Position numbers and translations under genes: made by a program
NCBI GenBank assembly: GCA_018713605.1
Contig: DVOM01000017.1
Location: 119 to 64,118, forward strand
Direction: 5' to 3'
DNA: 64,000 nt
From: Candidatus Scatocola faecigallinarum
GTDB taxonomy: Bacteria; Pseudomonadota; Alphaproteobacteria; RF32; CAG-239
In this document: positions 1 through 64,000 of the stretch, piece by piece
How positions within the stretch are numbered: position 1 is the stretch's first letter
How the letters are laid out: the number at the start of each line of letters is the position of its first letter
The notes under the pieces: model-generated
What the model was told of the DNA's origin: nothing
The model's database searches: none
The model's input: only the letters and a program-made list of their open reading frames with translations

Positions 1-173
1 GCTGGGTAGCTAAGTATGGACGGGATAACCGCTGAATGCATCTAAGCGGGAAACCCACCTCAAAACAAGGTATCCCAATTAAGACCGTGGTAGACCACCA
101 CGTTGATAGGTCAGGTGTGTAAGCGCAGCAATGTGTTTAGCTAACTGATACTAATAGTCTGATTGGCTTGATT
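1..173 (+). rRNA. rrl: 23S rRNA, 3' end (partial)
   Basis: Conserved 23S 3' motifs GATAACCGCTGAATGCATCTAAGCGGGAAAC and GTTGATAGG...GTGTAAGCGCAGCAATG. Confidence 0.97.
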
Positions 174-236
174 TTTTAACGTATAAATAATCTGCTCCAC
201 AGATTTGGTTCTAATTCTTTCAGATGGTGTTTAGAT

Positions 237-354
237 GACCTGGTGGTAATAGCGAAGGTGTCCCACCCGATCCCATTCCGAACTCGGACGTTAAACCCTT
301 TTGCGCCCATGGTACTTTGTCTTAAGGCACGGGAGAGTAGGTCGCTGCCAGGTC
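237..354 (+). rRNA. rrf: 5S rRNA
   Basis: CCTGGTGG...CCCGATCCCATTCCGAACTCGG...GGGAGAGTAGGTCGCTGCCAGG; flanked by the processing stem CAGATGGTGTTTAGA/TCTAAACATCATCTG. Confidence 0.97.
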
Positions 355-398
355 TTCTAAACATCATCTGGAATGAATTCTTCTTATTGCAAGTTTTT

Positions 399-430
399 AA
401 GCCTCCTGCTTTTGCAGGAGGTTTTTTTTT
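399..430 (+). terminator. rrn intrinsic terminator
   Basis: CCTCCTGC-TTTT-GCAGGAGG followed by T9. Confidence 0.9.
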
Positions 431-817
431 AACGGATCTTCAGAAACTTTGTTTACAGATGCCGGTCGGTTCAGGCCGGTTTTTTGCGTCGCTGAGACGG
501 ATTGGGTTCGCTTCGGAAAAAGGCCGGCCTTGCTGCGGCAGGGCGTTCTGCGGCCGTTGTGGCGGCTTTCTTGCGGTCATGCTTTCCATTATATGTTTTG
601 CGGACAAAAAATGGCGAGGCTCAAGGAAGGTATACAAAATTAAAGGGCGCACAAAATGCAATGAGTACGAAAAATTCGATACCTGCTCCCGAAAAATAGC
701 TCATTGCCTTTCTTCCTCATTCCTTTACAATCTCTTCCGTAATCTCATTCACGTTATTATTCTTTTTTTATCCTTATATCTCTTTTTAATTTTATTTTTT
801 ATTCCAGGAGTGTGTTT

Positions 818-1021
818 ATGAAACAAGGTAACGTTAAATGGTTTGACTGCAAAAAAGGTTATGGCTTTATTACTCCGGACGGCGAAATCAAAGACGTCTT
901 CGTCCATATTACCCAACTCGAAAAAATCGGTATCAGAAAACTCTTCGACGGCCAGCGCGTCTCCTTCGATATCTATGATGATCGCGGGCGTATCGCCGCC
1001 GGTAATCTTAAATTGTTGTGA
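818..1021 (+). CDS. csp: cold-shock protein
   Basis: VKWF, KGYGFI (RNP1), DVFVH (RNP2); AGGAG RBS at 806-810. Confidence 0.95.
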   Translation: MKQGNVKWFDCKKGYGFITPDGEIKDVFVHITQLEKIGIRKLFDGQRVSFDIYDDRGRIAAGNLKLL

Positions 1022-1040
1022 TCGGAAATTTCACAACAGC

Positions 1041-1081
1041 ACAATTGTCCCTGACTTTCCAGTCCGGGACAATTTGTTTTT
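1041..1081 (+). terminator. intrinsic terminator
   Basis: AATTGTCCC...GGGACAATT hairpin plus T-tract. Confidence 0.7.
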
Positions 1082-1210
1082 GTCACAAAAGAACGCGAAA
1101 TCAAAAAATTGGCTTGACTTATCGTAATAATTTAATAACATTAACGCGTACTAAGCAGTAAGTGCAACGTGAATTGTGATTACGATTAATTTTTTTATAA
1201 GGAAAAGAAC

Positions 1211-1414
1211 ATGAAAGGTACAGTAAAGTGGTTCAATACCAAAAAAGGATATGGATTTATTCAGCCGGAAGGCGGAAATAAAGATGTATTCGTTCATGTT
1301 ACTGCTTTGGAAAAGACCGGTCTCCGCCGCCTGTTTGACGGACAGGTCGTAAGCTTTGATATTTATGACGATCGCGGCCGCAATGCTGCCGGAAACATAA
1401 TAATACTGAAATAA
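1211..1414 (+). CDS. csp: cold-shock protein (tandem paralog)
   Basis: GTVKWFN, KGYGFI, DVFVH. Confidence 0.95.
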   Translation: MKGTVKWFNTKKGYGFIQPEGGNKDVFVHVTALEKTGLRRLFDGQVVSFDIYDDRGRNAAGNIIILK

Positions 1415-1545
1415 TTATTTTTATAAAAGCCGGAGACCCCGCAGTTTTTCCCTGCGGGGATTTTTATGTTCATTTAAGAATTTTCTTGCCTAAAGTTCAA
1501 TTTTAGCATACACCTTGCCTGTATGTAAATTATCGGAATGAAGAA

Positions 1546-2112
1546 ATGAGTGGAATAGATGTCGTCCTGTTGGGATTGGCTTTGGCCGTGGACGCTTTTG
1601 TCGTATCGTTCTCTTACGGCTTAATCCTAAAAAGAAATCGCTGGCGAAATGCCGTAAGTCTGGGAGCTGCCACCGGTTTGGGACAGTTTGTCATGCCCGT
1701 TGCCGGTTGGTATGGCACAAATCTGGTGCATGGGTATATTGAAAGCATTGACCATTGGATTGCTTTTGCCGTATTTCTGGCTTTAGGATTGAAAGTAATT
1801 GACGAAGCCCTGAGCGGAGAGGATGAGCCTTGTAAGCTGAGCCGGCAGTTGACGTTTAAAGTGTTGCTGATGATTGGGCTGGCAACCAGTATCGATGCCT
1901 TGGTAACCGGAATTACGCTCTACTTTATGAATGTTTCGATTTGGTTTGCAGCGCCGGCTATCGGCATTATAACTTTTGTCTGTGCCGTAATCGGCTTTCA
2001 GCTTAACTGCTGTTTCAAAAAAGTTCCGACCAGATACTTGGAAATTGCCGCCGGAATTATCCTGATTCTGCTTGGCTGTAAAGTTTTGTACGAACATCTT
2101 TCCGCCGAATAG
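1546..2112 (+). CDS. mntP: manganese efflux pump MntP family
   Basis: LALAVDAFVVS, DHWIAF, ATSIDAL motifs; multiple TM helices. Confidence 0.9.
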   Translation: MSGIDVVLLGLALAVDAFVVSFSYGLILKRNRWRNAVSLGAATGLGQFVMPVAGWYGTNLVHGYIESIDHWIAFAVFLALGLKVIDEALSGEDEPCKLSRQLTFKVLLMIGLATSIDALVTGITLYFMNVSIWFAAPAIGIITFVCAVIGFQLNCCFKKVPTRYLEIAAGIILILLGCKVLYEHLSAE

Positions 2113-2117
2113 GCCGC

Positions 2118-2146
2118 AAAAAGCAGTTTTTCAAAACTGCTTTTTT
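2118..2146 (+). terminator. intrinsic terminator
   Basis: AAAAAGCAGTTTT-TC-AAAACTGCTTTTTT. Confidence 0.75.
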
Positions 2147-2321
2147 AATTTGGTCTTTAAAAATAAAAAATAGACAAAAGACAAAAAAGAGAATATACTC
2201 AAAACCAGATTTTTTATTATCAATACAGGTATTATTATCCGAGAGAATTTATCTTCGCATAATTCTGCCTGTTTTTCCGCGTGTTCTTAAATTTAATATA
2301 AACCCTTAAAAATTAGCAGTT

Positions 2322-2744
2322 ATGAAAAGGTATTTTATCGTCTTTACGGTTTGTATGGCGCTGATGCTTGTCGGGCTTTGCGTTATGCTGAAATTTGTCT
2401 GTCTGGGGAACTTGACCCGGGCGGCTGTCGCTTTCGTTCTTATGTCTGTTTCCGGTATTTTGAGTTATCTTGTTTACCGGACATATGATGTAATCAGGGA
2501 CATGAAATCTCATTACGAATATTTCGGTCTGGATGACGGCACGGCTTATATGCGGCTTCAGAACGATACGCGGCTCGATTTGTATTTCGGGTCACTGCCC
2601 GTTCGGCAGCTGAGGGAAGAACGCAGAAAATACGTTTTTCTGCTTAACGGTCTTGATGGCAACCGGAAACTTTTCCGAAACCAGAAGGACGAATTGCGTG
2701 CTGACTATGCCAGAATATTGCGGTTTATACAAAAATATTTGTAG
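2322..2744 (+). CDS. hypothetical membrane protein (2 N-terminal TM)
   Basis: 140-aa ORF with two hydrophobic segments; paralog-like to the next ORF. Confidence 0.65.
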   Translation: MKRYFIVFTVCMALMLVGLCVMLKFVCLGNLTRAAVAFVLMSVSGILSYLVYRTYDVIRDMKSHYEYFGLDDGTAYMRLQNDTRLDLYFGSLPVRQLREERRKYVFLLNGLDGNRKLFRNQKDELRADYARILRFIQKYL

Positions 2745-2746
2745 CC

Positions 2747-3184
2747 ATGAAAAGATATCTGGTTTTTGCGGCATGCGGCTGGATAGCCTGTTTGTCGGGA
2801 CTGTGTTTGGCGCTTAGCCTTTCGCCGTCGCTTGATATTAAACTTTTCGGCATAATTTTGTTTCTGTTTGGCGGAATGTCGGGCTATATTTGCGGAGAAC
2901 ATTACCGGCATATAATGAATATTGCCGGGGCTTACCGCAGTCTGCTGGGCATTAAGAACGGAGCCGTCCGTTTTCTCTGCGGTCTGTCTTCAGAAGAACT
3001 TAAAGGTCTGATTCGCGTATTGACGCCTGAAGAACTGACCGACGAAGCGGAAAGAACGGGCGCGGCTCTTGCTGAACTGAAAGACAGAAAGAGGGGCCGG
3101 CCTTGTAAGAAAATAAGTCAGCTGGAAAATATTTTGCGCGTTTTTGCCAAAGCCGCTGACAAGAAACAAAAAAGAGAGCCTTAA
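2747..3184 (+). CDS. hypothetical membrane protein (2 N-terminal TM)
   Basis: 145-aa ORF starting 2 bp after the previous one, same MKRY start and architecture. Confidence 0.65.
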   Translation: MKRYLVFAACGWIACLSGLCLALSLSPSLDIKLFGIILFLFGGMSGYICGEHYRHIMNIAGAYRSLLGIKNGAVRFLCGLSSEELKGLIRVLTPEELTDEAERTGAALAELKDRKRGRPCKKISQLENILRVFAKAADKKQKREP

Positions 3185-3200
3185 CGGCTCTCTTTGGCGT

Positions 3201-3938
3201 TTAAATCCCGATCCAGCAAATACGGACTCTTGCCAGCTCTCGTCCGTCTCCCGTCGCCTTAATGCGGTGAATTGTCGTCAGGTTGTCAAATTCGGTTTCT
3301 ACCCGGATGTCTTCGCCGTATAAACCCTCTTTTTTAAATGCAACTTCAATTTCCGCCGGCGTATGCGCAGCCCGGAAATCAATGCCGACCGCTTCGGACG
3401 CCCAAAGCGGATAAACCGCGTTGTTGACGTGGTTGTTCAGGTCTATATCATCAAAACGAATAAAAAATTCCGCAGCTTCGTCAATCCGTTGCGGCTCTGA
3501 TATTTTAGGAAAATCCGTATCAATAACCCTTTCCCCGATAACCTGATACATCGGCAGATTTTCCCGCAGGGCAATCGGCCTCCGCCGAGCGGCGTCAATC
3601 AGAATCCACTGGCTTGAGGCTTTAATGAGCGTATCGCCGTTTTCCGACTGTACCAGAAATTCGCGAATGGCGCCGAGTTTCTTTTCTACGGCCGGCCATG
3701 ATTGCACTTTGATTTTTTCGTGCATTTTGGGCAGCCGGGCAATTTGCAGATGGTAGTTGGACCCAACCCAGGCAAAGCCTTTGCTCAGACAATATTCCAG
3801 CCCCAGTCCCATCGCTGAGGCATGGCTGTCGGCAACGTCCTGAAAAATGTTCATTAACGTCAGCAGACGCAGATTTTCGTTCCGGTCGCATTCATAAGTC
3901 CGAATCAAATATTCTTTTTCAATTTTATAAATATTCAT
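3201..3938 (-). CDS. acyl-ACP thioesterase
   Basis: IRTYECD, FQDVADSHA, DIDLNNHVNN double hot-dog motifs. Confidence 0.9.
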   Translation of the reverse strand: MNIYKIEKEYLIRTYECDRNENLRLLTLMNIFQDVADSHASAMGLGLEYCLSKGFAWVGSNYHLQIARLPKMHEKIKVQSWPAVEKKLGAIREFLVQSENGDTLIKASSQWILIDAARRRPIALRENLPMYQVIGERVIDTDFPKISEPQRIDEAAEFFIRFDDIDLNNHVNNAVYPLWASEAVGIDFRAAHTPAEIEVAFKKEGLYGEDIRVETEFDNLTTIHRIKATGDGRELARVRICWIGI

Positions 3939-3950
3939 GTTTTTTCCTCT

Positions 3951-5486
3951 TTATTGCAGCTCTCGATAAACAAAAGGCTTCCGGAAGATTTTCGGCGGCA
4001 GTTCGCAGGCGCCTTTGCGGCGCTGATGCAAAAACATTTTGAAACGTTTCTGGCAACGGCGGTTACTGATGGTTCTTTTCAGAAAACCCATTCCGGACGT
4101 TTCTTTTTGAAAGACTTCGGTCAGATAGGCAAAATCATCGTTGTAAACAACAACCAGCCATTTTGCCGGCAGGGCGGAAACCTTTACGGCTTCGCTGCCT
4201 TTAAGCCGGTAGATTTCATTGTTACGGGGCGTGTCTGGAAGCAGTTTCATATTCATGTAGGCCGCCAGCTCTCGAAAATTGTCAATGACAAAAACCGGAC
4301 AATGTGTCGGAATAAAAACCGGCCTGTTCAAAATAAAGTTCAGATATTCGTAATCACCCAGAAAACCGTGTCCGAAACCCTGCAGTTCGGGAACCGCGTC
4401 AACGTCCGTAAAGCTGATGTTGTGAGCGTTCAGCTGCCCTTTGAGCGGATTAAAGAACGTTTTGGCTGTAATGATGCCGAAACAGTTTTCAGCATTGGCG
4501 TCAAAAGCCTGTGAAACATGGTTATAGGTGCCGATGACCACATAGTTGTCTTTCAGTTTGGCGATTTCGTCCCGGTCATGATTGTAAATAACCTTAATGC
4601 GTTTGCCGGCCATTTTGTCAAAGGAAATGCCGTAGTCGATAATCCGCTGCAGGTAGCTGTAAAAATCAGGATTCCCAAAAAATATCACGTTTTTTTTAAG
4701 TTTTAGCGCAGCCAGAAAAGCGATGATGTACATTTCCGGATGCGTCGGATAAACCGGGAGAAAGATTTTGCCTTTGCGGCTTTTTCTCATCAGGCAGACC
4801 AGCTTCTTAAATGTCGTCACTTCCTTAACCGCATAGCCGTCGTCATAAATGCCGTAAAAGTCCGTTACGGCAAATTTTATGTCTGCGGCCAGTTGTTTCA
4901 GGCGCTTGGTGTTGGTTGCTTTGCGAAAATAGGTGCTGCTGTCGATTTTCATGTCGCCGCTGTGATAGACGGTCGTGTTTAGCGTCCTGATGATAAAGCC
5001 GAAACTGTCAAAGCAGGTATGGGACGACGACAGCACCTCGATTTCCAGTGAGCCTGTCCTGATTATACTGCCGTCGTCGATAATGTTTTGCTTGGGCCTT
5101 TTGTATTTCGGAATGCCGAACTCCCTGTACAGGTCTTCCAGAATCATAAAGGTATATTTGCCTGCGTACAGCGGCGGCAGCGAATAGCCGGCCTTGATGT
5201 AATGAACGATGCCGTTAAGGTGATCGGGGTGCGAATGTGTCAAAAAAATCGCGGCGGCTCTATCTTTTCCTGCGCCGAGAAATGCCCGGATATCGGGAAC
5301 GGCGGCCGCTGAATTTTTGATTCCCAGCGCCTGATGATTGTCAAATTTTCCGAGATCGACGATTATTGTTGTCCGGCCGTCGGCGGTTACGTCGGTATAA
5401 CGGTAGGAATGCCCGCTGATTTGGTCAATGTTATTGCCGCCGAGCGGCTGCCAGTATAATCCGTATTCTTCCGATAAACTATTCAT
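3951..5486 (-). CDS. MBL-fold/beta-CASP hydrolase, divergent RNase J-like
   Basis: PLGG..QISG, VDLG, THSHPDH, SH, HSGDMKID, GHG, PTH motifs. Confidence 0.75.
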   Translation of the reverse strand: MNSLSEEYGLYWQPLGGNNIDQISGHSYRYTDVTADGRTTIIVDLGKFDNHQALGIKNSAAAVPDIRAFLGAGKDRAAAIFLTHSHPDHLNGIVHYIKAGYSLPPLYAGKYTFMILEDLYREFGIPKYKRPKQNIIDDGSIIRTGSLEIEVLSSSHTCFDSFGFIIRTLNTTVYHSGDMKIDSSTYFRKATNTKRLKQLAADIKFAVTDFYGIYDDGYAVKEVTTFKKLVCLMRKSRKGKIFLPVYPTHPEMYIIAFLAALKLKKNVIFFGNPDFYSYLQRIIDYGISFDKMAGKRIKVIYNHDRDEIAKLKDNYVVIGTYNHVSQAFDANAENCFGIITAKTFFNPLKGQLNAHNISFTDVDAVPELQGFGHGFLGDYEYLNFILNRPVFIPTHCPVFVIDNFRELAAYMNMKLLPDTPRNNEIYRLKGSEAVKVSALPAKWLVVVYNDDFAYLTEVFQKETSGMGFLKRTISNRRCQKRFKMFLHQRRKGACELPPKIFRKPFVYRELQ

Positions 5487-5551
5487 TAAAACGAAACCGA
5501 CCCAAACGTTTAAGTTAAGGTCGGTTTAGCAAATTATCGCCGGTTTAGCAA

Positions 5552-6307
5552 TTACTTTGTTTTGTTTTTCCTATATTCGGCCAGTTTAGCTTCCCGCCAG
5601 GCTTTGGCATCGGCTCTGGCTTTTGCCAGCGAAGCCTTGGCTTCGGCAATCCGCTTTTCGGCAATAACCTTGCGGTCATGTCCGGTTTTGTTTGCCGCCG
5701 GTTTGGTCATGTTGCCGAACAGGCTTGCGCTCAGGTCATTTTGCGCCAGCTTGACTTTTTCGTAAGCCGAAGCCAATTTGCGCTTATAACGCTGCGCTTT
5801 GGTTGGTACGCTGGAGTGATATGCCATGGCAGCTTTAATCCAGTCACGCTTCTGCTCGTACAAATTGCGCAGGAACTTGGCGCCGTACGTAACGTTTGTT
5901 TCCGGATCCAAAGCGTCTTCAATGCTGTCAAAGGCATCGCCGTGATAAGCCAGATTAATCTGCATGCAGCCGACGTCAATGCTTTTGACGCCCTGCGCCT
6001 GCAGTTTCTTAACCGCTCTGACGGCTTCTTCCTTGGTGGCAAAATAACGGCCTTTGCCCTGAGCGTTGATTGTCCACGGCCAAGCGAGCGTCTGTTTCTT
6101 AGCTTCGTTGTAACGTCCGGTTTCAACGCTCGAAATCGTAGTCAGCAAGTGCTTTTTGATTTGGTATTGTTGCTCAATTTTAGCTGTGGCTTGCATACAG
6201 ACATAAGCGTCGTCAACTTTCAGGTCATTGGCTTTTGCCTGTACGGGCTGAATTAACATCAGCAATAATACAAAAAACATTAAAATTTTTGATACGAAAA
6301 GTCGCAT
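5552..6307 (-). CDS. lytic transglycosylase (SLT domain)
   Basis: Signal peptide; ISSVETG, WPWTIN, SIDVGCMQIN, AYHS. Confidence 0.9.
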   Translation of the reverse strand: MRLFVSKILMFFVLLLMLIQPVQAKANDLKVDDAYVCMQATAKIEQQYQIKKHLLTTISSVETGRYNEAKKQTLAWPWTINAQGKGRYFATKEEAVRAVKKLQAQGVKSIDVGCMQINLAYHGDAFDSIEDALDPETNVTYGAKFLRNLYEQKRDWIKAAMAYHSSVPTKAQRYKRKLASAYEKVKLAQNDLSASLFGNMTKPAANKTGHDRKVIAEKRIAEAKASLAKARADAKAWREAKLAEYRKNKTK

Positions 6308-6535
6308 CCCTCTGCTCCCCAAAAGCGGCCACAAACATCCCTTATGCAACAAATGTGCCAATTTCAATTTGCTTAACGGCAGTAAAAATACAAAACGCTT
6401 AAAGGTTGGTTATATTAAATTAAACTCCAAATCGTTAAAATATCCTAACAATCTCTCGTTATAATTAAAAAAATCAAAAATGCTCCCGGAAATATAAACC
6501 GGGAATCTTCAAAAACAAGGGGGTTTATAACACAG

Positions 6536-7420
6536 TTAAAATTTAAAATCCAGCAAAAATTGTGCCAAAGCCTTCAGTGAGGCGCTGATGTCTGAGCTAA
6601 CCTTATGAAAATCATTGTTTTTTTTGTGTGTGTTTTCTTCCATGTAAAGGGCGCGATTGGTTTCCAGCTGCAGGGTAAAGATTTTGCGTCGCGGCTGGCA
6701 GAAATTAAAGGTTATGAAAGCGCCCGAGTAGGGACAGTTGAACGTGGTGTGATATTTTCGTTTTTCCAGTTCGTCTTTCAGAAAACTGCCGAATTCTCCC
6801 GGGCAGCTTTGCTCAAACAGATTTCCAAGACAGAATTCGATGTTTTGACCGTCGTTCATAATGGAGCAGATTTTGGACGGCATCGAATGGCAGTCAACCA
6901 GCAGGCAGAAACCAAACTTCTTGACGCATTTGTCAACCAACTGCTGCAGGCGCTTGTGATAAGCGTCGTATACGTTTCTGAAACGTTCCTGAACTTCGTC
7001 GAAATTCAGCAAACCGTCATATATGTTGTTATTGTTGGCGGAAATTCGGTGTATCACGCCTAACCCGACCCTGCAACGCCGTCCCATCGGCAGGTCTTTC
7101 TGCGGATGGTTGAAAAACATGGCCGGGTCTATTTCGATTTTGTCGCGGTTGACGTCGACAAAAGCCCGGTTGATGTTCATCGAAATCATCGGAATTCCGG
7201 CATTAGATGCCGGCCGGACAAGCTCGTCGACGAAGGAGTCTTCGTTGCTGCGCAGCTCGTTGATGTCCATTTTGACCGCGTTGAGAAATTCTTCGGGAAA
7301 AAACTGTCCGCAGTGCGGTGCCGACAAAACCATCGGAAATTTGATTTCCGAGGTGTTGCATTCCTCAAAAATCCTCAGCTTCCTGTAGTTTACCTTAAAG
7401 TCAATATGTTTCTCGGCCAC
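6536..7420 (-). CDS. N-formylglutamate amidohydrolase
   Basis: SAPHCG, EDSFVD, RAFVDVNR, GLGVI, DCHSMPS, QLETNRALY. Confidence 0.88.
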   Translation of the reverse strand: MAEKHIDFKVNYRKLRIFEECNTSEIKFPMVLSAPHCGQFFPEEFLNAVKMDINELRSNEDSFVDELVRPASNAGIPMISMNINRAFVDVNRDKIEIDPAMFFNHPQKDLPMGRRCRVGLGVIHRISANNNNIYDGLLNFDEVQERFRNVYDAYHKRLQQLVDKCVKKFGFCLLVDCHSMPSKICSIMNDGQNIEFCLGNLFEQSCPGEFGSFLKDELEKRKYHTTFNCPYSGAFITFNFCQPRRKIFTLQLETNRALYMEENTHKKNNDFHKVSSDISASLKALAQFLLDFKF

Positions 7421-7547
7421 GTTTTTCTCCTTATGGTTTGTAAAAGTATAATCAAAAATTATTAAATTTTTAATAATACATTTAAAGACGGCTGAAAGGC
7501 TTTTTCAGCATAAAAATCCGAAAAAGAAAAAAACAGCTAAAAAATGC

Positions 7548-7576
7548 TTGCATTTCTGAAAAAAAGATTTTATAAA
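7548..7576 (+). promoter_or_regulatory. sigma70-like promoter of tRNA-Val
   Basis: TTGCAT-N17-TATAAA. Confidence 0.6.
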
Positions 7577-7596
7577 GGCAAAGTCCTGAAGACATC

Positions 7597-7672
7597 GGGT
7601 GTGTAGCTCAGCGGTATGAGCACTACGTTGACATCGTAGGGGTCACAAGTTCGATCCTTGTCACACCCACCA
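7597..7672 (+). tRNA. tRNA-Val(GAC)
   Basis: Cloverleaf; anticodon arm CTACG-TTGACAT-CGTAG; GTTCGAT T-loop; encoded CCA. Confidence 0.96.
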
Positions 7673-7683
7673 ATAACAATAAA

Positions 7684-7946
7684 GCCTCCCTTGCGGAGGC
7701 TTTATTGTTATTGGCAGGGTATGCTGGAGAGAACTTGTGAAACAAGTTCGGCGACCGAGTTCCGCATTGGGGAACGAGGGAGAGTGACGAGCATGGCGAG
7801 GAAGCTGAAGGCGGCAGCGTGCGCAGCGCCTGCCCAAACTTGTCATACCCACGCCGTTTTTTTGCCTCCCTTGCGGAGGCTTTATTGTTATTGGCAGGGT
7901 ATGCTGGAGAGAACTTGTGAAACAAGTTCGGCGACCGAGTTCCGCA
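7684..7946. repeat. 83-bp exact direct repeat (7684-7766 / 7864-7946), 180-bp period, tRNA-linked
   Basis: Identical GCCTCCCTTGCGGAGGC...GAGTTCCGCA in both copies. Confidence 0.92.
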
Positions 7947-8030
7947 GTTTGGGCGGTTTTTCTGTCTGATAACTTGTCTGCCCGGTTGGCAAGTGTCCTG
8001 CTCTGTGCTAATCTGGGGCAAATTGAAAAC

Positions 8031-8891
8031 ATGGAAAATCTGATGATTGATTTGCATTGTCATTCTACAGCTTCCGACGGGACCGATTCGCCGTCGCGAA
8101 TAATTGAAAAAGCGCATGAAATCGGACTGACGGCAATAGCCTTGACGGATCATGATGTCGTTGACGGTCTGGCGGAATTTCAGGCTGCCGCCGCAAAATA
8201 TCCCGGTTTGTGGGCTGTCAACGGTACGGAGCTGGCGGTAGATTGTCCCGGCGCCAGCGTCGAAATTTTGGCGCTGGATATAAAAGACATCAATCCTTTC
8301 CGCGAGCGGCAAAAGAAATTGATAGCTTTTCGCAATCAGGCGCTTGTCGAACGTATTGATAAACTGAACGGGCTGGGTATCGAAATAACCACGGAAGATG
8401 TTTATCTGAAGCCGGACGGCAGTTGCCGCAGTGTCGTCGGCCGTCCGCATATTGCCGCCGTCTTGCTGGAAAAAGGTTATGTTGCCACGATTCAGGAGGC
8501 GTTTGACCGTTATTTGAAACGCGGTGCCGCGGCGTATGTGCCGAAGAGGAATCCGCCCTTGCGTGAAACGATAGAATTTGTCCGCAGTCATAATGCGGTT
8601 GCTTCGTTGGCACATCCGATTCATACCCGGCTTGACGACGAAAGCTTATTTAACCTGCTGAAAAAGATGAAAGATTACGGTTTACAGGCAATGGAATGTT
8701 ATCATTCGGATCAGACGCCTGCCGATACGCGGAAATATCTGCAAATGGCCGGCCGGCTCGGACTGTTTGCGACCGGCGGTTCCGATTATCACGGCGCCGT
8801 ACATCCCGATATTGAACTTGGACGCGGCAAAGGCAGGCTGAATATGCCCGATTCGCTGTTGCAGCCTTTTATTGAAAGAAAAAAACTATGA
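8031..8891 (+). CDS. PHP domain phosphoesterase (TrpH/YciV-like)
   Basis: IDLHCHSTASDG, ALTDHD, GRPHIA, LAHP, TGGSDYHG. Confidence 0.92.
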   Translation: MENLMIDLHCHSTASDGTDSPSRIIEKAHEIGLTAIALTDHDVVDGLAEFQAAAAKYPGLWAVNGTELAVDCPGASVEILALDIKDINPFRERQKKLIAFRNQALVERIDKLNGLGIEITTEDVYLKPDGSCRSVVGRPHIAAVLLEKGYVATIQEAFDRYLKRGAAAYVPKRNPPLRETIEFVRSHNAVASLAHPIHTRLDDESLFNLLKKMKDYGLQAMECYHSDQTPADTRKYLQMAGRLGLFATGGSDYHGAVHPDIELGRGKGRLNMPDSLLQPFIERKKL

Positions 8892-9607
8892 CAACGGCGG
8901 AATTGATATTGCAGGAGCTTCGCAAACGAGCCGATGTCGTGCAGGCTGAAAATTCGCGGCGCTTTTTCAAAACCGGAAAAGGCGAATACGGGGAGGGTGA
9001 CGTTTTCCTTGGAATTAAGCTGCCTGAAATAAAGGTGCTGGTAAAAGAATATGCGCCGTCGCTTGATTTTGTTGCGCTTGCCGTCCTCTTCCGCCAGCCG
9101 TACCATGAGGCTCGCGCCGTTGCCGCCAGAAGTTTGGTTTGGCGCTATGAACACAGCCGCGGAAATGCGGAAGCCAAACGTCAGATTGTTGACTTTTATC
9201 TGGCGAGCCGGGCCGCCATAAACAACTGGGATTTGGTTGATGTCTCGGCTTACAGGATTCTCGGCGCTTATGTATACGAAACCGGCGAGCGTTCAGTTTT
9301 GTATCGTCTTGCCGAAGAAAACAGCCTTTGGTCGCAGCGGATGTCTGTGGTCGCTTGCCTGTATTTGATAAAGAAAGACGACTTTGCCGACATTAAAAAG
9401 CTGTCGGTCAGATTTCTTGCGCATCCGCACGATTTAATGCGCAAGGCCGTTGGCTGGATGCTTCGCGAAATGGGCAAGCGCAGCGAAGCCGAGCTGCGGC
9501 GTTTTCTGGATGAATATGCGGCGCGGCTGTCCAGAACGGCACTGCGTTATGCGATTGAACGGCTGGCGCCGGAGCAGTGCCGGCATTATATGGACATGAG
9601 ACAATGA
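8888..9607 (+). CDS. DNA alkylation repair protein (AlkD-like)
   Basis: FFKTGKGEYGEGD, INNWDLVD, KAVGWMLRE. Confidence 0.9.
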   Translation: MTTAELILQELRKRADVVQAENSRRFFKTGKGEYGEGDVFLGIKLPEIKVLVKEYAPSLDFVALAVLFRQPYHEARAVAARSLVWRYEHSRGNAEAKRQIVDFYLASRAAINNWDLVDVSAYRILGAYVYETGERSVLYRLAEENSLWSQRMSVVACLYLIKKDDFADIKKLSVRFLAHPHDLMRKAVGWMLREMGKRSEAELRRFLDEYAARLSRTALRYAIERLAPEQCRHYMDMRQ

Positions 9608-10404
9608 AAATCGGCGTTTTTGATTCGGGGCTGGGCGGTCTGGTTATTACCCGCTCTTTTATAAATACGCTGCCGGAATATGACTATGTTTATTACGGCG
9701 ACACGAAACATCTTCCCTATGGCGAAAAAACTTCCGGACGGATTCTCAACTATACCCTTGAGGCCGTAAAGTTTCTGATTGCGCAGGACTGTGCGCTGAT
9801 AATCATCGCCTGCAATACGGCAACGTCAATAGCCCTGCGTTATATTCAGCAGCGTTTTATTCCGGCTTACGCTCCCTCGGTTAAAGTACTGGGCGTCGTT
9901 ATTCCGACCGTGGAAAAGGCGCTGGAAACGCATGCCGCCGGCGTCGGGGTTATTGCCACTAACGCTACTGTGCGTTCGCATATTTACCGTACCGAGCTGC
10001 ATAAAATATGCCCGGAACTTGCCGTGCGGGAAATTGCCGCGCCGCAGCTGGTGCCTGCTATTGAAGGAAACGACTTTGCCGCGGCCGAGCGGTTGGCAAA
10101 AGAATATGCCGCGCAGTTTGACTCTGTTGACGGCCTGATTCTCGGCTGCACGCATTATCCGCTGGTTAAGGAATATTTTCGCAGGTATCTGCCGTCGAAT
10201 GTCCGCGTGGTATCGCAGGACGAATTGATGGGCGACAAACTGAAAGATTATCTCCGCCGTCATGCCGAAATTGAAACAAGACTTGATAAAAACCATTGTT
10301 ATCAGTTTGGAGTCAGCCGCCTGAACAAACATTACCGGCAGCTGGCCGATATGCTGTTTCCGGGAATTGATGTAGCGGAATACAAAAAGGAAACCGGGAA
10401 TTAA
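9604..10404 (+). CDS. murI: glutamate racemase
   Basis: IGVFDSGLGG, PYG, ACNTA, LGCTHYP. Confidence 0.95.
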   Translation: MKIGVFDSGLGGLVITRSFINTLPEYDYVYYGDTKHLPYGEKTSGRILNYTLEAVKFLIAQDCALIIIACNTATSIALRYIQQRFIPAYAPSVKVLGVVIPTVEKALETHAAGVGVIATNATVRSHIYRTELHKICPELAVREIAAPQLVPAIEGNDFAAAERLAKEYAAQFDSVDGLILGCTHYPLVKEYFRRYLPSNVRVVSQDELMGDKLKDYLRRHAEIETRLDKNHCYQFGVSRLNKHYRQLADMLFPGIDVAEYKKETGN

Positions 10405-10919
10405 TCCCGGCTTTTCTTCTTTTGCAGCAGAGCGGCGGTTATGTCGCTGCGGGGCGCGATAACGGCGGCGGTTGCCGCGGCAATGCCGTTTTCTTTTGCG
10501 ATTCCCCTGAACCCTTTTCGCAGCGCCTGAAAATGTTGCTTCCTTTCCTTAACGTAACCTTTCATTCCTAAAGAGAAAGCCTTGCGGAAACGTTTGAGCC
10601 TGCTCATTTCCGGGCTTTCCTGTTTTACTTTGTTCAAGGCGCTGACAAAATTTCTTTTCATCGCTATTGCTTCGCGCGGTCCGAAAAAGATTACCGCAGC
10701 GCCGACAGCCGGTGCCGCATTCAACATCATGGCGCCGGCAAAACCAGCTCCGAGGGCTGCGGCCGTATCACCGGCGATTTTTTTTGCGTCTTTGAAAACG
10801 TTCTTTTTCGGCTTGGTTGGCTTTTTAGAGGGAGATGAGGAAAGGCCGGCGGTGGAAAGCCCGTATTTTTTGTTGAACTCTTCCATCTCTTTCAGCATCT
10901 TGTCGATTTGGTCACTCAT
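10401..10919 (-). CDS. hypothetical basic protein
   Basis: 172-aa ORF, GGAG RBS, central hydrophobic stretch, basic C-terminus. Confidence 0.6.
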   Translation of the reverse strand: MSDQIDKMLKEMEEFNKKYGLSTAGLSSSPSKKPTKPKKNVFKDAKKIAGDTAAALGAGFAGAMMLNAAPAVGAAVIFFGPREAIAMKRNFVSALNKVKQESPEMSRLKRFRKAFSLGMKGYVKERKQHFQALRKGFRGIAKENGIAAATAAVIAPRSDITAALLQKKKSRD

Positions 10920-10996
10920 TTTTTTTCTCCGCGTTTTCTTTAAAGTATACACGAATTGATGTTTTTGTCAAAACAAAACGTCATTTTTGTCTAATA

Positions 10997-11464
10997 TTAT
11001 TGAGGCTTGCCGACGTCAATCCAGCCAAGACTGTCAGACAAACGGAACAAATCGTCACAATTCAGCTCAATGGCAGAATTGCTGCTGCCGCAGGCCGGAA
11101 AGACGGTGGAAAATCGTTGCAGCGAAACGTCGGTATAAACCCGTACGTTTTCGGGAATGCCGAAAGGACAGACGCCGCCGACGGCATGTCCGGTATATTG
11201 CAGAACCTCGTCCGGAGAAAGCATTTTTGCCTTGCAGCCGAACAGTTCTTTGTATTTGCGGTTGTCGATTTTGCAGTCCCCGGCCGCAACGATAAGAATA
11301 ACGCCGCTTTTGGCCATAAAAGACAGGGTCTTGGCTATACGCGCCGGTTCAACGCCGAGTGCAGCCGCCGCCAACTCGACGGTAGCGCTGGAGGCCGCCG
11401 TTTCGATAATGTCATCTCCGCGGCCGAATTGTTGCAGATATTTGCGGACTCTTTCAATGCTCAT
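10997..11464 (-). CDS. YbaK/EbsC family aminoacyl-tRNA deacylase
   Basis: ATVELAA, IAKTL, GGVCPFG, PACGS. Confidence 0.9.
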   Translation of the reverse strand: MSIERVRKYLQQFGRGDDIIETAASSATVELAAAALGVEPARIAKTLSFMAKSGVILIVAAGDCKIDNRKYKELFGCKAKMLSPDEVLQYTGHAVGGVCPFGIPENVRVYTDVSLQRFSTVFPACGSSNSAIELNCDDLFRLSDSLGWIDVGKPQ

Positions 11465-11506
11465 TTTTCCTCCGTAAAAGAAAAGCCCCGTTCGGGGCTT
11501 CTCTGC

Positions 11507-12484
11507 TTAGCAGATATGTTCAAATTCCTGTTTCAGGTCGCGATTGAACATTTCCCTGATTGTTTTTTTGATGTCGGCTTTTTCGTAAATGACTTTATAT
11601 AAGGCCTGACAAATCGGCATGTCAATATTCTCGCGGTCGGCAATCAGTTTAACGGCTTCCAGCGTCGGCACGCCTTCGGCAAGCTTGCCGAAGTTTTCGC
11701 CGCGGGCAAAGCTCTCACCGAACGAACGGTTATGGCTGTGCTTGGAAAAAAGTGTCGCCTCATAATCGCCCAAATGCGCCAAACCATAGGCCGTATGCGG
11801 ATTGCCGCCGAAATGGGCGATAAACCTGCCGACTTCAATCGGGGCGCGCGCCATCAGGGCGCCTTTCAGACCGTACCATTCCAGGCCGTCAAGAATGCCG
11901 GCCGCCAGCCCGATGACATTTTTCAACGCGGCGCCGATTTGATTGCCGATAAGGTCAGAACCGTAGTAAAAGCGAATAAGTTCGCTCTGCAGATTCTTAA
12001 TCAGCATGTCTTTGGTTTCTTCCTCATAGGAGTCGATAACCGCGCAGGATGGAACCTTTTTCATATAGTCCTGAACATGTCCCGGTCCGGCCAATACGGC
12101 AATATGAATGTTCTGCTGGATTTCTTCTTTCATGATGTCGTGCATAATGGCGGCGCTGGGCGTTTCCAAACCTTTCATCGCCAGAAGGAAAGTTCTGCCG
12201 CGCACGTCAAAACCGTTCAGTTGCCTGCACAGCGAACGAAAATGCTGACAGCCGATGGAGACAATAATGATGTCATTTTTCAGAACGTCTTCGATTTTGT
12301 CGTGCAAAATCATGTTGTCGGACAGGCTCAGATAAGGGTTTTTCCGGGTGTCGCGAAGCTCGATGAAATTCGGCGAAGTCGGAATGTCATACATGTCGAC
12401 CTGATCGAAGCCGCAATAGTTTCCGGCATACCAGCCGAGAAAAGTTCCCCAGCGGCCGCATCCGATTAATGAAATCTTTTTCAT
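11507..12484 (-). CDS. gpsA: NAD(P)H-dependent glycerol-3-phosphate dehydrogenase
   Basis: GCGRWG, MKGLE, GPGH, ALKNVIG, LGDYEAT, SHNR, AEGV. Confidence 0.9.
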   Translation of the reverse strand: MKKISLIGCGRWGTFLGWYAGNYCGFDQVDMYDIPTSPNFIELRDTRKNPYLSLSDNMILHDKIEDVLKNDIIIVSIGCQHFRSLCRQLNGFDVRGRTFLLAMKGLETPSAAIMHDIMKEEIQQNIHIAVLAGPGHVQDYMKKVPSCAVIDSYEEETKDMLIKNLQSELIRFYYGSDLIGNQIGAALKNVIGLAAGILDGLEWYGLKGALMARAPIEVGRFIAHFGGNPHTAYGLAHLGDYEATLFSKHSHNRSFGESFARGENFGKLAEGVPTLEAVKLIADRENIDMPICQALYKVIYEKADIKKTIREMFNRDLKQEFEHIC

Positions 12485-12577
12485 AAAACAGTCCTTTGAT
12501 AATTAAGTACGGAATAACTCATTCTCTAACGCAAAAATGCCGGTTTGGCAATGCCGATAAAACAAAAACGCACAAGC

Positions 12578-12919
12578 CTAGCCGAAAGTGCGTCCGCCTT
12601 TGGCAACATTGGTTGCCGGCATGTCGACGAAATGAATGTTGACGGCTTCCGCTTCGCAGCCGAACTTCTGCACGCAGAAATCGGTCAGAACTTTGGCCAA
12701 TTGGCCGATTTTTCCGTTGTAACCGATGGATTTCATCTCAATCAGCGCGCCGACGGTTTCGGGATTGGCTCCGCAGCTCATCAGTTTGCCGGTGTTGATT
12801 TTGGCGGCGATATAGTCTTTGGGCTTGCTCAGTTCGGCAGAAACCAGCTCAACAAGCTCGGAAAGTTCCGTTTGGGTCGCTTTCGTTTCTGCATTGGTGT
12901 CAATGGTAATAAACGGCAT
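12578..12919 (-). CDS. MIF-like phenylpyruvate tautomerase
   Basis: N-terminal MPFITIDTN (catalytic Pro1), KPKDY, KSIG, IHFVDM. Confidence 0.82.
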   Translation of the reverse strand: MPFITIDTNAETKATQTELSELVELVSAELSKPKDYIAAKINTGKLMSCGANPETVGALIEMKSIGYNGKIGQLAKVLTDFCVQKFGCEAEAVNIHFVDMPATNVAKGGRTFG

Positions 12920-13179
12920 TGTTTTTTCTCCTTTTTAGATGTTTTGAATGAACCAAGCATAGCCGAATAGATATATTTGGCAACAGCAAATTTTAAGACT
13001 GAAAAGCAAATGTAACAAAAGTTTTATAATTTTTTCGCTTTTTTTGTGCTATATTGATAACTGAAGTAATTCATGAGTGATATCTGCCCTACTAAGAAAA
13101 ACGCCCGATAGAATTCGGGCGTTTTTTGCGCGTATCAATCCTGCCGGAAAACCGGCGGATAAATAAAACTTTCCGGCTG

Positions 13180-13539
13180 TTACAGCGAACCTTTTTTTAC
13201 ATGCTGCCGGCCGACAATCGCGTTAATGTGGTCAAACTCTTCAAAAGAATGATACGCATAGTCCTGGGCTTTTTTGTCGCAGTCGTAAAAGACTTTGTTG
13301 GCCAGCGTCTGAATTGCGTTGTCAATTCTCTGAAAAGCGGCGTTGTAGTCGGCATTGAAATTGTTTTTTGTTTTTTTCTTTACAAGGTCATGGTAAGCCG
13401 CAATGACTTTTGCCGTTTCGTCGGCGGAGTTGGCATAGCCTTTTTCTTCAAAGTCGCGCATAATGCGCGCCGTCGTCTGATAAAAGCATTTGTTGGTCAA
13501 AATGCTTCTTTGACTTTTATTGTTACTATCAATAATCAT
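13180..13539 (-). CDS. hypothetical protein
   Basis: 119-aa ORF followed by a terminator-like hairpin at ~13097-13126; start uncertain. Confidence 0.55.
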   Translation of the reverse strand: MIIDSNNKSQRSILTNKCFYQTTARIMRDFEEKGYANSADETAKVIAAYHDLVKKKTKNNFNADYNAAFQRIDNAIQTLANKVFYDCDKKAQDYAYHSFEEFDHINAIVGRQHVKKGSL

Positions 13540-13649
13540 GATATAACATCCATTTCCTTATTCCGTAACAATTATGTAACACATCTTTTCCGAATTTGCA
13601 AGAGGCAGCCGGTCAAAATGTGAACATACAAAAAGCTTGGCATAAACCG

Positions 13650-13665
13650 GTTAAAAATCGGTTAA
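13650..13665 (-). promoter_or_regulatory. CtrA box
   Basis: Minus strand TTAA-CCGATTT-TTAAC, exact TTAA-N7-TTAAC. Confidence 0.5.
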
Positions 13666-13707
13666 TTGCCAGATGTCGGAAAAAGCCCCTCAAAAGAGGG
13701 GCTGTTC

Positions 13708-15435
13708 TTAAGGAATATAATCGAGAGTAATGACTTTCTTACATATAGAAGAGTTTGGTGTGCCATCATAATTTTCCGGGCAACAGCATGTGGTTTCGTT
13801 AACGCCGCATGTGCTGGTTGGTGCTTCCACAACTTTAAACCCGCTGTCAGCACATTTATAAGCGGAACATTTGTTAAAACCAACAACTCGCCCATTCTCG
13901 TCGCATGCATCAGCGATATAGCCTCTGTAAAACCAGCTTTCGTGATTAACATAATTACCGCGGTAGCCGCGTTCTCCGCAAATTTCTCTGACATAACCGA
14001 TGCCTGTTGTTCCGATATAAGGACGATGGAGAAATCTGGCCTTTTCACATCCGCAGGAGGTTCTGTAGTTTTTACCGCCACAAACAACAGAAACATTCTG
14101 TACCGGCGTGAAGCCATAACTTGGTTTGCCGTCGTTATTATAGCAATAATATAAGCCTTCGGCACTTCCGCCTTCGCGATGACAAAGTTCACATTTATAA
14201 TAAGTTAAGCCGTCTTTTTGACATGATAATGTTGCTTCATAAGCTGTGGGACATTCTCTCGATGTAAGCTTGCAATCACACTTTCCGCAAACTTGACCGC
14301 CCGATTTTCCGGAAGTTGAGAGCGTGTAGCCGCTTTCACAGGAAATAACATCGGTAGAATATCCGTCCGGGCATTGAGCCGGAACACATTTTCCGCAGGC
14401 TTGTCCGCCGGAAACGCCGTTGGTTTCCAGAACGTACCCGTCGGAAGTTTTGCAGGATTTAACCGTGGTGTCATATCCGTCCGGACAAGACGAATTTGTA
14501 CATTTGCCGCAAACGCCGTCGCCTGATTTTCCGGAAGTCGTCAGACGATAGCCGGCCGCCGTATCGCAAGAATCAACTGATGTCGAATAACCGCTTGGAC
14601 AGGGTTTTGCCGTGTTGTTGTACAATGTTTCACCGTCGCAGGTTGTGCAGGGCGTTGACGTCCAGCCTTCGCCGCTCTTCGGCGCTGCATCGCCGTAACA
14701 GCTTTCGACACAGGCCGGAGTACAGTCGCCGGAACAATAGCCGTTGCGGTAAATGCCCTTGCAGTCGCTTTTGTTGTCGCACTTGTTCGGAAAATAGTCG
14801 CTCGTGCAGTAGGTGCTGCAACGTGAAGCGTCCTTATAACAGACGGTTCCGGTACAATACTGCCATGTTCCGCCACAGTCGTAGTATCCCGGGCAGGGGT
14901 CGCAGTCTTTGGCTTTGTAACAGGTATTTCCGCATTCGTTGCGGATTGTGTCGTAGCATTCGGAAGTTGCCGTTGACGTATAGCCGGACGGGCAGGAGTT
15001 GTCGCAGCATTTTTTACAGTTTTCGCCGCAGGCATTCTGTCCGACCGTGTTTCCGGTACAGGTTGTTGACGAGTTGGCCGGGCAGTCGTTGACCAGACAT
15101 TTGCCGAAGGCGGCATTGTAAGGACAAGACCTGTCAAGGCAGTAGCCGTCCGAACATGAAGAAACAAAACCTTCATTTTTGCATTGTTTGGACGAATCAA
15201 CGTCATAAACGCCGTCCCCTTTGCCAAAGCCGACGTTGGGGTCGCAGTCGCCGAAACCGAGGAAACAGACGGAGGCGGTTTTATAGGCTTTGTCGGGTTG
15301 TTCAAACTGAAAGGCGGGCTTTGGTTCGGGTGTGTATGTGTGTGTATGTGCAGGTAAGCCGGAGGCAATGGTTAGCCTGGGGAACATAAGAACCGTTCCG
15401 GAAAGCAAAGAGAACATTAAAACAGGTTTCTTCAT
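13708..15435 (-). CDS. secreted cysteine-rich repeat protein
   Basis: Signal-like N-terminus, GAGGTG RBS, dozens of Cys, three CP(S/D)GY.T...C...GY...SG..CGKC repeats (14278-14601). Confidence 0.8.
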   Translation of the reverse strand: MKKPVLMFSLLSGTVLMFPRLTIASGLPAHTHTYTPEPKPAFQFEQPDKAYKTASVCFLGFGDCDPNVGFGKGDGVYDVDSSKQCKNEGFVSSCSDGYCLDRSCPYNAAFGKCLVNDCPANSSTTCTGNTVGQNACGENCKKCCDNSCPSGYTSTATSECYDTIRNECGNTCYKAKDCDPCPGYYDCGGTWQYCTGTVCYKDASRCSTYCTSDYFPNKCDNKSDCKGIYRNGYCSGDCTPACVESCYGDAAPKSGEGWTSTPCTTCDGETLYNNTAKPCPSGYSTSVDSCDTAAGYRLTTSGKSGDGVCGKCTNSSCPDGYDTTVKSCKTSDGYVLETNGVSGGQACGKCVPAQCPDGYSTDVISCESGYTLSTSGKSGGQVCGKCDCKLTSRECPTAYEATLSCQKDGLTYYKCELCHREGGSAEGLYYCYNNDGKPSYGFTPVQNVSVVCGGKNYRTSCGCEKARFLHRPYIGTTGIGYVREICGERGYRGNYVNHESWFYRGYIADACDENGRVVGFNKCSAYKCADSGFKVVEAPTSTCGVNETTCCCPENYDGTPNSSICKKVITLDYIP

Positions 15436-15574
15436 AGTATCACCTCGCGACAAAGTTAGAACCGAAGCCCGAAAGGGGAGCGAGAGGCAATGGAGGGAAT
15501 GTCGGATATGCCGACAAAAGAGGCTGCGGCATAAAAGCGCCGCGGCATCAGACCATCCACACCTATCAAGTATC

Positions 15575-15603
15575 AGGATAAGCTAATTTGCGGAAAGAGT
15601 CAA
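15575..15603 (-). promoter_or_regulatory. sigma70-like promoter of the Cys-rich gene
   Basis: TTGACT-N17-TATCCT. Confidence 0.55.
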
Positions 15604-15704
15604 CTATTAATGAAACTACAAATTTTTCTGTCTACCAATGATGGAACTATCTTTATTTTTGTCACACAAAAAACAACGATATTAAAAGTCAAGCAGAGGA
15701 AAGC

Positions 15705-16070
15705 GTCATGCTCGGGTTAACCCGGGCATCTATTTCTTAGATATTCGGGTCAAGCCCGAATATGACAATTATTTATTCGTCGTTCCCGTGTTTTTTTCTT
15801 TTCCTCTCTTCTGTCATGTTCGTGCTTGCCCCGGACATCCAACCGTAGCGTCACGCTGAGCGTATGATCCGAATATCCAGAGATCCCCGGAACGCGCTGC
15901 GCTTGTCCGAGGATGACAGAAGAAAATAATACTGTCATTGCCGGACTTGATCCGGCAATCAAGGAAAGAGATGTCCGGCTCAAGGCCGAATATGACAATT
16001 ATTTCCTGTCATTCCCGTGCTTGGCACGGGAATCTGTAAAGGAGATGCCCGGGGTAAACCCGAACATGAC
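15705..16070. repeat. cluster of GTCA..TGAC (CGTC-type) REP-like palindromic units
   Basis: Units at 15705-15766, 15813-15839, 15850-15917, 15934-15996, 16008-16070; each is GTCA+hairpin+ATC and/or GAT+hairpin+TGAC. Confidence 0.85.
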
Positions 16071-16136
16071 ATAGAAAAAAAGGTCGAACATGATAAAGAA
16101 AAAGCCCCTCATTTGAGGGGCTTAATAAAAGGCTTC

Positions 16137-17072
16137 TTAAATGTTTCCGAACGGATTCAGAACCTTTTCATCAGGTTGTTTCCGCAAGTCAAAGAAGTTA
16201 AGGAATACCGCCGATACATAAATTGACGAATATGTACCGATGATAATGCCCCAAACCAGCGTAAACGAGAAGCTTCTCAGAACGTCGCCGCCCCAGATTA
16301 ACAGTGCGGTCGAAGCCAGCAGTGTTGTCAGGCCGGTCAAAATCGTTCTGGAAAAAATGTCGTTAATGCTTTTGTTGAGCAAATCATATTGCGGCATTTT
16401 CTTATATTTGCGCAGATTCTCTCGGATGCGGTCATAAGTAACGACCGTATCGTTGACCGAATAACCTGCCAGTGTCAGGATTGCCGCTACCGTCGTCAGG
16501 CTGAAATCCATGTCAAACAATGACAGAAGGCCGACTGTGATAACGATATCATGAATTAGTCCGAGGCAGGCGCCAAGGGCAAACTGCCACTCAAAACGAA
16601 CCCAGATATAGGCCGTAATTGCCAAAATGGCGATGACTGAGGCGATAATGCCGTCTTTTTTCAGCTCGTCGCCAACCTGCGGGCCGACCAGTTCGACTTT
16701 GCGGTACTCATAATCGGCTCCCAGGGTTGATTTAATTTCGTTGACGGCGGCCATTTGTTCTTTTTCGTCCAAACCTTTGGCCTGTGCCCTGATCATGACT
16801 TCGTCGCCGATTTCGCCAATGGTCTGAATGTTGACGTCATCCAGGTCAATATGGTCAAGCTTGTTTCTCATTTCCTCGACGTTGATTTTATCTTCGGCTT
16901 TCAGCTCAATCAGAATGCCGCCGGAGAAGTCAATGCCGTAATTAAAGCCTTTAAAGGCGATGCAGGCAATGGCCAGAACAAACATGCCGACAGACAGCAC
17001 ATAAGTCAATTTGCGGGCGCCCATAAAATTAATGGTCGTATCTTTGGTTACCCAACTGAAAATTTTCATCAT
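16137..17072 (-). CDS. secF: protein translocase subunit SecF
   Basis: GIDFSGG, VGPQVG, RFEW, HD, GYSVNDTVV.YDRIRE. Confidence 0.97.
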   Translation of the reverse strand: MMKIFSWVTKDTTINFMGARKLTYVLSVGMFVLAIACIAFKGFNYGIDFSGGILIELKAEDKINVEEMRNKLDHIDLDDVNIQTIGEIGDEVMIRAQAKGLDEKEQMAAVNEIKSTLGADYEYRKVELVGPQVGDELKKDGIIASVIAILAITAYIWVRFEWQFALGACLGLIHDIVITVGLLSLFDMDFSLTTVAAILTLAGYSVNDTVVTYDRIRENLRKYKKMPQYDLLNKSINDIFSRTILTGLTTLLASTALLIWGGDVLRSFSFTLVWGIIIGTYSSIYVSAVFLNFFDLRKQPDEKVLNPFGNI

Positions 17073-17089
17073 TTCTGAAATTCCTCGTC

Positions 17090-18634
17090 TTAAATCGGCA
17101 GCTTGGTCGGCTTATACTTGTTAAGCCAGCTGGCAATGATTAATCTGGTTACGGTTACGGAAGTGAACATTGAAGTCGCAATACCGATGGCCAGCGTGAC
17201 CGCAAAGCCTCTGACCGGACCCGTGCCGAAATAAAACAGCACGAAGGCCGCAACCAGCGTGGTCAGGTTGGAGTCGACAATCGTACCCCATGCTTCCGTA
17301 AAGCCTGCTTCGGCGGCGTCCTTGGTCGAACGGCCGTTTTTGACTTCTTCGCGCATGCGCTCGAAAATCAGTACGTTTGCGTCAACCGCCATGCCGATGG
17401 TCAGTATGATGCCGGCAATGCCGGGCAGCGTCAGCGTTGCGCCCATAAAGCTCAGTGCGCCGAGCATCAGGAACAGGTTCATCAGTACGGTTACGGTCGT
17501 GAAAATGCCGAACAGGCCATAGGCCAAAACCATGAAGACGATAACCGCAATCAAACCGATAATCGAGGCGGTAATGCCTTCGCGGATAGAATCCGAACCC
17601 AGACCTGCGCCGACGGTTCTTTCTTCCAAAACCTCAAGCGGGGCGGGTAAGGCGCCCGAACGAAGCAGCAAAGCCAGGTCATTGGCCGATTCCAGCGTAA
17701 AGTTGCCGGAGATGATGCCGCTGCCGCCGGTAATGGCGCTTTGAACGACCGGGGCCGAAATTACCTCGTTATCCAATACGATGGCCAGTCTTTCGCCGAT
17801 GTTGTTTTTGGTTGCCTCGCCGAATTTTTTACCGCCGATGGTGTTGAATTTAAAACTGACAACCGGCTGTCCTTCCTGAAAAGCAGCCTGGGCGTCAACC
17901 AGATTTTCACCGCCGACGACCGGTTTGCGGCTGATGACATAAGTTTCGCCGCCTTCGCCTTTAATCAGGCGGGATGAACTGCCGAGCTTGCCGCGGCGGG
18001 CGTCCGCAGCGGTCGACCGGCTGTCAACCATGTGAAACGACAGCTTTGCCGTCTTGCCGAGCAGGGTTTTGACATATTCCGGATTTTGCAAACCCGGCAG
18101 CTGAACGACAATGCGGTCGGTTCCCTGGCGCTGAATGACCGGTTCTTTGGTGCCCAGTTCGTCAATACGGCGGCGGACAATCTCAATCGACTGGTCGACG
18201 ACTTTCAGGCGCAGCTCGTTCAAAGCCGCTTCGCTGTATTTGATGACCAGCGTGCCGTCCTCATTCTCTTCAACCAGAATGCCGTTGTCTATTTTCTTAA
18301 ACAGGCCGCGCGCCTGATTGCGGGAATTCAGGTTTTCGATTTTTACCTTGACCGATTCGGAACCGGCGCTCAGATTCTGATAGCGGATTTTGTTCTCGCG
18401 CAAAAGCTGGCGCGCGGAATCCTCAACTGTTGACATTCTGTCTTTGAGAACGTCGTCAAGTTTGACTTCCAGCAAAAGGTTTGAACCGCCCTGAAGGTCA
18501 AGTCCGAGGTTAACCGGCTGCCACCATTTCGGCAGGGAGGAGGGATCCTTCATCATATTTGGTATGGCAAAAAAGATGCCGATGACACAAATGGCAAGAA
18601 TCAGGAAAATTCTGGTTCGTGACAGTTTATACAT
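17090..18634 (-). CDS. secD: protein translocase subunit SecD
   Basis: LGLDLQGG, RRIDELG..EP, LRSGALP, GMAVDANVLIFER. Confidence 0.97.
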   Translation of the reverse strand: MYKLSRTRIFLILAICVIGIFFAIPNMMKDPSSLPKWWQPVNLGLDLQGGSNLLLEVKLDDVLKDRMSTVEDSARQLLRENKIRYQNLSAGSESVKVKIENLNSRNQARGLFKKIDNGILVEENEDGTLVIKYSEAALNELRLKVVDQSIEIVRRRIDELGTKEPVIQRQGTDRIVVQLPGLQNPEYVKTLLGKTAKLSFHMVDSRSTAADARRGKLGSSSRLIKGEGGETYVISRKPVVGGENLVDAQAAFQEGQPVVSFKFNTIGGKKFGEATKNNIGERLAIVLDNEVISAPVVQSAITGGSGIISGNFTLESANDLALLLRSGALPAPLEVLEERTVGAGLGSDSIREGITASIIGLIAVIVFMVLAYGLFGIFTTVTVLMNLFLMLGALSFMGATLTLPGIAGIILTIGMAVDANVLIFERMREEVKNGRSTKDAAEAGFTEAWGTIVDSNLTTLVAAFVLFYFGTGPVRGFAVTLAIGIATSMFTSVTVTRLIIASWLNKYKPTKLPI

Positions 18635-18654
18635 AACTAAAGCCTCTTGATAAA

Positions 18655-19065
18655 TTACTTTTTGCGCTTTTCTTGAGCGTTTGAATTAGCCGGTTTGGCG
18701 GCTTTGTTTTTGGCCGGTTTGGTTTCAATCTTCGCCGGTTTGAAGTTTTCTTCGTTTACCACGTCGCGGATGGTTGCGCGGTTGACCGTGACGTTCAGCC
18801 CGTCGGCAATCTCGACGACCAGTTCCATACCGCCGTCTTCGGCTTTGACGACTTTGCCGTAAATACCGCCGCCGGTAATGACCTTGTCGCCCTTTTTAAT
18901 TGCCATGAGCATGGCTTCGTGCTGTTTGATTTTCTTCTGTTGCGGACGAATGAGCAGAACATAGAAAATGACAAAGATAAGTCCCAGCTGAATCAGGGTT
19001 CCGTAAACCGAACCCTGCGCCGCGGCTGCGTCGCCTGCCTGAGCAAAAGCCTCACTGATAAACAT
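18655..19065 (-). CDS. yajC: preprotein translocase subunit YajC
   Basis: FYVLLIRPQQKK, KGDKVITGGGIYG. Confidence 0.95.
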   Translation of the reverse strand: MFISEAFAQAGDAAAAQGSVYGTLIQLGLIFVIFYVLLIRPQQKKIKQHEAMLMAIKKGDKVITGGGIYGKVVKAEDGGMELVVEIADGLNVTVNRATIRDVVNEENFKPAKIETKPAKNKAAKPANSNAQEKRKK

Positions 19066-19201
19066 TTTTTTCTCCTAATTATTAATAAACTGCAATGACT
19101 ATACACCAAACTCCGTTCTTAACAAGAGTCTAAAGTCATTTATTTAACAAATTTTTTTATTATTTAGGTATTTAAGCCGGACGAATGCAAGCCTTGGTTC
19201 A

Positions 19202-20134
19202 TCAGGGCAGATAAGCCGTCGGATTCAGAGCCTTTTTGCCTGAGCGGACCTCAAAATGCAGCTGCGGCGTGTTGACTCCGCCGGTAGAGCCGACTGTAGC
19301 GATTTTTTCGCCGCGGGCTACCCGTTGCCCTTTCTTTACAAACAGGCGGTCATTGTGGGCATAGGCGGTAATCCAGCCGTCGTCGTGCTTAATCAGAATC
19401 AGGTTGCCGAAACCTTTCAGTTCGTTGCCGGCATAAGCGACCGTGCCTTTGTCGGCTGCCTTGACGTTGGTACCGAGTGCGGCTTTGATGTTTATGCCGT
19501 CATTGGTGCGGCCTTTGCCGATGGTGCCGAAATGCGAAATGACTGTACCCTTAACCGGCCACAAAAATTTTGTCTTGCGGTATTTGGAAACGGGTTGTGC
19601 CTTGCTCCGGGAACTTCGGGCGGTTTTTTTGGCGGTTGTTTTGGCTGAAGAAGACGATTTCCAGCTCCAGCGGCTCGGCGTGGTTTTGGGCGTGGCCGCT
19701 TTGTATGAAGCCGTTTCCGTATTGCTCAGGCTGCCCGGCAGCACCAGCCGCTGGCCGATGGCAAGGGTGTAAGGCTCGTTCAGCCTGTTAATTCGGCTCA
19801 GCGAGCGCAGGTCGACGTCATATTTTTTTGATATGCTGTACAGGGTGTCGCCTTTGGCAACCGTATGGTATCTGGCTCCCGGCATTCTCAGCACGCGGCC
19901 GATGGTCAGCGTATAAGGCGGCGTCAGGCCGTTGGCTTCGACCAGGTCGCGTATCGGCACGTTGTAGCGGCGCGAAATGCTGTAGAGGGTGTCGCCTTTG
20001 CGGACGGTAACATAATCAGGGTGTGAATTGAACAAATCGCTGAAGTTAATCAGCCGGACTCCTCCCTGGTGAAAAGTGCACCCCGAGGCCAGCAATATCA
20101 GCGGCAGCAATATTATCCAAACTCTTTTGGCCAT
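19202..20134 (-). CDS. nlpD: LysM-LysM-M23 lipoprotein (NlpD-like)
   Basis: Lipobox LASGC, two KGDTLYSIS LysM domains, NDGINI, TAYAHN, LHFEVR. Confidence 0.88.
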   Translation of the reverse strand: MAKRVWIILLPLILLASGCTFHQGGVRLINFSDLFNSHPDYVTVRKGDTLYSISRRYNVPIRDLVEANGLTPPYTLTIGRVLRMPGARYHTVAKGDTLYSISKKYDVDLRSLSRINRLNEPYTLAIGQRLVLPGSLSNTETASYKAATPKTTPSRWSWKSSSSAKTTAKKTARSSRSKAQPVSKYRKTKFLWPVKGTVISHFGTIGKGRTNDGINIKAALGTNVKAADKGTVAYAGNELKGFGNLILIKHDDGWITAYAHNDRLFVKKGQRVARGEKIATVGSTGGVNTPQLHFEVRSGKKALNPTAYLP

Positions 20135-20206
20135 AAATTAACCTGAATAAATCGATTCTTCAGCCCCCAGTCTACCCGCAATACTTTAATTTTTTGTGAA
20201 CGGCTT

Positions 20207-20715
20207 TTATCTGAAGCGGCGGTAAGCAGTTTCCAAATCGGTCAAAAATCGAAAGTAGTCATATTTATAAATGTTGAAATAAAACCTTATGCAGGAGCCG
20301 AAAAGCTTGTCTTCTGCCAAAAAACAGAGCTTTTTCGGCAGGGGCTGCTTTTCCGGAAAATTGTTTGGTTTGCTTAGATACAGCGCGACGATGCCGGAAC
20401 GGATTTGGAAAGTTAAAACGCCCTTGTACGACATTTGCGTAAAACCGCAGATTTCATTCCAACGGAGTTCTGCGGAGCGAAAAGGACGATTCAGGATAAA
20501 ACCGTGTTTGCTGAGAAAAAAATACAGATTAGATGCAGCAAGGCCGCTGCGCCGAAAAATAGCCCCAAAACCGCACCGGTCAGAACATATCCGGAAATAA
20601 AGGGAAGGAAGCCCAAACCGAAACAGCAGGACAGATAAACCAGAAACCACCCCAGACATTTCGGCCGGCTGTAATAAATTTCAAGTTTTGTTTCCGGAAC
20701 CGCCTGTTTTTTCAT
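20207..20715 (-). pseudogene. hypothetical membrane protein split by a frameshift in a T7 tract
   Basis: ORF 20491-20715 (2 TM) joins the 20207 frame if the A-run at 20516-20522 were 8 long. Confidence 0.55.
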
Positions 20716-20718
20716 GTC

Positions 20719-21741
20719 TTAGTCCTTGCTGTCGGAGGATCTTATGCCGTAACGGTGGCTGCGCAGCGCGTTGCCGATGTGCCGGCGAACGCGGCCGAGC
20801 ATGTTGTCGGCAGTGTCGTTGAAGTTTTTGCGGTCAGTGTACGAAACGGCAATCATTTCGGCATTGTATTGGTCAATGTTCAGCCTGCGAATTTGCTCGA
20901 TGACCGATTTATAAAGCTTCTCCGCGCCTTTGGCCGCTTCTTCGCGGTTGCCGCGGCTGAAAATAATGCCGATTTTGGTCTTGTCGAAACGTCCGATATG
21001 GGTATCGGGGTTTTTGAATGTTGTGACGCAGTATCCCGCAGCGTTTTTCAGAATGGTGTCGCCGGTTTCAAAACTGATGCCCTTGTTGGCGAAGTCATAG
21101 ATGTCTTTCAATTCGATGACCAGCATGGCAAAGGGCTGGTTGTAACGTTTGGCGCGGTTGAAGTCGTGTTCCAGCCGTTGTGTAAAAGCCTCTTCGTTGA
21201 GAATGTCGCCGATTAAAAAATCGTGGCTGGCATAGGTGCTGAGTTTTTGTTTCCAGATTTTCGTTTCGGTAATGTCCTCGCAAAGGTAACTGATGCCGGT
21301 GCATTTGAGAATTTCGTTCAAAATCGGGCGTTTGCGGCAGCGGACGTTAAATGAGCTGCCGTCTTTTTTGAAGAGCAGGCCTTCTACGTTCAGCGTTGCC
21401 TGGTTTTTGATTAGCCGGTTAAGGTTCTCCTTCATTTTTTCGCGGCGGCTGTCCGTATCTTCAATCAGAGTGCCGGGCATCGGCTTGCCGATGAGCTCTT
21501 CCGCCTTAAAGCCGGTTTTTCGGAGCGTGGCGTCATTGACGTAGGTAATGTTGAAGTCAAGGTCGGTTTTGAAATAGATGTCGCCGTCGCCGGTTTCGTT
21601 GCTGGCGGTGGTGTGCCTGTCGTTTTCAACAATCATTTCCTTGAGACTGCGCCGGGTTTTGCTCCAGGCATAATGCAGATAAGCAATATAAGCCAGCAGA
21701 ACGATGCACAAAACCGACAGATAAATCATAACAAACCTCAA
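20719..21741 (-). CDS. TM-PAS-GGDEF-like protein with degenerate catalytic motif
   Basis: PAS (ITYVND...GFKAEELIGK, KKDGS); GGDEF replaced by GRFDKTKI. Confidence 0.75.
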   Translation of the reverse strand: MRFVMIYLSVLCIVLLAYIAYLHYAWSKTRRSLKEMIVENDRHTTASNETGDGDIYFKTDLDFNITYVNDATLRKTGFKAEELIGKPMPGTLIEDTDSRREKMKENLNRLIKNQATLNVEGLLFKKDGSSFNVRCRKRPILNEILKCTGISYLCEDITETKIWKQKLSTYASHDFLIGDILNEEAFTQRLEHDFNRAKRYNQPFAMLVIELKDIYDFANKGISFETGDTILKNAAGYCVTTFKNPDTHIGRFDKTKIGIIFSRGNREEAAKGAEKLYKSVIEQIRRLNIDQYNAEMIAVSYTDRKNFNDTADNMLGRVRRHIGNALRSHRYGIRSSDSKD

Positions 21742-21857
21742 ACTGGTGGAGCCATATCGGCGATTATATCCATAAAAGCTAAAGATTCGTTAAATAGAGG
21801 TTGCAATTTGACTTTAAAAACCTTAATTTTAGGAACAGATTATGGAGATTTTAGAGT

Positions 21858-23306
21858 ATGGTTAAGGAAAAACCGGAAATCGCCGACGAAAGCGGCGATA
21901 AGTATAAATACGGCTTTGTAACCGATATTGCCGCCGATACGGCTCCCAAAGGACTGAATGAAGATATTATTCGGTTGATTTCGCGCAAAAAAGGCGAACC
22001 GGAATGGTTGCTGGAATGGCGGCTGAAAGCCTTTGAGTTTTGGCAGACGATGACCGAGCCTTCCTGGGCCAAACTTTCTTATGAAAAGATTGATTATCAG
22101 GATTTGTATTATTACTCGGCGCCTAAACAGAAAGCCGCGCCGAAAAGTCTGGACGAAGTCGACGCCGAACTTTTAAAAACTTACGAAAAGCTGGGTATTC
22201 CGCTGAAAGAGCAGGAAGCGCTGGCCGGCGTCGTTGCGGTCGACGCGGTTTTTGACAGCGTTTCCGTCGCCACCACTTATCGCGCCAAATTGGCCGAAAT
22301 GGGCATTGTCTTCTGTTCAATCTCCGAAGCCGTAAAAGAACATCCGGAACTGGTAAGAAAGTATCTCGGCTCGGTCGTGCCTTATACCGACAATTTTTTC
22401 GCCTGTCTTAATTCCGCGGTCTTTACCGACGGCTCTTTTGTGTATATTCCCAAAGGCGTCCGCTGCCCGATGGAACTTTCGACCTATTTCCGCATTAACG
22501 CCAGGAACACCGGGCAGTTTGAGCGTACGCTGATTGTTGCCGAAGAAGACAGTTATGTGTCTTATCTGGAAGGCTGCACCGCGCCGCAGCGCGATGAAAA
22601 CCAGCTCCATGCCGCCATTGTCGAAATCGTGGTGCTGAAGAATGCCGAAGTCAAATATTCCACCGTGCAGAACTGGTATCCGGGCGACAGGGACGGCAAG
22701 GGCGGCGTTTACAACTTTGTAACCAAACGCGCGGCCTGCCGCGGCGAAAATTCGAAAATCTCCTGGACCCAGGTGGAAACCGGTTCGGCCGTAACCTGGA
22801 AATATCCGTCCTGCGTGTTGCAGGGCGACAATTCGGTCGGCGAGTTCTACTCGGTGGCCATTACCAATAACAGGCAGCAGGCCGATACCGGAACCAAGAT
22901 GATTCACATTGGCAAAAACACCACTTCCAAAATCATTTCCAAAGGCATTTCGGCCGGTTGTTCCAATCAGACCTACCGCGGTTTGGTCCGGGTGGCGCCG
23001 AATGCCCGCGGTGCGCGCAACTATTCGCAGTGCGACAGCCTGCTGATTGGCAAAAATTGCGGTTCGCACACTGTGCCCTATATTGAAAACCGCAGCAAAA
23101 CCGCGGTTGTCGAACATGAGGCCACCACCAGCAAAATCAGCGACGAACAGCTGTTTTACTGCCTGCAGCGCGGCATCGGCGAAGAGGAAGCTGTCAGCCT
23201 GATTGTTAATGGCTTTTGCAAGGAGGTTATGCAGCATCTGCCGATGGAGTTTGCGATAGAAGCGGCCAAGCTGATTAACATTTCGCTGGAAGGGAGTGTC
23301 GGTTGA
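21858..23306 (+). CDS. sufB: Fe-S cluster assembly protein SufB
   Basis: [43 protein letters not shown]. Confidence 0.98.
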
Positions 23307-23590
23307 TGACGGCTCCGGTTTTGAAACGCGCCCTGCAAACTTGGGGAGGACAGGCGCAGATGTTGATGGTCGTTGAGGAAATGTCCGAGCTGACCAAGGA
23401 GATTCTTAAAAATGTCAACCGCGGAAAAGACAACGTCGCGGCCATTGTTGAAGAAACCGCCGATGTTGAGATTATGCTCGAGCAGCTTAAGGAAAATTAC
23501 GGCATCGCCGACCGGGTTGCCGTTTATAAGGCTGAAAAGCTGAAACTGATAGAACGCCGCTTGAACGAATTGGATAAAAAGACAGTATAA
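23306..23590 (+). CDS. MazG-like all-alpha NTP pyrophosphohydrolase
   Basis: EEMSEL...EETADV acidic helices; TGATG overlap with sufB. Confidence 0.75.
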   Translation: MTAPVLKRALQTWGGQAQMLMVVEEMSELTKEILKNVNRGKDNVAAIVEETADVEIMLEQLKENYGIADRVAVYKAEKLKLIERRLNELDKKTV

Positions 23591-23603
23591 GAAAGAACAG
23601 AAA

Positions 23604-24365
23604 ATGACGAAAACACCGCTATTGGAAATTGAAGACCTTTGCGCCCGCGTCGGCGACAGGGAAATTATCAAGAACTTCAACCTTACCGTCAACGAGGGCG
23701 AGGTGCATGCCGTTATGGGGCCGAACGGTGCCGGAAAATCGACGCTTTCTTATGTTTTGACCGGCAAACCCGGATATGAGGTTACTTCCGGAAAAATCCG
23801 TTTCAGAGGCAAAGATTTGCTGTCCATGTCGCCGGAAGAGCGTGCCCGCGAAGGCATTTTCCTTTGCATGCAATATCCGGTCGAGATTCCCGGCGTGCCG
23901 ACGACCACCTTTTTGAAGCACGCGGTCAATGCCGTGCGCAAACATCGCGGCGAGCCTGAACTGGATACGCTGAACTTTGTCAAAATGGTGCGTGAAGAGG
24001 GCAAGGCGCTGGGCATAGACAACGAGATGATTAAGCGTCCGGTAAACGTCGGCTTTTCCGGCGGCGAGAAAAAAAGGCTCGAAACGCTGCAAATGTCGAT
24101 TCTCAAACCCGATTTTTCGATTCTTGACGAAGCCGATTCCGGTCTGGACATCGACGCGCTCAAAGTCGTGGCCGACGGTGTCAACGCGCTGCGGGACGGC
24201 CGCCGTTCCATGCTGGTTATCACGCATTATCAGCGCCTGCTGAACTATATTGTGCCCGACTTCGTCCACGTCTTTGCCGACGGACATATCGTCCGTTCCG
24301 GTGACAGAAATCTGGCGCTGAAATTGGAAGAAAAAGGTTATGCCGAATTTGTGAAAGAGAAGTAA
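23604..24365 (+). CDS. sufC: Fe-S assembly ATPase SufC
   Basis: GPNGAGKST, QYPVEIPGV, GFSGGEKKR, ITHYQRLL. Confidence 0.98.
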   Translation: MTKTPLLEIEDLCARVGDREIIKNFNLTVNEGEVHAVMGPNGAGKSTLSYVLTGKPGYEVTSGKIRFRGKDLLSMSPEERAREGIFLCMQYPVEIPGVPTTTFLKHAVNAVRKHRGEPELDTLNFVKMVREEGKALGIDNEMIKRPVNVGFSGGEKKRLETLQMSILKPDFSILDEADSGLDIDALKVVADGVNALRDGRRSMLVITHYQRLLNYIVPDFVHVFADGHIVRSGDRNLALKLEEKGYAEFVKEK

Positions 24366-24366
24366 A

Positions 24367-25761
24367 ATGGCCGGTCTGATACAAAACGTAAAGCTTTTCG
24401 GCGAAGATATTCCCTGGTTTCAGGGGCTGCGGGACAAAGGGCTGGAAGCCTTTCGCCGTCAGGGGGTGCCGACGGCTAAAACCGAAGCCTGGAAATATAC
24501 CAAACCGCGTGATTTGAATGCCGACGACTTTGTCATGAACGAGTCGAATTTTCTGGCCGAACTGTCCGAAACGGCTGCTGCCGGTGCTGACGCCCAATGC
24601 GGGAAAAATCATCATTGCAATGGGCACGACTGTCACTGCCGGCGCGGCGAAGACTGCGCGTCCGGCTGTCATTGTCATGAAGAAGGTTGCCGTTGCGGCG
24701 AGGAAATAGATGTCCATGTCGATTTGCCCTTCGATGGCTATCAGCTGCATTTTCTGAACGGACAGTTTATTCCCGTCTATCCGGTGTTGCCCCGGGGCAT
24801 TGAAATTATGACGCTTATGGAAGCGGTCGTTGCGCAGGAGGCCAAGCCGTATCTCGGTCGGTTGGTCGATATGGAGCATTATCCGTTTGCGGCGCTGAAT
24901 ACGGCTTATATGGAAGAGGGCGTTTATATCCGCATCGACCGGAACGTCAAACTGGATAAACCGGTTATTCTGGTCAACCATACGAGCGTCGGTGCCGAAA
25001 ACCTGTTTTACAATCTTCGCAATCTGATAGTGCTCGAAAGCGGTGCCAAAGCCGAATTAATCGAATGGTATAATTATGCCGGTGCCGAAAAGTCGCGTTA
25101 TTTTGCCAATGTTGTCAACGAAGTCTTTGTTGAACGCGGAGCCGAATTCCGTCACTGTAAAATGCAGGACGAAGCCTTTAAGGCTAACCATGTCGCGCTG
25201 AATATGGTCCGCGTCAGAAGCGGCGGCTTTTATGATGCCTTTTGTTTGCAGCGCGGCGCCAACATCGGCCGTAACGAAACCAAGGTTCTGCTTAAAGAAG
25301 AGCAGGCTTCCGCCGAAGTCAACGCCGCTTATGTCATGCATGGCTGGGCAACGCTGGATACCACCACCGACATTGAACATCTGGCGCCGGAAACTTTTTC
25401 GCACCAGTTGGTCAAGGGCGTGGTCGGCGGCGACGCCAAGGGCGTTTTTCAGGGCAAGATTCATATTGCCAAACATGCGGTCAAAACCGAAGGCACGCAG
25501 CTGCACAAGGCGCTGTTGCTGACGGATACGGCCGAAATCGACGTTAAGCCGGAACTGGAAATTTTCGCCGACGATGTCAGGTGTTCGCACGGCGCCGCCA
25601 GCGGCGAACTCGACGAGGAAACCCTGTTTTATATGCAGTCGCGCGGTATCGGCCGGGAAGAAGCCAAACAGATTTTGATTGACGCCTATCTTGACGACGT
25701 TGTTAACAAGGTTGCGGACGCGGCGGTTCGCGAATGGTTCCGCGAGCGGGCAAGGGCGTAA
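24367..25761 (+). CDS. sufD: Fe-S assembly protein SufD
   Basis: EAWKYT, FAALN, KPELEIFADDVRCSHGA, FYMQSRGI. Confidence 0.95.
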   Translation: MAGLIQNVKLFGEDIPWFQGLRDKGLEAFRRQGVPTAKTEAWKYTKPRDLNADDFVMNESNFLAELSETAAAGADAQCGKNHHCNGHDCHCRRGEDCASGCHCHEEGCRCGEEIDVHVDLPFDGYQLHFLNGQFIPVYPVLPRGIEIMTLMEAVVAQEAKPYLGRLVDMEHYPFAALNTAYMEEGVYIRIDRNVKLDKPVILVNHTSVGAENLFYNLRNLIVLESGAKAELIEWYNYAGAEKSRYFANVVNEVFVERGAEFRHCKMQDEAFKANHVALNMVRVRSGGFYDAFCLQRGANIGRNETKVLLKEEQASAEVNAAYVMHGWATLDTTTDIEHLAPETFSHQLVKGVVGGDAKGVFQGKIHIAKHAVKTEGTQLHKALLLTDTAEIDVKPELEIFADDVRCSHGAASGELDEETLFYMQSRGIGREEAKQILIDAYLDDVVNKVADAAVREWFRERARA

Positions 25762-25838
25762 TATCCGAAGTGTTAAGTTGAAGAAAGGCTTCCCGAAATC
25801 TACATTAAAACGGTAGAAATGGGAGCGGGAGCAAAAAG

Positions 25839-27053
25839 ATGTATGATGTTTATGAAATACGCAAAGATTTTCCGATATTAAGCGAACTGATTAACGGCAA
25901 ACCGAACACGTTTCTCGATACCGCCGCTTCGGCGCAGAAACCGCGGCAGGTTATCGAAAAAATGAACGAGGTTTATTTCGGGCAGTATGCCAACGTGCAC
26001 CGCGGTTCTTATTATCTGTCCGAGCAGGCGACCGCGGAATATGAAAATGCGCGCCGCATTGCTGCGGATTTCATCAATGCCGCTTCGGAGAAGGAAATTG
26101 TTTTTACCCGCAACGCCACCGAGTCGATTAATCTGGTTGCCGCCTGCTGGGGACGCAAAAACTTAAAGCCCGGCGACGAAGTTCTGATTTCCGAAGCGGA
26201 ACATCACGCCAATCTGGTGCCCTGGCAGATGTTGCGCGACGAACTCGGTTTCACGCTCAAAATTTTTAAGATGGGCGATGACGGCAGCTATATCCATGAA
26301 GAGTTTTTAGATAACCTGACGGATAAAACCAAACTGGTTTCCGTAACCGGAATGTCCAATATTCTCGGCACGGTGCTGCCCGTAAGGGAAATTACCGCTG
26401 CGGCGCATGCCAAAGGCGCGCTGGTTCTGGTCGATGCCTGCCAGATGATTGTGCATCAGAAGGTCGATGTCCGGGACATCGGCTGCGATTTTCTGGTCTT
26501 TTCCGGTCATAAAACCTATGGTCCCTCCGGCATCGGCGTTTTGTACGGCAGATACGAAATCCTTGATTCTATGCCGCCTTATCAGTTTGGCGGCGATATG
26601 GTCGATACGGTTTCCTATCAGCATACCACTTTTGAAGAACCGCCGGCACGCTTTGAGGCCGGAACGCCGGCCATCGTGCAGGCCGTCGGACTGGGCAGGG
26701 CCTTGCAGTATATGTCGGATTTGGGCATGGATAACATTGAAGCGCATGAAGTGGAATTGGTTAAATATACCAATGAGCGGCTCAAGGAGGTCAAAGGCCT
26801 GAAAGTTATCGGCAACGCTGAAAACAAGGGCGGCGTCTTTTCGTTTAACGTCGAGGGAATTCATCCGCAGGATTTGGCTTTTATTCTCGACAAGGAGGGC
26901 GTTTCCGTACGCACCGGACACCATTGCGCCGAACCGCTGGTGCACCGCATGGGATTTGAGTCGGTTGCCCGCGCTTCGCTGGGCTTGTATTCGACCGAAG
27001 AAGACATTGATAATTTTGTAAAGGCTTTGAACAAGGCCGTGACTTTTTTCTGA
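25839..27053 (+). CDS. sufS: cysteine desulfurase SufS
   Basis: LDTAASAQKP, EHHAN, FSGHKTYGP, RTGHHCA. Confidence 0.97.
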   Translation: MYDVYEIRKDFPILSELINGKPNTFLDTAASAQKPRQVIEKMNEVYFGQYANVHRGSYYLSEQATAEYENARRIAADFINAASEKEIVFTRNATESINLVAACWGRKNLKPGDEVLISEAEHHANLVPWQMLRDELGFTLKIFKMGDDGSYIHEEFLDNLTDKTKLVSVTGMSNILGTVLPVREITAAAHAKGALVLVDACQMIVHQKVDVRDIGCDFLVFSGHKTYGPSGIGVLYGRYEILDSMPPYQFGGDMVDTVSYQHTTFEEPPARFEAGTPAIVQAVGLGRALQYMSDLGMDNIEAHEVELVKYTNERLKEVKGLKVIGNAENKGGVFSFNVEGIHPQDLAFILDKEGVSVRTGHHCAEPLVHRMGFESVARASLGLYSTEEDIDNFVKALNKAVTFF

Positions 27054-27065
27054 GGAACTACGCAG

Positions 27066-27515
27066 ATGTCGGAAACAGATGATAAGAAATTGGACGAACA
27101 AATCGAAAAAATCAATCAAACCGAGGCGGACTTGCTGCGGGCAATGGAAATTCAGGAACAGATGAAGGATTTTGTCGCCACGGCCGGGCAATCCAAACCC
27201 GCTGACGAAAAAACCGCTTCCGAAGCCGACGTTGTTGAAGCGCTTAAGACCGTCTGCGACCCGGAAATCATGATAAACGTCTATGATATGGGGCTGATTT
27301 ATAATATCGAAATCCGCGATAACGGCGACGTGTTTATCGCCATGACCCTGACCGCGCCCGGCTGTCCGGTCGCCGGCATTCTGCCTCAGCAGGTTGCCGA
27401 CGCGGTTGCCTTGGTTGAGGGAACAGGCAAGGTTGAAGTTCGCATTGTCTGGGAACCGGCCTGGACAATGGAGCGCTTGTCAGACGACGCCCGCGCTATG
27501 ATAGAATTGTTCTGA
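27066..27515 (+). CDS. sufT: SUF system DUF59 protein (SufT-like)
   Basis: DPEI..NVYDMGLIY, MTLTAPGCP, VWEPAW. Confidence 0.9.
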   Translation: MSETDDKKLDEQIEKINQTEADLLRAMEIQEQMKDFVATAGQSKPADEKTASEADVVEALKTVCDPEIMINVYDMGLIYNIEIRDNGDVFIAMTLTAPGCPVAGILPQQVADAVALVEGTGKVEVRIVWEPAWTMERLSDDARAMIELF

Positions 27516-27550
27516 AACAAAGCCCCTCAAAAGAGGGGCTTTGTTTCTTT

Positions 27551-27577
27551 GTCATGTTCGGGCTTGACCCGGACATC
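27551..27577. repeat. single GTCA-type REP half unit
   Basis: GTCATGTTCGGGCTTGACCCGGACATC, close to the 15705 and 15813 units. Confidence 0.8.
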
Positions 27578-27696
27578 TAAAGATACAAGGCACGGTCTCA
27601 CGATATGCACACAGAAAGCAACGCGCTTCAACAAAGGCTCGCGCCGCAGCCAGTGAGCGCTCAAGGGCGTCCCCTTGTCAAGCTGGCAACAGCTTG

Positions 27697-28416
27697 TCAG
27701 CAGACGCGGGCGACGGTCAGAGTGTCAACGGATTTGACGCCGGCTTTTTTCATGGCCAAGGCACATTCTTTAAGAGTCGATCCGGTTGTCATAACATCGT
27801 CAATCAATACGATGCGTTTGTTTTTAAGGCGTTCCGGGTGCCGGACGCTGAAAGCGTTTTTAACATTGGAAATTCGGGCGTGACCGCTGAACTGCACTTG
27901 CGGTTTGGTGCGGCGGTGGCGAATGACGGACGTATAATCTACTTTTATGCCGGTCAGCTTGCCAAGTTCGCGTGCGATTAGCGCCGATTGGTTGTAGCGC
28001 CTTTTCAAAAGGCGCGTAAAATGCAGCGGTACGGGAACAATCAGGTCGACGCCTTCTTTGAAGATATCTGTGCCGGCCAGTTTGAGCCATTTGGCAAAAA
28101 CCGGGGCGTTTTCGGTCTTGTCCATAAATTTGAAGGACAAAAGCATTTTTTTTGAAAACTCGTCATAACGCAAAGCCGAACGACTGAGCCGGAAAGGCGT
28201 TCTGGTCTTGCGCAGGCAGGTGCCGCAAAGCATCTGCCGCCCGTCGGGCACCTCGTCAAACGGATGTCCGCATTTGGCGCAATAGGGCTTGGTAATAAAG
28301 CTGACCTCGTTAAAACATTCGGCGCACAGCCCGTCAGCGCCGCTGACAATTTTGCCGCAGCAAATGCAGCGCGGCGGCAACAGGAGGTCGATAATCCGGG
28401 ACAGAAAGCTAGTCAT
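27697..28416 (-). CDS. comF: ComF family double zinc-ribbon phosphoribosyltransferase-like protein
   Basis: PPRC..C, C..C, PVPLH..R...R.YNQS, LIDDVMTTGST. Confidence 0.92.
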   Translation of the reverse strand: MTSFLSRIIDLLLPPRCICCGKIVSGADGLCAECFNEVSFITKPYCAKCGHPFDEVPDGRQMLCGTCLRKTRTPFRLSRSALRYDEFSKKMLLSFKFMDKTENAPVFAKWLKLAGTDIFKEGVDLIVPVPLHFTRLLKRRYNQSALIARELGKLTGIKVDYTSVIRHRRTKPQVQFSGHARISNVKNAFSVRHPERLKNKRIVLIDDVMTTGSTLKECALAMKKAGVKSVDTLTVARVC

Positions 28417-29290
28417 GAGCGGGAAAAAGTTTCATCAGCTCGGCATGAATGTTGTTGATTTTATTGACGACGATAATTCCTGCGTCGCTCATGGCGTCCT
28501 GCTTGTCCTGCGCGGTAACGTGCCCTTTGGTAATCACGTCGCCGGCGTATCCCATTTTGTGCCCGAAAGGCACGGCGTTTCCCGCGACAAAACCGACCAC
28601 CGGTTTTTTTACTTTCAGATTTTTGTAATATTTGGCGCAGACTTCTTCATAAGTGCCGCCCAGCTGTCCGATGACGACGACGGCATCGGTGTCCGGGTCG
28701 TTCATAAACTTTTCGAGCGTTTCGACAAAGTCAATGCCGATGAGCATATCGTCGCCCAGGCCGATGACCGTGGATTGTCCCAGCCCGGCACGGTTGGTTT
28801 CAATGACTGCTTCATAGGTAAGGGTTGATGAGCGCGAAACGACGCCGATACGACCCGGACGGTGAATGTTTTCCGGAAAAATGCCCAGCCGTGCTTCGCT
28901 GGGCGTAATGATGCCCGGTGTATTGGGGCCGATGAGCTTGGTTTTGCCACCGCGCAGCATTTCCTTGATTTCAAGCATGTCTTTAATCGGCACGCCATCG
29001 GCAATGCAGACGCAAAGGTCAAGTTCGGCTTCCGCTGCCTCGCGTACCGCGTCCTTAACGAATTTGGCCGGAACATACATGACTGAAGCGTTGGCGCCGG
29101 TTTCTCCGATTGCTTCACGCACCGTGTCAAAAACCGGCACGTCCAGATGCACGCTGCCGCCTTTGCCCGGAGTAACGCCGGCGACGACATTGGTGCCGTA
29201 GTCCATGGAGCGCTTGACGTGGAAAGACGCTTGCGTACCGGTAATACCCTGAATCAGCACTTTTGATTCTTTGTTGACCAAAATGGACAT
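28409..29290 (-). CDS. sucD: succinyl-CoA synthetase alpha subunit homolog (catalytic His replaced)
   Basis: QGITG, GVTPGKGG, IGPN.PG, SRS.TLTYE; MGYAG in place of MGHAG. Confidence 0.85.
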   Translation of the reverse strand: MSILVNKESKVLIQGITGTQASFHVKRSMDYGTNVVAGVTPGKGGSVHLDVPVFDTVREAIGETGANASVMYVPAKFVKDAVREAAEAELDLCVCIADGVPIKDMLEIKEMLRGGKTKLIGPNTPGIITPSEARLGIFPENIHRPGRIGVVSRSSTLTYEAVIETNRAGLGQSTVIGLGDDMLIGIDFVETLEKFMNDPDTDAVVVIGQLGGTYEEVCAKYYKNLKVKKPVVGFVAGNAVPFGHKMGYAGDVITKGHVTAQDKQDAMSDAGIIVVNKINNIHAELMKLFPAHD

Positions 29291-30495
29291 CAGTCGCTCT
29301 CCTCCATGGCCGTAATCAGCTTGTTGACGGAATCTTCCATGTCTTCGGCAATGATAATCGGCAGTTTGGAATGTTCCAGAATATCTTTGGCTTCGTCTTT
29401 GTTGGTTCCCTCAAACCGAACCACCAGCGGTACGTTCAGCCCGACTTCCGAGGCCGCGGCGACAATGCCGTCGGCAATCAGGTTGCAGCGCAGAAAACCG
29501 CCCAGAATATTGATTAAAATTCCCTCAACCCGCGGATTGGTCATAATTATTTTAATGCCGGCGGCAATTTTGTCTTTGTCGACGCCGCCCTTGACGTTTA
29601 AAAAACAGGCGGTGCCGTTGTCGCCTCTGGCGCGGATGAGATCCATGGCCGCCAAAGCAATGCCGTCGCCGTTGACGATGCAGCCGATGTTGCCGTCAAA
29701 TTCGGAATATTGGAAACCGTATTTTGCCGCTTTCAGTTCGCGGTCTTCCTCTTCGTATTCGTCTTGCAGGACGCTGATTTCCTTGTGGCGGTAGAGCGCG
29801 TTGTTGTCAAAGCTCATTTTGGCGTCAAGCGCAACAATCTGTCCGGTTTTGGTTACGCCGACCGGGTTGACTTCAATCATTACCGCGTCGTAGTCGACAA
29901 AAGCCTGATGCATGCCGTTGATGAACGTTTCCAGATTCTTGGCGACTTTCGGCTCCAGATGCAGAAATTCCATAACCTGCTGAATCTGCTCCGGGCTGGC
30001 GCCGGTAATCAGATCAAGATGCACGCGCAGAATTTTGTCCGGCGACAAAACCGCCAGCGCCGTAATGTCTTCGTTGTTGGTATCGGCCACCAGCAGCGTA
30101 ATGGCCGGAATCATCCGGTCAATAACCAGACTGGCGTAAAAGGTCTTTTTGACTTTGCTGTAGGCTTCGACATAAATGCGGCCGACCAGTTTGCCCTTGG
30201 GGCCGGTCTGCACCGTTACCAGCGTTGAACCGAGCATTTTTTCCGCTTCCGGCATAATGTCGCGGCGGCTGCGTACCAGCCGGATCCCTCCGCGGCGCCC
30301 GGCCTTTTTGTCCGTAAAGTACCCTTTGTTGCGGGCGCCGGACTGAATTTGCGCTTTCAGCATCCACGGGCCGCGGAACGAAACCTGAGCCGCAGCTTTT
30401 TTTGCTTCGTGCGGGGTATAGGCAATCATGCCCTTGGGAATGGATATTCCGTATTGGCTGAGAATTTTCTTGGCCTGATACTCGTGGATGTTCAT
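29290..30495 (-). CDS. sucC: succinyl-CoA synthetase beta subunit homolog (divergent)
   Basis: MNIHEYQAK, EVNP, LDAK..FD.NALYRH, GNIGCIVNG, VVR.EGTN. Confidence 0.88.
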   Translation of the reverse strand: MNIHEYQAKKILSQYGISIPKGMIAYTPHEAKKAAAQVSFRGPWMLKAQIQSGARNKGYFTDKKAGRRGGIRLVRSRRDIMPEAEKMLGSTLVTVQTGPKGKLVGRIYVEAYSKVKKTFYASLVIDRMIPAITLLVADTNNEDITALAVLSPDKILRVHLDLITGASPEQIQQVMEFLHLEPKVAKNLETFINGMHQAFVDYDAVMIEVNPVGVTKTGQIVALDAKMSFDNNALYRHKEISVLQDEYEEEDRELKAAKYGFQYSEFDGNIGCIVNGDGIALAAMDLIRARGDNGTACFLNVKGGVDKDKIAAGIKIIMTNPRVEGILINILGGFLRCNLIADGIVAAASEVGLNVPLVVRFEGTNKDEAKDILEHSKLPIIIAEDMEDSVNKLITAMEESD

Positions 30496-30498
30496 GGC

Positions 30499-30903
30499 TT
30501 ATTCCTGCAAATGGGAGGCGTAAAAACGAATTTTTTCAATCATCGAAAGCAGGCCGTTGCGCCGGCTGGGGCTTAAGTGCTCTTCCAGGCCGAGCCGTGC
30601 AAAGATGTCGTCCAGACTGAACGCGGCAATTTCCGCCGGCGTTTTGTCCTTGAAAACCGTCAGCACCACGGCAATCAGCCCGCGGACGATAATCGCGTCG
30701 CTGTCGCCCTTAAAGGAAAGAATGCCGTCTTTTAGTTCGGGAACCAGCCAGACCTGCGACTGGCAGCCTTTAACTTTGAACTCTTCGGTTTTGAACTTTT
30801 CGTCGAGCGGTTCCAGCCCGCCGCCGAGGTCAATCAGATAGCGGTATTTGTCCTCCCAATCTTCAAGCAGTTCAAAATTCTCGATTAATTCGTTGATTTC
30901 CAT
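30499..30903 (-). CDS. sufE: SufE sulfur acceptor
   Basis: WEDKYRYLIDLG, VKGCQSQVW, DSDAIIVRGL, LSPSRRNGL. Confidence 0.95.
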   Translation of the reverse strand: MEINELIENFELLEDWEDKYRYLIDLGGGLEPLDEKFKTEEFKVKGCQSQVWLVPELKDGILSFKGDSDAIIVRGLIAVVLTVFKDKTPAEIAAFSLDDIFARLGLEEHLSPSRRNGLLSMIEKIRFYASHLQE

Positions 30904-30912
30904 TCCTGCCTC

Positions 30913-31545
30913 TCATTTGTCAAGCTTGCCGAAAATCGCCAGTTTTGAACCGGTCAAACGGGCCCAAAGCCGGTCTCCGAAAGAATAGTGCCACCATTCC
31001 GACGGATAATTGACCAGACCGCACTTGGACAAAGCGTCCCTTAGAATCTCACGGTTGCGCCTGGCTTCCGCACTGATATGCGGACAGTCAAAGTCCGCCG
31101 TATCGTCAAAGCCTCGAACCGAGCCGCCCATGTCATATTCCCGGCCTTCGTCGTCAATTAACGAAATGTCCACGGACGCGCCGGACTGGTGACCGCTTCC
31201 CTGGCGATAAGGATTGGCGGCAAAAACGTCGCATATTGCGATGAACTCTTCCGAATCAACCGGCAGCCGGGGATGTTTCTTTTTCTGTTCCGCAACAACC
31301 GAATCCCAGAGCTTTATTTGTGCCGACATGGGGCGGTAAGCTTCGTAAACGACAAAATGATAACCCTGCGGCAAGTTTCCGGCAGCTTTTTTCAGCAAGT
31401 CGTAAATATAGGCCCGGATGAGCCGGATGTCGGTAAAGCGGGAATTAAAGAAGATACCGTCTTCTTTTCTTATTTCAACCAGTCGAACCGGATTTTCGAT
31501 TTCGGAAATAACCAGCGGTTCGGGCAGATTTGCATCGCTGAACAT
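30913..31545 (-). CDS. D-Ala-D-Ala dipeptidase (M15D, VanX/DdpX-like)
   Basis: YEAYRP, SGHQSGASVD, DMG, EWWHYS. Confidence 0.88.
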   Translation of the reverse strand: MFSDANLPEPLVISEIENPVRLVEIRKEDGIFFNSRFTDIRLIRAYIYDLLKKAAGNLPQGYHFVVYEAYRPMSAQIKLWDSVVAEQKKKHPRLPVDSEEFIAICDVFAANPYRQGSGHQSGASVDISLIDDEGREYDMGGSVRGFDDTADFDCPHISAEARRNREILRDALSKCGLVNYPSEWWHYSFGDRLWARLTGSKLAIFGKLDK

Positions 31546-32264
31546 TATTTTGAACTTCTTTGGCAGTTTATTAATACGGCAAAAAGCCCGGACATTTTTT
31601 GATTAAACGGCGAAGTGCGGTAAAAGTCTTCCTTGTGTACTTCAAAAACGGCGCGCGGTTCTCCGTGCCCGTAATGAGACGCCTCGTTGTAACCGACCTG
31701 TTTGCCGCCGATACGCTCAATGAGCTTGCGTGAAAACTTGTTGGCCGGATGAGCCGTAATGTCCAACTTTCGGTAAGCTTTGAAAAAATGATGAACCAGT
31801 CCCCGCACGGCTTCCGTCGCATAACCGTGTTCGCCGTATCGGGGGTCGATGAAATAACCCAGATCGCCGTATATCTTTTTGCCGTTTTCCTCTATGGGAA
31901 GCATGTCAATCGTAACGTTGCCGATGAGCTTGTCGTTCGGCAGACGCACGGCCATGCGATAGGTCGAGCGGGGATCCTGCCGGCGCTCCCTTTCCGCCTT
32001 GATTAAAAAGTCCGAGACTTTGTTTCTGATAACGTTGTCTCTTTGCGGCGTGTCCCGATCAACCTGAAAAGTGTAAAAAGGGCAGTAGCCTTCGGTTGCC
32101 TTAACATCGGCATTGTGGTTAATGTTAAAGGCAATTTCCTGCAGGCGGTGAAAGTCTGAAGTTTTAAACTCGTCTATAATCAGGCGATCGGTTTTGATGG
32201 GAACGAAAATTGACTCGGGCATTCCAAAAATCCTTATTTTACTTAATATATGCCTCAATAGCAT
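31545..32264 (-). CDS. GNAT acetyltransferase (RimJ/RimL-like)
   Basis: TDRLII, DLGYFIDP.Y..HGYATEA, N..SRKLIERIG; start uncertain. Confidence 0.8.
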   Translation of the reverse strand: MLLRHILSKIRIFGMPESIFVPIKTDRLIIDEFKTSDFHRLQEIAFNINHNADVKATEGYCPFYTFQVDRDTPQRDNVIRNKVSDFLIKAERERRQDPRSTYRMAVRLPNDKLIGNVTIDMLPIEENGKKIYGDLGYFIDPRYGEHGYATEAVRGLVHHFFKAYRKLDITAHPANKFSRKLIERIGGKQVGYNEASHYGHGEPRAVFEVHKEDFYRTSPFNQKMSGLFAVLINCQRSSK

Positions 32265-32317
32265 TAAATTGTTCAAAAAACAACTTTTTTCTTTGAAATT
32301 TAAACTGAAATCTAAAT

Positions 32318-32599
32318 CCCGTCCGCCCCGTCGCCGGTCAAACCGGATTGCGCGGCTGCCGGAGCGCGTAGAACCTCGTAGATAAATAGTCTATGTGTGT
32401 TGAAAGCGCCGAAACAATGACTATCTCTACAGTGTCACGATGGTGATATATCAAACGAAAGTTTCCTATATCAGCTATGAGTGGCAGATGAAAAAAACAA
32501 CAGATGTTTACAGTACCCGGAAAAATTTATTTTTTTCTGCGGTTACAGACAACAGCTTTCGTTTTTTTGGGAGGGGATTGTAAGAGCCCCTCCTTTTTT
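32318..32599 (+). ncRNA. candidate structured ncRNA of unknown family
   Basis: Four stem-loops with G-U pairs favouring the + strand, a GAAA tetraloop, and a +-oriented terminator at 32570-32599. Confidence 0.4.
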
Positions 32600-33896
32600 A
32601 TTCTTCGCCGTCTTCCTTGACCCGCTCAATGTCGGCGCCGACACCTTTCAGCTTTTCTTCCAGTTTTTCATAACCGCGGTCAAGATGGTAAACGCGGTTG
32701 ACGACGGTTTCTCCTTCTGCCGCCAGTCCGGCCAGCACCAGCGCGAAAGATGCCCGCAGGTCGGTAGCCATGACCGGCGCGCCCGACAGTTTTTTTACCC
32801 CGCGGACAATTGCGGAAGCATGCCCGTGTACGTTAATGTTTGCACCCATGCGCAGAAGTTCGGGAACGTGCATGAAACGGTTTTCAAAAATCGTTTCGGT
32901 AACCATGCCTGCGCCTTCCGCCATGGTCAGCAGAGCCATGAACTGTGCCTGCAAATCGGTTGGAAAGCCCGGAAACGGTTCGGTAATGATGTCTTCGCCG
33001 ATAAGCTTTTTCCCGGTTGCGTCGACCAGAATTCCCCGCTCGGTGGGCACGACTTCCACGCCCATTTTCTGCAAAATCTGCATCGGTGTTTTAAGTGTAT
33101 AGGTCTGCGCGTTAATCAGCTCGATTTTTCCGCCGGTAATTGCCGCGGCCACGGCATAGGAGCCGGCTTCGATACGGTCCGGGATAACCTTGTGCCGCGC
33201 GCCGTGCAGTTTTTCGACGCCCTCAATTGTCAGAATGGAAGTGCCGATGCCCGAAATCTTGGCGCCCATGTCGTTCAGCAGGTTGATTAAATCGCCGATT
33301 TCCGGTTCTTTTGCGGCATTTTCCAAAACCGTAATGCCGTCGGCCAGTGTTGCCGCCATCAAAACGTTGCAGGTTGCGCCGACCGAAACCGTGCGAAAAA
33401 CAATGTGCGCGCCTTTCAGTCTGCCGTCGACTTCGCCGTAAACATAGCCGTTGCGAATATCGATTTTGGCGCCCATCTCTTCCATGGCCGCCAGATGAAT
33501 GTCCATCGGGCGCGTACCGATAGCGCAGCCGCCCGGCAGTGAAAGTTCAACTTTTCCGGCTCGGGCCAGCAAAGGTCCAAGCACATAGTAGGAAGCGCGC
33601 ATCTTGCGCACATAGTCGTAAGGCGCGGCAATGCTTGTCAGCTTCGGCGTACGGTAGGAATAAGTCTTGGTCGGATGTCCGTCGACAAAGTCGTCAAAGG
33701 AATCAATTTGCGTGCCGAGCTGCTCCAGCAGTAGATTCATTGATTTAATGTCTGATAAAATCGGCATGTTGGTCAACGTAACCGTTTCTTCGGTCAGCAG
33801 GCTGGCGCAGATAAGCGGCAGCGCCGCATTTTTGGCGCCGCTGATAAAAATTTCGCCGTTCAGCTGTCTGCCGCCCTTAATCTTAATCTTGTCCAT
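32598..33896 (-). CDS. murA: UDP-GlcNAc 1-carboxyvinyltransferase
   Basis: [45 protein letters not shown]. Confidence 0.98.
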
Positions 33897-34026
33897 TGGT
33901 CTTCTCGTCCTTGTTTTTCAGTTTTTCGCGTTCCTGTTGCTGCTGCCGGCGTTTTTCCAGATTTCTCTGTAAGGCTTTGGCTTCTTTTTCAAAGCGGATT
34001 TCGCTCGGCTTTTTCTTTTTTTCCAT
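33883..34026 (-). CDS. small 47-aa protein upstream of murA (not in the ORF track)
   Basis: [30 protein letters not shown]...; AAGGA RBS; overlaps the murA start. Confidence 0.6.
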
Positions 34027-34384
34027 CAAAAATATCCTTTCCGGTTTCAGAGATTCTCAAACTATAAAACCTCTTAACAAAAAAAGCCATAAAATATTTT
34101 TTTCGGATGCACAGTTGCGGTTCCCTTTTTTTCTGCCATTCTCCGGTATATTCTCCTCCCGCTTCATCCGGCAATCCACGAGGTAAGCCTCATTGCTATT
34201 CATCGAAAAAACTGTTGTCGGCGGCTTTTTTATGTGATGTATACGGCTATAGAACTTACTGCCGGAATATTAAGCCGGAAAACTGAAGTTTTAAAAGTAG
34301 TATTTATTAAGAATTTGACATTTTGATTTCTGACATTAAAAATGAAATAAAAAGCCTGGTGTTTATTTATACAAGGAACAACTA

Positions 34385-34615
34385 ATGAAAACGGGAATTT
34401 ACAGACATTATAGAGGACATGTTTACAGAGTAATGTTTATCGGGAAACATACTGAAACTTTAGAAAATATGGTTGTTTATCAGGCGATAAATGCAAAAAA
34501 TTCCTGTGAAAAATCTTCACCAGACCAAATTTGGGTTCGTCCTGAGAAGATGTTTTTGGAAAATGTTGTCGTTGATGGAAAAAACGTTCCCAGATTTACA
34601 TATTTAGGAAAATGA
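34385..34615 (+). CDS. DUF1653 domain protein
   Basis: GIYRHY.G, HTETLE.MVVYQA, WVRP..MF, PRF. Confidence 0.88.
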   Translation: MKTGIYRHYRGHVYRVMFIGKHTETLENMVVYQAINAKNSCEKSSPDQIWVRPEKMFLENVVVDGKNVPRFTYLGK

Positions 34616-34912
34616 TGCGATAAAAAAGGAAAGAATATTCCGTGTCCGCAACAAATGCGGAATTCTTAAAAATGGTGCGCGATACTGTGCGATTATCGGA
34701 CTGAAAATTATGAGGATTTTAAGCAATTAACCAAGAAAATTGAGCTGTTTGAAGAAAGTTTATCAATATCGGATTTGCCTTTAAACAATTTAATGGTGAA
34801 ATAGTAACGGAAATGATTTGAAAAAAGTACTTTTTTTGTGTAAAATCTATCGAACTTGATAAAATAAAAAAATATTCATACAATGTTTTCAGAAAAGCAT
34901 GGAATTGTATAA

Positions 34913-35557
34913 GTGATAAAAATCTATGAAGCAGAAATGAAACTAGATTTGATTAGTTTTCTTTTGAAAGAACAGCCAAGAACTTTCATTATTGGGTCTG
35001 AAGTTCCTGTCAATCAATCCGAAAATCTAGTAGATATATTAAAAATATCAAAAAGAGCATGTCACGCTTATGAAATAAAAAGTGACCAAGATAACTTTAT
35101 CCGTCTTCCAAAACAAATAGAAACATATACAAGCCTGTTTGATTATACAAGTGTTGTTGTATCAAAAGCTAATTATCATAAAATAATAAAAGAGATTCCT
35201 AAAAAAATAGGGATTCTTGTTATTGATGAAAATCATGTTGTAACGATTAAAAGAAAAGCCACAAAAATTCTCAGATTAAACAAAATGGGCTTGACTAAGC
35301 TTTTGTGGAAAAATGAATTAATCAATATTCTTCAGGATAAGCAAATAGGTACAAAAAAAGAACTTAATAAATTAAGCGATGTTACTTTACGCCAAATCCT
35401 AGTTAGCATATTAACTACAAAAGAACTCAAAAATTTATCATATAAACATTTACTTACGAGATATGTGTATAAATATAAAAATTTTATGGGTAATATAGGA
35501 TTGGAATTACTGAAAGACGATTTATTAGAGCTAAGTTTGAAAAACCAATCTATCTAA
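34913..35557 (+). CDS. sce7726-family PD-(D/E)XK-like protein
   Basis: SE...VD...AYEIKSDQDNFIRLPKQ..Y...FDY..VV; IGI. Confidence 0.75.
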   Translation: MIKIYEAEMKLDLISFLLKEQPRTFIIGSEVPVNQSENLVDILKISKRACHAYEIKSDQDNFIRLPKQIETYTSLFDYTSVVVSKANYHKIIKEIPKKIGILVIDENHVVTIKRKATKILRLNKMGLTKLLWKNELINILQDKQIGTKKELNKLSDVTLRQILVSILTTKELKNLSYKHLLTRYVYKYKNFMGNIGLELLKDDLLELSLKNQSI

Positions 35558-36608
35558 AACGTTTCAATACATTATTTATATACAAATTAACTCTAACAGA
35601 AATCCAATGACTAGGTATTCTTTTGCTTGGTGTTCCTCTAGCTGCTTTTACTATTTCCTGAACACCCCATAAATCATTTTCTAAGTGATTTTGATGTATA
35701 AATTCTATTGCATTTGCAGCCGCTTTTTCATAGCCTCCATCGTCCCTTCTATATCTAAAGAAATTATATATATTGTTGTATGGAATATCAATTCTAGGCA
35801 CCCAAGAACCACCAAAAGAAGCATAGGCAATAGGGTGAATGCTAGCATAATCTCCATAAGATATGTTTTCAATTTTAGATTTTAAGCCTTTGTACAATTC
35901 AAATTCTCTAATTGGAAAACTTCCTCGGCAACCATCAGAATAAATTGTAACGCTTTGGGGAAAACTTGAAGATAAAATAATACATCTGTTTTGCTCAATC
36001 TGCTTATTTTTAATAAAATCTGAAATAAGATTTTTACTGTTTTCTAATATTGTTTCAAGTGAGATTTTGGGATTTAAATAACCAAAGTCAAATAAAAAAA
36101 TAAATTTTTTTAAACGTTTTATATCAACATTTATCAGTGAATTTATTAGATGAATCATCTTTTCATTAAAAATCATACTATCTGATGTAAAGGGAATCCG
36201 AAAAGCAACGTTGTTAAAATTTTCTAACAGGTTGTTTATTTGCAAATTTAAATCTTTATCATCAGGTTTATTTAACAAAACAACACAAGGAATAATATTT
36301 GAATTTTTATCTTTTACTTTTAAACAAAAATCACACCAATTCTTAAATCCATTTGTTTTATTTTTAAATAATTCAATTTGTTTATTGGTATATTCTTTAT
36401 CTGTTGTAAAATCTACGATAAAAGGTTTTCCTTTCATTACATTTAAAACCTTATCTATGTTCTTTTCTATAAGCCCTATACGATCTTTAACTGTTGTGCG
36501 TGACTTGGTAATTTCAATAACTGGCAAGCTATTCTCTAAATCAGTATTTGATAAGGAGACTAATTCAGCTTCTCTTGTGCGTAATAGAGGATAATATAAA
36601 TTTTCCAT
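35550..36608 (-). CDS. beta-family / sce7725-like protein
   Basis: YYPLLRTREAEL, PVIE, SSSFP, YGDYASIHP, PRID, W..VRVN.YI; convergent overlap with sce7726. Confidence 0.72.
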   Translation of the reverse strand: MENLYYPLLRTREAELVSLSNTDLENSLPVIEITKSRTTVKDRIGLIEKNIDKVLNVMKGKPFIVDFTTDKEYTNKQIELFKNKTNGFKNWCDFCLKVKDKNSNIIPCVVLLNKPDDKDLNLQINNLLENFNNVAFRIPFTSDSMIFNEKMIHLINSLINVDIKRLKKFIFLFDFGYLNPKISLETILENSKNLISDFIKNKQIEQNRCIILSSSFPQSVTIYSDGCRGSFPIREFELYKGLKSKIENISYGDYASIHPIAYASFGGSWVPRIDIPYNNIYNFFRYRRDDGGYEKAAANAIEFIHQNHLENDLWGVQEIVKAARGTPSKRIPSHWISVRVNLYINNVLKRFR

Positions 36609-36613
36609 TGCGT

Positions 36614-37117
36614 TTACCTAATTAAATTTAATTTTTTTGCCCTAAATTCACACGCAACACCCGAAACATTAAATTCTTCAGCAAGTCCCAATATTGTGTT
36701 GTTTCCTTTTTTTATTTCATCAAAGAAAGCTTTTTCTGGCATTAATATTCTCGCAGCCAAGTCATTCGCTTGTGCTTCTTCTTTATTTGTATCTGGACTT
36801 CTAAAAAATGAAACATCTTTAAATGCGGCGTTTTCTTTAGCATGTAAAACATAGTGAGCAATCTCGTGGGCAATTGTAAAACGTTTTCTTTTTTCGTTGT
36901 GAAAAGCATTCACATAAATATACCATTTCCCCCCCATATTTTCTAATTTACCTGATAATTCTTTATCCATATGAACATCTTCAATTATTGTTATTCCAAG
37001 CTTATTAGCTACTTGCCTAACATCAATAGGGTGGCTATAGCCTTCCAAAATGTCATTTAATTCGGCAAGACTAATTTTACTTTCCAATAATGGTTCTTCT
37101 ATACTTATAAAGGCCAT
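36614..37117 (-). CDS. ImmA/IrrE family metallopeptidase
   Basis: SG.L, IYVN, RKRFTIAHEIAH, E.QAN..AA.ILMP, LAE.FNVS. Confidence 0.9.
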   Translation of the reverse strand: MAFISIEEPLLESKISLAELNDILEGYSHPIDVRQVANKLGITIIEDVHMDKELSGKLENMGGKWYIYVNAFHNEKRKRFTIAHEIAHYVLHAKENAAFKDVSFFRSPDTNKEEAQANDLAARILMPEKAFFDEIKKGNNTILGLAEEFNVSGVACEFRAKKLNLIR

Positions 37118-37119
37118 AA

Positions 37120-37710
37120 TTACTTTTCCACTGTTAAAGTAACATTTTCAACTTTGTCAAAACAATCCTCATTAAGCAATCCGTCATCACTTTTAATAAT
37201 ATTTCCTTTTAATATCTCTAATTCTTCTTTAATTACACTAAATTTTTCTTGAATTTCATCGTCTATTATACGATCAAGATCGCTTCTTTTTTCTTCAAAC
37301 TTTTCAAGTATAAGTTTTGTAGCTTTCTCCTCTGTCAAAACTTTAATACTATTATAAGCAACTACAGAAAGAATCACAAATGCAAAAGATAAATATGCAA
37401 TTATATTATTATAAAAACTGAGAAGATCATTTGTCTGTATATTTTTATAGTTAATAGGTTGAACAGCCATAACATCTCTCAAAGAAAGATTACATAAAAG
37501 AGTCGTTATAAAAACGATTCCAACAAAGATTACACAATAAGTTATCTTTTTTATAGGAGAATAAATATCAGAATTTTTATGATTATACAAGTGCCAAACT
37601 AAAACGATGATTACACAACACATAGTCCAAACCATTATGTCAATTGACATAATCCATTCTAGAAAGTACCTTATATGTTCTAATTCCTTTTCTTTCACAT
37701 TAAGCTCCAT
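37120..37710 (-). CDS. hypothetical membrane protein (3 TM + charged tail)
   Basis: 196-aa ORF ending 2 bp before immA. Confidence 0.65.
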   Translation of the reverse strand: MELNVKEKELEHIRYFLEWIMSIDIMVWTMCCVIIVLVWHLYNHKNSDIYSPIKKITYCVIFVGIVFITTLLCNLSLRDVMAVQPINYKNIQTNDLLSFYNNIIAYLSFAFVILSVVAYNSIKVLTEEKATKLILEKFEEKRSDLDRIIDDEIQEKFSVIKEELEILKGNIIKSDDGLLNEDCFDKVENVTLTVEK

Positions 37711-37926
37711 AAAATAATTATATATTTTATAGTTTAACCATAGCTAAATTAGGATACAAGCAAATAATAATTATTATACAACACCAAAAAACTTGTTGCC
37801 ATCTATGTCATTAGGTTAATTTAGCTTATTTTACCTCATCAAATTTAGGTGTAAAACATACAATATATTGATTTTTAGAAAAAAGTTAATAAAATGCCAT
37901 TATAAATAAACAAGCAAAAATTGGCT

Positions 37927-37958
37927 TTTTAATTATGGCAGATCTGCCATAATTAAAA
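37927..37958. promoter_or_regulatory. 32-bp perfect palindrome, putative operator
   Basis: TTTTAATTATGGCAGA|TCTGCCATAATTAAAA, ending 26 bp before the KilA-N start. Confidence 0.75.
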
Positions 37959-37984
37959 TTATAACATATTGAAAGGGATAAATA

Positions 37985-38860
37985 ATGTTATTTTTTGGTA
38001 AAAATAAAAAGATTCAAGTTCAAGATACAGATGTATCAATAAAAACCAAAGATGGACAAGATTATATCTCTTTAACAGATATGTTAAAATCCAAAGATGG
38101 TGATTTTTTTGTTTCAGATTGGTTAAGAAATAGAAATACTGTTGAATTTTTGGGTGTTTGGGAAAGCATGAACAATCCAAATTTTAATTATGGCGGATTC
38201 GCCGCAATTAAAGAAAAGGCCGGATTAAATAATTATAAGATTAGTGTAAAAGAATGGATTGAGAAAACGAATGCTATCGGATTAATAGCCAGTAGCGGCA
38301 GATATGGCGGAACGTATGCCCATGTAGATATTGCTTTTGAATTTGGTATGTGGATCAGTCCGCAATTCAAGTTATATTTAATTAAAGAATATCAGCGCCT
38401 TAAACAAGTTGAAAGCAATCAATATAATCTAGAATGGAATGTTAAACGTATGATTAGTAAAACCAACTATAATATTCATACGGATGCGATAAAAGAAATT
38501 ATTATTCCTCAAACAACACATTGGATGAAAAGCTTTGAATATGCAAAAGAGGCAGATTTACTTAATTTAGCTATATTTGGAATGACGGCAAAGGAATGGA
38601 AAGAGCAAAATCCAGAAAGAGATAAAAGAGGTGAAAATATGCGTGATTCTGCAAGTATTGTGGAATTAATCGTTATTTCTAATGCTGAGAGTTTAAATGC
38701 TGAAATGATTAAAGAGGGAAAATCTAAAAAAGAAAGATTTGAAAAAATTCAGCAAATGGCTAAAGATCAAATGAAAATTTTAGCTAAAAATGATTCCTTA
38801 AAATCTTTAAAAAAGACAAAAGAAGATATCTATCTAACAGCTATGGAAACTAAAGATTAA
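37985..38860 (+). CDS. KilA-N domain DNA-binding protein
   Basis: DYISLTDM, WLRNRNT.EFLG.WE, GRYGGTYAH.DIAFEF..WISP.F.LYLIKEYQRLK. Confidence 0.9.
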   Translation: MLFFGKNKKIQVQDTDVSIKTKDGQDYISLTDMLKSKDGDFFVSDWLRNRNTVEFLGVWESMNNPNFNYGGFAAIKEKAGLNNYKISVKEWIEKTNAIGLIASSGRYGGTYAHVDIAFEFGMWISPQFKLYLIKEYQRLKQVESNQYNLEWNVKRMISKTNYNIHTDAIKEIIIPQTTHWMKSFEYAKEADLLNLAIFGMTAKEWKEQNPERDKRGENMRDSASIVELIVISNAESLNAEMIKEGKSKKERFEKIQQMAKDQMKILAKNDSLKSLKKTKEDIYLTAMETKD

Positions 38861-38893
38861 AAAAGTAAACATATTGTCTTTAATGTCATTACG

Positions 38894-39490
38894 TTACAAC
38901 ATTCTCTCAATAAACCGTCTCAATATGCTGCGTTGGACACCGAGGATTTTGGCAATTTGGGATTTGGAGATGCCTTTGGCGAGTAAATTTCGCACTCTTC
39001 TAGCATTTTTTGAGAGTTTGAGCTTTTTTGATTCTGCGGAAAAGGGACGTCCGAGCTTTTTTCCTGAAGCCTTAAGATTGGCAAGGGATGATTTTGTACG
39101 TTGGGATATTAGGTTTCTCTCTATCTCTGCAGCCAATCCAAAAGCGAACGCTAAGACTTTACTTTGTATGTCATTGCCGAGACGATAGTTTTCTTTCAAA
39201 GTCCAGACCTGACAATTTTTTGATAAGCAGGTTTCCAAAATTCTCATAACTTCAAGCAACGAACGCCCGAGACGGGATATTTCGCAAGAGATAAGGATGT
39301 CATTTTCCTGCAAATTCTCTAATAATTCACCAAGTTTGCGGTTTTTCAGCGCTTTTCGGGAAGATATTTTTTCCTCTACCCAATCGTCAACGGTCAATTC
39401 GTGCTTTCTTGCATATTCTTCAATCTCAAAGCGTTGATGTGTATAGGTTTGTTTGTCTGTGCTAACCCGAATGTAACCAATTACAGCCAT
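38894..39490 (-). CDS. small serine recombinase, Mpi-like DNA invertase/resolvase
   Basis: GYIRVSTDKQ, EISRLGRS, AEIERNLISQRTK, LGRP, C-terminal HTH. Confidence 0.92.
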   Translation of the reverse strand: MAVIGYIRVSTDKQTYTHQRFEIEEYARKHELTVDDWVEEKISSRKALKNRKLGELLENLQENDILISCEISRLGRSLLEVMRILETCLSKNCQVWTLKENYRLGNDIQSKVLAFAFGLAAEIERNLISQRTKSSLANLKASGKKLGRPFSAESKKLKLSKNARRVRNLLAKGISKSQIAKILGVQRSILRRFIERML

Positions 39491-39743
39491 TGTTTTCTCC
39501 TTAAAATTTCTTAAAAATACCGGTTATTTTATTAGAACGATAAAATCAACCGCTTTTTGCAAGTTTCGCACTTTTTCTTTTCAATAAAAAATCAAGAAAA
39601 AATAATGGCTTGTTTTCTTTTGACTCGGGATGCATCTGTCTTTTAGACAACCGGTCACAATCGTTGGTTCGTGTATAGTGAAACAGTCTAGCTTGGCTAG
39701 ATTACAAACTTTAATTGCAATTAAAGATAAGGAATTGAAACTT

Positions 39744-42206
39744 ATGAAGAAAAAACTTTTATTTACAACGGCTTTAGTGGCTCTGGTCTGCACTTCTAAT
39801 GTCTACGCAGCAGATTTGAGTATACAAGCTGGTGATAATATTTTTAACCCTGCAACAGGACAACCAGATGGACAGACAACGTATAATTATGACTCAATCA
39901 GTATGACAGGGGGCAAACTTACCTTAGAAGATTTTAAAATAAGAAGTAATAGCGATGCCTCCATTACTGGCGGTGAAATTAATATTTCTGGCGATGGCGG
40001 TCTTAGAGCCCATAATGGAAACTTAAATATCAGCGGTGGAACGATTAATGCTTCAGCAACCGAAATCCATGGCGGAATAACTAATGTTTCTGGTAATGCA
40101 ATAATCAATGTCAATGATTATGCCGAATTTGCTGGGGATTCCGAGCTGAATATGTCTGGAGGACAACTAAATTTATCAAAGGGAATTACGATTGTTTCGT
40201 TGCCAGATCAACAGACTGGAGGAGATGCTTTATTCAATATGACCGGCGGTGAAATTAATATGAGCCAGTCTTATTTAGGGAGTTCAAGAATTGAGGGAAC
40301 TTCCATAACTGAAAGGCAAGCTGGGACCAGTAAGCTTTTGGGTGGTACGATTAATGTCAAGGATGGTAAAAATATTTTCCTAATGGATAATCCAGAAGTT
40401 AATAACACAATAAATATAAATGAAGGAGCTGAGCTAGGTGTTTATGATCACTATATAGATGCACGGACAGGGAAAATTGAAGATATAAATTTTGCTGGTA
40501 AAAGCACTCTTAACCTGAGTGAAAAGGCGGAAATAAATATATCCGGTAAACTTGTTTCTGACGTTTCCGGCAACGGTAACTTAAATGTAAAATCTTCAAG
40601 CGCGTTGATTGACGGTAACGTTTCCGGCTCCAACCTGACTTTTGAAGCAGACCATTCTTTAAGCAAGGCATTTTCCGGCACAATCGGCGATTTGGCTTCT
40701 CTGAATGTCAACAAAGGCACTTTGACTTATGACAAACAGACCGGTAAAATCGGCAATCTGAATGTCACCGGTGGTTTGGATATTGGCACAAATACCGTAA
40801 ATGCCACGAATGTTGATTTCAAAGATAATTCCAGCCTGGCCTTGCGCGTGGCTGCTACTGACAACTACGGCAAAATCAATGCCGATAATATCACAATCGG
40901 TAAAGATACGACCATGAAAGTAACGCTTGATAATGGTGTTGTTGGTAATGGCGAAAATACGGATTTGAAGTTTTTGAACGGTAAAGTAACCGGAAGTTTC
41001 ACGAATAAAATTGCCGAAAACAGCCGGTATGACATCAAATGGAATGAAGACGGTTCCTTAAATATTACCGGAACAGCGACGGCTTCTGATGTTGTTACGG
41101 ATGCCGGAGGTACGACTTCAAATGCTGCAACGGCCGAAGCTTGGGATACGTTGGTACAATCAACAACGGCAAGCGCCAATGCCAAAGCGGTTGCTTCGGT
41201 CTTGAATGATTTGTCGCAAGAAACTTCTGCTGCAGGTAAAAAAGCTTATGTCGATGCTTTGACAGCCGTAGCGCCGGAAGTTGCGCCGATGGTTCAGAAA
41301 ACTCAGACTAAAACGGCCAATCAGGTATTCGGCGCAGTCAGCACTCGCTTGACCGGCGGTTCAATCTCGACTGGTTCTGAGGGTATGTCATCAGGTGATT
41401 CTAATCCTGACGCTGCTGTCTGGGTTCAGGGACTGTTCAACAAATCAAAATTGGACGATACTTCTAAAGCCAAAGGTTTTGATGCAGACAGTTCCGGTAT
41501 TGCTTTCGGTGCCGAAAAGTTTGTAAACGATGATGTCAAAGTCGGTGTCGGTTATGCTTACACAAACACCGATATTGACGGTTTTATGCGTTCAACCGAT
41601 GTTGATACACATACCGCGATTGTTTACAGTGAGTACAAACCGTCTAACTGGTATGTAAACGGTATCGCGACATACGGTTGGTCTGATTATTCCGAAGATA
41701 AAAACGTTAATGGAATTGGTGTAAAAGCTGACTACGATGTTGAAACATTCGGTTTGCAGGCTATGACCGGTTATGATATGCAAGTCAAAGGCTTTGGTTT
41801 AACACCGGAAGTCGGTTTGCGTTATGTTCACATCAAACAAGACGCTTATAAAGATTCTGCCGACCAAAAAGTTTCTGGTAATGACAGCGATATTTTGACC
41901 GGTGTCATCGGTGCCAAGGTCAGCAAGAACTTTGAGCTGTCTAACGGCATGAACATCAAACCGGAAGCCCGTGTTGCCGCAACTTATGACTTGTTTAACG
42001 ATGATGTTAATTCGGTCGTAACTTTGACTAACGGTTCAGCTTATGCCGTTGAGGGCGAGGCTCTTGACCGTTTCGGTATGGAATTTGGTGCCGGCGTAAC
42101 TGCTGAGCTTAACTCTCAGGTTGAGCTGTCTCTTGGTTATGAAGGAAAGTTCCGTGAGGATTACCAAGACCATACCGGCTTGTTGAATGCTAAATATAAA
42201 TTTTAG
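39744..42206 (+). CDS. autotransporter (type V) outer-membrane protein
   Basis: Signal peptide MKKKLLFTTAL; GG-rich beta-helix passenger; C-terminal beta-barrel ending in YKF. Confidence 0.92.
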   Translation: MKKKLLFTTALVALVCTSNVYAADLSIQAGDNIFNPATGQPDGQTTYNYDSISMTGGKLTLEDFKIRSNSDASITGGEINISGDGGLRAHNGNLNISGGTINASATEIHGGITNVSGNAIINVNDYAEFAGDSELNMSGGQLNLSKGITIVSLPDQQTGGDALFNMTGGEINMSQSYLGSSRIEGTSITERQAGTSKLLGGTINVKDGKNIFLMDNPEVNNTININEGAELGVYDHYIDARTGKIEDINFAGKSTLNLSEKAEINISGKLVSDVSGNGNLNVKSSSALIDGNVSGSNLTFEADHSLSKAFSGTIGDLASLNVNKGTLTYDKQTGKIGNLNVTGGLDIGTNTVNATNVDFKDNSSLALRVAATDNYGKINADNITIGKDTTMKVTLDNGVVGNGENTDLKFLNGKVTGSFTNKIAENSRYDIKWNEDGSLNITGTATASDVVTDAGGTTSNAATAEAWDTLVQSTTASANAKAVASVLNDLSQETSAAGKKAYVDALTAVAPEVAPMVQKTQTKTANQVFGAVSTRLTGGSISTGSEGMSSGDSNPDAAVWVQGLFNKSKLDDTSKAKGFDADSSGIAFGAEKFVNDDVKVGVGYAYTNTDIDGFMRSTDVDTHTAIVYSEYKPSNWYVNGIATYGWSDYSEDKNVNGIGVKADYDVETFGLQAMTGYDMQVKGFGLTPEVGLRYVHIKQDAYKDSADQKVSGNDSDILTGVIGAKVSKNFELSNGMNIKPEARVAATYDLFNDDVNSVVTLTNGSAYAVEGEALDRFGMEFGAGVTAELNSQVELSLGYEGKFREDYQDHTGLLNAKYKF

Positions 42207-42226
42207 TATTTAGTCTTTCCTTTGCT

Positions 42227-42264
42227 AAAAAGCGCTTCGGAAGCAATTTCGGAGCGTTTTTTTT
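42227..42264 (+). terminator. intrinsic terminator
   Basis: GCGCTTCGGAA-GCAA-TTTCGGAGCGT plus T-tract. Confidence 0.8.
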
Positions 42265-42401
42265 ATTGTTTCCGTCTGTTTCTTAGTAATCCCGTCCAAA
42301 TCGTAGCAAAATGTCATCAAAAAGTAGAAAATAAGGGGCTCGCGGATGGGATTTTTCCCGACATAATAAAACTGTAAATAACGCAAATACAGGAGATTAC
42401 A

Positions 42402-42545
42402 ATGTACTTTATCGAATTAAGATACACCAATGGAAAGACTGTCAGATTACCTGAGCCATATATTTCATGGTCGGAAGCTAACCGTGCTGTCTTAAACAAG
42501 TATGCTAACAACCCATACTACACGGCAAGTATTGTATCAGAATAA
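42402..42545 (+). CDS. small 47-aa hypothetical protein (not in the ORF track)
   Basis: AGGAG RBS; MYFIELRYTNGKTVRLPEPYISWSEANRAVLNKYANNPYYTASIVSE. Confidence 0.6.
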   Translation: MYFIELRYTNGKTVRLPEPYISWSEANRAVLNKYANNPYYTASIVSE

Positions 42546-42561
42546 TGAAAGGGAATTTAAG

Positions 42562-42819
42562 ATGTTGAAGAATTTTGAAAATTGGCTTTTGAAAAATAAT
42601 TACAGCGCAAGCACTTCTGCCGATTATATGGGACGGATTGAGAGATTATGCCGGAAAGAACAGTTTACACTTTCCCATTTGGTTGAAAATCTTTCCTCTA
42701 TCCTTCCGCAATATGAAACAACCGGAGAAAAATCCAGTTATGGAAAACGCTCTCATACATCCGTTCGCCAGGCTTTGAGACGTTTCAAGATGTTTCTTGC
42801 TTCCGAAAAACTGGCTTAA
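42562..42819 (+). CDS. hypothetical protein (integrase SAM-like N-terminus)
   Basis: FENWL...YS.ST...Y...I and ALRRF..FL pattern; AAGGGA RBS. Confidence 0.6.
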   Translation: MLKNFENWLLKNNYSASTSADYMGRIERLCRKEQFTLSHLVENLSSILPQYETTGEKSSYGKRSHTSVRQALRRFKMFLASEKLA

Positions 42820-42834
42820 GGCAGGAGATGTAAT

Positions 42835-43038
42835 ATGAGTAATGTTAAATATCCTGAAATAACTGTTAGAATCATCGGTGTTAATGGCAATGCTTTTAAT
42901 ATCTTGGGTATCTGTACGGCTGAAATGAGAAAACACCATCTGCCAAAATCGGAAATAGACGCCTTTTTTAAGGAAGCGACAAGCGGCAGTTATGATGATT
43001 TGCTTTGTGTTGTCATGAAATGGTTTAATGTGGAGTAG
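42835..43038 (+). CDS. small mobile-element hypothetical protein
   Basis: G.NGNAFNILG, EA.SGSYDDLL; AGGAG RBS. Confidence 0.75.
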   Translation: MSNVKYPEITVRIIGVNGNAFNILGICTAEMRKHHLPKSEIDAFFKEATSGSYDDLLCVVMKWFNVE

Positions 43039-43042
43039 CACC

Positions 43043-43360
43043 ATGCCGGATATTAAAACCTTAAATAACAACCTTAGAAAAACGCTTATCGGTGGAAGAG
43101 TTGTCTTAACCCAAGGTATTAATGTCAAAATGCCAAAAGATATTGCAAGGATTTTAGCAAAAGTCAGGAATTTTAACAATTTTACCAAAGCTAACGATCC
43201 ATACGGAGAACACGATTTTGGAAGTTTTGATTATAACGGTGAAAAGATATATTGGAAGATTGATTATTATGACAAGAGTTATCAACACCTATCAGAGAAT
43301 CCTGCAAATCCAAACATAACAAACAGAGTCTTAACTGTTATGCTTGCAGATGAGTATTAA
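43043..43360 (+). CDS. DUF3768 domain protein
   Basis: NDPYGEHDFG, WKIDYYD, RVLTVMLADEY. Confidence 0.9.
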   Translation: MPDIKTLNNNLRKTLIGGRVVLTQGINVKMPKDIARILAKVRNFNNFTKANDPYGEHDFGSFDYNGEKIYWKIDYYDKSYQHLSENPANPNITNRVLTVMLADEY

Positions 43361-44311
43361 AAGATAAAACTTCAAAAATCAGCCCGGTTTGATTGGTTTC
43401 AGGTCGGGCTTATCTTTTACCTGTTTTATCAAATCCGCTTGTTTACGGGCTGTTTATGACTCAATGGGATATGTTAAACCTAATTAAAATTGTAAATGAG
43501 GTTGTAAAAAATAAATTGTCGTTAATGTCAAAAACTTTTACAATCTATTGTCCTTGAAGTCATGAAGTTAAATTAACCTCTGCCAAAATTTACATAAGTT
43601 GCGATTGCCGCGCCATACATAATAATAACCTATTCACAATGTTTTATAACTATCAAAAGAATTTGATATTGTTGTATTGTCGCGATTCTTTGGGAATGTA
43701 AAGCCATTTTTCAATAATTTTAAATATCTTGTTTTTTGATTGCAGGACTCAATAGATTTATTTGATATAGGCTTGCTTAGATTTTTGTTAAACGGCTTGT
43801 TACGGGTTGTTTTATGCTTGTTTATGGAAGTGTTTTGGTTGCGATTTATATATTTTAAGACATTTGAAGATAAAAACGATTCTATTCATATAGTTTATAA
43901 TTATTATGTATTCGGTTTTATGTATTTTATCTAAATGTCATAACTCCTTATTTTTTTACACTCAATTTTCATATATATTACTTATATGATGGTATAATAT
44001 CAAATTTATTTTTGCACCATTTAACTATGGAAATAAAGCCTTTGTAAGTACGTTGACTTTGTTTTTTCTTATGAATTTTCTGTTTTTTTCGCAACAGATT
44101 AAAAAAGTTATTGTCGTTGACGACACAAACTTAAATATCCATGACCTGTGACCTAGCTATGTCATAGGTTAGGAGAATGTTTCTCTACTGAAAAATGCCT
44201 TCCTTTATACAATCAACCTATATAAGAGGCGCCTTTTTTAGCTTATTTTATCAAAAATATTTTTTTCATAATTGGCTTTACGTCTTTATTCAATCCCGGC
44301 ATATAATTATT

Positions 44312-44476
44312 ATGACTGATACATTTAACAAAATAGAAGAAGAATTGTCGCGTTATTATCCCGATATTACGGATGATGATGTCGAAAAGCTTATCACATT
44401 TTTTAAGTTAAGTGCCAAAGCTATCTATGAAGCTAAAAGAGCAGAAAATCCATTAAATGACATCAATGACAGTTAA
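44312..44476 (+). CDS. small hypothetical protein upstream of the recombinase
   Basis: 54-aa ORF; TATAAT just upstream (possibly leaderless). Confidence 0.45.
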   Translation: MTDTFNKIEEELSRYYPDITDDDVEKLITFFKLSAKAIYEAKRAENPLNDINDS

Positions 44477-44672
44477 TCATAAAGCCAACCTCTTCTCCTT
44501 AAAGTGAAGAAGTTAACATCCAACCTCATTTATTTTGCAAATTAGGTTAATTGCTTGAAATATCAGCAATTTGTTAGTAAAAAAACTGCAAAATGACGCA
44601 TTTTTTTGCGTACATTCCCAAAATAACACGACATAATAACATTATCGGACTAATTTTAAGGAGTAATTTGTT

Positions 44673-46112
44673 ATGTCTAGAAAGAATAAATATCAAAATA
44701 TCGCGGATGAAGAATGTAAACAGGCTGTTATTTTTGCACGTGTCTCATCGGAAGAACAGAAGAAAGGCGCTTCTATTGACGCACAGCTTAAAACGGTTAT
44801 TGATTACTGCGATAATCGCAAGTTTAAGATTTTAGATAAATTCTCTATTGTGGAGAGTTCAACGCGAGGCGGTCGTATCAAATTTTATGAAATGTTGGAA
44901 TATGTCAAGCAACAAAAACACAAAACTGCCATCGTTGTAAATTGTGTAGATAGATTGCAGCGTGGCTATAAAGAATGTGTTGAGCTTGATGATTTAAGAA
45001 AACAAGGCAGAATAGAGATACATTTTTATAAAGAAGGCTTTTATTTGCATAAAGACAGTACCTCTTCGGATATATTGCGTTGGGACATGGGTGTGTTATC
45101 CGCTAAAATGTATGTAGGCTCATTAAGAGATAATGTCATCAGAAGTCAGGAATATAAAAGAGAAAACGGACAATGGCAATCTTGCGCTCCGGTCGGTTAT
45201 TTAAATATATCCAAAACCAAAACGACTCCGGCAGACATTGTTATAGATGAAGAGAGAGCACCAAAGGTTAAAAGACTTTTCGAAGAATATGCCAAAGGCG
45301 GACGAACTTTGCAAGACATTACCAATCTAGCCAGAACCTTAGGATTATCTTCTAAAATGTGTCGTGTAAATAAAACAATCAGCCGGGCACAAATTCAAAA
45401 TATTCTTAAAAACACCTTTTATATTGGATATTTCACGCAAAAAGGCAAAGTTTATAAGCATAATTATCCGCTTTTTATTGATGAAGATTTATTCCGTATT
45501 GTCCAGGATACAATGGAAGGAAGAAAACGGGCGCCAAGCAAATTATATTATGGCGATAAGCAATATATCTTTACCGGTTTAGTTAGATGTGGTTGTTGCG
45601 GCAGTTTAATGACTTGTGAGACTAAAGTAAAAGATGAAAATCATTCCTATAATTATCTTAAATGCAATAAATTACGTTCAAAATGCAGTCAAAAACCATT
45701 AAATGAAACCAAAATCTTAAAACAGCTGGAAAATGAGCTTTGCTTACCTCTTGCCATCAGTGATGATATGTTGAAAAATATTAAGGCGGAAGTTAAAAAG
45801 CGGCTTAAAGAAGAAAATATCAATACAGCCAATCTTAAACGTGACATTACAATAAAGCTGCATGACCTTGACGAACAGATAAAAACCTTATTTCGTGGCT
45901 ATATCCAAGGCAAATGTGATGAAAAAATGTATAATGAACTTAAAACCGAGATTGAACTGGAAAAAGAAAAGCTTCAAAAAGATATGGACAGATACCTTGA
46001 GATTGATACTGAAACAGATGAAATCTTGGCAAATATTGCTGAAGTGGCTGCAAATGTTGGAAAATTCTTAAAAAGTCCGATTATTTCACAAAAAAGAGAC
46101 ATTTTAAATTAA
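44673..46112 (+). CDS. large serine recombinase; C-terminus frameshifted and split by att
   Basis: FARVSSEEQ, DRLQR, APVGY, N.FYIG, Zn ribbon CGCCG...C...C, coiled coil; AAGGAG RBS. Confidence 0.92.
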   Translation: MSRKNKYQNIADEECKQAVIFARVSSEEQKKGASIDAQLKTVIDYCDNRKFKILDKFSIVESSTRGGRIKFYEMLEYVKQQKHKTAIVVNCVDRLQRGYKECVELDDLRKQGRIEIHFYKEGFYLHKDSTSSDILRWDMGVLSAKMYVGSLRDNVIRSQEYKRENGQWQSCAPVGYLNISKTKTTPADIVIDEERAPKVKRLFEEYAKGGRTLQDITNLARTLGLSSKMCRVNKTISRAQIQNILKNTFYIGYFTQKGKVYKHNYPLFIDEDLFRIVQDTMEGRKRAPSKLYYGDKQYIFTGLVRCGCCGSLMTCETKVKDENHSYNYLKCNKLRSKCSQKPLNETKILKQLENELCLPLAISDDMLKNIKAEVKKRLKEENINTANLKRDITIKLHDLDEQIKTLFRGYIQGKCDEKMYNELKTEIELEKEKLQKDMDRYLEIDTETDEILANIAEVAANVGKFLKSPIISQKRDILN

Positions 46113-46201
46113 TATTATCGGACTGCAAAACTGATGGAAAAATCTTTGTTTTTCAATAGCTAAACCATTCGACAGACTACTAAAAACGCCAGAAATTAAC
46201 A

Positions 46202-46408
46202 AATGGTGCCGCTGGCAAGAATGTAAATTCCCATTGCTTAAAAGCAACGGGTCCCTTTCGCGTCGTAAGGTTCAAACTTCGTATTTCACTAAGCTATTCG
46301 CTAAGTTCAACACTCGTTTTCACCAACTACCCGCTCCGGACGTTGCTTCGCAAGTCTGTCCTCGCCCAATAACCATTAAAAAAGCCCTCCATAAAGGAAG
46401 GCTTTTTT
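46202..46408. mobile_element. 207-bp miniature element flanked by a 21-bp duplication of the tRNA-Thr 3' end
   Basis: AATGGTGCCGCTGGCAAGAAT at 46202-46222 and 46409-46429. Confidence 0.7.
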
Positions 46409-46410
46409 AA

Positions 46411-46485
46411 TGGTGCCGCTGGCAAGAATCGGACTTGCGACCCCGTCATTACCAATGACGTGCTCTACCACTGAGCTACAGCGGC
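46411..46485 (-). tRNA. tRNA-Thr(GGT)
   Basis: GCCGCTGTAGCTCAGTGGTAGAGCA-CGTCA-TTGGTAA-TGACG...CAGCGGCACCA. Confidence 0.96.
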
Positions 46486-46647
46486 GACAACTGAAAGAAA
46501 ACATACAGATTATAAAAATAAAAATCAAGTATATTTTTCATTTTTTGTGAATTTTTTTATACATTCGCCAACAGGCATAAAATTTGGTGCAAAAATAAAA
46601 AATTAGGTTATGATAAAAATATGTTTTCATAAATAAAGGTTCTAATC

Positions 46648-47367
46648 ATGAAATATTCAACTGCTGCGTTAAAAGAAAAAATTCGTTCCTGGTTTGCCGA
46701 ACCTCAGGGCAAAGCGCGCATCGCCTGTCAGGTTTTTGCCGTTTTGCTGGGGCTGGCCGCTCTTTTGATGATTATTGCATCCGTGGCTTACGGCTCCGTT
46801 ATTGGACTGTTGGTATCGTTGCTGGTCGCGCCGCTGCTGATTTTGCTGCCGTTTTATTTTTATCATTTTTTCCGTACCATGCTGCATGGTGTTGCCGACA
46901 AACAGATTCGGCATCGCGAGCGTGCGCGTCAGGCCGAAGAATACAATAATATGCCTTTCCGCCGGACTTTTCGCGGTATGGCTTTTTATCTGACCGGTTT
47001 CATTTTGCTCGTAACCATGCTGATGGGACTTTTGACCCAAAGTTACGACATCTTTTTTGAACTGGCGCTCATGTTGCCGATGATGTATCTGATGTATCGC
47101 GGTTATCGCTGGATTTTTGTTTTTGCCATTTTATGGTGGACGTTTGAGAAAGGGCTGCAACTGTATGTCGCGCCCGGCAGTGCGTCAATAGCCAGTATTT
47201 TGGTTTGGTGGGCGGTTGTAACCTATGTTTATTTTCAGGCATATAAAGTCGAGGCGGTTCGCGCACGGCTTCCCGGTGCACCGCGCAAACCCTGGCTGAA
47301 AGACCTCGGCCTGGCTTTGGGGGCGTTTGTTTTACTTGCCGCCGCCCTCCATACGCTGATTTACTAG
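46648..47367 (+). CDS. hypothetical multi-pass membrane protein
   Basis: 239-aa ORF, about 7 hydrophobic segments. Confidence 0.7.
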   Translation: MKYSTAALKEKIRSWFAEPQGKARIACQVFAVLLGLAALLMIIASVAYGSVIGLLVSLLVAPLLILLPFYFYHFFRTMLHGVADKQIRHRERARQAEEYNNMPFRRTFRGMAFYLTGFILLVTMLMGLLTQSYDIFFELALMLPMMYLMYRGYRWIFVFAILWWTFEKGLQLYVAPGSASIASILVWWAVVTYVYFQAYKVEAVRARLPGAPRKPWLKDLGLALGAFVLLAAALHTLIY

Positions 47368-47450
47368 CCTTGTCTTGTGTCATTTTTAGCTGGCATTTTA
47401 AATTTAAGACGTTATCTTACTCCTTGATAAGTTAATGAAGGAGAAGATAA

Positions 47451-47852
47451 ATGAAAAAAATTGTGTATGTGTTGTCTTTGTTGTTTATGATTACCGCTTG
47501 CAACGGCGATAATACGACGTTTGAGAACAACGCCTATAAACTGCGCAACGCCAAAAACGGTGCGGAAATTACGCTTGGTTTTGACGGCAAGGACAAGCGC
47601 TTTTTCGGCCGTTCGGCAATTAACCGCTATTTCGGAACTTATAAAACCGAGGGCGACAGGCTGACTTTTGGCCCTGCCGGTTCGACCATGATGGCCGGTC
47701 CCGGACATCTGATGGCCGCCGAACGCGAATATATGCAGTTTCTGCCGCAGGTTGCCACCTATCGTCTGGACGGCAACCGCCTGATTCTGAGCAAGGCTAA
47801 CGGCGAAAGCATGGTTTTTGAAAGAACCGGGAAAGCGTCGTCGCTTGAATAA
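47451..47852 (+). CDS. META domain lipoprotein (HslJ-like)
   Basis: Lipobox ITAC; NRYFG.Y, FGP.GSTMMAG, E..Y...L. Confidence 0.88.
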   Translation: MKKIVYVLSLLFMITACNGDNTTFENNAYKLRNAKNGAEITLGFDGKDKRFFGRSAINRYFGTYKTEGDRLTFGPAGSTMMAGPGHLMAAEREYMQFLPQVATYRLDGNRLILSKANGESMVFERTGKASSLE

Positions 47853-47998
47853 AAAATAATGAAACCGGAAAAAGGCAGGGAACGTTCCCTGCCTTTTTTT
47901 GTCTTGAACCTTAAGGCTTGTTGTGCTATAAAAAGACTATTCCAAATGACTATTCTGAGATTAATTCATATAATTACAAACTTTTAAAATTAATTGTT

Positions 47999-48262
47999 AT
48001 GTGTCACGCAGCCATTCATAAAGTTCACAAATTCGGTTTAATCGGATGTGACCGGAAAATAGAGTTTTTTGACGATTTTGCTTGTATCGGCGACGCTGTC
48101 AACGCAGCCCGCAGCAATAATTCCTGCCTTGGCGTGATTGCCCGTATTCTGCGTACGGATGGGACGGTTTTTCGCGAAAGGATAATCGTTAAAAATTCGC
48201 GCCATCAGGAATATGTCAGGCTTTTTAACGGCCGAAGCAAACATTCGACCATGAATTTTTAG
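47999..48262 (+). CDS. hypothetical protein
   Basis: 87-aa ORF followed by a hairpin; no recognised motif. Confidence 0.45.
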   Translation: MCHAAIHKVHKFGLIGCDRKIEFFDDFACIGDAVNAARSNNSCLGVIARILRTDGTVFRERIIVKNSRHQEYVRLFNGRSKHSTMNF

Positions 48263-48331
48263 AACTTTTCGGCAATTAAAAAAGAACTCCGGTGCTTTTA
48301 GGCGCCGAAGTTCTTTTTGTTTTTAAAGTTT

Positions 48332-49366
48332 TTAGGCAAAAGGCGCTAAACCTTTGCCAAAAACCGCGTCTTTTAACCGCTTCAGCGTTGCCTGAGCCGT
48401 TGGTCGTGCTTTGACGGCCCCGTCCTGCAGCATATCCTCGACCTCGCTGAAATGCGCCATATAATAATTGTATTTTTCGCGCGCATCTTTAATTTCGTTA
48501 ATGACAGCATCCAAGAGCATGTTCTTGATATGTCCGTAGCCGAGTTTTCCCTGCCGCAGTCCGTCGCCCATTTCCTGCAACTGAGCCGGCGTGGCGATGG
48601 ATTTGTAAATTTCGTAAACCAGAATTTCTTCCGGATTTTTAGGCTCTTCCATCGGACGGGAGTCTGTTTTGATGGAGAAAATCGCTTTTTTTATGGCCTT
48701 GTCGTCTTCAAAAAGCGGAATGACGTTGCCGTAGGATTTGCTCATTTTTCGGCCGTCAATGCCCGGAACGACGGCAACGTTTTCGTCAATGTAATAAGTC
48801 GGCAGATGCAGCAGCCGGCAGCCGTAATGCGCATTGATGGCGCCGGCGATGTCGCGGGCGATTTCCACATGCTGAACCTGATCCCTGCCGACCGGAACGA
48901 TGTCGGTATTAAAGGCCAGAATGTCGGTTGCCATTAGGGTAGGGTAGGTGTAAAGCCCCATGTTGATGCCGTCGTCGTCGGGCCTGTTGGCTTCGCGGTT
49001 TTTGTCGACGGCCGCCTTATAGGCGTGCGCTTTGTTCATGAAGCCTTTCGGCGTGTAAGCGTATAAGATGGTTGTAATTTCATGAATTTCCGGAATGTCC
49101 GATTGCCGATAGAAAACCGATTCTTTCGGATTCAGGCCGCCGGCGAGATAAATGCAGGCGATTTCCTTCAGCTTCTGGCTCAAAACTGCCGGGTCTTTTT
49201 CGGCGTTGATGGCATGATAATCAGCGATGAACATATAATGCCGGCCGCCGGCGGCCAGAGCTTCCCTGCCGAGCTTAATCGCCGGTTTGATGGCGCCGAG
49301 ATAATTGCCGAGATGCGGCGTCCCGGTCGGTTTGACGCCGGTTAAGATAACTTTCTTCTCAAACAT
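48332..49366 (-). CDS. trpS: tryptophan--tRNA ligase
   Basis: KPTG.PHLGNY, IADYHA, YPTLM, VPVGRDQ, KMSKS. Confidence 0.97.
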   Translation of the reverse strand: MFEKKVILTGVKPTGTPHLGNYLGAIKPAIKLGREALAAGGRHYMFIADYHAINAEKDPAVLSQKLKEIACIYLAGGLNPKESVFYRQSDIPEIHEITTILYAYTPKGFMNKAHAYKAAVDKNREANRPDDDGINMGLYTYPTLMATDILAFNTDIVPVGRDQVQHVEIARDIAGAINAHYGCRLLHLPTYYIDENVAVVPGIDGRKMSKSYGNVIPLFEDDKAIKKAIFSIKTDSRPMEEPKNPEEILVYEIYKSIATPAQLQEMGDGLRQGKLGYGHIKNMLLDAVINEIKDAREKYNYYMAHFSEVEDMLQDGAVKARPTAQATLKRLKDAVFGKGLAPFA

Positions 49367-49467
49367 TTTGTTTCTATTCCTTAATTTTTTATTGTATTTA
49401 TTTACAAAATTGATACTCTACCTGCAAATTTAAATCAATCAAAAACTATAAACTGGGACAGAAGAAA

Positions 49468-50757
49468 ATGTTGGATATTAAATATATTGCCGAGCACCCG
49501 GAAGAAATTAAGGACGGGCTGGCTAAAAAAGGTTATACCAAAGAAACGCTGGACGTAGATGCGCTGATTGCCTTGTACAGGGATATTGCGAAACTGAAAA
49601 CCTCGTCTCAGGCTCTGTCCGAAGAAAAAAACAAACTCAGCAATTCGATTAAATCCGCGTCGGCCGAAGAACGTCCGGCCATAATCGCCAAAAGCAAATC
49701 CGTCGGCGAAGAGCTGAAGGTCGAGCAGGAAAAGTTGGCTGCCGAGCAGGCCAAATTTGATGACATGATGCTGCGCATGCCGAACATGCCCAGCCCGGAA
49801 AGCCCGGTAGGCAAGGACGACAGTGAAAACGTCGTTCGCCGTAAAGTTGGCACGCCGCGCAATTTCGACTTTACGCCGCGCGACCATGTTGAGCTGATGG
49901 AACTTAATGACTGGAGCGAATTGGAGCGCATTACCAAAGTCTGCGGTTCCCGAACCTACGCCATAAAGAACGAATTGGCCAAACTTGAGCTTGCCATTCA
50001 TATGATGGTTATCGACAAGCTGGCCGCCAACGGTTTTACGGTTATTAACGTTCCGTCGATTTCCAAGGAAAGGCCGCTTTACGGACAGGGTTATCTGCCT
50101 TTTTCCCGTGACGAAATTTACTATATGCCCGAAGATGATATTTATCTTTCCGGCACGGCCGAACTGATATTAAACTCTCTGCGCGCCGACGAGCTGCTGA
50201 ACGAAAACGAACTGCCGATTCTTTATGCCGGTTTTTCGCCCTGTTTCCGCCGCGAAGCCGGTGCCGCGGGAAAGGATACCCGCGGCCTGACCCGTGTTCA
50301 CCAGTTTATGAAGACCGAACAGTTTGTCATCTGCAAAAATGACATCGCCGAAAGCGAAAAATGGCATCAGAAGCTGTTAGCCATTTCCGAAGAGGTTTTG
50401 CAGGATTTGGAACTGCCGTATCAGGTGCTGGAAGTCTGCACCGGCGACATGGGCGCGCCCAAGTACCGTCAGTACGATTTGGAAGCCTGGGTGCCGACTC
50501 AGAACTGTTACCGCGAAACGCACAGCTGTTCGAACATTACCGACTGGCAGGCTCGCCGCACCAATCTGCGCTATCGCGACAATGCCGACGGCAGGGTCAA
50601 ATATGCGTTCACGCTGAATAACACCGGCATTGCCACGCCGCGCGCGCTGGTTCCGTTTTTGGAAAACCATCAGCAGGCCGACGGTACGGTGCGGATTCCC
50701 GAAAAGCTGCAGCCTTATATGGGCGGCAGAAAATTCATCGGCAAAAATGCCCGTTAA
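49468..50757 (+). CDS. serS: serine--tRNA ligase
   Basis: MLDIK, GTAE, CFRREAG, RVHQF, YDLEAW, SCSN, LNNT. Confidence 0.97.
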   Translation: MLDIKYIAEHPEEIKDGLAKKGYTKETLDVDALIALYRDIAKLKTSSQALSEEKNKLSNSIKSASAEERPAIIAKSKSVGEELKVEQEKLAAEQAKFDDMMLRMPNMPSPESPVGKDDSENVVRRKVGTPRNFDFTPRDHVELMELNDWSELERITKVCGSRTYAIKNELAKLELAIHMMVIDKLAANGFTVINVPSISKERPLYGQGYLPFSRDEIYYMPEDDIYLSGTAELILNSLRADELLNENELPILYAGFSPCFRREAGAAGKDTRGLTRVHQFMKTEQFVICKNDIAESEKWHQKLLAISEEVLQDLELPYQVLEVCTGDMGAPKYRQYDLEAWVPTQNCYRETHSCSNITDWQARRTNLRYRDNADGRVKYAFTLNNTGIATPRALVPFLENHQQADGTVRIPEKLQPYMGGRKFIGKNAR

Positions 50758-50801
50758 AAGATTCAAGCCCGGTTCTGCCGGGTTTAACTTTCAAAAAAAC
50801 G

Positions 50802-51440
50802 ATGAAGAACGCCCTGAAAATTGTAGAATTTATGAAAACCGTCGAACAGCTTTGTCTGGTCGAACGCGACAATTTGATGAGTTCCGGCCGTCAGAAAACC
50901 GATGCAGACCATATTTTCAAACTGGCTTTTCTGGTGCTGATGATTCATCCGTATCTGAAAAGGCCGGCTGATTGTGCCAAAATGCTGGAATTGGCGCTGG
51001 TTCATGATTTGGTTGAAGCCCGCACCGGCGATTATTCTCTTTCGGCGCAGACGGCGCGCCCCGAATTGAAGGCACGCAAAAAAGCGGCCGAAAAAGAAGC
51101 GATTCTTTATTATCGTTCGGTTTTGCCGCCGCCCTTGAATGAACGGGTTTACGGCTTATTTATGGAATATGAGGCGCGTGAAACCCGCGAAGCGAAACTG
51201 GTCTGGATTCTTGACAAACTGGAGGCCAATCTGCAGGCTAACCGCTATCATGACGGCGACGTCCGTTATTGGGCTGACTGCGATAACGGTACCTGGTATT
51301 ATCAAAGCGCCGTTGCCAAAAAGCCGCAGATTGCGGAGCAGGAAGAAGAAATCCTGACCGAGCTGGAAGAAATCATCATCAACATTTCAAAGGAAAACAT
51401 GGAAAAATGCGGTATCCGAAGCTGCATGCGGACAAACTGA
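50802..51440 (+). CDS. HD domain phosphohydrolase (YfbR/HDDC2-like)
   Basis: ADH, ALVHDLVEA..GD, EYE, DKLE. Confidence 0.85.
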   Translation: MKNALKIVEFMKTVEQLCLVERDNLMSSGRQKTDADHIFKLAFLVLMIHPYLKRPADCAKMLELALVHDLVEARTGDYSLSAQTARPELKARKKAAEKEAILYYRSVLPPPLNERVYGLFMEYEARETREAKLVWILDKLEANLQANRYHDGDVRYWADCDNGTWYYQSAVAKKPQIAEQEEEILTELEEIIINISKENMEKCGIRSCMRTN

Positions 51441-52087
51441 AAATCGTAATCTTCGACTGGGACAACACGTTGGCCGAAACCCGGACGCCGCTGATTTATG
51501 CGGTTAACCGGGTTTTGAAGGAATATGGTTTGCCGGAATGGAAAGAAGTTAAGAAGCTGCGCGACAACAACCTGTCTTTCCGTGACAATTTTCCCCGTAT
51601 TTTCGGCAGTCGGGCAGATGAGGCCTATCGGAAATATGCCGAAATCTATCTTCGCAGCGTCGCCGGACTCATTTCAACCTTTGCCGGCACGCATGAGGTT
51701 CTGTCCTGGCTGAAACGCCGCCATGTCCGCCTGGCGATAATGACGAATAAGGACCGCCGCCTGCTTGAATTTGAACTGCCGCTTTTGTTTCGTCCGGATA
51801 TTTTTGACCGGGTGGTCTGCGGTCACGAGGCCCTGCACGACAAACCCTATCCCGAACACGCGTTGTATACCCTCAGAGGATTTGTCGAACCGGCGGACGT
51901 TTCGCCGGAAACGGTCTGGATTGTCGGCGACAGCCCGCAGGACAGTGTCTGCGCCTGTGCAGTCAATGCCCTGCCGATTCGTATAGGTCATCCGATATGG
52001 GGTGACGAGGAAGAATATGCCGAAAACATCCTGCATTATGACACGTTTTTGGATTTTTATCATGATTTGCAGGAAATCAGAGCTTAA
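51407..52087 (+). CDS. HAD family hydrolase (Gph-like)
   Basis: FDWDNTL, TNK, KP.P, VGDS..D. Confidence 0.88.
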   Translation: MRYPKLHADKLKIVIFDWDNTLAETRTPLIYAVNRVLKEYGLPEWKEVKKLRDNNLSFRDNFPRIFGSRADEAYRKYAEIYLRSVAGLISTFAGTHEVLSWLKRRHVRLAIMTNKDRRLLEFELPLLFRPDIFDRVVCGHEALHDKPYPEHALYTLRGFVEPADVSPETVWIVGDSPQDSVCACAVNALPIRIGHPIWGDEEEYAENILHYDTFLDFYHDLQEIRA

Positions 52088-52157
52088 TTAGCAAAATTTT
52101 AAGTTCCTGCGCCTTAAACTTTCCGCAAAAGTTTTCATCTTTTCGGGGGCGCCGGCT

Positions 52158-53735
52158 ATGAGCATAAACGAAGATTCCGACATTGATAACAAACGCATCG
52201 TCAATTATATTGTTGTTGCGGTGTTGGTTGTTGCGCTGCTGGCGCTCAACTGGTGCAGTTTGAAGAAATATCTGTCTTCCAACAGCGGGACGATTAACGA
52301 TTTTCAAATATCGGAGAGCGAAATGACCAAAACCAGAGAACCTGCCGTTGCCGGAATTTTTTACGCTTCCGAACTCCGCCAGCTGGACAGCGAGGTCGAG
52401 CACTATCTTTCTGCGGAAATCAGGCCGGGAACCGCGCGCCCAGAAATTCTGATCGTGCCGCATGCCGGCTATGTCTATTCGGCGCCGGTTGCCGCGCAGG
52501 CTTATCTGCAGCTGAAAAACTATGCCGGCAGAATAAAAAACGTCATCCTTGTCGGTCCGTCGCACCGTATGGCTTTCAAGGGCATTGCCGCAACGTCGGC
52601 CGATGAGTTCAAAACGCCGCTTGGCAAGGTACGGGTTAATCGTGAGCTGACGGACAGGATTGTCGCGGCCAACGCCGCCGTCCGCATTTTGGACGCCGCG
52701 CACCGTCAGGAACACAGTCTGGAGGTGCAACTGCCGTTTTTGCAGAAAGTTCTTGACCGGTTCAAAATCGTGCCGCTGGTTTACGGCGACGTTTCGGCCG
52801 AAGAACTGGCGCGGGTTTTGGAACCTTATGTAACCGACGCCGGTGCGGTTATCATCGTTTCTGCCGATTTGTCGCATTATTTCGATTATGACACCGCCCG
52901 TGTGCTTGATGGGAAAACCGCGGGACTGATTGAGCAAAATCGTCCCGAAATCGAAAATCATATGTCCTGCGGCGCAACCGGAATTAATGCGGCGCTGCTT
53001 CTGGCCGCCGAAAAACATCTTCGTCCGGAAACGCTGGAACTGGCCAATTCGGGAGACACCGTCGGCGATCGGGACAGCGTCGTCGGCTACGGCGCCTGGT
53101 CTTTTGCTGCCGAACCGGAGCCGGCTGTACCGGCCGGCCGGTTGGAGGCCGAGCTTGAAAACCTGCGCCGCTTCGCTTCTTTTTATGGCCGGGACTTATA
53201 TCAGATTGCCCGCCGCGCTCTCAGCGAAGCCGCAGAACACGGGCGGCGTTTTGAACCTTCGCGCGGCGATTGGCCGGACAAGCTGTTTGACAAGGGGGCC
53301 GCTTTTGTGACGCTGACGGTTAAGGATAGCCTTCGCGGCTGTATCGGTACGGTGGTGCCGTATCAGGCCGTAGCGTTGGATGTTGCCGCCAATGCTTATG
53401 AAGCCGCCATGGAAGACAGCCGCTTTCAGCCGGTAAAACCGGAAGAACTGCCCGGTATTGATATAGAAATTTCGCTGCTTACCGATTATGAGGAAATAGA
53501 TTTTGCCGACGAAAAGGAGCTGCTGACCAAAATCCGTCCCGGCGTTGACGGCCTGATTATCCGCGACGGCGACCGGCAGGGGCTGTTTTTGCCGTCCGTC
53601 TGGGAACAGCTGCCCGGCAGGCAGGACTTTTTGAACAATTTAAAATTAAAAGCCGGTATGAGTCCGACCTATTGGTCCGACAATATCAAGGTTTACCGAT
53701 TCAGAACTCTGGAGATAAAAGAAAATGAAAATTAA
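52158..53735 (+). CDS. amrB: AmmeMemoRadiSam protein B (Memo) fused to protein A (AMMECR1), with N-terminal TM
   Basis: PAVAG.FY, PHAGYVYS, EHSLEVQLPFLQ, SADLSHY; FVTL...LRGCIG, D.RF, LPSVW. Confidence 0.88.
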   Translation: MSINEDSDIDNKRIVNYIVVAVLVVALLALNWCSLKKYLSSNSGTINDFQISESEMTKTREPAVAGIFYASELRQLDSEVEHYLSAEIRPGTARPEILIVPHAGYVYSAPVAAQAYLQLKNYAGRIKNVILVGPSHRMAFKGIAATSADEFKTPLGKVRVNRELTDRIVAANAAVRILDAAHRQEHSLEVQLPFLQKVLDRFKIVPLVYGDVSAEELARVLEPYVTDAGAVIIVSADLSHYFDYDTARVLDGKTAGLIEQNRPEIENHMSCGATGINAALLLAAEKHLRPETLELANSGDTVGDRDSVVGYGAWSFAAEPEPAVPAGRLEAELENLRRFASFYGRDLYQIARRALSEAAEHGRRFEPSRGDWPDKLFDKGAAFVTLTVKDSLRGCIGTVVPYQAVALDVAANAYEAAMEDSRFQPVKPEELPGIDIEISLLTDYEEIDFADEKELLTKIRPGVDGLIIRDGDRQGLFLPSVWEQLPGRQDFLNNLKLKAGMSPTYWSDNIKVYRFRTLEIKENEN

Positions 53736-55437
53736 CGGTTATGAACTGAATGTCAGCGAAGATTTTCTTGATGATATTTTCGCGCACAAAACCCGCACGA
53801 TTGAACTGGTTAACAAAGACTTTCCCGGATACAGAAATCTGACCGAGGGCAATAAGAAGGCGCTTGAGCATTTGGTTGCTGCTGCCAAAATTTTCGACGA
53901 CGTGGCCATGGAACAGGATCACGAAATGAACCTGCCGATGAAAAAAGCGCTGGAAGAGGCCGCCAAAACCAGTACGCATGCCGCCAAGGCTCTCCGTCTG
54001 TTTATGTCTTTTCACGGTGTGGAGGGGCACAACGGCATAGATCTGGAGCCGATTGAAATTTTCAAAGGCATAAAGGGGAACAAGGGGCGCAATTTTTACC
54101 CTTCCGATTTAAGCGTCGACGAGTTTCATCAGATAATCGCCCGCATGATAAGCGAAGGCAGGATTGACGAAGTCAGAAAAATTCTGAGCGTTCGCACCAT
54201 GGTTCGCCGCGACGGCAAGGATTTAAAAGCGATTGACTATACCGAATATTTTGCCGATGCCTTTTCCAAAGCGGCCAATGAGCTGGAGGTTGCCGCCCAT
54301 TATACGACCGACGATGACTTTAAGGACTATCTTGGCTGGCAGGCTCAGGCTCTGTTGCAGAATAACGAAGATATGGACATGCTGGCAGATAAGCATTGGG
54401 CCGTTTTGCAGAACGATAACCAGCTGGAGTTCACGCTTGGCCGCGAGAGTTATGACGACGAGCTGACCGCCACCATCTACGACAATCCGGAACTGATGAA
54501 ACTGATTAACGAACATCAGATAGAAGTCAATCCCAAAGACATGCTCGGTGTCCGCGTCGGCATCATCAACAGGGAGGGTACCGGACTTATTCTCAAATTT
54601 AAGGAACATATGCCGGAACTGGCCAAACTGATGCCTTGGGCTGACCGCTACCATCAAAGCGTTTCCGACGGCGAGGAATTGAAGCAGACCATGGTTGACG
54701 TCGACCTCGTTGCCCTGACCGGCGACTATGCCCAGTGCCGCGGTGCCATAACGACGGCACAGAACCTGCCCAACAACGACAAACTGTCGATTAAGACCGG
54801 CGGCGGCCATCGCAATGCTTACCATCGCCAGGTGCGCAAATCGGTTGATGTCGAACGCAACCGCAAATTGCTGGAGAAACTGGTTGCACCCGAATTGCAC
54901 AGGTATTTTGACCTCGAAGCGGATCATCTTTTCGTCATCGGTCACGAAAACGGCCACTCGCTCGGGCCGGACAATGAATATCAGCGCGCGCTCGGCCTGC
55001 ATCGCAGCACCATCGAAGAAGAAAAGGCCGATACGGTTTCAATCGCTTTCATGCCCGAATATGTCAAGGCCGGCGTCATTGATGGGGAAACGCTGAAAAA
55101 GATTTATACCACCTGGGTCGTCTACCGGCTGTTTCTTAAGGCACAGCCGTTGGAAGCGCATCGTGTCGGCGAACTGATACATTTTAATTTCCTGCATGAC
55201 AACGGCGCATTTTATTTTGACGAAAACAACAAGCTGCACATAAACTTTGACCGGTTTCATGATGTCGTTTTTGCCATGTTGAAAGAAACCATAGAGGTTC
55301 AGCTGTCGAAATCGTCTGAAAAAGCCAAAGCTTTTATTGATAAATATACGAATTGGGGTAAACATTCGCAGTATATTGCAGAAGTCCAGAAAGAACTGGG
55401 CGTCAAAAACTATATTGTGATTAAGGATTATTTCTAA
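53725..55437 (+). CDS. peptidase M49-like (DPP III-related) Zn peptidase
   Basis: NFYP.D, E.YDDEL, AQNLPN, HENGHSLG, EEEKAD. Confidence 0.78.
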   Translation: MKINGYELNVSEDFLDDIFAHKTRTIELVNKDFPGYRNLTEGNKKALEHLVAAAKIFDDVAMEQDHEMNLPMKKALEEAAKTSTHAAKALRLFMSFHGVEGHNGIDLEPIEIFKGIKGNKGRNFYPSDLSVDEFHQIIARMISEGRIDEVRKILSVRTMVRRDGKDLKAIDYTEYFADAFSKAANELEVAAHYTTDDDFKDYLGWQAQALLQNNEDMDMLADKHWAVLQNDNQLEFTLGRESYDDELTATIYDNPELMKLINEHQIEVNPKDMLGVRVGIINREGTGLILKFKEHMPELAKLMPWADRYHQSVSDGEELKQTMVDVDLVALTGDYAQCRGAITTAQNLPNNDKLSIKTGGGHRNAYHRQVRKSVDVERNRKLLEKLVAPELHRYFDLEADHLFVIGHENGHSLGPDNEYQRALGLHRSTIEEEKADTVSIAFMPEYVKAGVIDGETLKKIYTTWVVYRLFLKAQPLEAHRVGELIHFNFLHDNGAFYFDENNKLHINFDRFHDVVFAMLKETIEVQLSKSSEKAKAFIDKYTNWGKHSQYIAEVQKELGVKNYIVIKDYF

Positions 55438-56820
55438 ATGTATTACAGCTTTTTCGAGATTTTTTCCATTGGCGTCGGTCCGTCGAGTTCGCATACCGTC
55501 GGCCCGATGCGTGCGGCCAAACGCTATATTGACAATCTGCACAAAAAAGAGCTTTTCGATAAGGTCGAGCGGGTTGAGGCAACCTTGTACGGCTCGCTGG
55601 CGCTGACCGGTTTCGGACATGGAACGGTCAAAGCGATTGTTTACGGTTTCATGGGGTTGGAAGCGGAAGCCATTGATCCCGAAAAGCCTTATGTTTCGGC
55701 CGTAGAACGCGACAAGATTCTCCATCTCGGCCAGGAACGCCCCATTCCGTTTGACATCGAAAAGGACGTGATTTTCGAAAAGCAGACTTTTCTGCCCGAA
55801 CATTCCAACGGCATGCGTTTCCGTGCCTATGACCGTGACGGAAATGTTTTGCTGGACGAAGTTTATTTTTCGGTCGGCGGCGGCACCATTGCCCGGCAGG
55901 ACGAAATCAGCCGCCGCGTCGAGCGCGAGCCTTATAAGGTTCCCTTTGACTACAGCTCGGCCGCCGAACTTCTCGAAATCTGCGAAAAGGAGGGGCTTTC
56001 GATTGCCGACGTGGTTCTGATTAACGAAGCGGCGCTCCGTCCGCACGATGAAGTAATGGAAGGAATTGGGAAAATCCACCGGGTTATGCAGGCCTCCATC
56101 GATCGCGGCATGAAAGCCAAAGGTACGCTTCCCGGAGGTCTGAACATTGAACGTCGCGCCCACGAAATTTACTGCCGTCTGGAGCAGAAGTTTCGCGACA
56201 ACGACTACGATCCGCTGCTGATGATAGACTGGATAAACCTCTGGGGCTTCGCCGTCGCGGAAGAAAACGCCGCCGGCGGTCAGGTCGTTACCGCGCCGAC
56301 CATGGGTTCCGCCGGAATTATCCCTGCCGTAATGCGCTATTTTGAACGTTTTGCTTCGCATAAGTCCTGCAATGCGGTTGAAGACGGCATTGTCAAATTT
56401 CTGCTGACCGCTTCCGGCATTTGCAGCCTTTACCGCTCCAATGCCTCGATTTCCGGCGCCGAAGTCGGTTGCCAGGGGGAAGTCGGCGTGGCATGCTCAA
56501 TGGCGGCGGCCGGTTTGGTGGCGGCCATGGGCGGAAGTTACAAACAGGTGGAAAACGCCGCAGAAATCGCCATGGAACACAATCTGGGGCTGACCTGCGA
56601 CCCGATAGGCGGTCTGGTGCAGATTCCCTGTATCGAACGCAATGCGATGGGTGCTGTCAAGGCAGTCAATTCGGCGCGAATAGCCATGAAAGGCGACGGT
56701 ACGCATTTCGTGCCGCTCGACGACGTGATTAAGACCATGCTGGACACCGGCCGCGACATGAATAACAAATATAAGGAAACCTCGCTCGGCGGTTTGGCCG
56801 TCAACGTCCCGAACTGCTGA
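55438..56820 (+). CDS. sdaA: L-serine ammonia-lyase (Fe-S, single chain)
   Basis: GPSSSHTVGPM, GSLALTG, SGAEVGCQGE, GLTCDP, PCIERN. Confidence 0.96.
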   Translation: MYYSFFEIFSIGVGPSSSHTVGPMRAAKRYIDNLHKKELFDKVERVEATLYGSLALTGFGHGTVKAIVYGFMGLEAEAIDPEKPYVSAVERDKILHLGQERPIPFDIEKDVIFEKQTFLPEHSNGMRFRAYDRDGNVLLDEVYFSVGGGTIARQDEISRRVEREPYKVPFDYSSAAELLEICEKEGLSIADVVLINEAALRPHDEVMEGIGKIHRVMQASIDRGMKAKGTLPGGLNIERRAHEIYCRLEQKFRDNDYDPLLMIDWINLWGFAVAEENAAGGQVVTAPTMGSAGIIPAVMRYFERFASHKSCNAVEDGIVKFLLTASGICSLYRSNASISGAEVGCQGEVGVACSMAAAGLVAAMGGSYKQVENAAEIAMEHNLGLTCDPIGGLVQIPCIERNAMGAVKAVNSARIAMKGDGTHFVPLDDVIKTMLDTGRDMNNKYKETSLGGLAVNVPNC

Positions 56821-56906
56821 CGCGGAACAACTTGCAGAATTTGCTTGCTAATCGGTGCAAAATGGCTTTTAATCCGGTTAATGGATAAATAACCGGAGTT
56901 TTGATA

Positions 56907-57275
56907 ATGTTTAAAAAACTGCTCGACGGAGAACTCAGCCTGAAAGACACGTTCTGGAAGTTTGGCGTTGTCGGTCTGGTCTTTGTCAATATGCTGGTTC
57001 GCATTTTCGGTTCCATGCTGGCTCAGAAACTCAACGGCATAACAATCCTCAACTATTACCGTACATATTTTAACCCGCTTAAAATGGACAGCGGCATGGT
57101 TTTGCTGACGGTGCTGTATCTGGTTTCGCTGGGCATTTTGCTTTTTTACTGCGTAACCGTTGTTCTGGGGACATGGCGCTCTTCGGCACAGTATGACCGC
57201 AGCCTGTGGCTCCGCCATCTTTCGCGCTTTTTGATTCTGGTTATGGTTTTTTATTCTGTCCGTTCGTTGTTTTAA
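56907..57275 (+). CDS. hypothetical membrane protein
   Basis: GELSL..TFW...G.WRS pattern, 3 TM; GGAG RBS. Confidence 0.7.
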   Translation: MFKKLLDGELSLKDTFWKFGVVGLVFVNMLVRIFGSMLAQKLNGITILNYYRTYFNPLKMDSGMVLLTVLYLVSLGILLFYCVTVVLGTWRSSAQYDRSLWLRHLSRFLILVMVFYSVRSLF

Positions 57276-57287
57276 GGGTTTGTTCCG

Positions 57288-57443
57288 ATGAAAAAATTGA
57301 TTTTGCTGGTTTGCTTTTTTCTGCTGTTTGGCTGTAAGGTCGGCGAGTTTCCCGAAAATCGCAACCGTCTGCACGAATTGGGGCATGAAAAAAACTTTTG
57401 CCAGAAGTCCCCGGAGCGTTGCGTCGACGGCGTGCAATGGTAA
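57288..57443 (+). CDS. small lipoprotein, 51 aa (not in the ORF track)
   Basis: MKKLILLVCFFLLFGC lipobox; terminator hairpin at 57449-57479. Confidence 0.7.
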   Translation: MKKLILLVCFFLLFGCKVGEFPENRNRLHELGHEKNFCQKSPERCVDGVQW

Positions 57444-57495
57444 TTCACAAAAAAACCGTCCGAATCCGGACGGTTTTTATTTTGCCTGAGAAGCT

Positions 57496-58314
57496 TTAGT
57501 CTATATTAACCACAATACCCTGATTGAGGATAAACTCCGGCGTTTTGCCGTTGAACGAATTGTATTTTCTAACCAGTTCTTCCGCTTCGGGGTCACGTTT
57601 GGGCTGCGTTGTACGGCAGGCATTGTTTTTGGCACGCGGCTGTCTTCCGGTTCTGGCCTCAATGGCCTGCGCGTTGCGTTCGGCTTCCTGTTCCTTGGTC
57701 TTGTCGACCTTAATTTCTTCCGGCGCTTTCAGAATCTTGTCCAGAACGCCCTGAGTCTCGCGCGAACGGCGGTTGGTATAGACAATGTTCTGTTTGTCGG
57801 CCGGCAGCATTTCGAGAATTTTTTCCAGATTCGGCAGCTGTTTCTGTTTTTTTATCAGGTTAATGTCATCTACGACCAGAATATTGGTTTTGGACAGGTC
57901 GACACGGCCTTCGGCGGCAATGTCCAGCAGCAGGTCCGGCGAACCGATGATGACATTGGCTTCGTTGTCGATGTCTTCGTCACGGTCCTTAATTGTTGCC
58001 TCGTTGATTTCGTGATATTTGTTAAAAACGGCCAGGCGGTCGGAAACTTTGACCGATTGTGCCGAATCCGGCGTGACAATCAGAATGTTTTTGCCGCTGC
58101 TGCCCTTGTCGGAATTGTTGCTGCTGATGATGTCAATCAGCGGAAAGACGTAGGACATGGTTTTGCCGCAGCCGGCCGGTGCAATCGTAAAAACGTCCTT
58201 GCCTTGCAGAATTGAAGGAATGACGTCGGTTTGTACGGTCGTCGGCTCTTTGATGCCAAATTCATCGATAGCCTGAATGGTTTTTTCGCTCAGGCCCAAA
58301 TCTGAAAAATTCAT
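57496..58314 (-). CDS. truncated, degenerate DEAD-box helicase homolog
   Basis: F.DLGLS, Q motif PT.VQ, GCGKT; VDDIN in place of DEAD; no second RecA domain. Confidence 0.78.
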   Translation of the reverse strand: MNFSDLGLSEKTIQAIDEFGIKEPTTVQTDVIPSILQGKDVFTIAPAGCGKTMSYVFPLIDIISSNNSDKGSSGKNILIVTPDSAQSVKVSDRLAVFNKYHEINEATIKDRDEDIDNEANVIIGSPDLLLDIAAEGRVDLSKTNILVVDDINLIKKQKQLPNLEKILEMLPADKQNIVYTNRRSRETQGVLDKILKAPEEIKVDKTKEQEAERNAQAIEARTGRQPRAKNNACRTTQPKRDPEAEELVRKYNSFNGKTPEFILNQGIVVNID

Positions 58315-58413
58315 TGTACTTCTTCTCTTTAAATATTGGTTTATATTGTTTTTTTAGATACTATGTATTTTATAAAGCCTAGTCAACCCCAAATGAAAAC
58401 AAGGACGGATAAG

Positions 58414-58962
58414 ATGTTGATGAACAGACGGAATTCACTTCTCATGATTATTGACGTTCAGGAACGCCTGGCGCCGGCGATGGATGATCCGCGGCAGGTT
58501 ATCAGCAACAGCGCCCGGCTGGTCGGTGCTGCCAAGGCCATGGGCGTGCCTTTTGTCATTACCGAGCAATACCCCAAAGGTCTGGGACAGACGATGATTG
58601 ACGTCCGGCAGGAAGCCGGAGATGAGGCGGCGTTTTTTTCAAAGCTGTATTTTTCCTGTGCCCGCGAACCGGAAATTATGCAGGCAATACAGGAGTCCGG
58701 GCGCAGGCAGATTATTCTTGCCGGCGCCGAAACCCATATTTGTCTGCTTCAGACGGCTATGGATTTGAAAGGGCAGGGGTATGAGGTTTTTGTCGTATCC
58801 AATGCCAGCTCTTCGCGGGATGCCGTCCAGAATGTGATGGCATTGCAGCGGATGGCGCATGGCGGCATTGATATTGTCACCTCCGAAATGGTCATTTTCG
58901 AATGGCTGGAAAAAGCCGGAACCGATGAGTTCAAACAAATCGTCAACAAATATATTTTGTAA
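58414..58962 (+). CDS. isochorismatase family hydrolase
   Basis: IIDVQERL, TEQYPKGLG, K..FSC, G.ETHIC..QT..DL. Confidence 0.92.
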   Translation: MLMNRRNSLLMIIDVQERLAPAMDDPRQVISNSARLVGAAKAMGVPFVITEQYPKGLGQTMIDVRQEAGDEAAFFSKLYFSCAREPEIMQAIQESGRRQIILAGAETHICLLQTAMDLKGQGYEVFVVSNASSSRDAVQNVMALQRMAHGGIDIVTSEMVIFEWLEKAGTDEFKQIVNKYIL

Positions 58963-59021
58963 GCTGAATATTAAAAACCGGCATGCCGTAATTCGGTGTG
59001 CCGGTTTTATATGGCAATGTG

Positions 59022-59966
59022 TCATGAACACATGCTTTTGCCGGAAACCCGGACATAACTGATGTTCTCTTTGTCAGTCCTGTATCTTTTTTCGTCACGT
59101 ACCGAACCGATACGGTTAAGCATGTTGTCACGGTATTTTTCCGGCACGTTCAAAATCCGCAGCTGCAGTTCCCAGATGTTGAGCATGGTATCCATGTTGC
59201 CTTTCAGATAACCGCCGACATCGTTCAGTCCGTTGCGTTCGGCGCCGCTGATAATCCGATCGACCAGCTGCGTGCGGTATTCGATGAGTTTCGGATCTTT
59301 GGCATGTTCGTCCTTGTAACACAGTGCGCCCGGAAGCAGTCCGCGGGTCAGATACAGGGGCGTGTTAAAACCTTTGGTCTGGTTTTTCGGAATGCCCGGG
59401 CGTTCGGTAATAAACGGTTGCAGGTCGATAATGAACCAACGCTGGTCTACCGCCGAATACAGAATGTTGCCGGTATTGGTAAACAGGCCGCCGCCGACGT
59501 CCATACTGTATTTCTTTGACGACAGGTAATGCAGGTCGTCATAGATGAAGTCGATGGCGCGTTCGGGAATTTCCAGCATTTTTTCGCTCAGCAGCCGGGT
59601 TTTGATTAACGCTTCTTCACTGTCTGGTTTGGGGCGTCCCGGTTTGTAAACCTCAAACGAAAAACCCGGACAGTAGCGGTTAACCGTCAGCACCGGTCCG
59701 TCGTCGTCCAGCAGTTTCGGATGGTTGAAATAAGCCACCGTCTGCGCAAAGTTTCGTTCGCCGAAGATGTCCGGCTGCATAACCGGTTCGGCTTCTTTCA
59801 GCGCTGCGGCCAGTTCGTTAATCGGCATGTCGGTCAGTCTTTTGCGTACCGTAAAGTTGGGGTTTGTATGAATCTTGAATACCTGGGCTTCGGCGCCTTC
59901 GCCGAGCGGCGCTTCGCTGACGGCAAAAACAATTTCGTCAATCTCGGGCAGGTCGGTTTTTCTCAC
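59022..59966 (-). CDS. protein-kinase-like fold protein
   Basis: LGEGAEAQV, TVRK, D...N.GNIL, IID; start (GTG with AAGGA) uncertain. Confidence 0.55.
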   Translation of the reverse strand: MRKTDLPEIDEIVFAVSEAPLGEGAEAQVFKIHTNPNFTVRKRLTDMPINELAAALKEAEPVMQPDIFGERNFAQTVAYFNHPKLLDDDGPVLTVNRYCPGFSFEVYKPGRPKPDSEEALIKTRLLSEKMLEIPERAIDFIYDDLHYLSSKKYSMDVGGGLFTNTGNILYSAVDQRWFIIDLQPFITERPGIPKNQTKGFNTPLYLTRGLLPGALCYKDEHAKDPKLIEYRTQLVDRIISGAERNGLNDVGGYLKGNMDTMLNIWELQLRILNVPEKYRDNMLNRIGSVRDEKRYRTDKENISYVRVSGKSMCS

Positions 59967-60115
59967 AATCGCAATCCTTGTTATTTTGTCAAAATTATGT
60001 ATATTTATACACCGGATTTTTATAAAAGACAACATGCAATGAATATTTTTTTTGTCTATAAAACGTAAAAAGCTTCCGCCTGGCAACGGAAGCTTTTAAT
60101 GAAACAGGAAAATTC

Positions 60116-60481
60116 CTATCCGGCGCGGCCGTAACTGTCTTCGTAACGGATAATGTCGTTTTCGTCCAGAGTTTCGCCGGTCTGGACTTCGATGAATTCC
60201 ATGTTCTTGTCAGTGTTGTTCTGGATGCGGTGTTTCATTTTGACCGGAATGAAAACGTTTTCGCCAGCTTTCTTGACGATTTTGTCTTCGCCGAGCGTAA
60301 CGACCGCTTCGCCGCTAACGATAATCCAGTGCTCGTTGCGGAAGTCGTGCGACTGCAGCGACAGTATGTTGCCGGGCGTGACACAGATTCTCTTAACGCA
60401 GAAACCGTCGCCGGAATCCAAAACTTCCCATGTGCCCCAGGGGCGGTTGTCACGGTCGCCTTTTTTGTAATTGTTGGCCAT
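60116..60481 (-). CDS. cupin, mannose-6-phosphate isomerase type II C-terminal-like
   Basis: RPWG, VKRI.V.PG..LSLQ.H..R.EHW, IEVQTG..L.E.DIIRYED.YGR. Confidence 0.92.
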   Translation of the reverse strand: MANNYKKGDRDNRPWGTWEVLDSGDGFCVKRICVTPGNILSLQSHDFRNEHWIIVSGEAVVTLGEDKIVKKAGENVFIPVKMKHRIQNNTDKNMEFIEVQTGETLDENDIIRYEDSYGRAG

Positions 60482-60577
60482 TTTTTTGCTCCTTAACCAA
60501 AGTTTATACTTGATGAAAATGAATATAGGCAATATAACTTAAAGCGCAAGAATTAAATTTTTTAAGATGGAACAATT

Positions 60578-62845
60578 ATGCAGTCACCGGCCATAAATCA
60601 GGCGATGGACATTTTGAAACTTCTGCGTCAGGTCACCGAAGGACAGGATGAAGCGCCGGTCAAGCTCGCGAAAATCATCAAAATCATTGCCGAAAAAATG
60701 AATGCCGACGCCGCGGCCTGTTATGTCGCGGTCGATGACAGCTATTTGGAATTGTTCGCGTCTTACGGGTTCAATGCCGATGTGGCGCATAAGGTAACCA
60801 TCCGTTATGGCGAGGGTTTGGTTGGCGAAATTGCCCGCACCAGCCGTTCGCTGGCCGTTGCCGATGCCTGGGGACATCCGAAGTTTTCCTACAAGCCCGA
60901 ACTTGGCGAAGAAAATTACAAGTCTTTTCTGGGCGTGCCGTTGGTGCGCTGGAGTCGTTCAATCGGCGTTCTTTCTTTGCAAAACCGCGAAATCCACGAA
61001 TATTCGCGGCTTGAAATCGAAATCCTCGAAACCGTGGCCATGGTTCTTTCCGAAATGATTGTTTCCGAGGAAATGACCGAATACAAAAAAAGCCTGATTA
61101 AGGCGCGCGGACTTGCCTCCCGCGAGCGCGTCAAAGGTCTGAGCCTGAGCAAGGGCTACGGCATCGGCAAGGCGGTGGTGCACCGCCGCCGGCAGACGGT
61201 CAGCAAGATTTTTGCCGAAGACCGGGAAAAGGAACTCCGCCGTCTGGAAACCGCCTATAAGCAAATGAATGACGATTTGGACAGGAAATTTGCCTCCACT
61301 CAGCTCGGTATCGGCGAGCATGTCGACATTCTTGACGCGTATCGCATGTTTGCCAAAGACAAGGGATGGTATAAGAAAATTGAGGACAACGTCAAAAGCG
61401 GCCTGACGGCGGAAGCGGCGGTCGAACGTTCTTATGAGGATATGTGGAACCGTCTCTCGGGTACCAATGACCAGTATCTCAAAGAGCGTCTGCACGATCT
61501 GCGCGATGTGGCGGATCGCATGCAGTCTTACCTAAGCGGAGATTTTAAGGATATCGGCGAAATCCGTAACTGGAGTGATATTGTTGTCGTGGCTCAGACC
61601 ATGGGCCCCGCTGACCTTATGGACTACGACTATCACAAAATCCGCGGTCTGATTATCGAAGACGGCACGCCGACCATGCACGTCGCCATCGTTGCCAAGG
61701 CGCTCAACATTCCGGTCATCGCCAAGATCAAAGGATTGTTTGAAGAGGTCAAAACCGGCGAACTTATTGCCGTAGACGGCAATGACAGTTATGTCTACAT
61801 CAATCCGCAGCCGGCCGTTCAGGAAAAATTCAAAGCTAAAATCGCCGAAAAGGAAAAACTGCTGGCCCGGCTTGCCGAACTCCGCAAACTGCCGTCCAAA
61901 ACGCAGGACGGCGTCCGTATCGGCCACTACATCAACGTCGGTCTTTCCTTTGATCTCGACTATATCGAAAGCACCAACTGTGACGGCATTGGGCTGTATC
62001 GAACCGAAATCCCGTTTATGGCTTCCGATGTTATGCCGAATGTCGAACGGCAGTTGGGGTATTATAAGGAACTTATGGACCGGGCCGGAAACCGGAAGGT
62101 TATTTTCCGCAGTCTGGACGTTGGTTCGGACAAGCTCCTGCCTTATTGGAGCAATATGGGGGAGGAAAATCCGGCTATCGGCTGGCGCTCGATTCGCATT
62201 TCGCTGGATCGCCGCGCCATTCTGCGCAAGCAGGTAAGAGCGTTTTTGCGCGCTGCCGCCGGCAAGGAACTGAACGTAATGTTTCCGATGATTTCCGATT
62301 TGTCGGAATTTGAAGAGGCTAAGGAAACCCTGATGATTGAGCTGGAAAAGGAACGGCGCAAAGAGCTTCCGGTGCCGTCAAAGGTCAATGTCGGGTTGAT
62401 GATTGAGGTTCCCGCCATTGTTTTTCAGCTGGAAGACGTTTTGAAACAGGCCGACTTTATTTCCATCGGCACCAACGATCTGGCACAGTTCACTTTTGCC
62501 TGTGACCGGGGCAATCCGCGCCTGACCGAGCGTTACGACGTTTTGTCCTCGCCGTTTTTGAAAATGATGGGCGATATCGTTGCCAAGGCTGATGCCGCCG
62601 GAGTTTACTGTTCCGTTTGCGGCGAAATGGCCAGTAATCCGGTTGAAGCCATGGCGCTTATCGGCCTTGGTTACCGCAACCTGTCTTCGTCAGGCGCTTC
62701 TTACGGCCGCGTCAAGTCGATGATACGTTCGGTCAATGTCGAAGAAGTGACCGATTATGTAAAAACCCTCTTAAAATCGCAAAAAAGGACTTTACGTCCG
62801 CAATTATTGGCTTATGCTTATGACCATGGTATTGAAATCTACTGA
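60578..62845 (+). CDS. ptsP: PEP-protein phosphotransferase EI-Ntr (GAF + EI)
   Basis: N-terminal GAF, H.AIVA..L.IP, GIGLYRTE, GWR.IR, IGTNDL, CGEMA. Confidence 0.95.
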   Translation: MQSPAINQAMDILKLLRQVTEGQDEAPVKLAKIIKIIAEKMNADAAACYVAVDDSYLELFASYGFNADVAHKVTIRYGEGLVGEIARTSRSLAVADAWGHPKFSYKPELGEENYKSFLGVPLVRWSRSIGVLSLQNREIHEYSRLEIEILETVAMVLSEMIVSEEMTEYKKSLIKARGLASRERVKGLSLSKGYGIGKAVVHRRRQTVSKIFAEDREKELRRLETAYKQMNDDLDRKFASTQLGIGEHVDILDAYRMFAKDKGWYKKIEDNVKSGLTAEAAVERSYEDMWNRLSGTNDQYLKERLHDLRDVADRMQSYLSGDFKDIGEIRNWSDIVVVAQTMGPADLMDYDYHKIRGLIIEDGTPTMHVAIVAKALNIPVIAKIKGLFEEVKTGELIAVDGNDSYVYINPQPAVQEKFKAKIAEKEKLLARLAELRKLPSKTQDGVRIGHYINVGLSFDLDYIESTNCDGIGLYRTEIPFMASDVMPNVERQLGYYKELMDRAGNRKVIFRSLDVGSDKLLPYWSNMGEENPAIGWRSIRISLDRRAILRKQVRAFLRAAAGKELNVMFPMISDLSEFEEAKETLMIELEKERRKELPVPSKVNVGLMIEVPAIVFQLEDVLKQADFISIGTNDLAQFTFACDRGNPRLTERYDVLSSPFLKMMGDIVAKADAAGVYCSVCGEMASNPVEAMALIGLGYRNLSSSGASYGRVKSMIRSVNVEEVTDYVKTLLKSQKRTLRPQLLAYAYDHGIEIY

Positions 62846-62896
62846 AATATATGATTGAATAGGCAGAAATTAATTTTTTAGACAAAGGGCTGAAAC

Positions 62897-63961
62897 GTGA
62901 AAAAAGAGAATAGGAATAAGGCGGCAGAGGAAGTCAAAAACGTCGCACCGGTTGCCGAAACCGAAAAGGAAGAGAAGGAAATTCAGGTTAATCAGGATAA
63001 GGTCGGTTCTCTGATGCATGAGGCCCGTCTTAAAAAAGGGCTTAAGATTGCGGACGCTTCCAGGGATTTGTGTATTCGCGCTTCTTATCTGGAGGCTATC
63101 GAAGCCGGAAATTATGAAGAAATTCCCGAACCGCCCTACGGTATTGGTTTCATTCGTTCCTATGCCGATTATCTGGGGCTTAATTCCGCCCGTATGGTGC
63201 AGCTTTTTAAGGAAGAAACCGATGCCGCTTCCAAAAACAGCGACTATTATGTCATGGAGCCGCAGACGGAGGTGACGGCGCCGAACAAAAAATATCTGCT
63301 GATAAGTCTGGCGGCTGTTTTTGCGGTTTACTTGGGCTGGTTTATGTTTAACGAAAGTCAGAATAAGGCCGCCGAAGACGTTTCCGAAACGTCCGGGTAC
63401 ATGGCCGAAACCTCGGAAACGGTTGTTGATTTTCCGTTGCAGGTTGAGGATTTTGCTTCGGTTGAAGAAAACGTTGCCGATTCTCCGGCGGTCGACGAAC
63501 AGCTTCCCGTTGTCGATGTGGCGCCGGTTGCCGACGGCACCGGCGATAACATTACCGTCAGTGAAGCCAGCTTTGTTGAAACGCAGCCCGTTGCTGAAGT
63601 TGTACCGGCCGCTTCTTCCGAAACGCCGGCCGCCGCAGAAACAACTGCCGTTCAGCCCGCGCCGGAGATCAGAGAACCGGTTGCCGAAGTCATGAGCAAA
63701 AAGCCCGGTTCCCGCGTAACCGTCAAAATCAAGGGCGGCGACAACTGGGTAGAAGTCCGCGACGGCAGCAAACTGTATATCAGCAAGGTTCTGCATGACG
63801 GCGATGTTTATGAAGTTCCCGCCGGCGAAGGCATGATTTTGTCCGTCGGCCGCGCCGAGGGTGCCGATGTTTTTATTGACGGCAAATTGACCGAAGTCGT
63901 TAAACCTGCCAAAAAGACAGGCATTGCTCTGGATCCGTTTTTAGCTCCCGCTAACCATTAG
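62897..63961 (+). CDS. rodZ: RodZ-like HTH-TM-DUF4115 protein
   Basis: L.IR..YL.AIE.G, Y..GFIRSYA.YLGL, TM, WVEVRDG; follows ptsP. Confidence 0.88.
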   Translation: MKKENRNKAAEEVKNVAPVAETEKEEKEIQVNQDKVGSLMHEARLKKGLKIADASRDLCIRASYLEAIEAGNYEEIPEPPYGIGFIRSYADYLGLNSARMVQLFKEETDAASKNSDYYVMEPQTEVTAPNKKYLLISLAAVFAVYLGWFMFNESQNKAAEDVSETSGYMAETSETVVDFPLQVEDFASVEENVADSPAVDEQLPVVDVAPVADGTGDNITVSEASFVETQPVAEVVPAASSETPAAAETTAVQPAPEIREPVAEVMSKKPGSRVTVKIKGGDNWVEVRDGSKLYISKVLHDGDVYEVPAGEGMILSVGRAEGADVFIDGKLTEVVKPAKKTGIALDPFLAPANH

Positions 63962-64000
63962 CGCAGCGTACATATTGCAGAAAATAGCAGGTTTTGCGCC

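What the first reader, a model, noticed from the sequence alone, without database searches (positions are those of the whole stretch)
34670..46435. tRNA-targeting large serine recombinase whose C-terminus is swapped by integration, with readable att architecture
Seen: core AAATGGTGC at both island ends. The recombinase frame (after two single-A corrections) reads ...KTPEINK-W-C across the right core. At the left end, a start-less frame 34670-34804 reads K-W-C-AILCDYRTENYEDFKQLTKKIELFEESLSISDLPLNNLMVK*, in the same phase through the core. Excision would therefore fuse a 41-aa tail onto the enzyme, whereas the integrated form ends in antisense-tRNA-derived residues. The motif ATCGGACT lies 17 bp from TGGTGC in the tRNA (46428) and 22 bp from it in the island arm (34695). 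Established: the zinc-ribbon-domain motif of large serine integrases is offset by 5 bp between attB and attP, and integrase genes split by their own att site are known for archaeal SSV-type tyrosine integrases. Inference: directionality may be controlled by alternative C-termini rather than, or in addition to, an RDF.
Basis: partly seen in the sequence, partly recalled or inferred. Interest (0 to 1): 0.78.

Follow-up and report, generated by a model that had tools for sequence, protein, structure and literature searches.

The report
tRNA island with self-split serine integrase
An 11.5-kb foreign island sits at the end of a threonine tRNA gene, and its integrase gene runs across the island's own joining site, so insertion cuts off the enzyme's last 41 residues; the layout is real and common among relatives but has been noted before, and this copy is broken.

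Summary
Window 34679-46200 is a low-GC island joined to the 3' end of tRNA-Thr(GGU) by a large serine recombinase (LSR). Its attP lies inside the LSR gene. The P arm and the core encode ...KTPEINKWC. The opposite island end continues the same frame for 41 codons.

That tail is found in many relatives and varies like coding sequence. It is contiguous with LSR C-termini at 6 island-to-island junctions and in 7 metagenome ORFs. It shares a W-x5-Φ-R-T motif with unsplit distant LSRs. An empty site exists in a congener, and one metagenome contig joins 34679 to 46211.

This copy is decayed. Two real 1-nt deletions stop the ORF at 479 aa. A 186-bp integrase-less insert separates the right junction from the tRNA.

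A conserved 54-61-aa gene upstream of the LSR is predicted to dock at the zinc-ribbon/coiled-coil junction, as directionality factors do. This favours an ordinary RDF, perhaps with the tail as a modifier.

The architecture is in print for Dehalococcoides DsiB (2011) and, for tyrosine integrases, Mx8 and SSV. This scan has also noted it on other genomes. I file it as a new member of a known kind, of moderate interest.

The parts
34642..34669 (.). Host (B) arm of attL: the hairpin-bearing flank that lies downstream of tRNA-Thr where the site is empty
   Evidence: Same sequence type follows the unoccupied tRNA-Thr of G006 and flanks attL in G017. A contig of run X6 ends this flank at 34679 and continues at 46211.
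34670..34678 (+). Left copy of the common core AAATGGTGC (attL); TGG is the antisense of the tRNA's CCA end
34679..34702 (+). P' half-site of attP, with the outer motif ATTATCGGACT at 34692-34702, 5 bp further from the core than in the tRNA
   Evidence: A pattern covering the core's last six bases plus this arm is found in 53 of 201 family genomes, with 0 hits for the reversed control.
34670..34804 (+). Detached 3' end of the LSR gene: K-W-C plus 41 codons plus a stop; no start codon, and a stop one codon before K
   Evidence: Translation. Conserved as WCAILC.YRT..Y.DFK.L.RKIELF. pN/pS 0.64-0.67 in this frame against 0.96-1.22 in the other two. Contiguous with LSR C-termini elsewhere.
34679..46200 (.). 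Island body, about 11.5 kb, GC 0.26-0.46. Cargo: sce7726/cll-like and Beta protein, CapP-like M78 peptidase, KilA-N/PDC-S22, Mpi-type invertase, autotransporter, DUF3768
44312..44473 (+). Conserved 54-aa small protein (inside ORF 44195-44476), a candidate recombination directionality factor
   Evidence: Found upstream on the same strand for 22 of 24 LSR starts that have at least 500 nt of upstream DNA held. Alignment A5. Predicted to bind LSR residues 362-378, 447-481 and 497-503: score 0.80, best control 0.00.
44641..44651 (+). Third copy of ATTATCGGACT, between the likely -10 box and the ribosome site of the LSR gene; a possible operator
   Evidence: Present in 8 of 12 unique LSR upstream regions.
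44673..46112 (+). LSR gene as it stands: 479 aa with resolvase, recombinase and zinc-ribbon domains, ending early at TAA
   Evidence: Pfam E-values 2.9e-15, 9.1e-12 and 2.5e-7. Unbroken relatives have 513 aa up to KWC.
46102..46110 (+). First frameshift: one base missing relative to five relatives
   Evidence: A run X6 contig has an extra T behind 46101; X1, X3 and X4 match the window.
46138..46142 (+). Second frameshift: run of 5 A where relatives have 6
   Evidence: Two run X6 contigs have an extra A behind 46137; X1, X3 and X4 match the window.
46113..46200 (+). Out-of-frame remainder of the LSR C-terminal coding region, which is also the P arm of attP
46201..46209 (+). Right copy of the core AAATGGTGC (attR)
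46202..46222 (-). Displaced 21-bp copy of the tRNA-Thr 3' end
   Evidence: 100% identical to 46409-46429
46223..46408 (.). 186-bp integrase-less insert ('E186') ending in a two-way terminator hairpin (46372-46414); it separates attR from the tRNA
   Evidence: Found in 79 of 201 family genomes, as a rule between a 19-21-bp tRNA 3' copy and the tRNA. No Rfam family at E<=1.
46411..46485 (-). tRNA-Thr(GGU), intact; B' half-site with ATCGGACT at 46428-46435

Best explanation
Window 34679-46200 is a genomic island of an uncultured gut alphaproteobacterium. A large serine recombinase (LSR) inserted it at the 3' end of tRNA-Thr(GGU).

The element's attP lies inside the LSR gene. The P arm is the codons ...KPFDRLLKTPEINK. 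The 9-bp core holds K-W-C, with TGG being the antisense of CCA. The P' arm and the next ~100 bp, now at the far end of the island, are the enzyme's last 41 codons. The complete gene of about 554 codons therefore exists only on the excised circle, or where another island's left end abuts it. In the chromosome the gene ends 1-13 codons into antisense tRNA. This part is shown by sequence comparison.

The outer motif ATCGGACT sits 5 bp further out in P' than in the tRNA. This is the register shift that marks attP against attB in serine integrases.

This copy is dead or dying. Two 1-nt deletions stop the ORF at 479 aa. A 186-bp mini-element later inserted into the tRNA left only 13 bp of the tRNA half-site next to the island.

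Inferred: excision in intact relatives is driven by the conserved 54-61-aa protein encoded about 250 bp upstream of the LSR. It is predicted to dock on the zinc-ribbon/coiled-coil junction, as RDFs do. Whether loss of the tail also changes activity or direction is open.
For: - Island and target: GC trough. tRNA-Thr at 46411-46485. The B arm equals the flank of the empty site in G006, and a 4-kb sister island sits in G017. A run X6 contig joins 34679 to 46211.
- LSR identity: three Pfam domains. The model of a relative matches solved LSR-DNA complexes (6dnw Z 11.1, 9y66 10.6, 4kis 10.5, 9iu9 10.3, 9rah 9.2).
- Frame across the core: of 38 unique LSR C-terminal ends, 26 run straight into tRNA-Thr. 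These include all 16 full-length genes (513 or 521 aa), which end KWCR*, KWCH*, KWCRR* or KWCR(W/Q)QESDLRPRHYQ*. Six run in phase into a P'-type tail.
- Seven metagenome ORFs of 83-134 aa join the LSR C-terminus to the tail.
- Tail as coding sequence: in 46 unique copies, variability by codon position is 0.33/0.21/0.42 beyond nt 30, and pN/pS is 0.64 against 0.99 and 1.22 in the other frames.
- Tail structure: two helices at pLDDT about 90 in the model of a natural tail-bearing ORF.
- Tail homology: ten distant LSRs (22-29% identity, six of them 503-530 aa) carry a contiguous W-x4-7-[FYIVL]-R-T tail.
- Clade-wide habit: 40 of 93 representative C-ends read like antisense T-arm (W....DSNPRP).
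- Decay: (frameshifts also in X1, X3 and X4; unbroken allele in X6). (insert).
- Candidate RDF. Complex score 0.80 (runs 0.79-0.81), best of 3 controls 0.00. That mark was reached by 58 of 80 solved complexes and 2 of 110 mismatched pairs, which holds only roughly because my own alignments were used. The runs agree in at least 99% of contacts, and partner pLDDT is at least 80. The docking place fits the published RDF site (passages of PMC12286644).
Against: - No complete LSR-plus-tail gene was seen. None of the 6 junctions in genomes has one: open frames are 77-370 aa, and one (L102) is cut by a contig end. None of the 7 metagenome ORFs has one.
- No circle junction appeared in the contigs of four runs. 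Contigs drop rare forms, so this is weak evidence.
- Tail-only profile comparison with the tails of in-family paralogues is weak: hhalign P 0.01, probability 4%.
- pN/pS of 0.64 is only moderate constraint, the pairs are not independent, and 18 of 46 tails have a stop within 29 codons.
- The first 30 nt of the tails were selected by my own search pattern, so their near-invariance proves nothing.
- The complex prediction is a model. LSR-RDF complexes have been solved, so part of the score may reflect likeness to them.
- The order of events at the right end cannot be told (island first and insert second, or the reverse).
Confidence: 0.82

Rival explanations
1. One reading: the two alternative C-termini set direction. 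The full-length, circle-encoded enzyme integrates. The tail-less chromosomal enzyme excises, with or without an RDF.
For: The tail is conserved and predicted to be structured. It starts 8 residues after the last LSR residues predicted to touch the candidate RDF (497-503 against KWC at 511-513). A published suggestion holds that C-terminal extensions of some LSRs may block the RDF site (passages of PMC12286644). In phage Mx8, integration changes the integrase's C-terminus and its specificity (review passage, PMC6070905). In phiC31 the extreme C-terminus lies at the ZD-RDF interface (passage).
Against: There is no functional data. I could not read contacts of the tail in the model, because only confidence and secondary structure are returned. 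Unsplit in-family paralogues keep a tail permanently and still carry the small-protein gene upstream (L045, L046, L047, L050). A tail therefore does not exclude that partner. The tail shows no likeness to the small protein (hhalign P 0.37).
Confidence: 0.15
2. The tail is a leftover. The working enzyme ends at the core. The left-end frame is kept only because it overlaps the P' binding site and neighbouring regulatory DNA.
For: All 16 full-length genes seen are in the tail-less state. Tail length varies from 24 to 44 aa, and 18 of 46 copies have early stops. Solved LSRs align only up to model residue about 295, so they have no counterpart of the tail.
Against: Constraint specific to that frame extends 30-87 nt beyond the core, outside a 25-bp half-site. 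The frame is unbroken across all 6 junctions and 7 ORFs. The W-x5-Φ-R-T motif is shared with unsplit distant LSRs. The tail is predicted with high confidence.
Confidence: 0.1
3. The gene is completed in the chromosome, not on the circle. The left end of a neighbouring island supplies the missing tail. This is the alternative offered for DsiB.
For: Tandem junctions with an in-phase tail exist in 6 loci. One example is G010, where an older LSR remnant is followed by a second island and an intact LSR at the tRNA. The authors' suggestion is in PMC3146451 (passage).
Against: No junction LSR was seen complete: five are N-terminally truncated remnants (77-370 aa open), and the sixth (L102) is cut by a contig end. 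The intact genes are always the tRNA-proximal, tail-less ones. Regaining a tail does not go with being kept intact.
Confidence: 0.05
4. The two frameshifts are assembly errors or programmed shifts, and the window's LSR is functional.
For: The second break lies in a run of A and the first in or beside a run of T. A run of A can be a site of slippage; this rests on recalled general knowledge, not on a call.
Against: Separately assembled contigs of X1, X3 (same study as the likely source) and X4 (another study) show the same letters with no gap. An unbroken allele exists in X6. All five aligned relatives have the extra base at both places.
Confidence: 0.03

Closest known systems
DsiB, the CcrB-like large serine recombinase of Dehalococcoides ssrA genomic islands (McMurdie et al. 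2011, PMC3146451; passages read)
   Same: An LSR of about 540 aa at the island edge. Its gene always overlaps the att repeat at its 3' end, with no stop until the neighbouring DNA. The target is the 3' end of a tRNA-like gene. Islands stack in tandem, and a small serine recombinase is on board. The authors already proposed that the gene may be fully functional only on the circle or beside an adjacent island.
   Different: The target here is a true tRNA (Thr), not tmRNA, and the host is a gut alphaproteobacterium. For DsiB the authors judged the overlapping part divergent and probably non-functional, and did not identify a conserved detached tail. Here the detached tail is identified, conserved, and shares a motif with unsplit relatives. 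I did not compare DsiB sequences with this LSR.
Myxophage Mx8 IntP/IntX and fusellovirus SSV integrases (tyrosine family); passages in PMC6070905 and PMC4383910
   Same: attP lies inside the integrase gene. Integration creates a gene with a new 3' end. For Mx8 the changed enzyme stays active with altered specificity.
   Different: These are tyrosine recombinases with an unrelated fold and chemistry. SSV splits the gene into two large parts rather than removing a short tail.
Integration-dependent immunity of actinobacteriophages (passages of PMC8092301)
   Same: attP lies inside a gene, often at a tRNA 3' end. Integration shortens the product by 20-35 residues, with the stop formed at or just after the junction. 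The two forms differ in function.
   Different: The split gene is the repressor, not the integrase. The integrase is of the tyrosine family, and the removed part is a degradation tag.
Phage-type large serine integrases (Listeria A118/LI, phiC31, Bxb1, SPbeta)
   Same: Same domain order and fold: Pfam and structural matches at Z 9-11. Short att sites. The zinc-ribbon motif is shifted by 5 bp between attB and attP (phiC31 preprint passage; Rutherford 2013 seen as listing and abstract only). The RDF site lies at the ZD/coiled-coil junction.
   Different: In those systems the solved enzymes have no counterpart of the two-helix tail (alignments end at model residue 285-295). From recall, their attP lies outside the integrase coding frame. 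tRNA genes were stated not to be known targets of serine integrases in 2014 (PMC4383910 passage).

Membership tests
Large serine recombinase / serine integrase | N-terminal resolvase catalytic domain with the active-site serine motif | tested here: met
   PF00239, E 2.9e-15, residues 18-168. ...ARVSS... is read from the DNA at 44734-44760 and is invariant or nearly so in alignment A6.
Large serine recombinase / serine integrase | Recombinase domain followed by a zinc-ribbon domain with an inserted coiled coil | tested here: met
   PF07508 E 9.1e-12 and PF13408 E 2.5e-7. The model of a relative has long helices at 152-199 and 205-228 and matches LSR-DNA complexes at Z 9-11.
Large serine recombinase / serine integrase | Short attP and attB sharing only a small core, with the outer (zinc-ribbon) motif 5 bp further out in attP | tested here: met
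   The shared core is 8-9 bp. ATCGGACT is at +17 in the tRNA and +22 in P', start to start. This was seen for the right half-sites only; the left half-sites show no clear mirror motif by eye.
Large serine recombinase / serine integrase | Catalyses attP x attB recombination | not testable with these tools
   Only indirect evidence: the empty site in G006 and the 34679-to-46211 contig in run X6.
Integrase gene that spans its own attP (DsiB / Mx8 / SSV kind) | No stop codon between the integrase body and the core; the frame runs into the target DNA | tested here: met
   Met in relatives: all 16 full-length genes run through KWC into antisense tRNA-Thr. In the window itself the frame is broken by two deletions.
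Integrase gene that spans its own attP (DsiB / Mx8 / SSV kind) | The other element end continues the same frame from the core | tested here: met
   In phase at 6 of 6 junctions and in 7 of 7 metagenome ORFs.
Integrase gene that spans its own attP (DsiB / Mx8 / SSV kind) | The continuation is homologous to the C-termini of unsplit relatives | tested here: inconclusive
   For: HMMER alignments of 25-33%-identical unsplit LSRs run through the tail, and the W-x4-7-Φ-R-T motif occurs in 10 distant rows. Against: the tail-only profile comparison gives P 0.01, probability 4%.
Integrase gene that spans its own attP (DsiB / Mx8 / SSV kind) | Circular form with the joined gene observed | tested here: inconclusive
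   No 'goes back' joint at 46209/34679 in the contigs of 4 runs. Contigs cannot show rare forms.
Recombination directionality factor (for the 54-aa ORF 44312-44473) | Small protein encoded on the element and linked to the integrase gene | tested here: met
   22 of 24 LSR starts with enough upstream DNA have it on the same strand, 157-658 nt upstream.
Recombination directionality factor (for the 54-aa ORF 44312-44473) | Binds the integrase at the zinc-ribbon/coiled-coil junction | tested here: inconclusive
   Model only. Score 0.80 against a best control of 0.00. That mark was reached by 58 of 80 solved complexes and 2 of 110 mismatched pairs, which holds only roughly because my own alignments were used. 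The runs agree in at least 99% of contacts, and partner pLDDT is at least 80. The interface is LSR 362-378, 447-481 and 497-503. Solved LSR-RDF complexes exist, so likeness may contribute.
Recombination directionality factor (for the 54-aa ORF 44312-44473) | Switches the integrase to attL x attR recombination | not testable with these tools
No Pfam, PHROG or NCBIfam family matches it.

The most novel reading that the evidence does not exclude
The detachable tail is a built-in gate on the RDF site. On the circle the full-length enzyme carries two extra helices that leave the protein 8 residues after the predicted RDF-docking surface. They hinder RDF binding or coiled-coil release, so the enzyme can only integrate. 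Integration removes those helices and thereby arms the enzyme for RDF-driven excision. The act of integration would itself reset the recombinase's direction. This would hold across a very large clade of tRNA-targeting serine integrases.
Probability: 0.13. Interest if true: 0.8.

Novelty: new member of a known kind. Interest (0 to 1): 0.42.

Why it matters
Serine integrases are valued genome-engineering tools because their direction is strict and set by a separate factor. A large natural clade whose gene is cut by its own reaction gives a ready-made pair of enzyme forms, with and without a 41-residue tail, plus a candidate partner protein. With these one can test whether the C-terminus contributes to direction.

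The case also adds tRNA genes to the targets of serine integrases. A 2014 database paper stated they were not known to use tRNA genes (passage). This bears on island-finding software that assumes tyrosine integrases at tRNA sites.

For this window the practical message is annotation. The 479-aa ORF is a truncated pseudogene. The orphan frame at 34670-34804 belongs to it. The island is probably fixed in place.

Tried and rejected
- Tail-only profile against the tails of six in-family paralogues: weak (P 0.01, probability 4%). Not used as support.
- Tail against the small upstream protein (is the tail an RDF mimic?): no likeness (P 0.37). Rejected.
- Search for a free form. tblastn of the junction protein P0003 found no match in 72,556 plasmid records or 50,697 phage records. 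In IMG/VR, 25 pattern hits gave no confirmed relative.
- Word-based search for longer proteins holding the tail: 8 candidates, 7 hits, all 83-134 aa, no full-length gene.
- Circle junction: not seen in the contigs of X1, X3, X4 and X6.
- RNA: no RNA holder listed, so nothing can be said on expression.
- Rfam at E<=1 over 33500-47500: only the tRNA and three sub-threshold chance-level hits; nothing for the 186-bp insert.
- I considered the 186-bp insert as a tmRNA or tRNA-like gene fragment. ARAGORN and Rfam give nothing.
- I tried by eye to place the crossover dinucleotide from mirror symmetry of the P arm. I found no convincing mirror motif and make no claim beyond 'inside the shared 8-9 bp'.
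- Literature: six searches, judged from their listings and abstract starts. They showed no paper on a tRNA-targeting serine integrase whose gene spans attP. The precedents came from leads in earlier notes of this scan and were then read. Supplementary files were not requested. McMurdie's Figure S6 may show the att repeat inside dsiB in more detail.
- The AF2 output gives no contacts, so I could not determine where the tail packs.

Full report
**1. What is at the coordinates**

The window has a GC trough (0.26-0.46) from about 34 to 47 kb in a roughly 0.5-GC background. ARAGORN and Rfam place tRNA-Thr(GGU) at 46411-46485 on the minus strand. A 479-aa ORF at 44673-46112 has the three domains of a large serine recombinase (LSR): resolvase, recombinase and zinc ribbon.

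AAATGGTGC occurs at 34670 and 46201. As a bare 9-mer this is not remarkable: 4 copies against 1.06 expected. The frame 34670-34804 reads KWC plus 41 residues plus a stop, with no start. ATCGGACT lies 17 bp (tRNA) and 22 bp (island arm) from the start of TGGTGC.

There is one omission. The right core sits in a 21-bp copy of the tRNA 3' end (46202-46222, identical to 46409-46429). A 186-bp insert separates that copy from the real tRNA.

**2. Boundaries**

The DNA left of 34670, a hairpin followed by A-rich sequence, is the same flank that follows an unoccupied tRNA-Thr in congener G006. It also forms the outer side of attL of a 4-kb sister island in G017. In an independent wastewater metagenome (run X6), one contig runs along the left flank to 34679 and continues at 46211, with 26 letters on the short side. 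This is the empty form at the predicted boundaries. No circle junction was seen, but only contigs, not reads, were available.

**3. The LSR frame crosses the core**

The host belongs to a family of uncultured gut Alphaproteobacteria (record titles). In that family, 160 of 201 genomes match a junction protein.

Over all loci held, I found 38 unique LSR C-terminal ends:
- 26 run straight into antisense tRNA-Thr. These include all 16 full-length genes (513 or 521 aa to KWC), which stop after 1-13 further codons.
- 6 continue in phase into a P'-type tail.
- 3 run into the 186-bp insert.
- 3 run into another insert.

Aligned with five unbroken relatives, the window lacks one base near 46102-46110 and one A in the run 46138-46142. 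Separately assembled contigs of X1, X3 and X4 carry the same letters. X6 contigs carry an extra T behind 46101 and an extra A behind 46137. The frameshifts are therefore real mutations of this lineage, and the gene is a 3'-truncated pseudogene.

**4. The detached tail belongs to the enzyme**

- A pattern covering the core's last six bases plus the P' arm occurs in 53 of 201 genomes, with no hit for the reversed control.
- Twelve tails align as WCAILC.YRT..Y.DFK.L.RKIELF.
- In 46 unique copies, variability beyond nt 30 is lowest at codon position 2 and highest at position 3 (0.33/0.21/0.42). pN/pS is 0.64 in the tail frame, against 0.99 and 1.22 in the other two frames. The pairs are not independent, and the first 30 nt were fixed by my search pattern.
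- A word search of 5.8 billion proteins found seven ORFs of 83-134 aa in which the LSR C-terminus and the tail are one frame.
- A full HMMER scan of 1.84 billion representatives with a natural 330-aa tail-bearing ORF (G010) found 4,611 relatives at E<=1e-3.
- In a 94-row alignment of these relatives, 40 of 93 C-ends read like antisense T-arm (W....DSNPRP). The split layout is therefore a habit of a large clade.
- Ten distant rows, six of them 503-530 aa, carry a contiguous W-x4-7-[FYIVL]-R-T tail like ours.
- AlphaFold2 on that alignment gives mean pLDDT 91.5. The tail forms two helices (297-310, 312-329) at pLDDT about 90.
- Solved LSRs align only up to model residue 285-295.

Evidence on the other side:
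- A tail-only profile comparison with in-family paralogues is weak (P 0.01).
- No complete LSR-plus-tail gene was found. The 6 junction LSRs are 77-370 aa remnants, and one is cut by a contig end.

**5. How junctions with a tail arise**

In G010 an N-terminally truncated LSR is followed in phase by the left end of a second island. That island's own intact LSR abuts the tRNA. The sequences to the left of P' arms are very diverse: 31 of 46 are other hairpins, 7 are the terminator of the 186-bp insert, 4 are the TCCGCA hairpin, and 4 are LSR C-termini.

I infer that the enzyme recognises mainly the tRNA half-site. Newcomers would then insert at the tRNA-proximal side of residents, a form of tandem accretion.

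**6. The right end here**

The 186-bp insert recurs in 79 of 201 genomes, sometimes in several copies. It typically lies between a 19-21-bp copy of a tRNA 3' end and the tRNA itself, and it also occurs at other tRNAs. It is an independent integrase-less mini-element that enters the T-loop region. In the window it leaves only 13 bp of the tRNA half-site next to the island. Either order of events gives the present structure. Island first and insert second needs fewer assumptions.

**7. Direction control**

A 54-61-aa protein (window 44312-44473) is encoded on the same strand 157-658 nt upstream of 22 of 24 LSR starts for which at least 500 nt of upstream DNA were held. This includes unsplit paralogues. 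It matches no Pfam, PHROG or NCBIfam family.

A complex prediction of LSR residues 175-514 with this protein scored 0.80 (runs 0.79-0.81), against 0.00 for the best of 3 controls. That mark was reached by 58 of 80 solved complexes and 2 of 110 mismatched pairs. It holds only roughly, because my own alignments were used. The runs agree in at least 99% of contacts, and partner pLDDT is at least 80. The interface is LSR residues 362-378, 447-481 and 497-503. That is the base of the coiled coil and the end of the zinc-ribbon domain, where published work places RDFs (passages of PMC12286644). LSR-RDF complexes have been solved, so likeness may contribute to the score.

The same paper suggests that C-terminal extensions may block the RDF site in some LSRs. 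In phiC31 the extreme C-terminus lies at the ZD-RDF interface. Here the tail starts 8 residues after the last predicted contact.

Against it, paralogues that always have a tail keep the small gene. I also could not read tail contacts from the model.

**8. Comparison with what is known**

- McMurdie et al. 2011 (passages) reported that dsiB, a CcrB-like LSR of Dehalococcoides ssrA islands, always overlaps attL at its 3' end. They proposed that it may be fully functional only on the circle or next to an adjacent island.
- Mx8 and SSV (tyrosine family) extend across attP.
- Integration-dependent immunity splits a repressor in the same way.
- The Islander paper stated in 2014 that serine integrases were not known to target tRNA genes.
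- My six literature searches, judged by listings, showed no paper on a tRNA-targeting split LSR.
- Earlier notes of this scan describe the same layout at other tRNAs in other genomes, mostly CPR bacteria. One of those notes is marked as partly fallen.

**9. Verdict**

This is a real and well-defined case of a known kind, and in this window a decayed copy. New here are:
- the gut alphaproteobacterial tRNA-Thr family;
- the evidence that the detached tail is conserved protein-coding sequence;
- a conserved candidate RDF.

The functional meaning of the tail swap remains untested.

Noticed in passing
window 46223-46408 (also L022, L042, L125-L148): A ~186-bp integrase-less element with a conserved ~94-nt core (46248-46341) and a terminal two-way terminator. 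It is found in 79 of 201 family genomes, up to 6 matches per genome and sometimes in tandem. It is flanked by 19-21-bp copies of a tRNA 3' end, and it also occurs at tRNAs other than Thr. It has no Rfam family. It looks like a miniature mobilisable cassette that targets the T-loop.
   Followed up: partly
window 44641-44651: The att outer motif ATTATCGGACT also lies between the likely -10 box and the ribosome site of the LSR gene, and in 8 of 12 unique LSR upstream regions of relatives. It may be an operator for self-regulation. ATCGGACT occurs 6 times in the window against 1.45 expected, and 5 of the 6 lie in LSR or att context.
   Followed up: partly
window 46074-46124: Inside the LSR gene the same 8-mer occurs as an inverted pair (46074-46081 minus strand, 46117-46124 plus strand). 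The pair spans 51 bp, the size of an attP, about 100 bp before the real core. Both copies are also conserved codons (KSPI and LSDC), so this may be coincidence or a second binding site.
   Followed up: no
window 34913-38860: The cargo looks like anti-phage defence. PADLOC hits: 'cll' (3.3e-21) with 'beta' (3.1e-58), a CapP-like M78 peptidase (2.9e-28) beside a 196-aa ORF of no family, and PDC-S22 (KilA-N protein, 4.5e-122).
   Followed up: no
window 37928-39490: An Mpi-family DNA invertase (38894-39490, NCBIfam 2.2e-81, just at cut-off) lies near a 33-nt inverted repeat pair (37928-37960 and 38180-38212) that brackets the start of the KilA-N gene. Summed contig depth at 38170-38596 is 3-20 times the neighbouring bins in all four runs. 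This may be an invertible switch or a repeated segment.
   Followed up: no
L011 (G006:C18:28000-42000): In this congener, aroA and tRNA-Thr are in the opposite relative orientation to the window. The tRNA site is empty. Within the 4.5 kb beyond it lie three P'-type island left ends with small remnants between them. This looks like a decayed array, perhaps inverted by recombination between att sites.
   Followed up: partly
L038, L043, L071: A second kind of insert (beginning GGGTACTCCCGCAAAAGCGGGG) follows 12-13 nt of the tRNA copy after the LSR core in three loci. It takes the same position as the 186-bp element.
   Followed up: no
L045-L051 (paralogous LSRs of 529-541 aa): Family genomes also hold unsplit LSR paralogues (25-33% identical in the C-terminal part) with no tRNA within about 1 kb. 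Their tails are constant up to ...QMYK and then differ between genomes. This hints that their own att core may lie at the very end of the gene.
   Followed up: no

What the first reader, a model, noticed from the sequence alone, without database searches (positions are those of the whole stretch)
37927..38213. KilA-N gene carries a copy of its upstream palindromic operator inside the coding sequence of its DNA-binding domain
Seen: a loop-less 32-bp perfect palindrome TTTTAATTATGGCAGATCTGCCATAATTAAAA (37927-37958) lies just upstream of the KilA-N start. A 26/32-identical near-palindrome TTTTAATTATGGCGGATTCGCCGCAATTAAAG (38182-38213) lies within the ORF and encodes FNYGGFAAIK, between the WLRN and GRYGGTYAH motifs of the KilA-N domain. 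A 10-bp half-site GCCATAATTA also spans the immA start (37113-37122), possibly by chance. Established: KilA-N is a DNA-binding domain of mobile elements. From memory (unverified), this segment is variable in the family while staying palindromic at DNA level. Inference: the same DNA is both binding site and code for part of the binding protein, so site and protein change together. This could be self-referential autoregulation (looping between the two sites), or the palindrome could be a recombination or diversification target. It may also control the divergent membrane-protein/immA/beta operon.
Basis: partly seen in the sequence, partly recalled or inferred. Interest (0 to 1): 0.8.

Follow-up and report, generated by a model that had tools for sequence, protein, structure and literature searches.

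The report
Conserved DNA palindrome inside KilA-N gene
A DNA-binding-protein gene in a gut bacterium carries a 32-letter DNA palindrome inside its coding sequence and a second, perfect copy just upstream; related genes in many bacterial groups keep the internal one almost letter for letter, so the DNA itself has a job that is still unknown.

Summary
A perfect 32-bp palindrome lies at 37927-37958, with a 26/32 copy at 38182-38213 inside the KilA-N gene. These are the only two such sites in the 1.68-Mb genome.

The internal copy is a family-wide DNA element. In 80 homologues of 56-71% protein identity from many phyla, codons 66-76 are frozen at synonymous sites. Top-codon share there is 0.80-1.00 (ten of eleven codons at 0.97 or more), against 0.19-0.80 for invariant residues nearby. 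28 of 80 are perfect 32-bp palindromes. Divergent alleles keep the symmetry through coordinated amino-acid changes: 9 of 14 pairs covary, matched by 0 of 500 shuffles.

The upstream site is a gene-less copy. The same variant (AGATCT centre) also stands gene-less in an unrelated organism, and gene-less copies occur in phages without any KilA-N gene.

Most likely the palindrome is the binding site of the dimeric KilA-N protein itself, here doubled into the leader. This is inferred, not shown. The scan has noted this palindrome before on other DNA. I found no paper describing it.

The parts
37927..37958 (.). Gene-less, perfect 32-bp palindrome (13-bp arms TTTTAATTATGGC / GCCATAATTAAAA, centre AGATCT). 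It lies 26 bp before the KilA-N start codon, between the predicted promoter and the ribosome-binding site.
   Evidence: (I4). The arms are identical to the family consensus; all 4 differences lie symmetrically in the centre. As single-stranded DNA it folds at -12 kcal/mol, z -5.2. The flanks are not coding and show no KilA-N remnant. The same variant stands gene-less in 3 metagenome contigs of another organism.
38182..38213 (+). Native intragenic copy of the family palindrome. It runs from the 3rd base of codon 66 to the 1st base of codon 77 (FNYGGFAAIK). Here it is decayed: 4 mismatches to the family consensus and 12 of 16 pairs.
   Evidence: The homologous segment is frozen at synonymous sites in the homologues. 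The window copy is more diverged than 78 of 80 homologues. It folds at -7.7 kcal/mol, z -1.9.
37985..38860 (+). KilA-N gene of 291 aa, PADLOC candidate family PDC-S22. It has an N-terminal KilA-N/APSES-type winged-helix domain, a long helix at residues 126-176 and a C-terminal helical domain.
   Evidence: Pfam PF04383, 3.7e-22. PADLOC PDC-S22, 4.5e-122. PHROG 2657 'transcriptional regulator', 8.5e-62. AlphaFold2 model, pLDDT 79.9. MBP1 DNA-binding domain 1bm8_A, Z 6.2, rmsd 3.4, 84 residues aligned, model residues 3-138. It is the single copy in the genome.
37868..37895 (+). Promoter-like site (TTGATT, 16 nt, TAAAAT). It would place the upstream palindrome in the transcribed leader. This is a weak prediction.
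   Evidence: 9 of 12 consensus matches. The region has 6 such sites, against 8.0 +/- 3.0 in shuffles, so the prediction carries little weight.
37972..37978 (+). Ribosome-binding-site-like AAAGGGA, 6 nt before the ATG at 37985 and 13 nt after the palindrome.
   Evidence: Read from the sequence.
37113..37122 (+). Isolated 10-bp half-site GCCATAATTA across the immA start. It is probably chance and not counted as part of the element.
   Evidence: one extra copy, against 0.16 expected per window.

Best explanation
Both sites are copies of one element: a subfamily-specific DNA palindrome built into KilA-N genes at the codons for the turn and helix that follow helix A of the winged-helix DNA-binding domain.

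Shown: the palindrome is selected as DNA. Synonymous sites are frozen across phyla, and symmetry is kept through coordinated amino-acid changes.

Inferred: it is the cognate binding site of the KilA-N protein, which is predicted to form a two-fold symmetric dimer. Each 13-bp arm would be one half-site and the central 4-6 bp a spacer that is not read. A site carried inside the coding sequence travels with this promiscuously transferred single gene wherever it lands. That would give it a self-recognition or self-repression site that does not depend on context.

In this window the native internal site has decayed by 4 positions. A second, perfect, gene-less copy sits between the predicted promoter and the ribosome-binding site, where it would act as an ordinary operator for the same protein, alone or together with the internal site 255 bp away.

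Inferred origin of the upstream copy: recombination or breakage at the palindrome, as seen in stubs and relics elsewhere. Its perfect symmetry would then be kept by selection or by hairpin-templated correction.
For: (1) DNA-level selection. In 79 aligned homologues (L061 was dropped because no start codon was found), the top codon has a share of 0.80-1.00 at residues 66-76: 0.97-1.00 at ten of the eleven, and 0.80 at F72, whose third base lies in the centre. Invariant residues nearby have 0.19-0.80. Third-position entropy over codons 67-76 is 0.17 bit, against a gene mean of 1.46 (sd of windows 0.27), although the coding sequences range from 31% to 57% G+C.

(2) Among 80 homologues, 28 have 16 of 16 pairs, 27 have 15, 17 have 14, 7 have 13 and 1 has 12. 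Random synonymous codons give 16 of 16 with P = 1.8e-5.

(3) Covariation. Alleles with other arms (Staphylococcus phage EW, the L083 stub, Mannheimia phage gp37, L038, L078) keep 12-14 of 16 pairs through paired amino-acid changes. On 85 sequences (50 distinct), 9 of 14 pairs change on both sides; the shuffle mean is 2.6 and 0 of 500 shuffles reach 9. 94.9% of cells are paired, against 35-53% when the partner is slid.

(4) Two unrelated KilA-N subfamilies in another genome carry perfect 28-bp and 22-bp palindromes at the same place, directly after helix A.

(5) The centre tolerates change. TTC to TTT occurs in 20% of coding copies. Gene-less copies carry the centres GAAATC, GATTTC, AAATTT, GAAGTC and AGATCT.

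(6) Wobble-compatible synonymous changes that an RNA stem would allow are absent: GGC in 77 of 77 and GCC in 74 of 74.

(7) Structure. The palindrome encodes loop 64-68 and helix 69-78, and the domain matches the MBP1 DNA-binding domain. In the PCG2-DNA complex, helix B lies in the major groove and the GxG wing in the minor groove (PMC4333399, abstract and passages). The variable residues 69, 70, 73 and 74 fall on one helix face, while the wing GRYGGT is unchanged between alleles.

(8) Homodimer prediction. The score is 0.64 and the best of 3 controls is 0.11. The mark was reached by 20 of 30 proteins solved as pairs of one chain and by 1 of 23 solved as single chains. The runs agree in at least 72% of contacts and the partner's pLDDT is at least 67. 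The interface uses residues 51-62 and 114-146, which leaves helix 69-78 and the wing free.

(9) Position. The upstream copy lies after a promoter-like site and 13 nt before the ribosome-binding site.
Against: - No binding data of any kind exist for this family.
- The promoter prediction is weak: the region has no more promoter-like sites than shuffles.
- Gene-less copies occur in phage records with no KilA-N gene. PF04383 was found in 1 of 5 records searched, and the two records that are 99% and 100% complete have none. The palindrome can therefore persist without a KilA-N gene in cis.
- The window's intact gene tolerates a decayed internal site, so that site is not indispensable.
- 255 bp equals 24.3 helical turns, which does not favour looping.
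- Not every KilA-N gene has a palindrome at this place: the distant one in L129 has none of 7 or more pairs there.
- Stubs and relics that end at the palindrome fit a recombination role just as well.
- If specificity differs between alleles, the reading residues would have to be those encoded by the site itself, which is an unusual requirement.
Confidence: 0.4

Rival explanations
1. The upstream copy is a recombination scar with no present function. The palindrome is a fragile or recombinogenic hairpin-forming site where KilA-N cassettes are cut, displaced or overwritten. On this reading the upstream copy is all that remains of an earlier allele.
For: - L083 carries a row of a short relic, an 84-aa N-terminal stub of another allele that ends 8 codons after the palindrome segment, the full gene, and a decaying copy 35 nt after its stop.
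- Mannheimia phage gp37 is a 76-aa stub that ends 3 codons after its palindrome.
- 3 of 5 same-phylum hits match only residues 5-110, 6-98 and 30-92 of the protein, yet keep the palindrome.
- In L119-L121 the AGATCT copy abuts the stop codon of a YhcG/DUF1016 gene.
- The central 4 nt is found in both orientations between phage contigs whose 150-bp flanks are 100% identical, in two flank types. This shows that the arms recombine or template-switch.
Against: - The upstream copy is perfect (16 of 16 pairs), while no trace of flanking KilA-N coding sequence remains. tblastn with 60 N-terminal queries finds only the palindrome peptide.
- A neutral scar should decay like the copy downstream of L083, which keeps 11 of 16 pairs on my reading of the sequence printed.
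- The identical 31-36-nt variant is kept in an unrelated organism.
- Hairpin-templated self-correction could explain perfection without function, so this rival is not excluded.
Confidence: 0.2
2. The palindrome is an aba-like immunity or decoy DNA. It does not regulate transcription. Instead it switches off the KilA-N protein's activity against DNA that carries it (self-marking), and gene-less copies in phages act as decoys against host PDC-S22 proteins.
For: [quoted passage not shown]
- The gene here belongs to a phage-defence candidate family (PDC-S22) and lies in a defence-type neighbourhood.
- 22 of 36 exact-arm sites in viral contigs lie outside any KilA-N match. 15 of those 22 sit about 90-150 bp upstream of genes of two SocA_Panacea-type families (one member of each family was confirmed by Pfam).
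- 4 of 5 such phage records searched have no KilA-N gene.
Against: - aba has another architecture. It is 63 bp, spans -29 to +34 of the start codon, and has terminal CCCGCC direct repeats rather than a palindrome.
- No defence activity has been reported for PDC-S22. The preprint calls all 145 PDC systems untested (passages; its tables could not be opened).
- The gene here is chromosomal with no prophage seen around it, so self-immunity during induction is not needed.
- The hosts of the phages that carry the palindrome are unknown.
Confidence: 0.15
3. The element works as an mRNA hairpin. A 14-bp stem with a 4-nt loop in the coding region, and here also in the 5' leader, tunes translation or mRNA decay of a potentially toxic protein.
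For: - The covariation keeps pairing.
- The G-U-compatible change TTC to TTT at pair 16/21 is the commonest variant, with GU in 14 of 50 distinct rows.
- The upstream copy would lie in the leader if the predicted promoter is real.
Against: - Other G-U-compatible synonymous changes never occur: GGT in 0 of 77 and GCT in 0 of 74.
- The commonest arm variant, ATA to ACA, breaks a pair.
- The element is kept in gene-less, intergenic form in phages in either orientation relative to neighbouring genes.
- No Rfam family matches.
- The hairpin does not cover the ribosome-binding site.
Confidence: 0.07
4. The two palindromes are crossover sites of the adjacent Mpi-family serine invertase (38894-39490, minus strand). 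The enzyme would flip or delete the 255-bp segment holding the gene's start, as a phase-variation switch.
For: - The neighbour is an Mpi-family invertase (NF009949, 272.4 bits against a cut-off of 272).
- The two sites are 85% complementary over 33 nt (I1).
- Earlier notes on this genome report Mpi-type flippable promoters elsewhere (not checked here).
Against: - No serine recombinase lies in any of the 80 homologue loci or the 38 palindrome-bearing viral and metagenome loci.
- The palindrome is conserved where no second site exists.
- No inversion or deletion joint between the sites appeared in the contigs of 4 runs. Those contigs break at the palindrome, so they are uninformative.
- The sites do not resemble the Mpi repeat as I recall it (recalled, not checked).
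Confidence: 0.04

Closest known systems
BstA abortive-infection proteins and their aba element (Owen et al. 2021, PMC8585504; passages read)
   Same: A KilA-N-domain protein is paired with a short, allele-specific DNA element located in its own locus. The element acts as DNA and can work from another replicon. Both belong to phage-defence settings.
   Different: aba is 63 bp, straddles the start codon (-29 to +34) and depends on terminal CCCGCC direct repeats. The element here is a 28-32-bp palindrome at codons 66-77 of the DNA-binding domain, conserved across phyla, and here also duplicated upstream. In PADLOC the protein matches PDC-S22 and nothing else at E <= 0.001. No function has been shown for the palindrome.
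PADLOC phage-defence candidate PDC-S22 (Payne et al. preprint 10.1101/2024.01.29.577857; passages read)
   Same: The protein matches the PDC-S22 model over nearly its full length (4.5e-122, residues 6-280 on model positions 3-278 of 281).
   Different: The candidates were defined by being embedded in BREX, DISARM or type I R-M loci. Here the gene stands alone with its own upstream region. The neighbours of the 80 homologues are very diverse: 110 Pfam families among 128 neighbour ORFs. No palindrome is described.
Classical autorepressor/operator pairs, and genes that contain their product's binding sites (for example lambda O with ori-lambda inside it; recalled, not checked in a paper here)
   Same: A dyad-symmetric site lies close to or inside the gene of a dimeric DNA-binding protein. 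The upstream copy lies where an operator would.
   Different: The conserved site is inside the coding sequence of the DNA-binding domain itself, and homologues have no upstream operator. Binding is not shown.
APSES/MBP1-type winged helix-turn-helix domains (PCG2-DNA complex, PMC4333399; abstract and passages)
   Same: The fold of the N-terminal domain is shared (1bm8_A Z 6.2; Bqt4 5yc2_A Z 5.4). Both have a glycine-rich wing (GRYGGT here) and a helix after helix A that lies in the major groove in PCG2.
   Different: This protein has an insertion of about 20 residues between that helix and the wing. The equivalence of helix 69-78 with helix B therefore rests on order and on the shared WLRN motif, not on a residue-level superposition. 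The fungal proteins are not known to me to carry palindromes in their genes.
Mpi-type invertible promoters of Bacteroides fragilis (recalled; named by NCBIfam NF009949)
   Same: An Mpi-family serine invertase lies next to a pair of inverted-repeat sites.
   Different: The sites are each palindromic and one lies inside a coding sequence. The association is absent from all other loci examined, and no flipped form was seen (uninformative).

Membership tests
Pfam KilA-N (PF04383) | Profile match above the gathering score | tested here: met
   78.6 bits against a cut-off of 23.8, E 3.7e-22, residues 10-140.
Pfam KilA-N (PF04383) | APSES/KilA-N-type fold of the N-terminal domain | tested here: met
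   AlphaFold2 model with pLDDT 79.9. MBP1 DNA-binding domain 1bm8_A Z 6.2, rmsd 3.4, 84 aligned. Bqt4 5yc2_A Z 5.4. These Z values are middling.
PADLOC PDC-S22 | Full-length match to the PDC-S22 model | tested here: met
   E 4.5e-122, 404.5 bits, residues 6-280 on model positions 3-278 of 281.
PADLOC PDC-S22 | Embedded within a BREX, DISARM or type I R-M locus (how the candidates were found) | tested here: not met
   In the window the neighbours are a divergent membrane-protein/ImmA/Beta_protein operon and a convergent invertase gene. Embedding is how the family was discovered and is not required of each member.
PADLOC PDC-S22 | Anti-phage activity | not testable with these tools
   The preprint calls the 145 PDC systems untested.
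BstA-aba system | N-terminal KilA-N domain in the protein | tested here: met
   BstA is described as having a KilA-N-like domain at residues 32-147.
BstA-aba system | Sequence membership in the BstA protein family | tested here: inconclusive
   PADLOC returned only PDC-S22 at E <= 0.001. I did not verify that the library holds a BstA model and made no direct comparison with a BstA sequence.
BstA-aba system | aba architecture: about 63 bp across the start codon with terminal direct repeats | tested here: not met
   The element here is a palindrome at codons 66-77, with a copy at -58 to -27 of the start. No terminal direct repeats are present.
BstA-aba system | The DNA element suppresses the cognate protein | not testable with these tools
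   This needs a phage or plasmid assay.
Autorepressor with operator | Dyad-symmetric site between promoter and start codon | tested here: inconclusive
   The perfect palindrome lies 31 nt after a promoter-like -10 box and 13 nt before the ribosome-binding site. Promoter-like sites are no more frequent here than in shuffles.
Autorepressor with operator | The protein is a symmetric dimer | tested here: met
   This is a prediction only. The homodimer score is 0.64 and the best of 3 controls is 0.11. The mark was reached by 20 of 30 proteins solved as pairs of one chain and by 1 of 23 solved as single chains. Contacts agree in at least 72% of cases and pLDDT is at least 67.
Autorepressor with operator | The protein binds the site and represses | not testable with these tools
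   No DNA-protein modelling or assay was available.
Serine-invertase inverton (Mpi type) | Invertase gene adjacent to a pair of inverted repeats | tested here: met
   NF009949, 272.4 bits against 272. The repeats are 85% complementary over 33 nt.
Serine-invertase inverton (Mpi type) | Both orientations present in sequencing data | tested here: inconclusive
   Only assembled contigs were available. They break at the palindrome, and no inversion joint was listed.
Serine-invertase inverton (Mpi type) | The repeats go together with the recombinase in related loci | tested here: not met
   0 of 80 homologue loci and 0 of 38 other palindrome-bearing loci encode a serine recombinase.
Described structured RNA (Rfam 15) | Covariance-model match | tested here: not met
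   0 matches at E <= 1 in 37700-38900 on either strand.

The most novel reading that the evidence does not exclude
KilA-N proteins read their own gene. The exposed face of the recognition helix (residues 69, 70, 73, 74) is encoded by the inner arms of the very palindrome that the dimer binds. Each allele is then a matched protein-site pair carried on 32 bp, and a change of allele changes reader and site together. The site marks DNA as 'self' for a defence-type protein. Phages have captured gene-less copies as DNA decoys, placed in front of their Panacea-type genes. The upstream copy in this window would be a second self-mark or operator of the same kind.
Probability: 0.15. Interest if true: 0.9.

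Novelty: new variant of a known kind. Interest (0 to 1): 0.68.

Why it matters
A 32-bp stretch held almost letter for letter inside a protein-coding gene, across phyla whose homologues range from 31% to 57% G+C, is a rare and clear case of a second, non-protein code written through codons. The gene belongs to an untested phage-defence candidate family that moves widely between genomes. The only studied KilA-N defence protein, BstA, is controlled by a cognate DNA element in its own locus. If the palindrome is the cognate site of the protein, it would explain how a promoter-less travelling gene brings its own control or self-recognition with it. It would also explain why phages without any KilA-N gene keep exact copies, possibly as DNA decoys, and why KilA-N genes are so often found as stubs broken at this point. 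All of this can be tested with short oligonucleotides, synonymous recoding and plaque assays.

Tried and rejected
- Rfam: no match at E <= 1.
- Sequencing runs: 16 runs were listed, all as assembled contigs. Four were laid (X1, X3, X4, X6). Contigs end or begin at 37929-37956, that is at the perfect palindrome, as expected of k-mer assemblies. No inversion or deletion joint between the two sites is listed, so inversion is neither shown nor excluded. The depth rise at 38164-38267 (284-374 in X1, X4 and X6 against about 3-33 beside it; weaker in X3, 18 against about 6) comes from other organisms' KilA-N genes.
- Structure searches: Foldseek against PDB gave no match at E <= 0.001. The sequence profile against PDB gave nothing below E 0.8. 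The DdrC match (Z 8.8, rmsd 9.8) is too loose to use.
- Relatives: the gene was not found in 60 related genomes. KilA-N was found in only 2 of 151 genomes of the class. No close relative was therefore available to date the upstream copy.
- Remnant of an N-terminal coding region upstream of the palindrome: none. Only the palindrome peptide matches, in both orientations.
- Half-site at immA: compatible with chance.
- Inverted repeats near the invertase and autotransporter genes (39380-40000): none.
- Phage collection search with 37711-38300: only 5 weak records. Two were followed up.
- Literature: 'KilA-N' plus 'palindrome' gave 0 papers. 'PDC-S22' gave 2 papers, 1 listed (a Streptococcus suis genomics preprint); neither was opened. 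'KilA-N', 'synonymous', 'inverted repeat' listed nothing relevant.
- Supplementary tables of the PADLOC preprint, which may describe PDC-S22, could not be opened.
Full report
**1. The observation.**
Window 37927-37958 is a loop-less, perfect 32-bp palindrome, TTTTAATTATGGC AGATCT GCCATAATTAAAA (pair I4). It lies 26 bp before the ATG (37985) of a 291-codon ORF. A 26/32 copy, TTTTAATTATGGCGGATTCGCCGCAATTAAAG, lies at 38182-38213 inside that ORF and encodes FNYGGFAAIK.

The arm pattern with a free centre, allowing up to 3 mismatches, finds only these two sites in the window, against 0.00 in 100 shuffles. It finds only these two in the whole 1.68-Mb genome, and the reversed control finds none.

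The internal copy forms 12 of 16 base pairs. Enumerating all synonymous codings of its peptide gives P(12 or more) = 0.004, or 0.0015 with the gene's codon usage. The extra half-site at the immA start is real but compatible with chance, with 0.16 expected per window.

**2. The gene and its surroundings.**
- The ORF is a KilA-N protein (PF04383, 78.6 bits).
- It matches the PADLOC candidate family PDC-S22 over its full length (4.5e-122) and PHROG 2657.
- It is the only copy in the genome.
- It was not found in 60 related genomes, and KilA-N was found in 2 of 151 genomes of the class.

Upstream and divergent lies an operon of a membrane protein, an ImmA/IrrE-type peptidase and a Beta_protein, beside an sce7726-family gene on the opposite strand. 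These give PADLOC hits to capP, PD-Lambda-2_B/C, beta and cll. Downstream and convergent lies an Mpi-family serine invertase gene (NF009949, 272.4 bits against a cut-off of 272).

**3. The internal palindrome is a family-wide DNA element.**
A scan of one genome per species found 581 relatives among 600 candidate stretches. The best 80 were kept. They share 56-71% protein identity with the window protein and come from Bacteroidota, Patescibacteria, Proteobacteria, spirochaetes, Verrucomicrobiota, Planctomycetota and others.

In these 80, the segment homologous to 38182-38213 is nearly invariant as DNA. The consensus TTTTAATTATGGCGAATTCGCCATAATTAAAA is itself a perfect 32-bp palindrome encoding FNYGEFAIIK. 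Mismatches to this consensus are distributed as follows:

| Mismatches | 0 | 1 | 2 | 3 | 7 | 10 |
|---|---|---|---|---|---|---|
| Homologues | 28 | 26 | 17 | 7 | 1 | 1 |

In a codon alignment of 79 homologues (L061 was dropped because no start codon was found), the commonest codon has a share of 0.80-1.00 at residues 66-76. Ten of the eleven are at 0.97-1.00; F72, whose third base lies in the centre, is at 0.80. This includes the rare isoleucine codon ATA. Invariant residues on either side (W, L, R, N, T, G) use their codons freely, with shares of 0.19-0.80.

Third-position entropy over codons 67-76 is 0.17 bit, against a gene-wide mean of 1.46 (sd of 10-codon windows 0.27). No other part of the gene comes close, and the coding sequences range from 31% to 57% G+C. 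Even where residue 66 varies (N, D, A, G, H, L and others), its third base is almost always T. With random synonymous codons the consensus peptide would be a perfect palindrome with P = 1.8e-5.

**4. Symmetry is selected, not only sequence.**
More distant alleles have different arms but stay palindromic, through coordinated amino-acid changes on both arms:

| Allele | Segment | Peptide | Pairs of 16 |
|---|---|---|---|
| Staphylococcus phage EW | TTTTAACCGTGTCGAATTCGAGGCGGTTAAAA | FNRVEFEAVK | 14 |
| L083 stub | ...TGGCAT..ATGCC... | FNGIEFDAFK | 14 |
| Mannheimia phage gp37 | ...TTTGGTG..CACCAAA... | FNLVELHQIK | 14 |
| L038 | not shown | FNWNEFVPIR | 13 |
| L078 | not shown | FNWNEFDLIR | 12 |

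On 85 sequences (50 distinct), 9 of 14 pairs show changes on both sides. The shuffle mean is 2.6 and 0 of 500 shuffles reach 9. 94.9% of cells pair, against 35-53% when partners are slid by 1-3 columns.

In another genome of the class, two unrelated KilA-N subfamilies carry perfect palindromes of 28 bp (TTCCGTGGTCGGAATTCCGACCACGGAA) and 22 bp (CGATGCGCAAATTTGCGCATCG). Both lie directly after helix A, at the same place in the domain. The anchors are the shared WLRN motif and the distance to the G-T wing.

The rule is not universal. A distant phage KilA-N gene (L129) has no palindrome of 7 or more pairs there.

**5. What the palindrome encodes.**
The AlphaFold2 model (pLDDT 79.9) has:
- three strands;
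- helix 50-63;
- loop 64-68;
- helix 69-78;
- an inserted helix 88-95;
- a hairpin 100-113 carrying GRYGGT;
- a 50-residue helix 126-176 and a helical C-terminal domain.

The N-terminal domain aligns with the MBP1 DNA-binding domain (1bm8_A Z 6.2, rmsd 3.4, 84 residues) and with Bqt4 (Z 5.4). In the PCG2-DNA complex, helix B sits in the major groove and the GxG wing in the minor groove (PMC4333399, abstract and passages).

By order of elements, the palindrome encodes the A-B turn and helix B. This is an inference, because the insertion of about 20 residues prevents a residue-level statement.

Between alleles the wing is unchanged. The residues that vary (69, 70, 73, 74) fall on one face of the helix, and they are the ones encoded by the covarying inner arms.

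A homodimer prediction passes. The score is 0.64 and the best of 3 controls is 0.11. The mark was reached by 20 of 30 proteins solved as pairs of one chain and by 1 of 23 solved as single chains. The runs agree in at least 72% of contacts and pLDDT is at least 67. The symmetric interface uses residues 51-62 and 114-146, which leaves helix 69-78 and the wing free.

**6. The upstream copy is not a family feature.**
None of the 80 homologue loci has a second copy upstream, scanning up to 1500 bp and allowing up to 5 mismatches in the 22 arm positions. One locus (L083) has a decaying second copy just after its stop codon.

In 401 genomes of the phylum, 6 have the pattern. G000 is the only one with two sites. 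The other five sites all lie in KilA-N-homologous sequence.

The window's internal copy, with 4 mismatches, is more diverged than 78 of 80 homologues. The upstream copy has consensus arms, and its 4 differences are symmetric in the centre: GAATTC becomes AGATCT. Its flanks are non-coding and hold no trace of a KilA-N N-terminus.

Two other studies' metagenomes hold the same upstream region without a difference: X3 over 37545-37956 and X6 over 37679-37956.

**7. Gene-less copies elsewhere.**
The exact AGATCT variant occurs in 3 metagenome contigs. There it directly follows the stop codon of a YhcG/DUF1016 nuclease gene. That organism shares nothing else with this genome at the DNA level; only 31-36 nt match.

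In viral contigs, exact arms occur at 36 sites in 35 contigs. 14 lie in PDC-S22-like genes. 22 have no KilA-N match at E <= 1e-5. A few of the 22 (L088, L116, L117) keep KilA-N-like codons beside the palindrome and look like relics; this is my reading.

15 of the 22 are intergenic and lie about 90-150 bp upstream of genes of two different SocA_Panacea-type families. 12 precede one family and 3 the other. One member of each family was confirmed by Pfam, and the rest were assigned by their shared N-terminal sequence.

Of 5 such phage records searched whole, 4 have no KilA-N gene, including two that are 99% and 100% complete.

In these phages the central 4 nt occurs in both orientations (GAAATC and GATTTC) between contigs whose 150-bp flanks are 100% identical, and this is seen in two flank types. 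The arms therefore recombine or template-switch in nature.

**8. Breakpoints at the palindrome.**
- L083 holds a short relic, an 84-aa stub of another allele that ends 8 codons after its palindrome segment, the intact gene, and a decaying copy after the stop.
- Mannheimia phage gp37 is a 76-aa stub that ends 3 codons after its palindrome.
- Three of the five same-phylum hits cover only residues 5-110, 6-98 or 30-92 of the protein.

The gene travels as a single cassette. Among 74 upstream neighbours, 61 are on the same strand, and 26 of those 61 are within 50 bp. The 128 neighbour ORFs of 120 aa or more, out of 147 neighbours found, fall into 110 Pfam families.

**9. Interpretation.**
What is shown is a DNA-level, symmetric, allele-specific element at a fixed place in KilA-N genes, together with a class of gene-less copies.

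The most economical mechanism is that the symmetric KilA-N dimer binds it, with the arms as half-sites and the centre as a spacer. Carrying the site inside the gene gives a promiscuous cassette its own control or self-mark. In this window a second, perfect copy in the leader would act as an operator, perhaps taking over from the decayed internal site. I put this at 0.4.

The rivals are:
- a functionless recombination scar (0.2);
- an aba-like immunity or decoy DNA (0.15; BstA-aba, PMC8585504);
- an mRNA hairpin (0.07; weakened by the absence of wobble-compatible synonymous changes);
- crossover sites of the neighbouring invertase (0.04; no association elsewhere; the reads were uninformative).

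Origin and function are separate questions. The upstream copy may have arisen as a scar and still be used.

**10. Novelty.**
Earlier notes of this scan describe the KilA-N palindrome on other DNA. I tested several of their points independently here. My literature searches found no paper that describes it.

The nearest studied system, BstA-aba, shares the logic but not the architecture. I therefore class the finding as a new variant of a known kind. The locus-specific upstream duplicate is the only part peculiar to this window.

Noticed in passing
window 34913-37710: A defence-type cluster lies divergent from the KilA-N gene. It comprises an sce7726-family gene (34913-35557, +) and, on the minus strand, Beta_protein (35550-36608), an ImmA/IrrE peptidase (36614-37117) and a 196-aa membrane protein (37120-37710). 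PADLOC hits are beta 3.1e-58, capP 2.9e-28, PD-Lambda-2_B/C and cll.
   Followed up: partly
window 38894-39490 (-) and 39630-42206 (+): An Mpi-family 'master DNA invertase' gene sits just at the NCBIfam cut-off (272.4 against 272). It lies next to an 858-aa ORF whose translation looks like an autotransporter with a signal peptide; that label is my reading, as no family search was run on it. No inverted repeats were found in 39380-40000. Earlier notes report flippable promoters elsewhere in this genome.
   Followed up: partly
L084, L093 versus L087, L112; L092, L098, L110 versus L106: In gene-less palindromes of related phage contigs, the central 4 nt is found in both orientations (GATTTC and GAAATC). 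The 150-bp flanks are 100% identical on both sides in L084, L093 and L112; in L087 the left flank is 100% and the right flank 72% identical, ungapped. This flip-flop of the hairpin loop is seen in two flank types.
   Followed up: partly
L083 1271-2690: A row of KilA-N remains in one locus: a short relic of the palindrome segment, an 84-aa N-terminal stub of a different allele, the intact gene, and a decaying palindrome copy 35 nt after its stop.
   Followed up: partly
L133 767-997 (Mannheimia phage vB_MhS_1152AP2 gp37): An annotated 76-aa protein is an N-terminal KilA-N stub that ends 3 codons after a 30-nt palindrome with different inner arms.
   Followed up: partly
L122, L124-L127 (genome G064): Five places in one genome give identical KilA-N domain matches (86.4 bits). 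Four are open frames of 284 aa and one (L122) is only 149 aa. Each carries the same perfect 28-bp palindrome, which suggests a repeated mobile unit. A sixth, different KilA-N gene (L128) has its own 22-bp palindrome.
   Followed up: partly
L132 342-1677 (Staphylococcus phage EW): A PDC-S22-like KilA-N gene (ORF014) lies between a Peptidase_M78 (ImmA-like) gene and the integrase gene. The window also has an ImmA-type gene close to its KilA-N gene.
   Followed up: no
window 38164-38267 in runs X1, X4, X6: Summed contig depth rises about ten-fold in the bin that holds the internal palindrome. The likely cause is contigs of many other organisms' KilA-N genes matching this conserved stretch.
   Followed up: no
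window 37896-37907: GCCATTATAAAT, directly after the predicted -10 box, resembles the right arm GCCATAATTAAA at 9 of 12 positions. In this AT-rich spacer that may be chance (read).
   Followed up: no
L135, L136, L138: Three of five same-phylum genomes with the palindrome hold only fragments of the KilA-N gene (residues 30-92, 6-98 and 5-110), two of them with a 15-16-pair palindrome. L138 may be cut by a contig end.
   Followed up: partly
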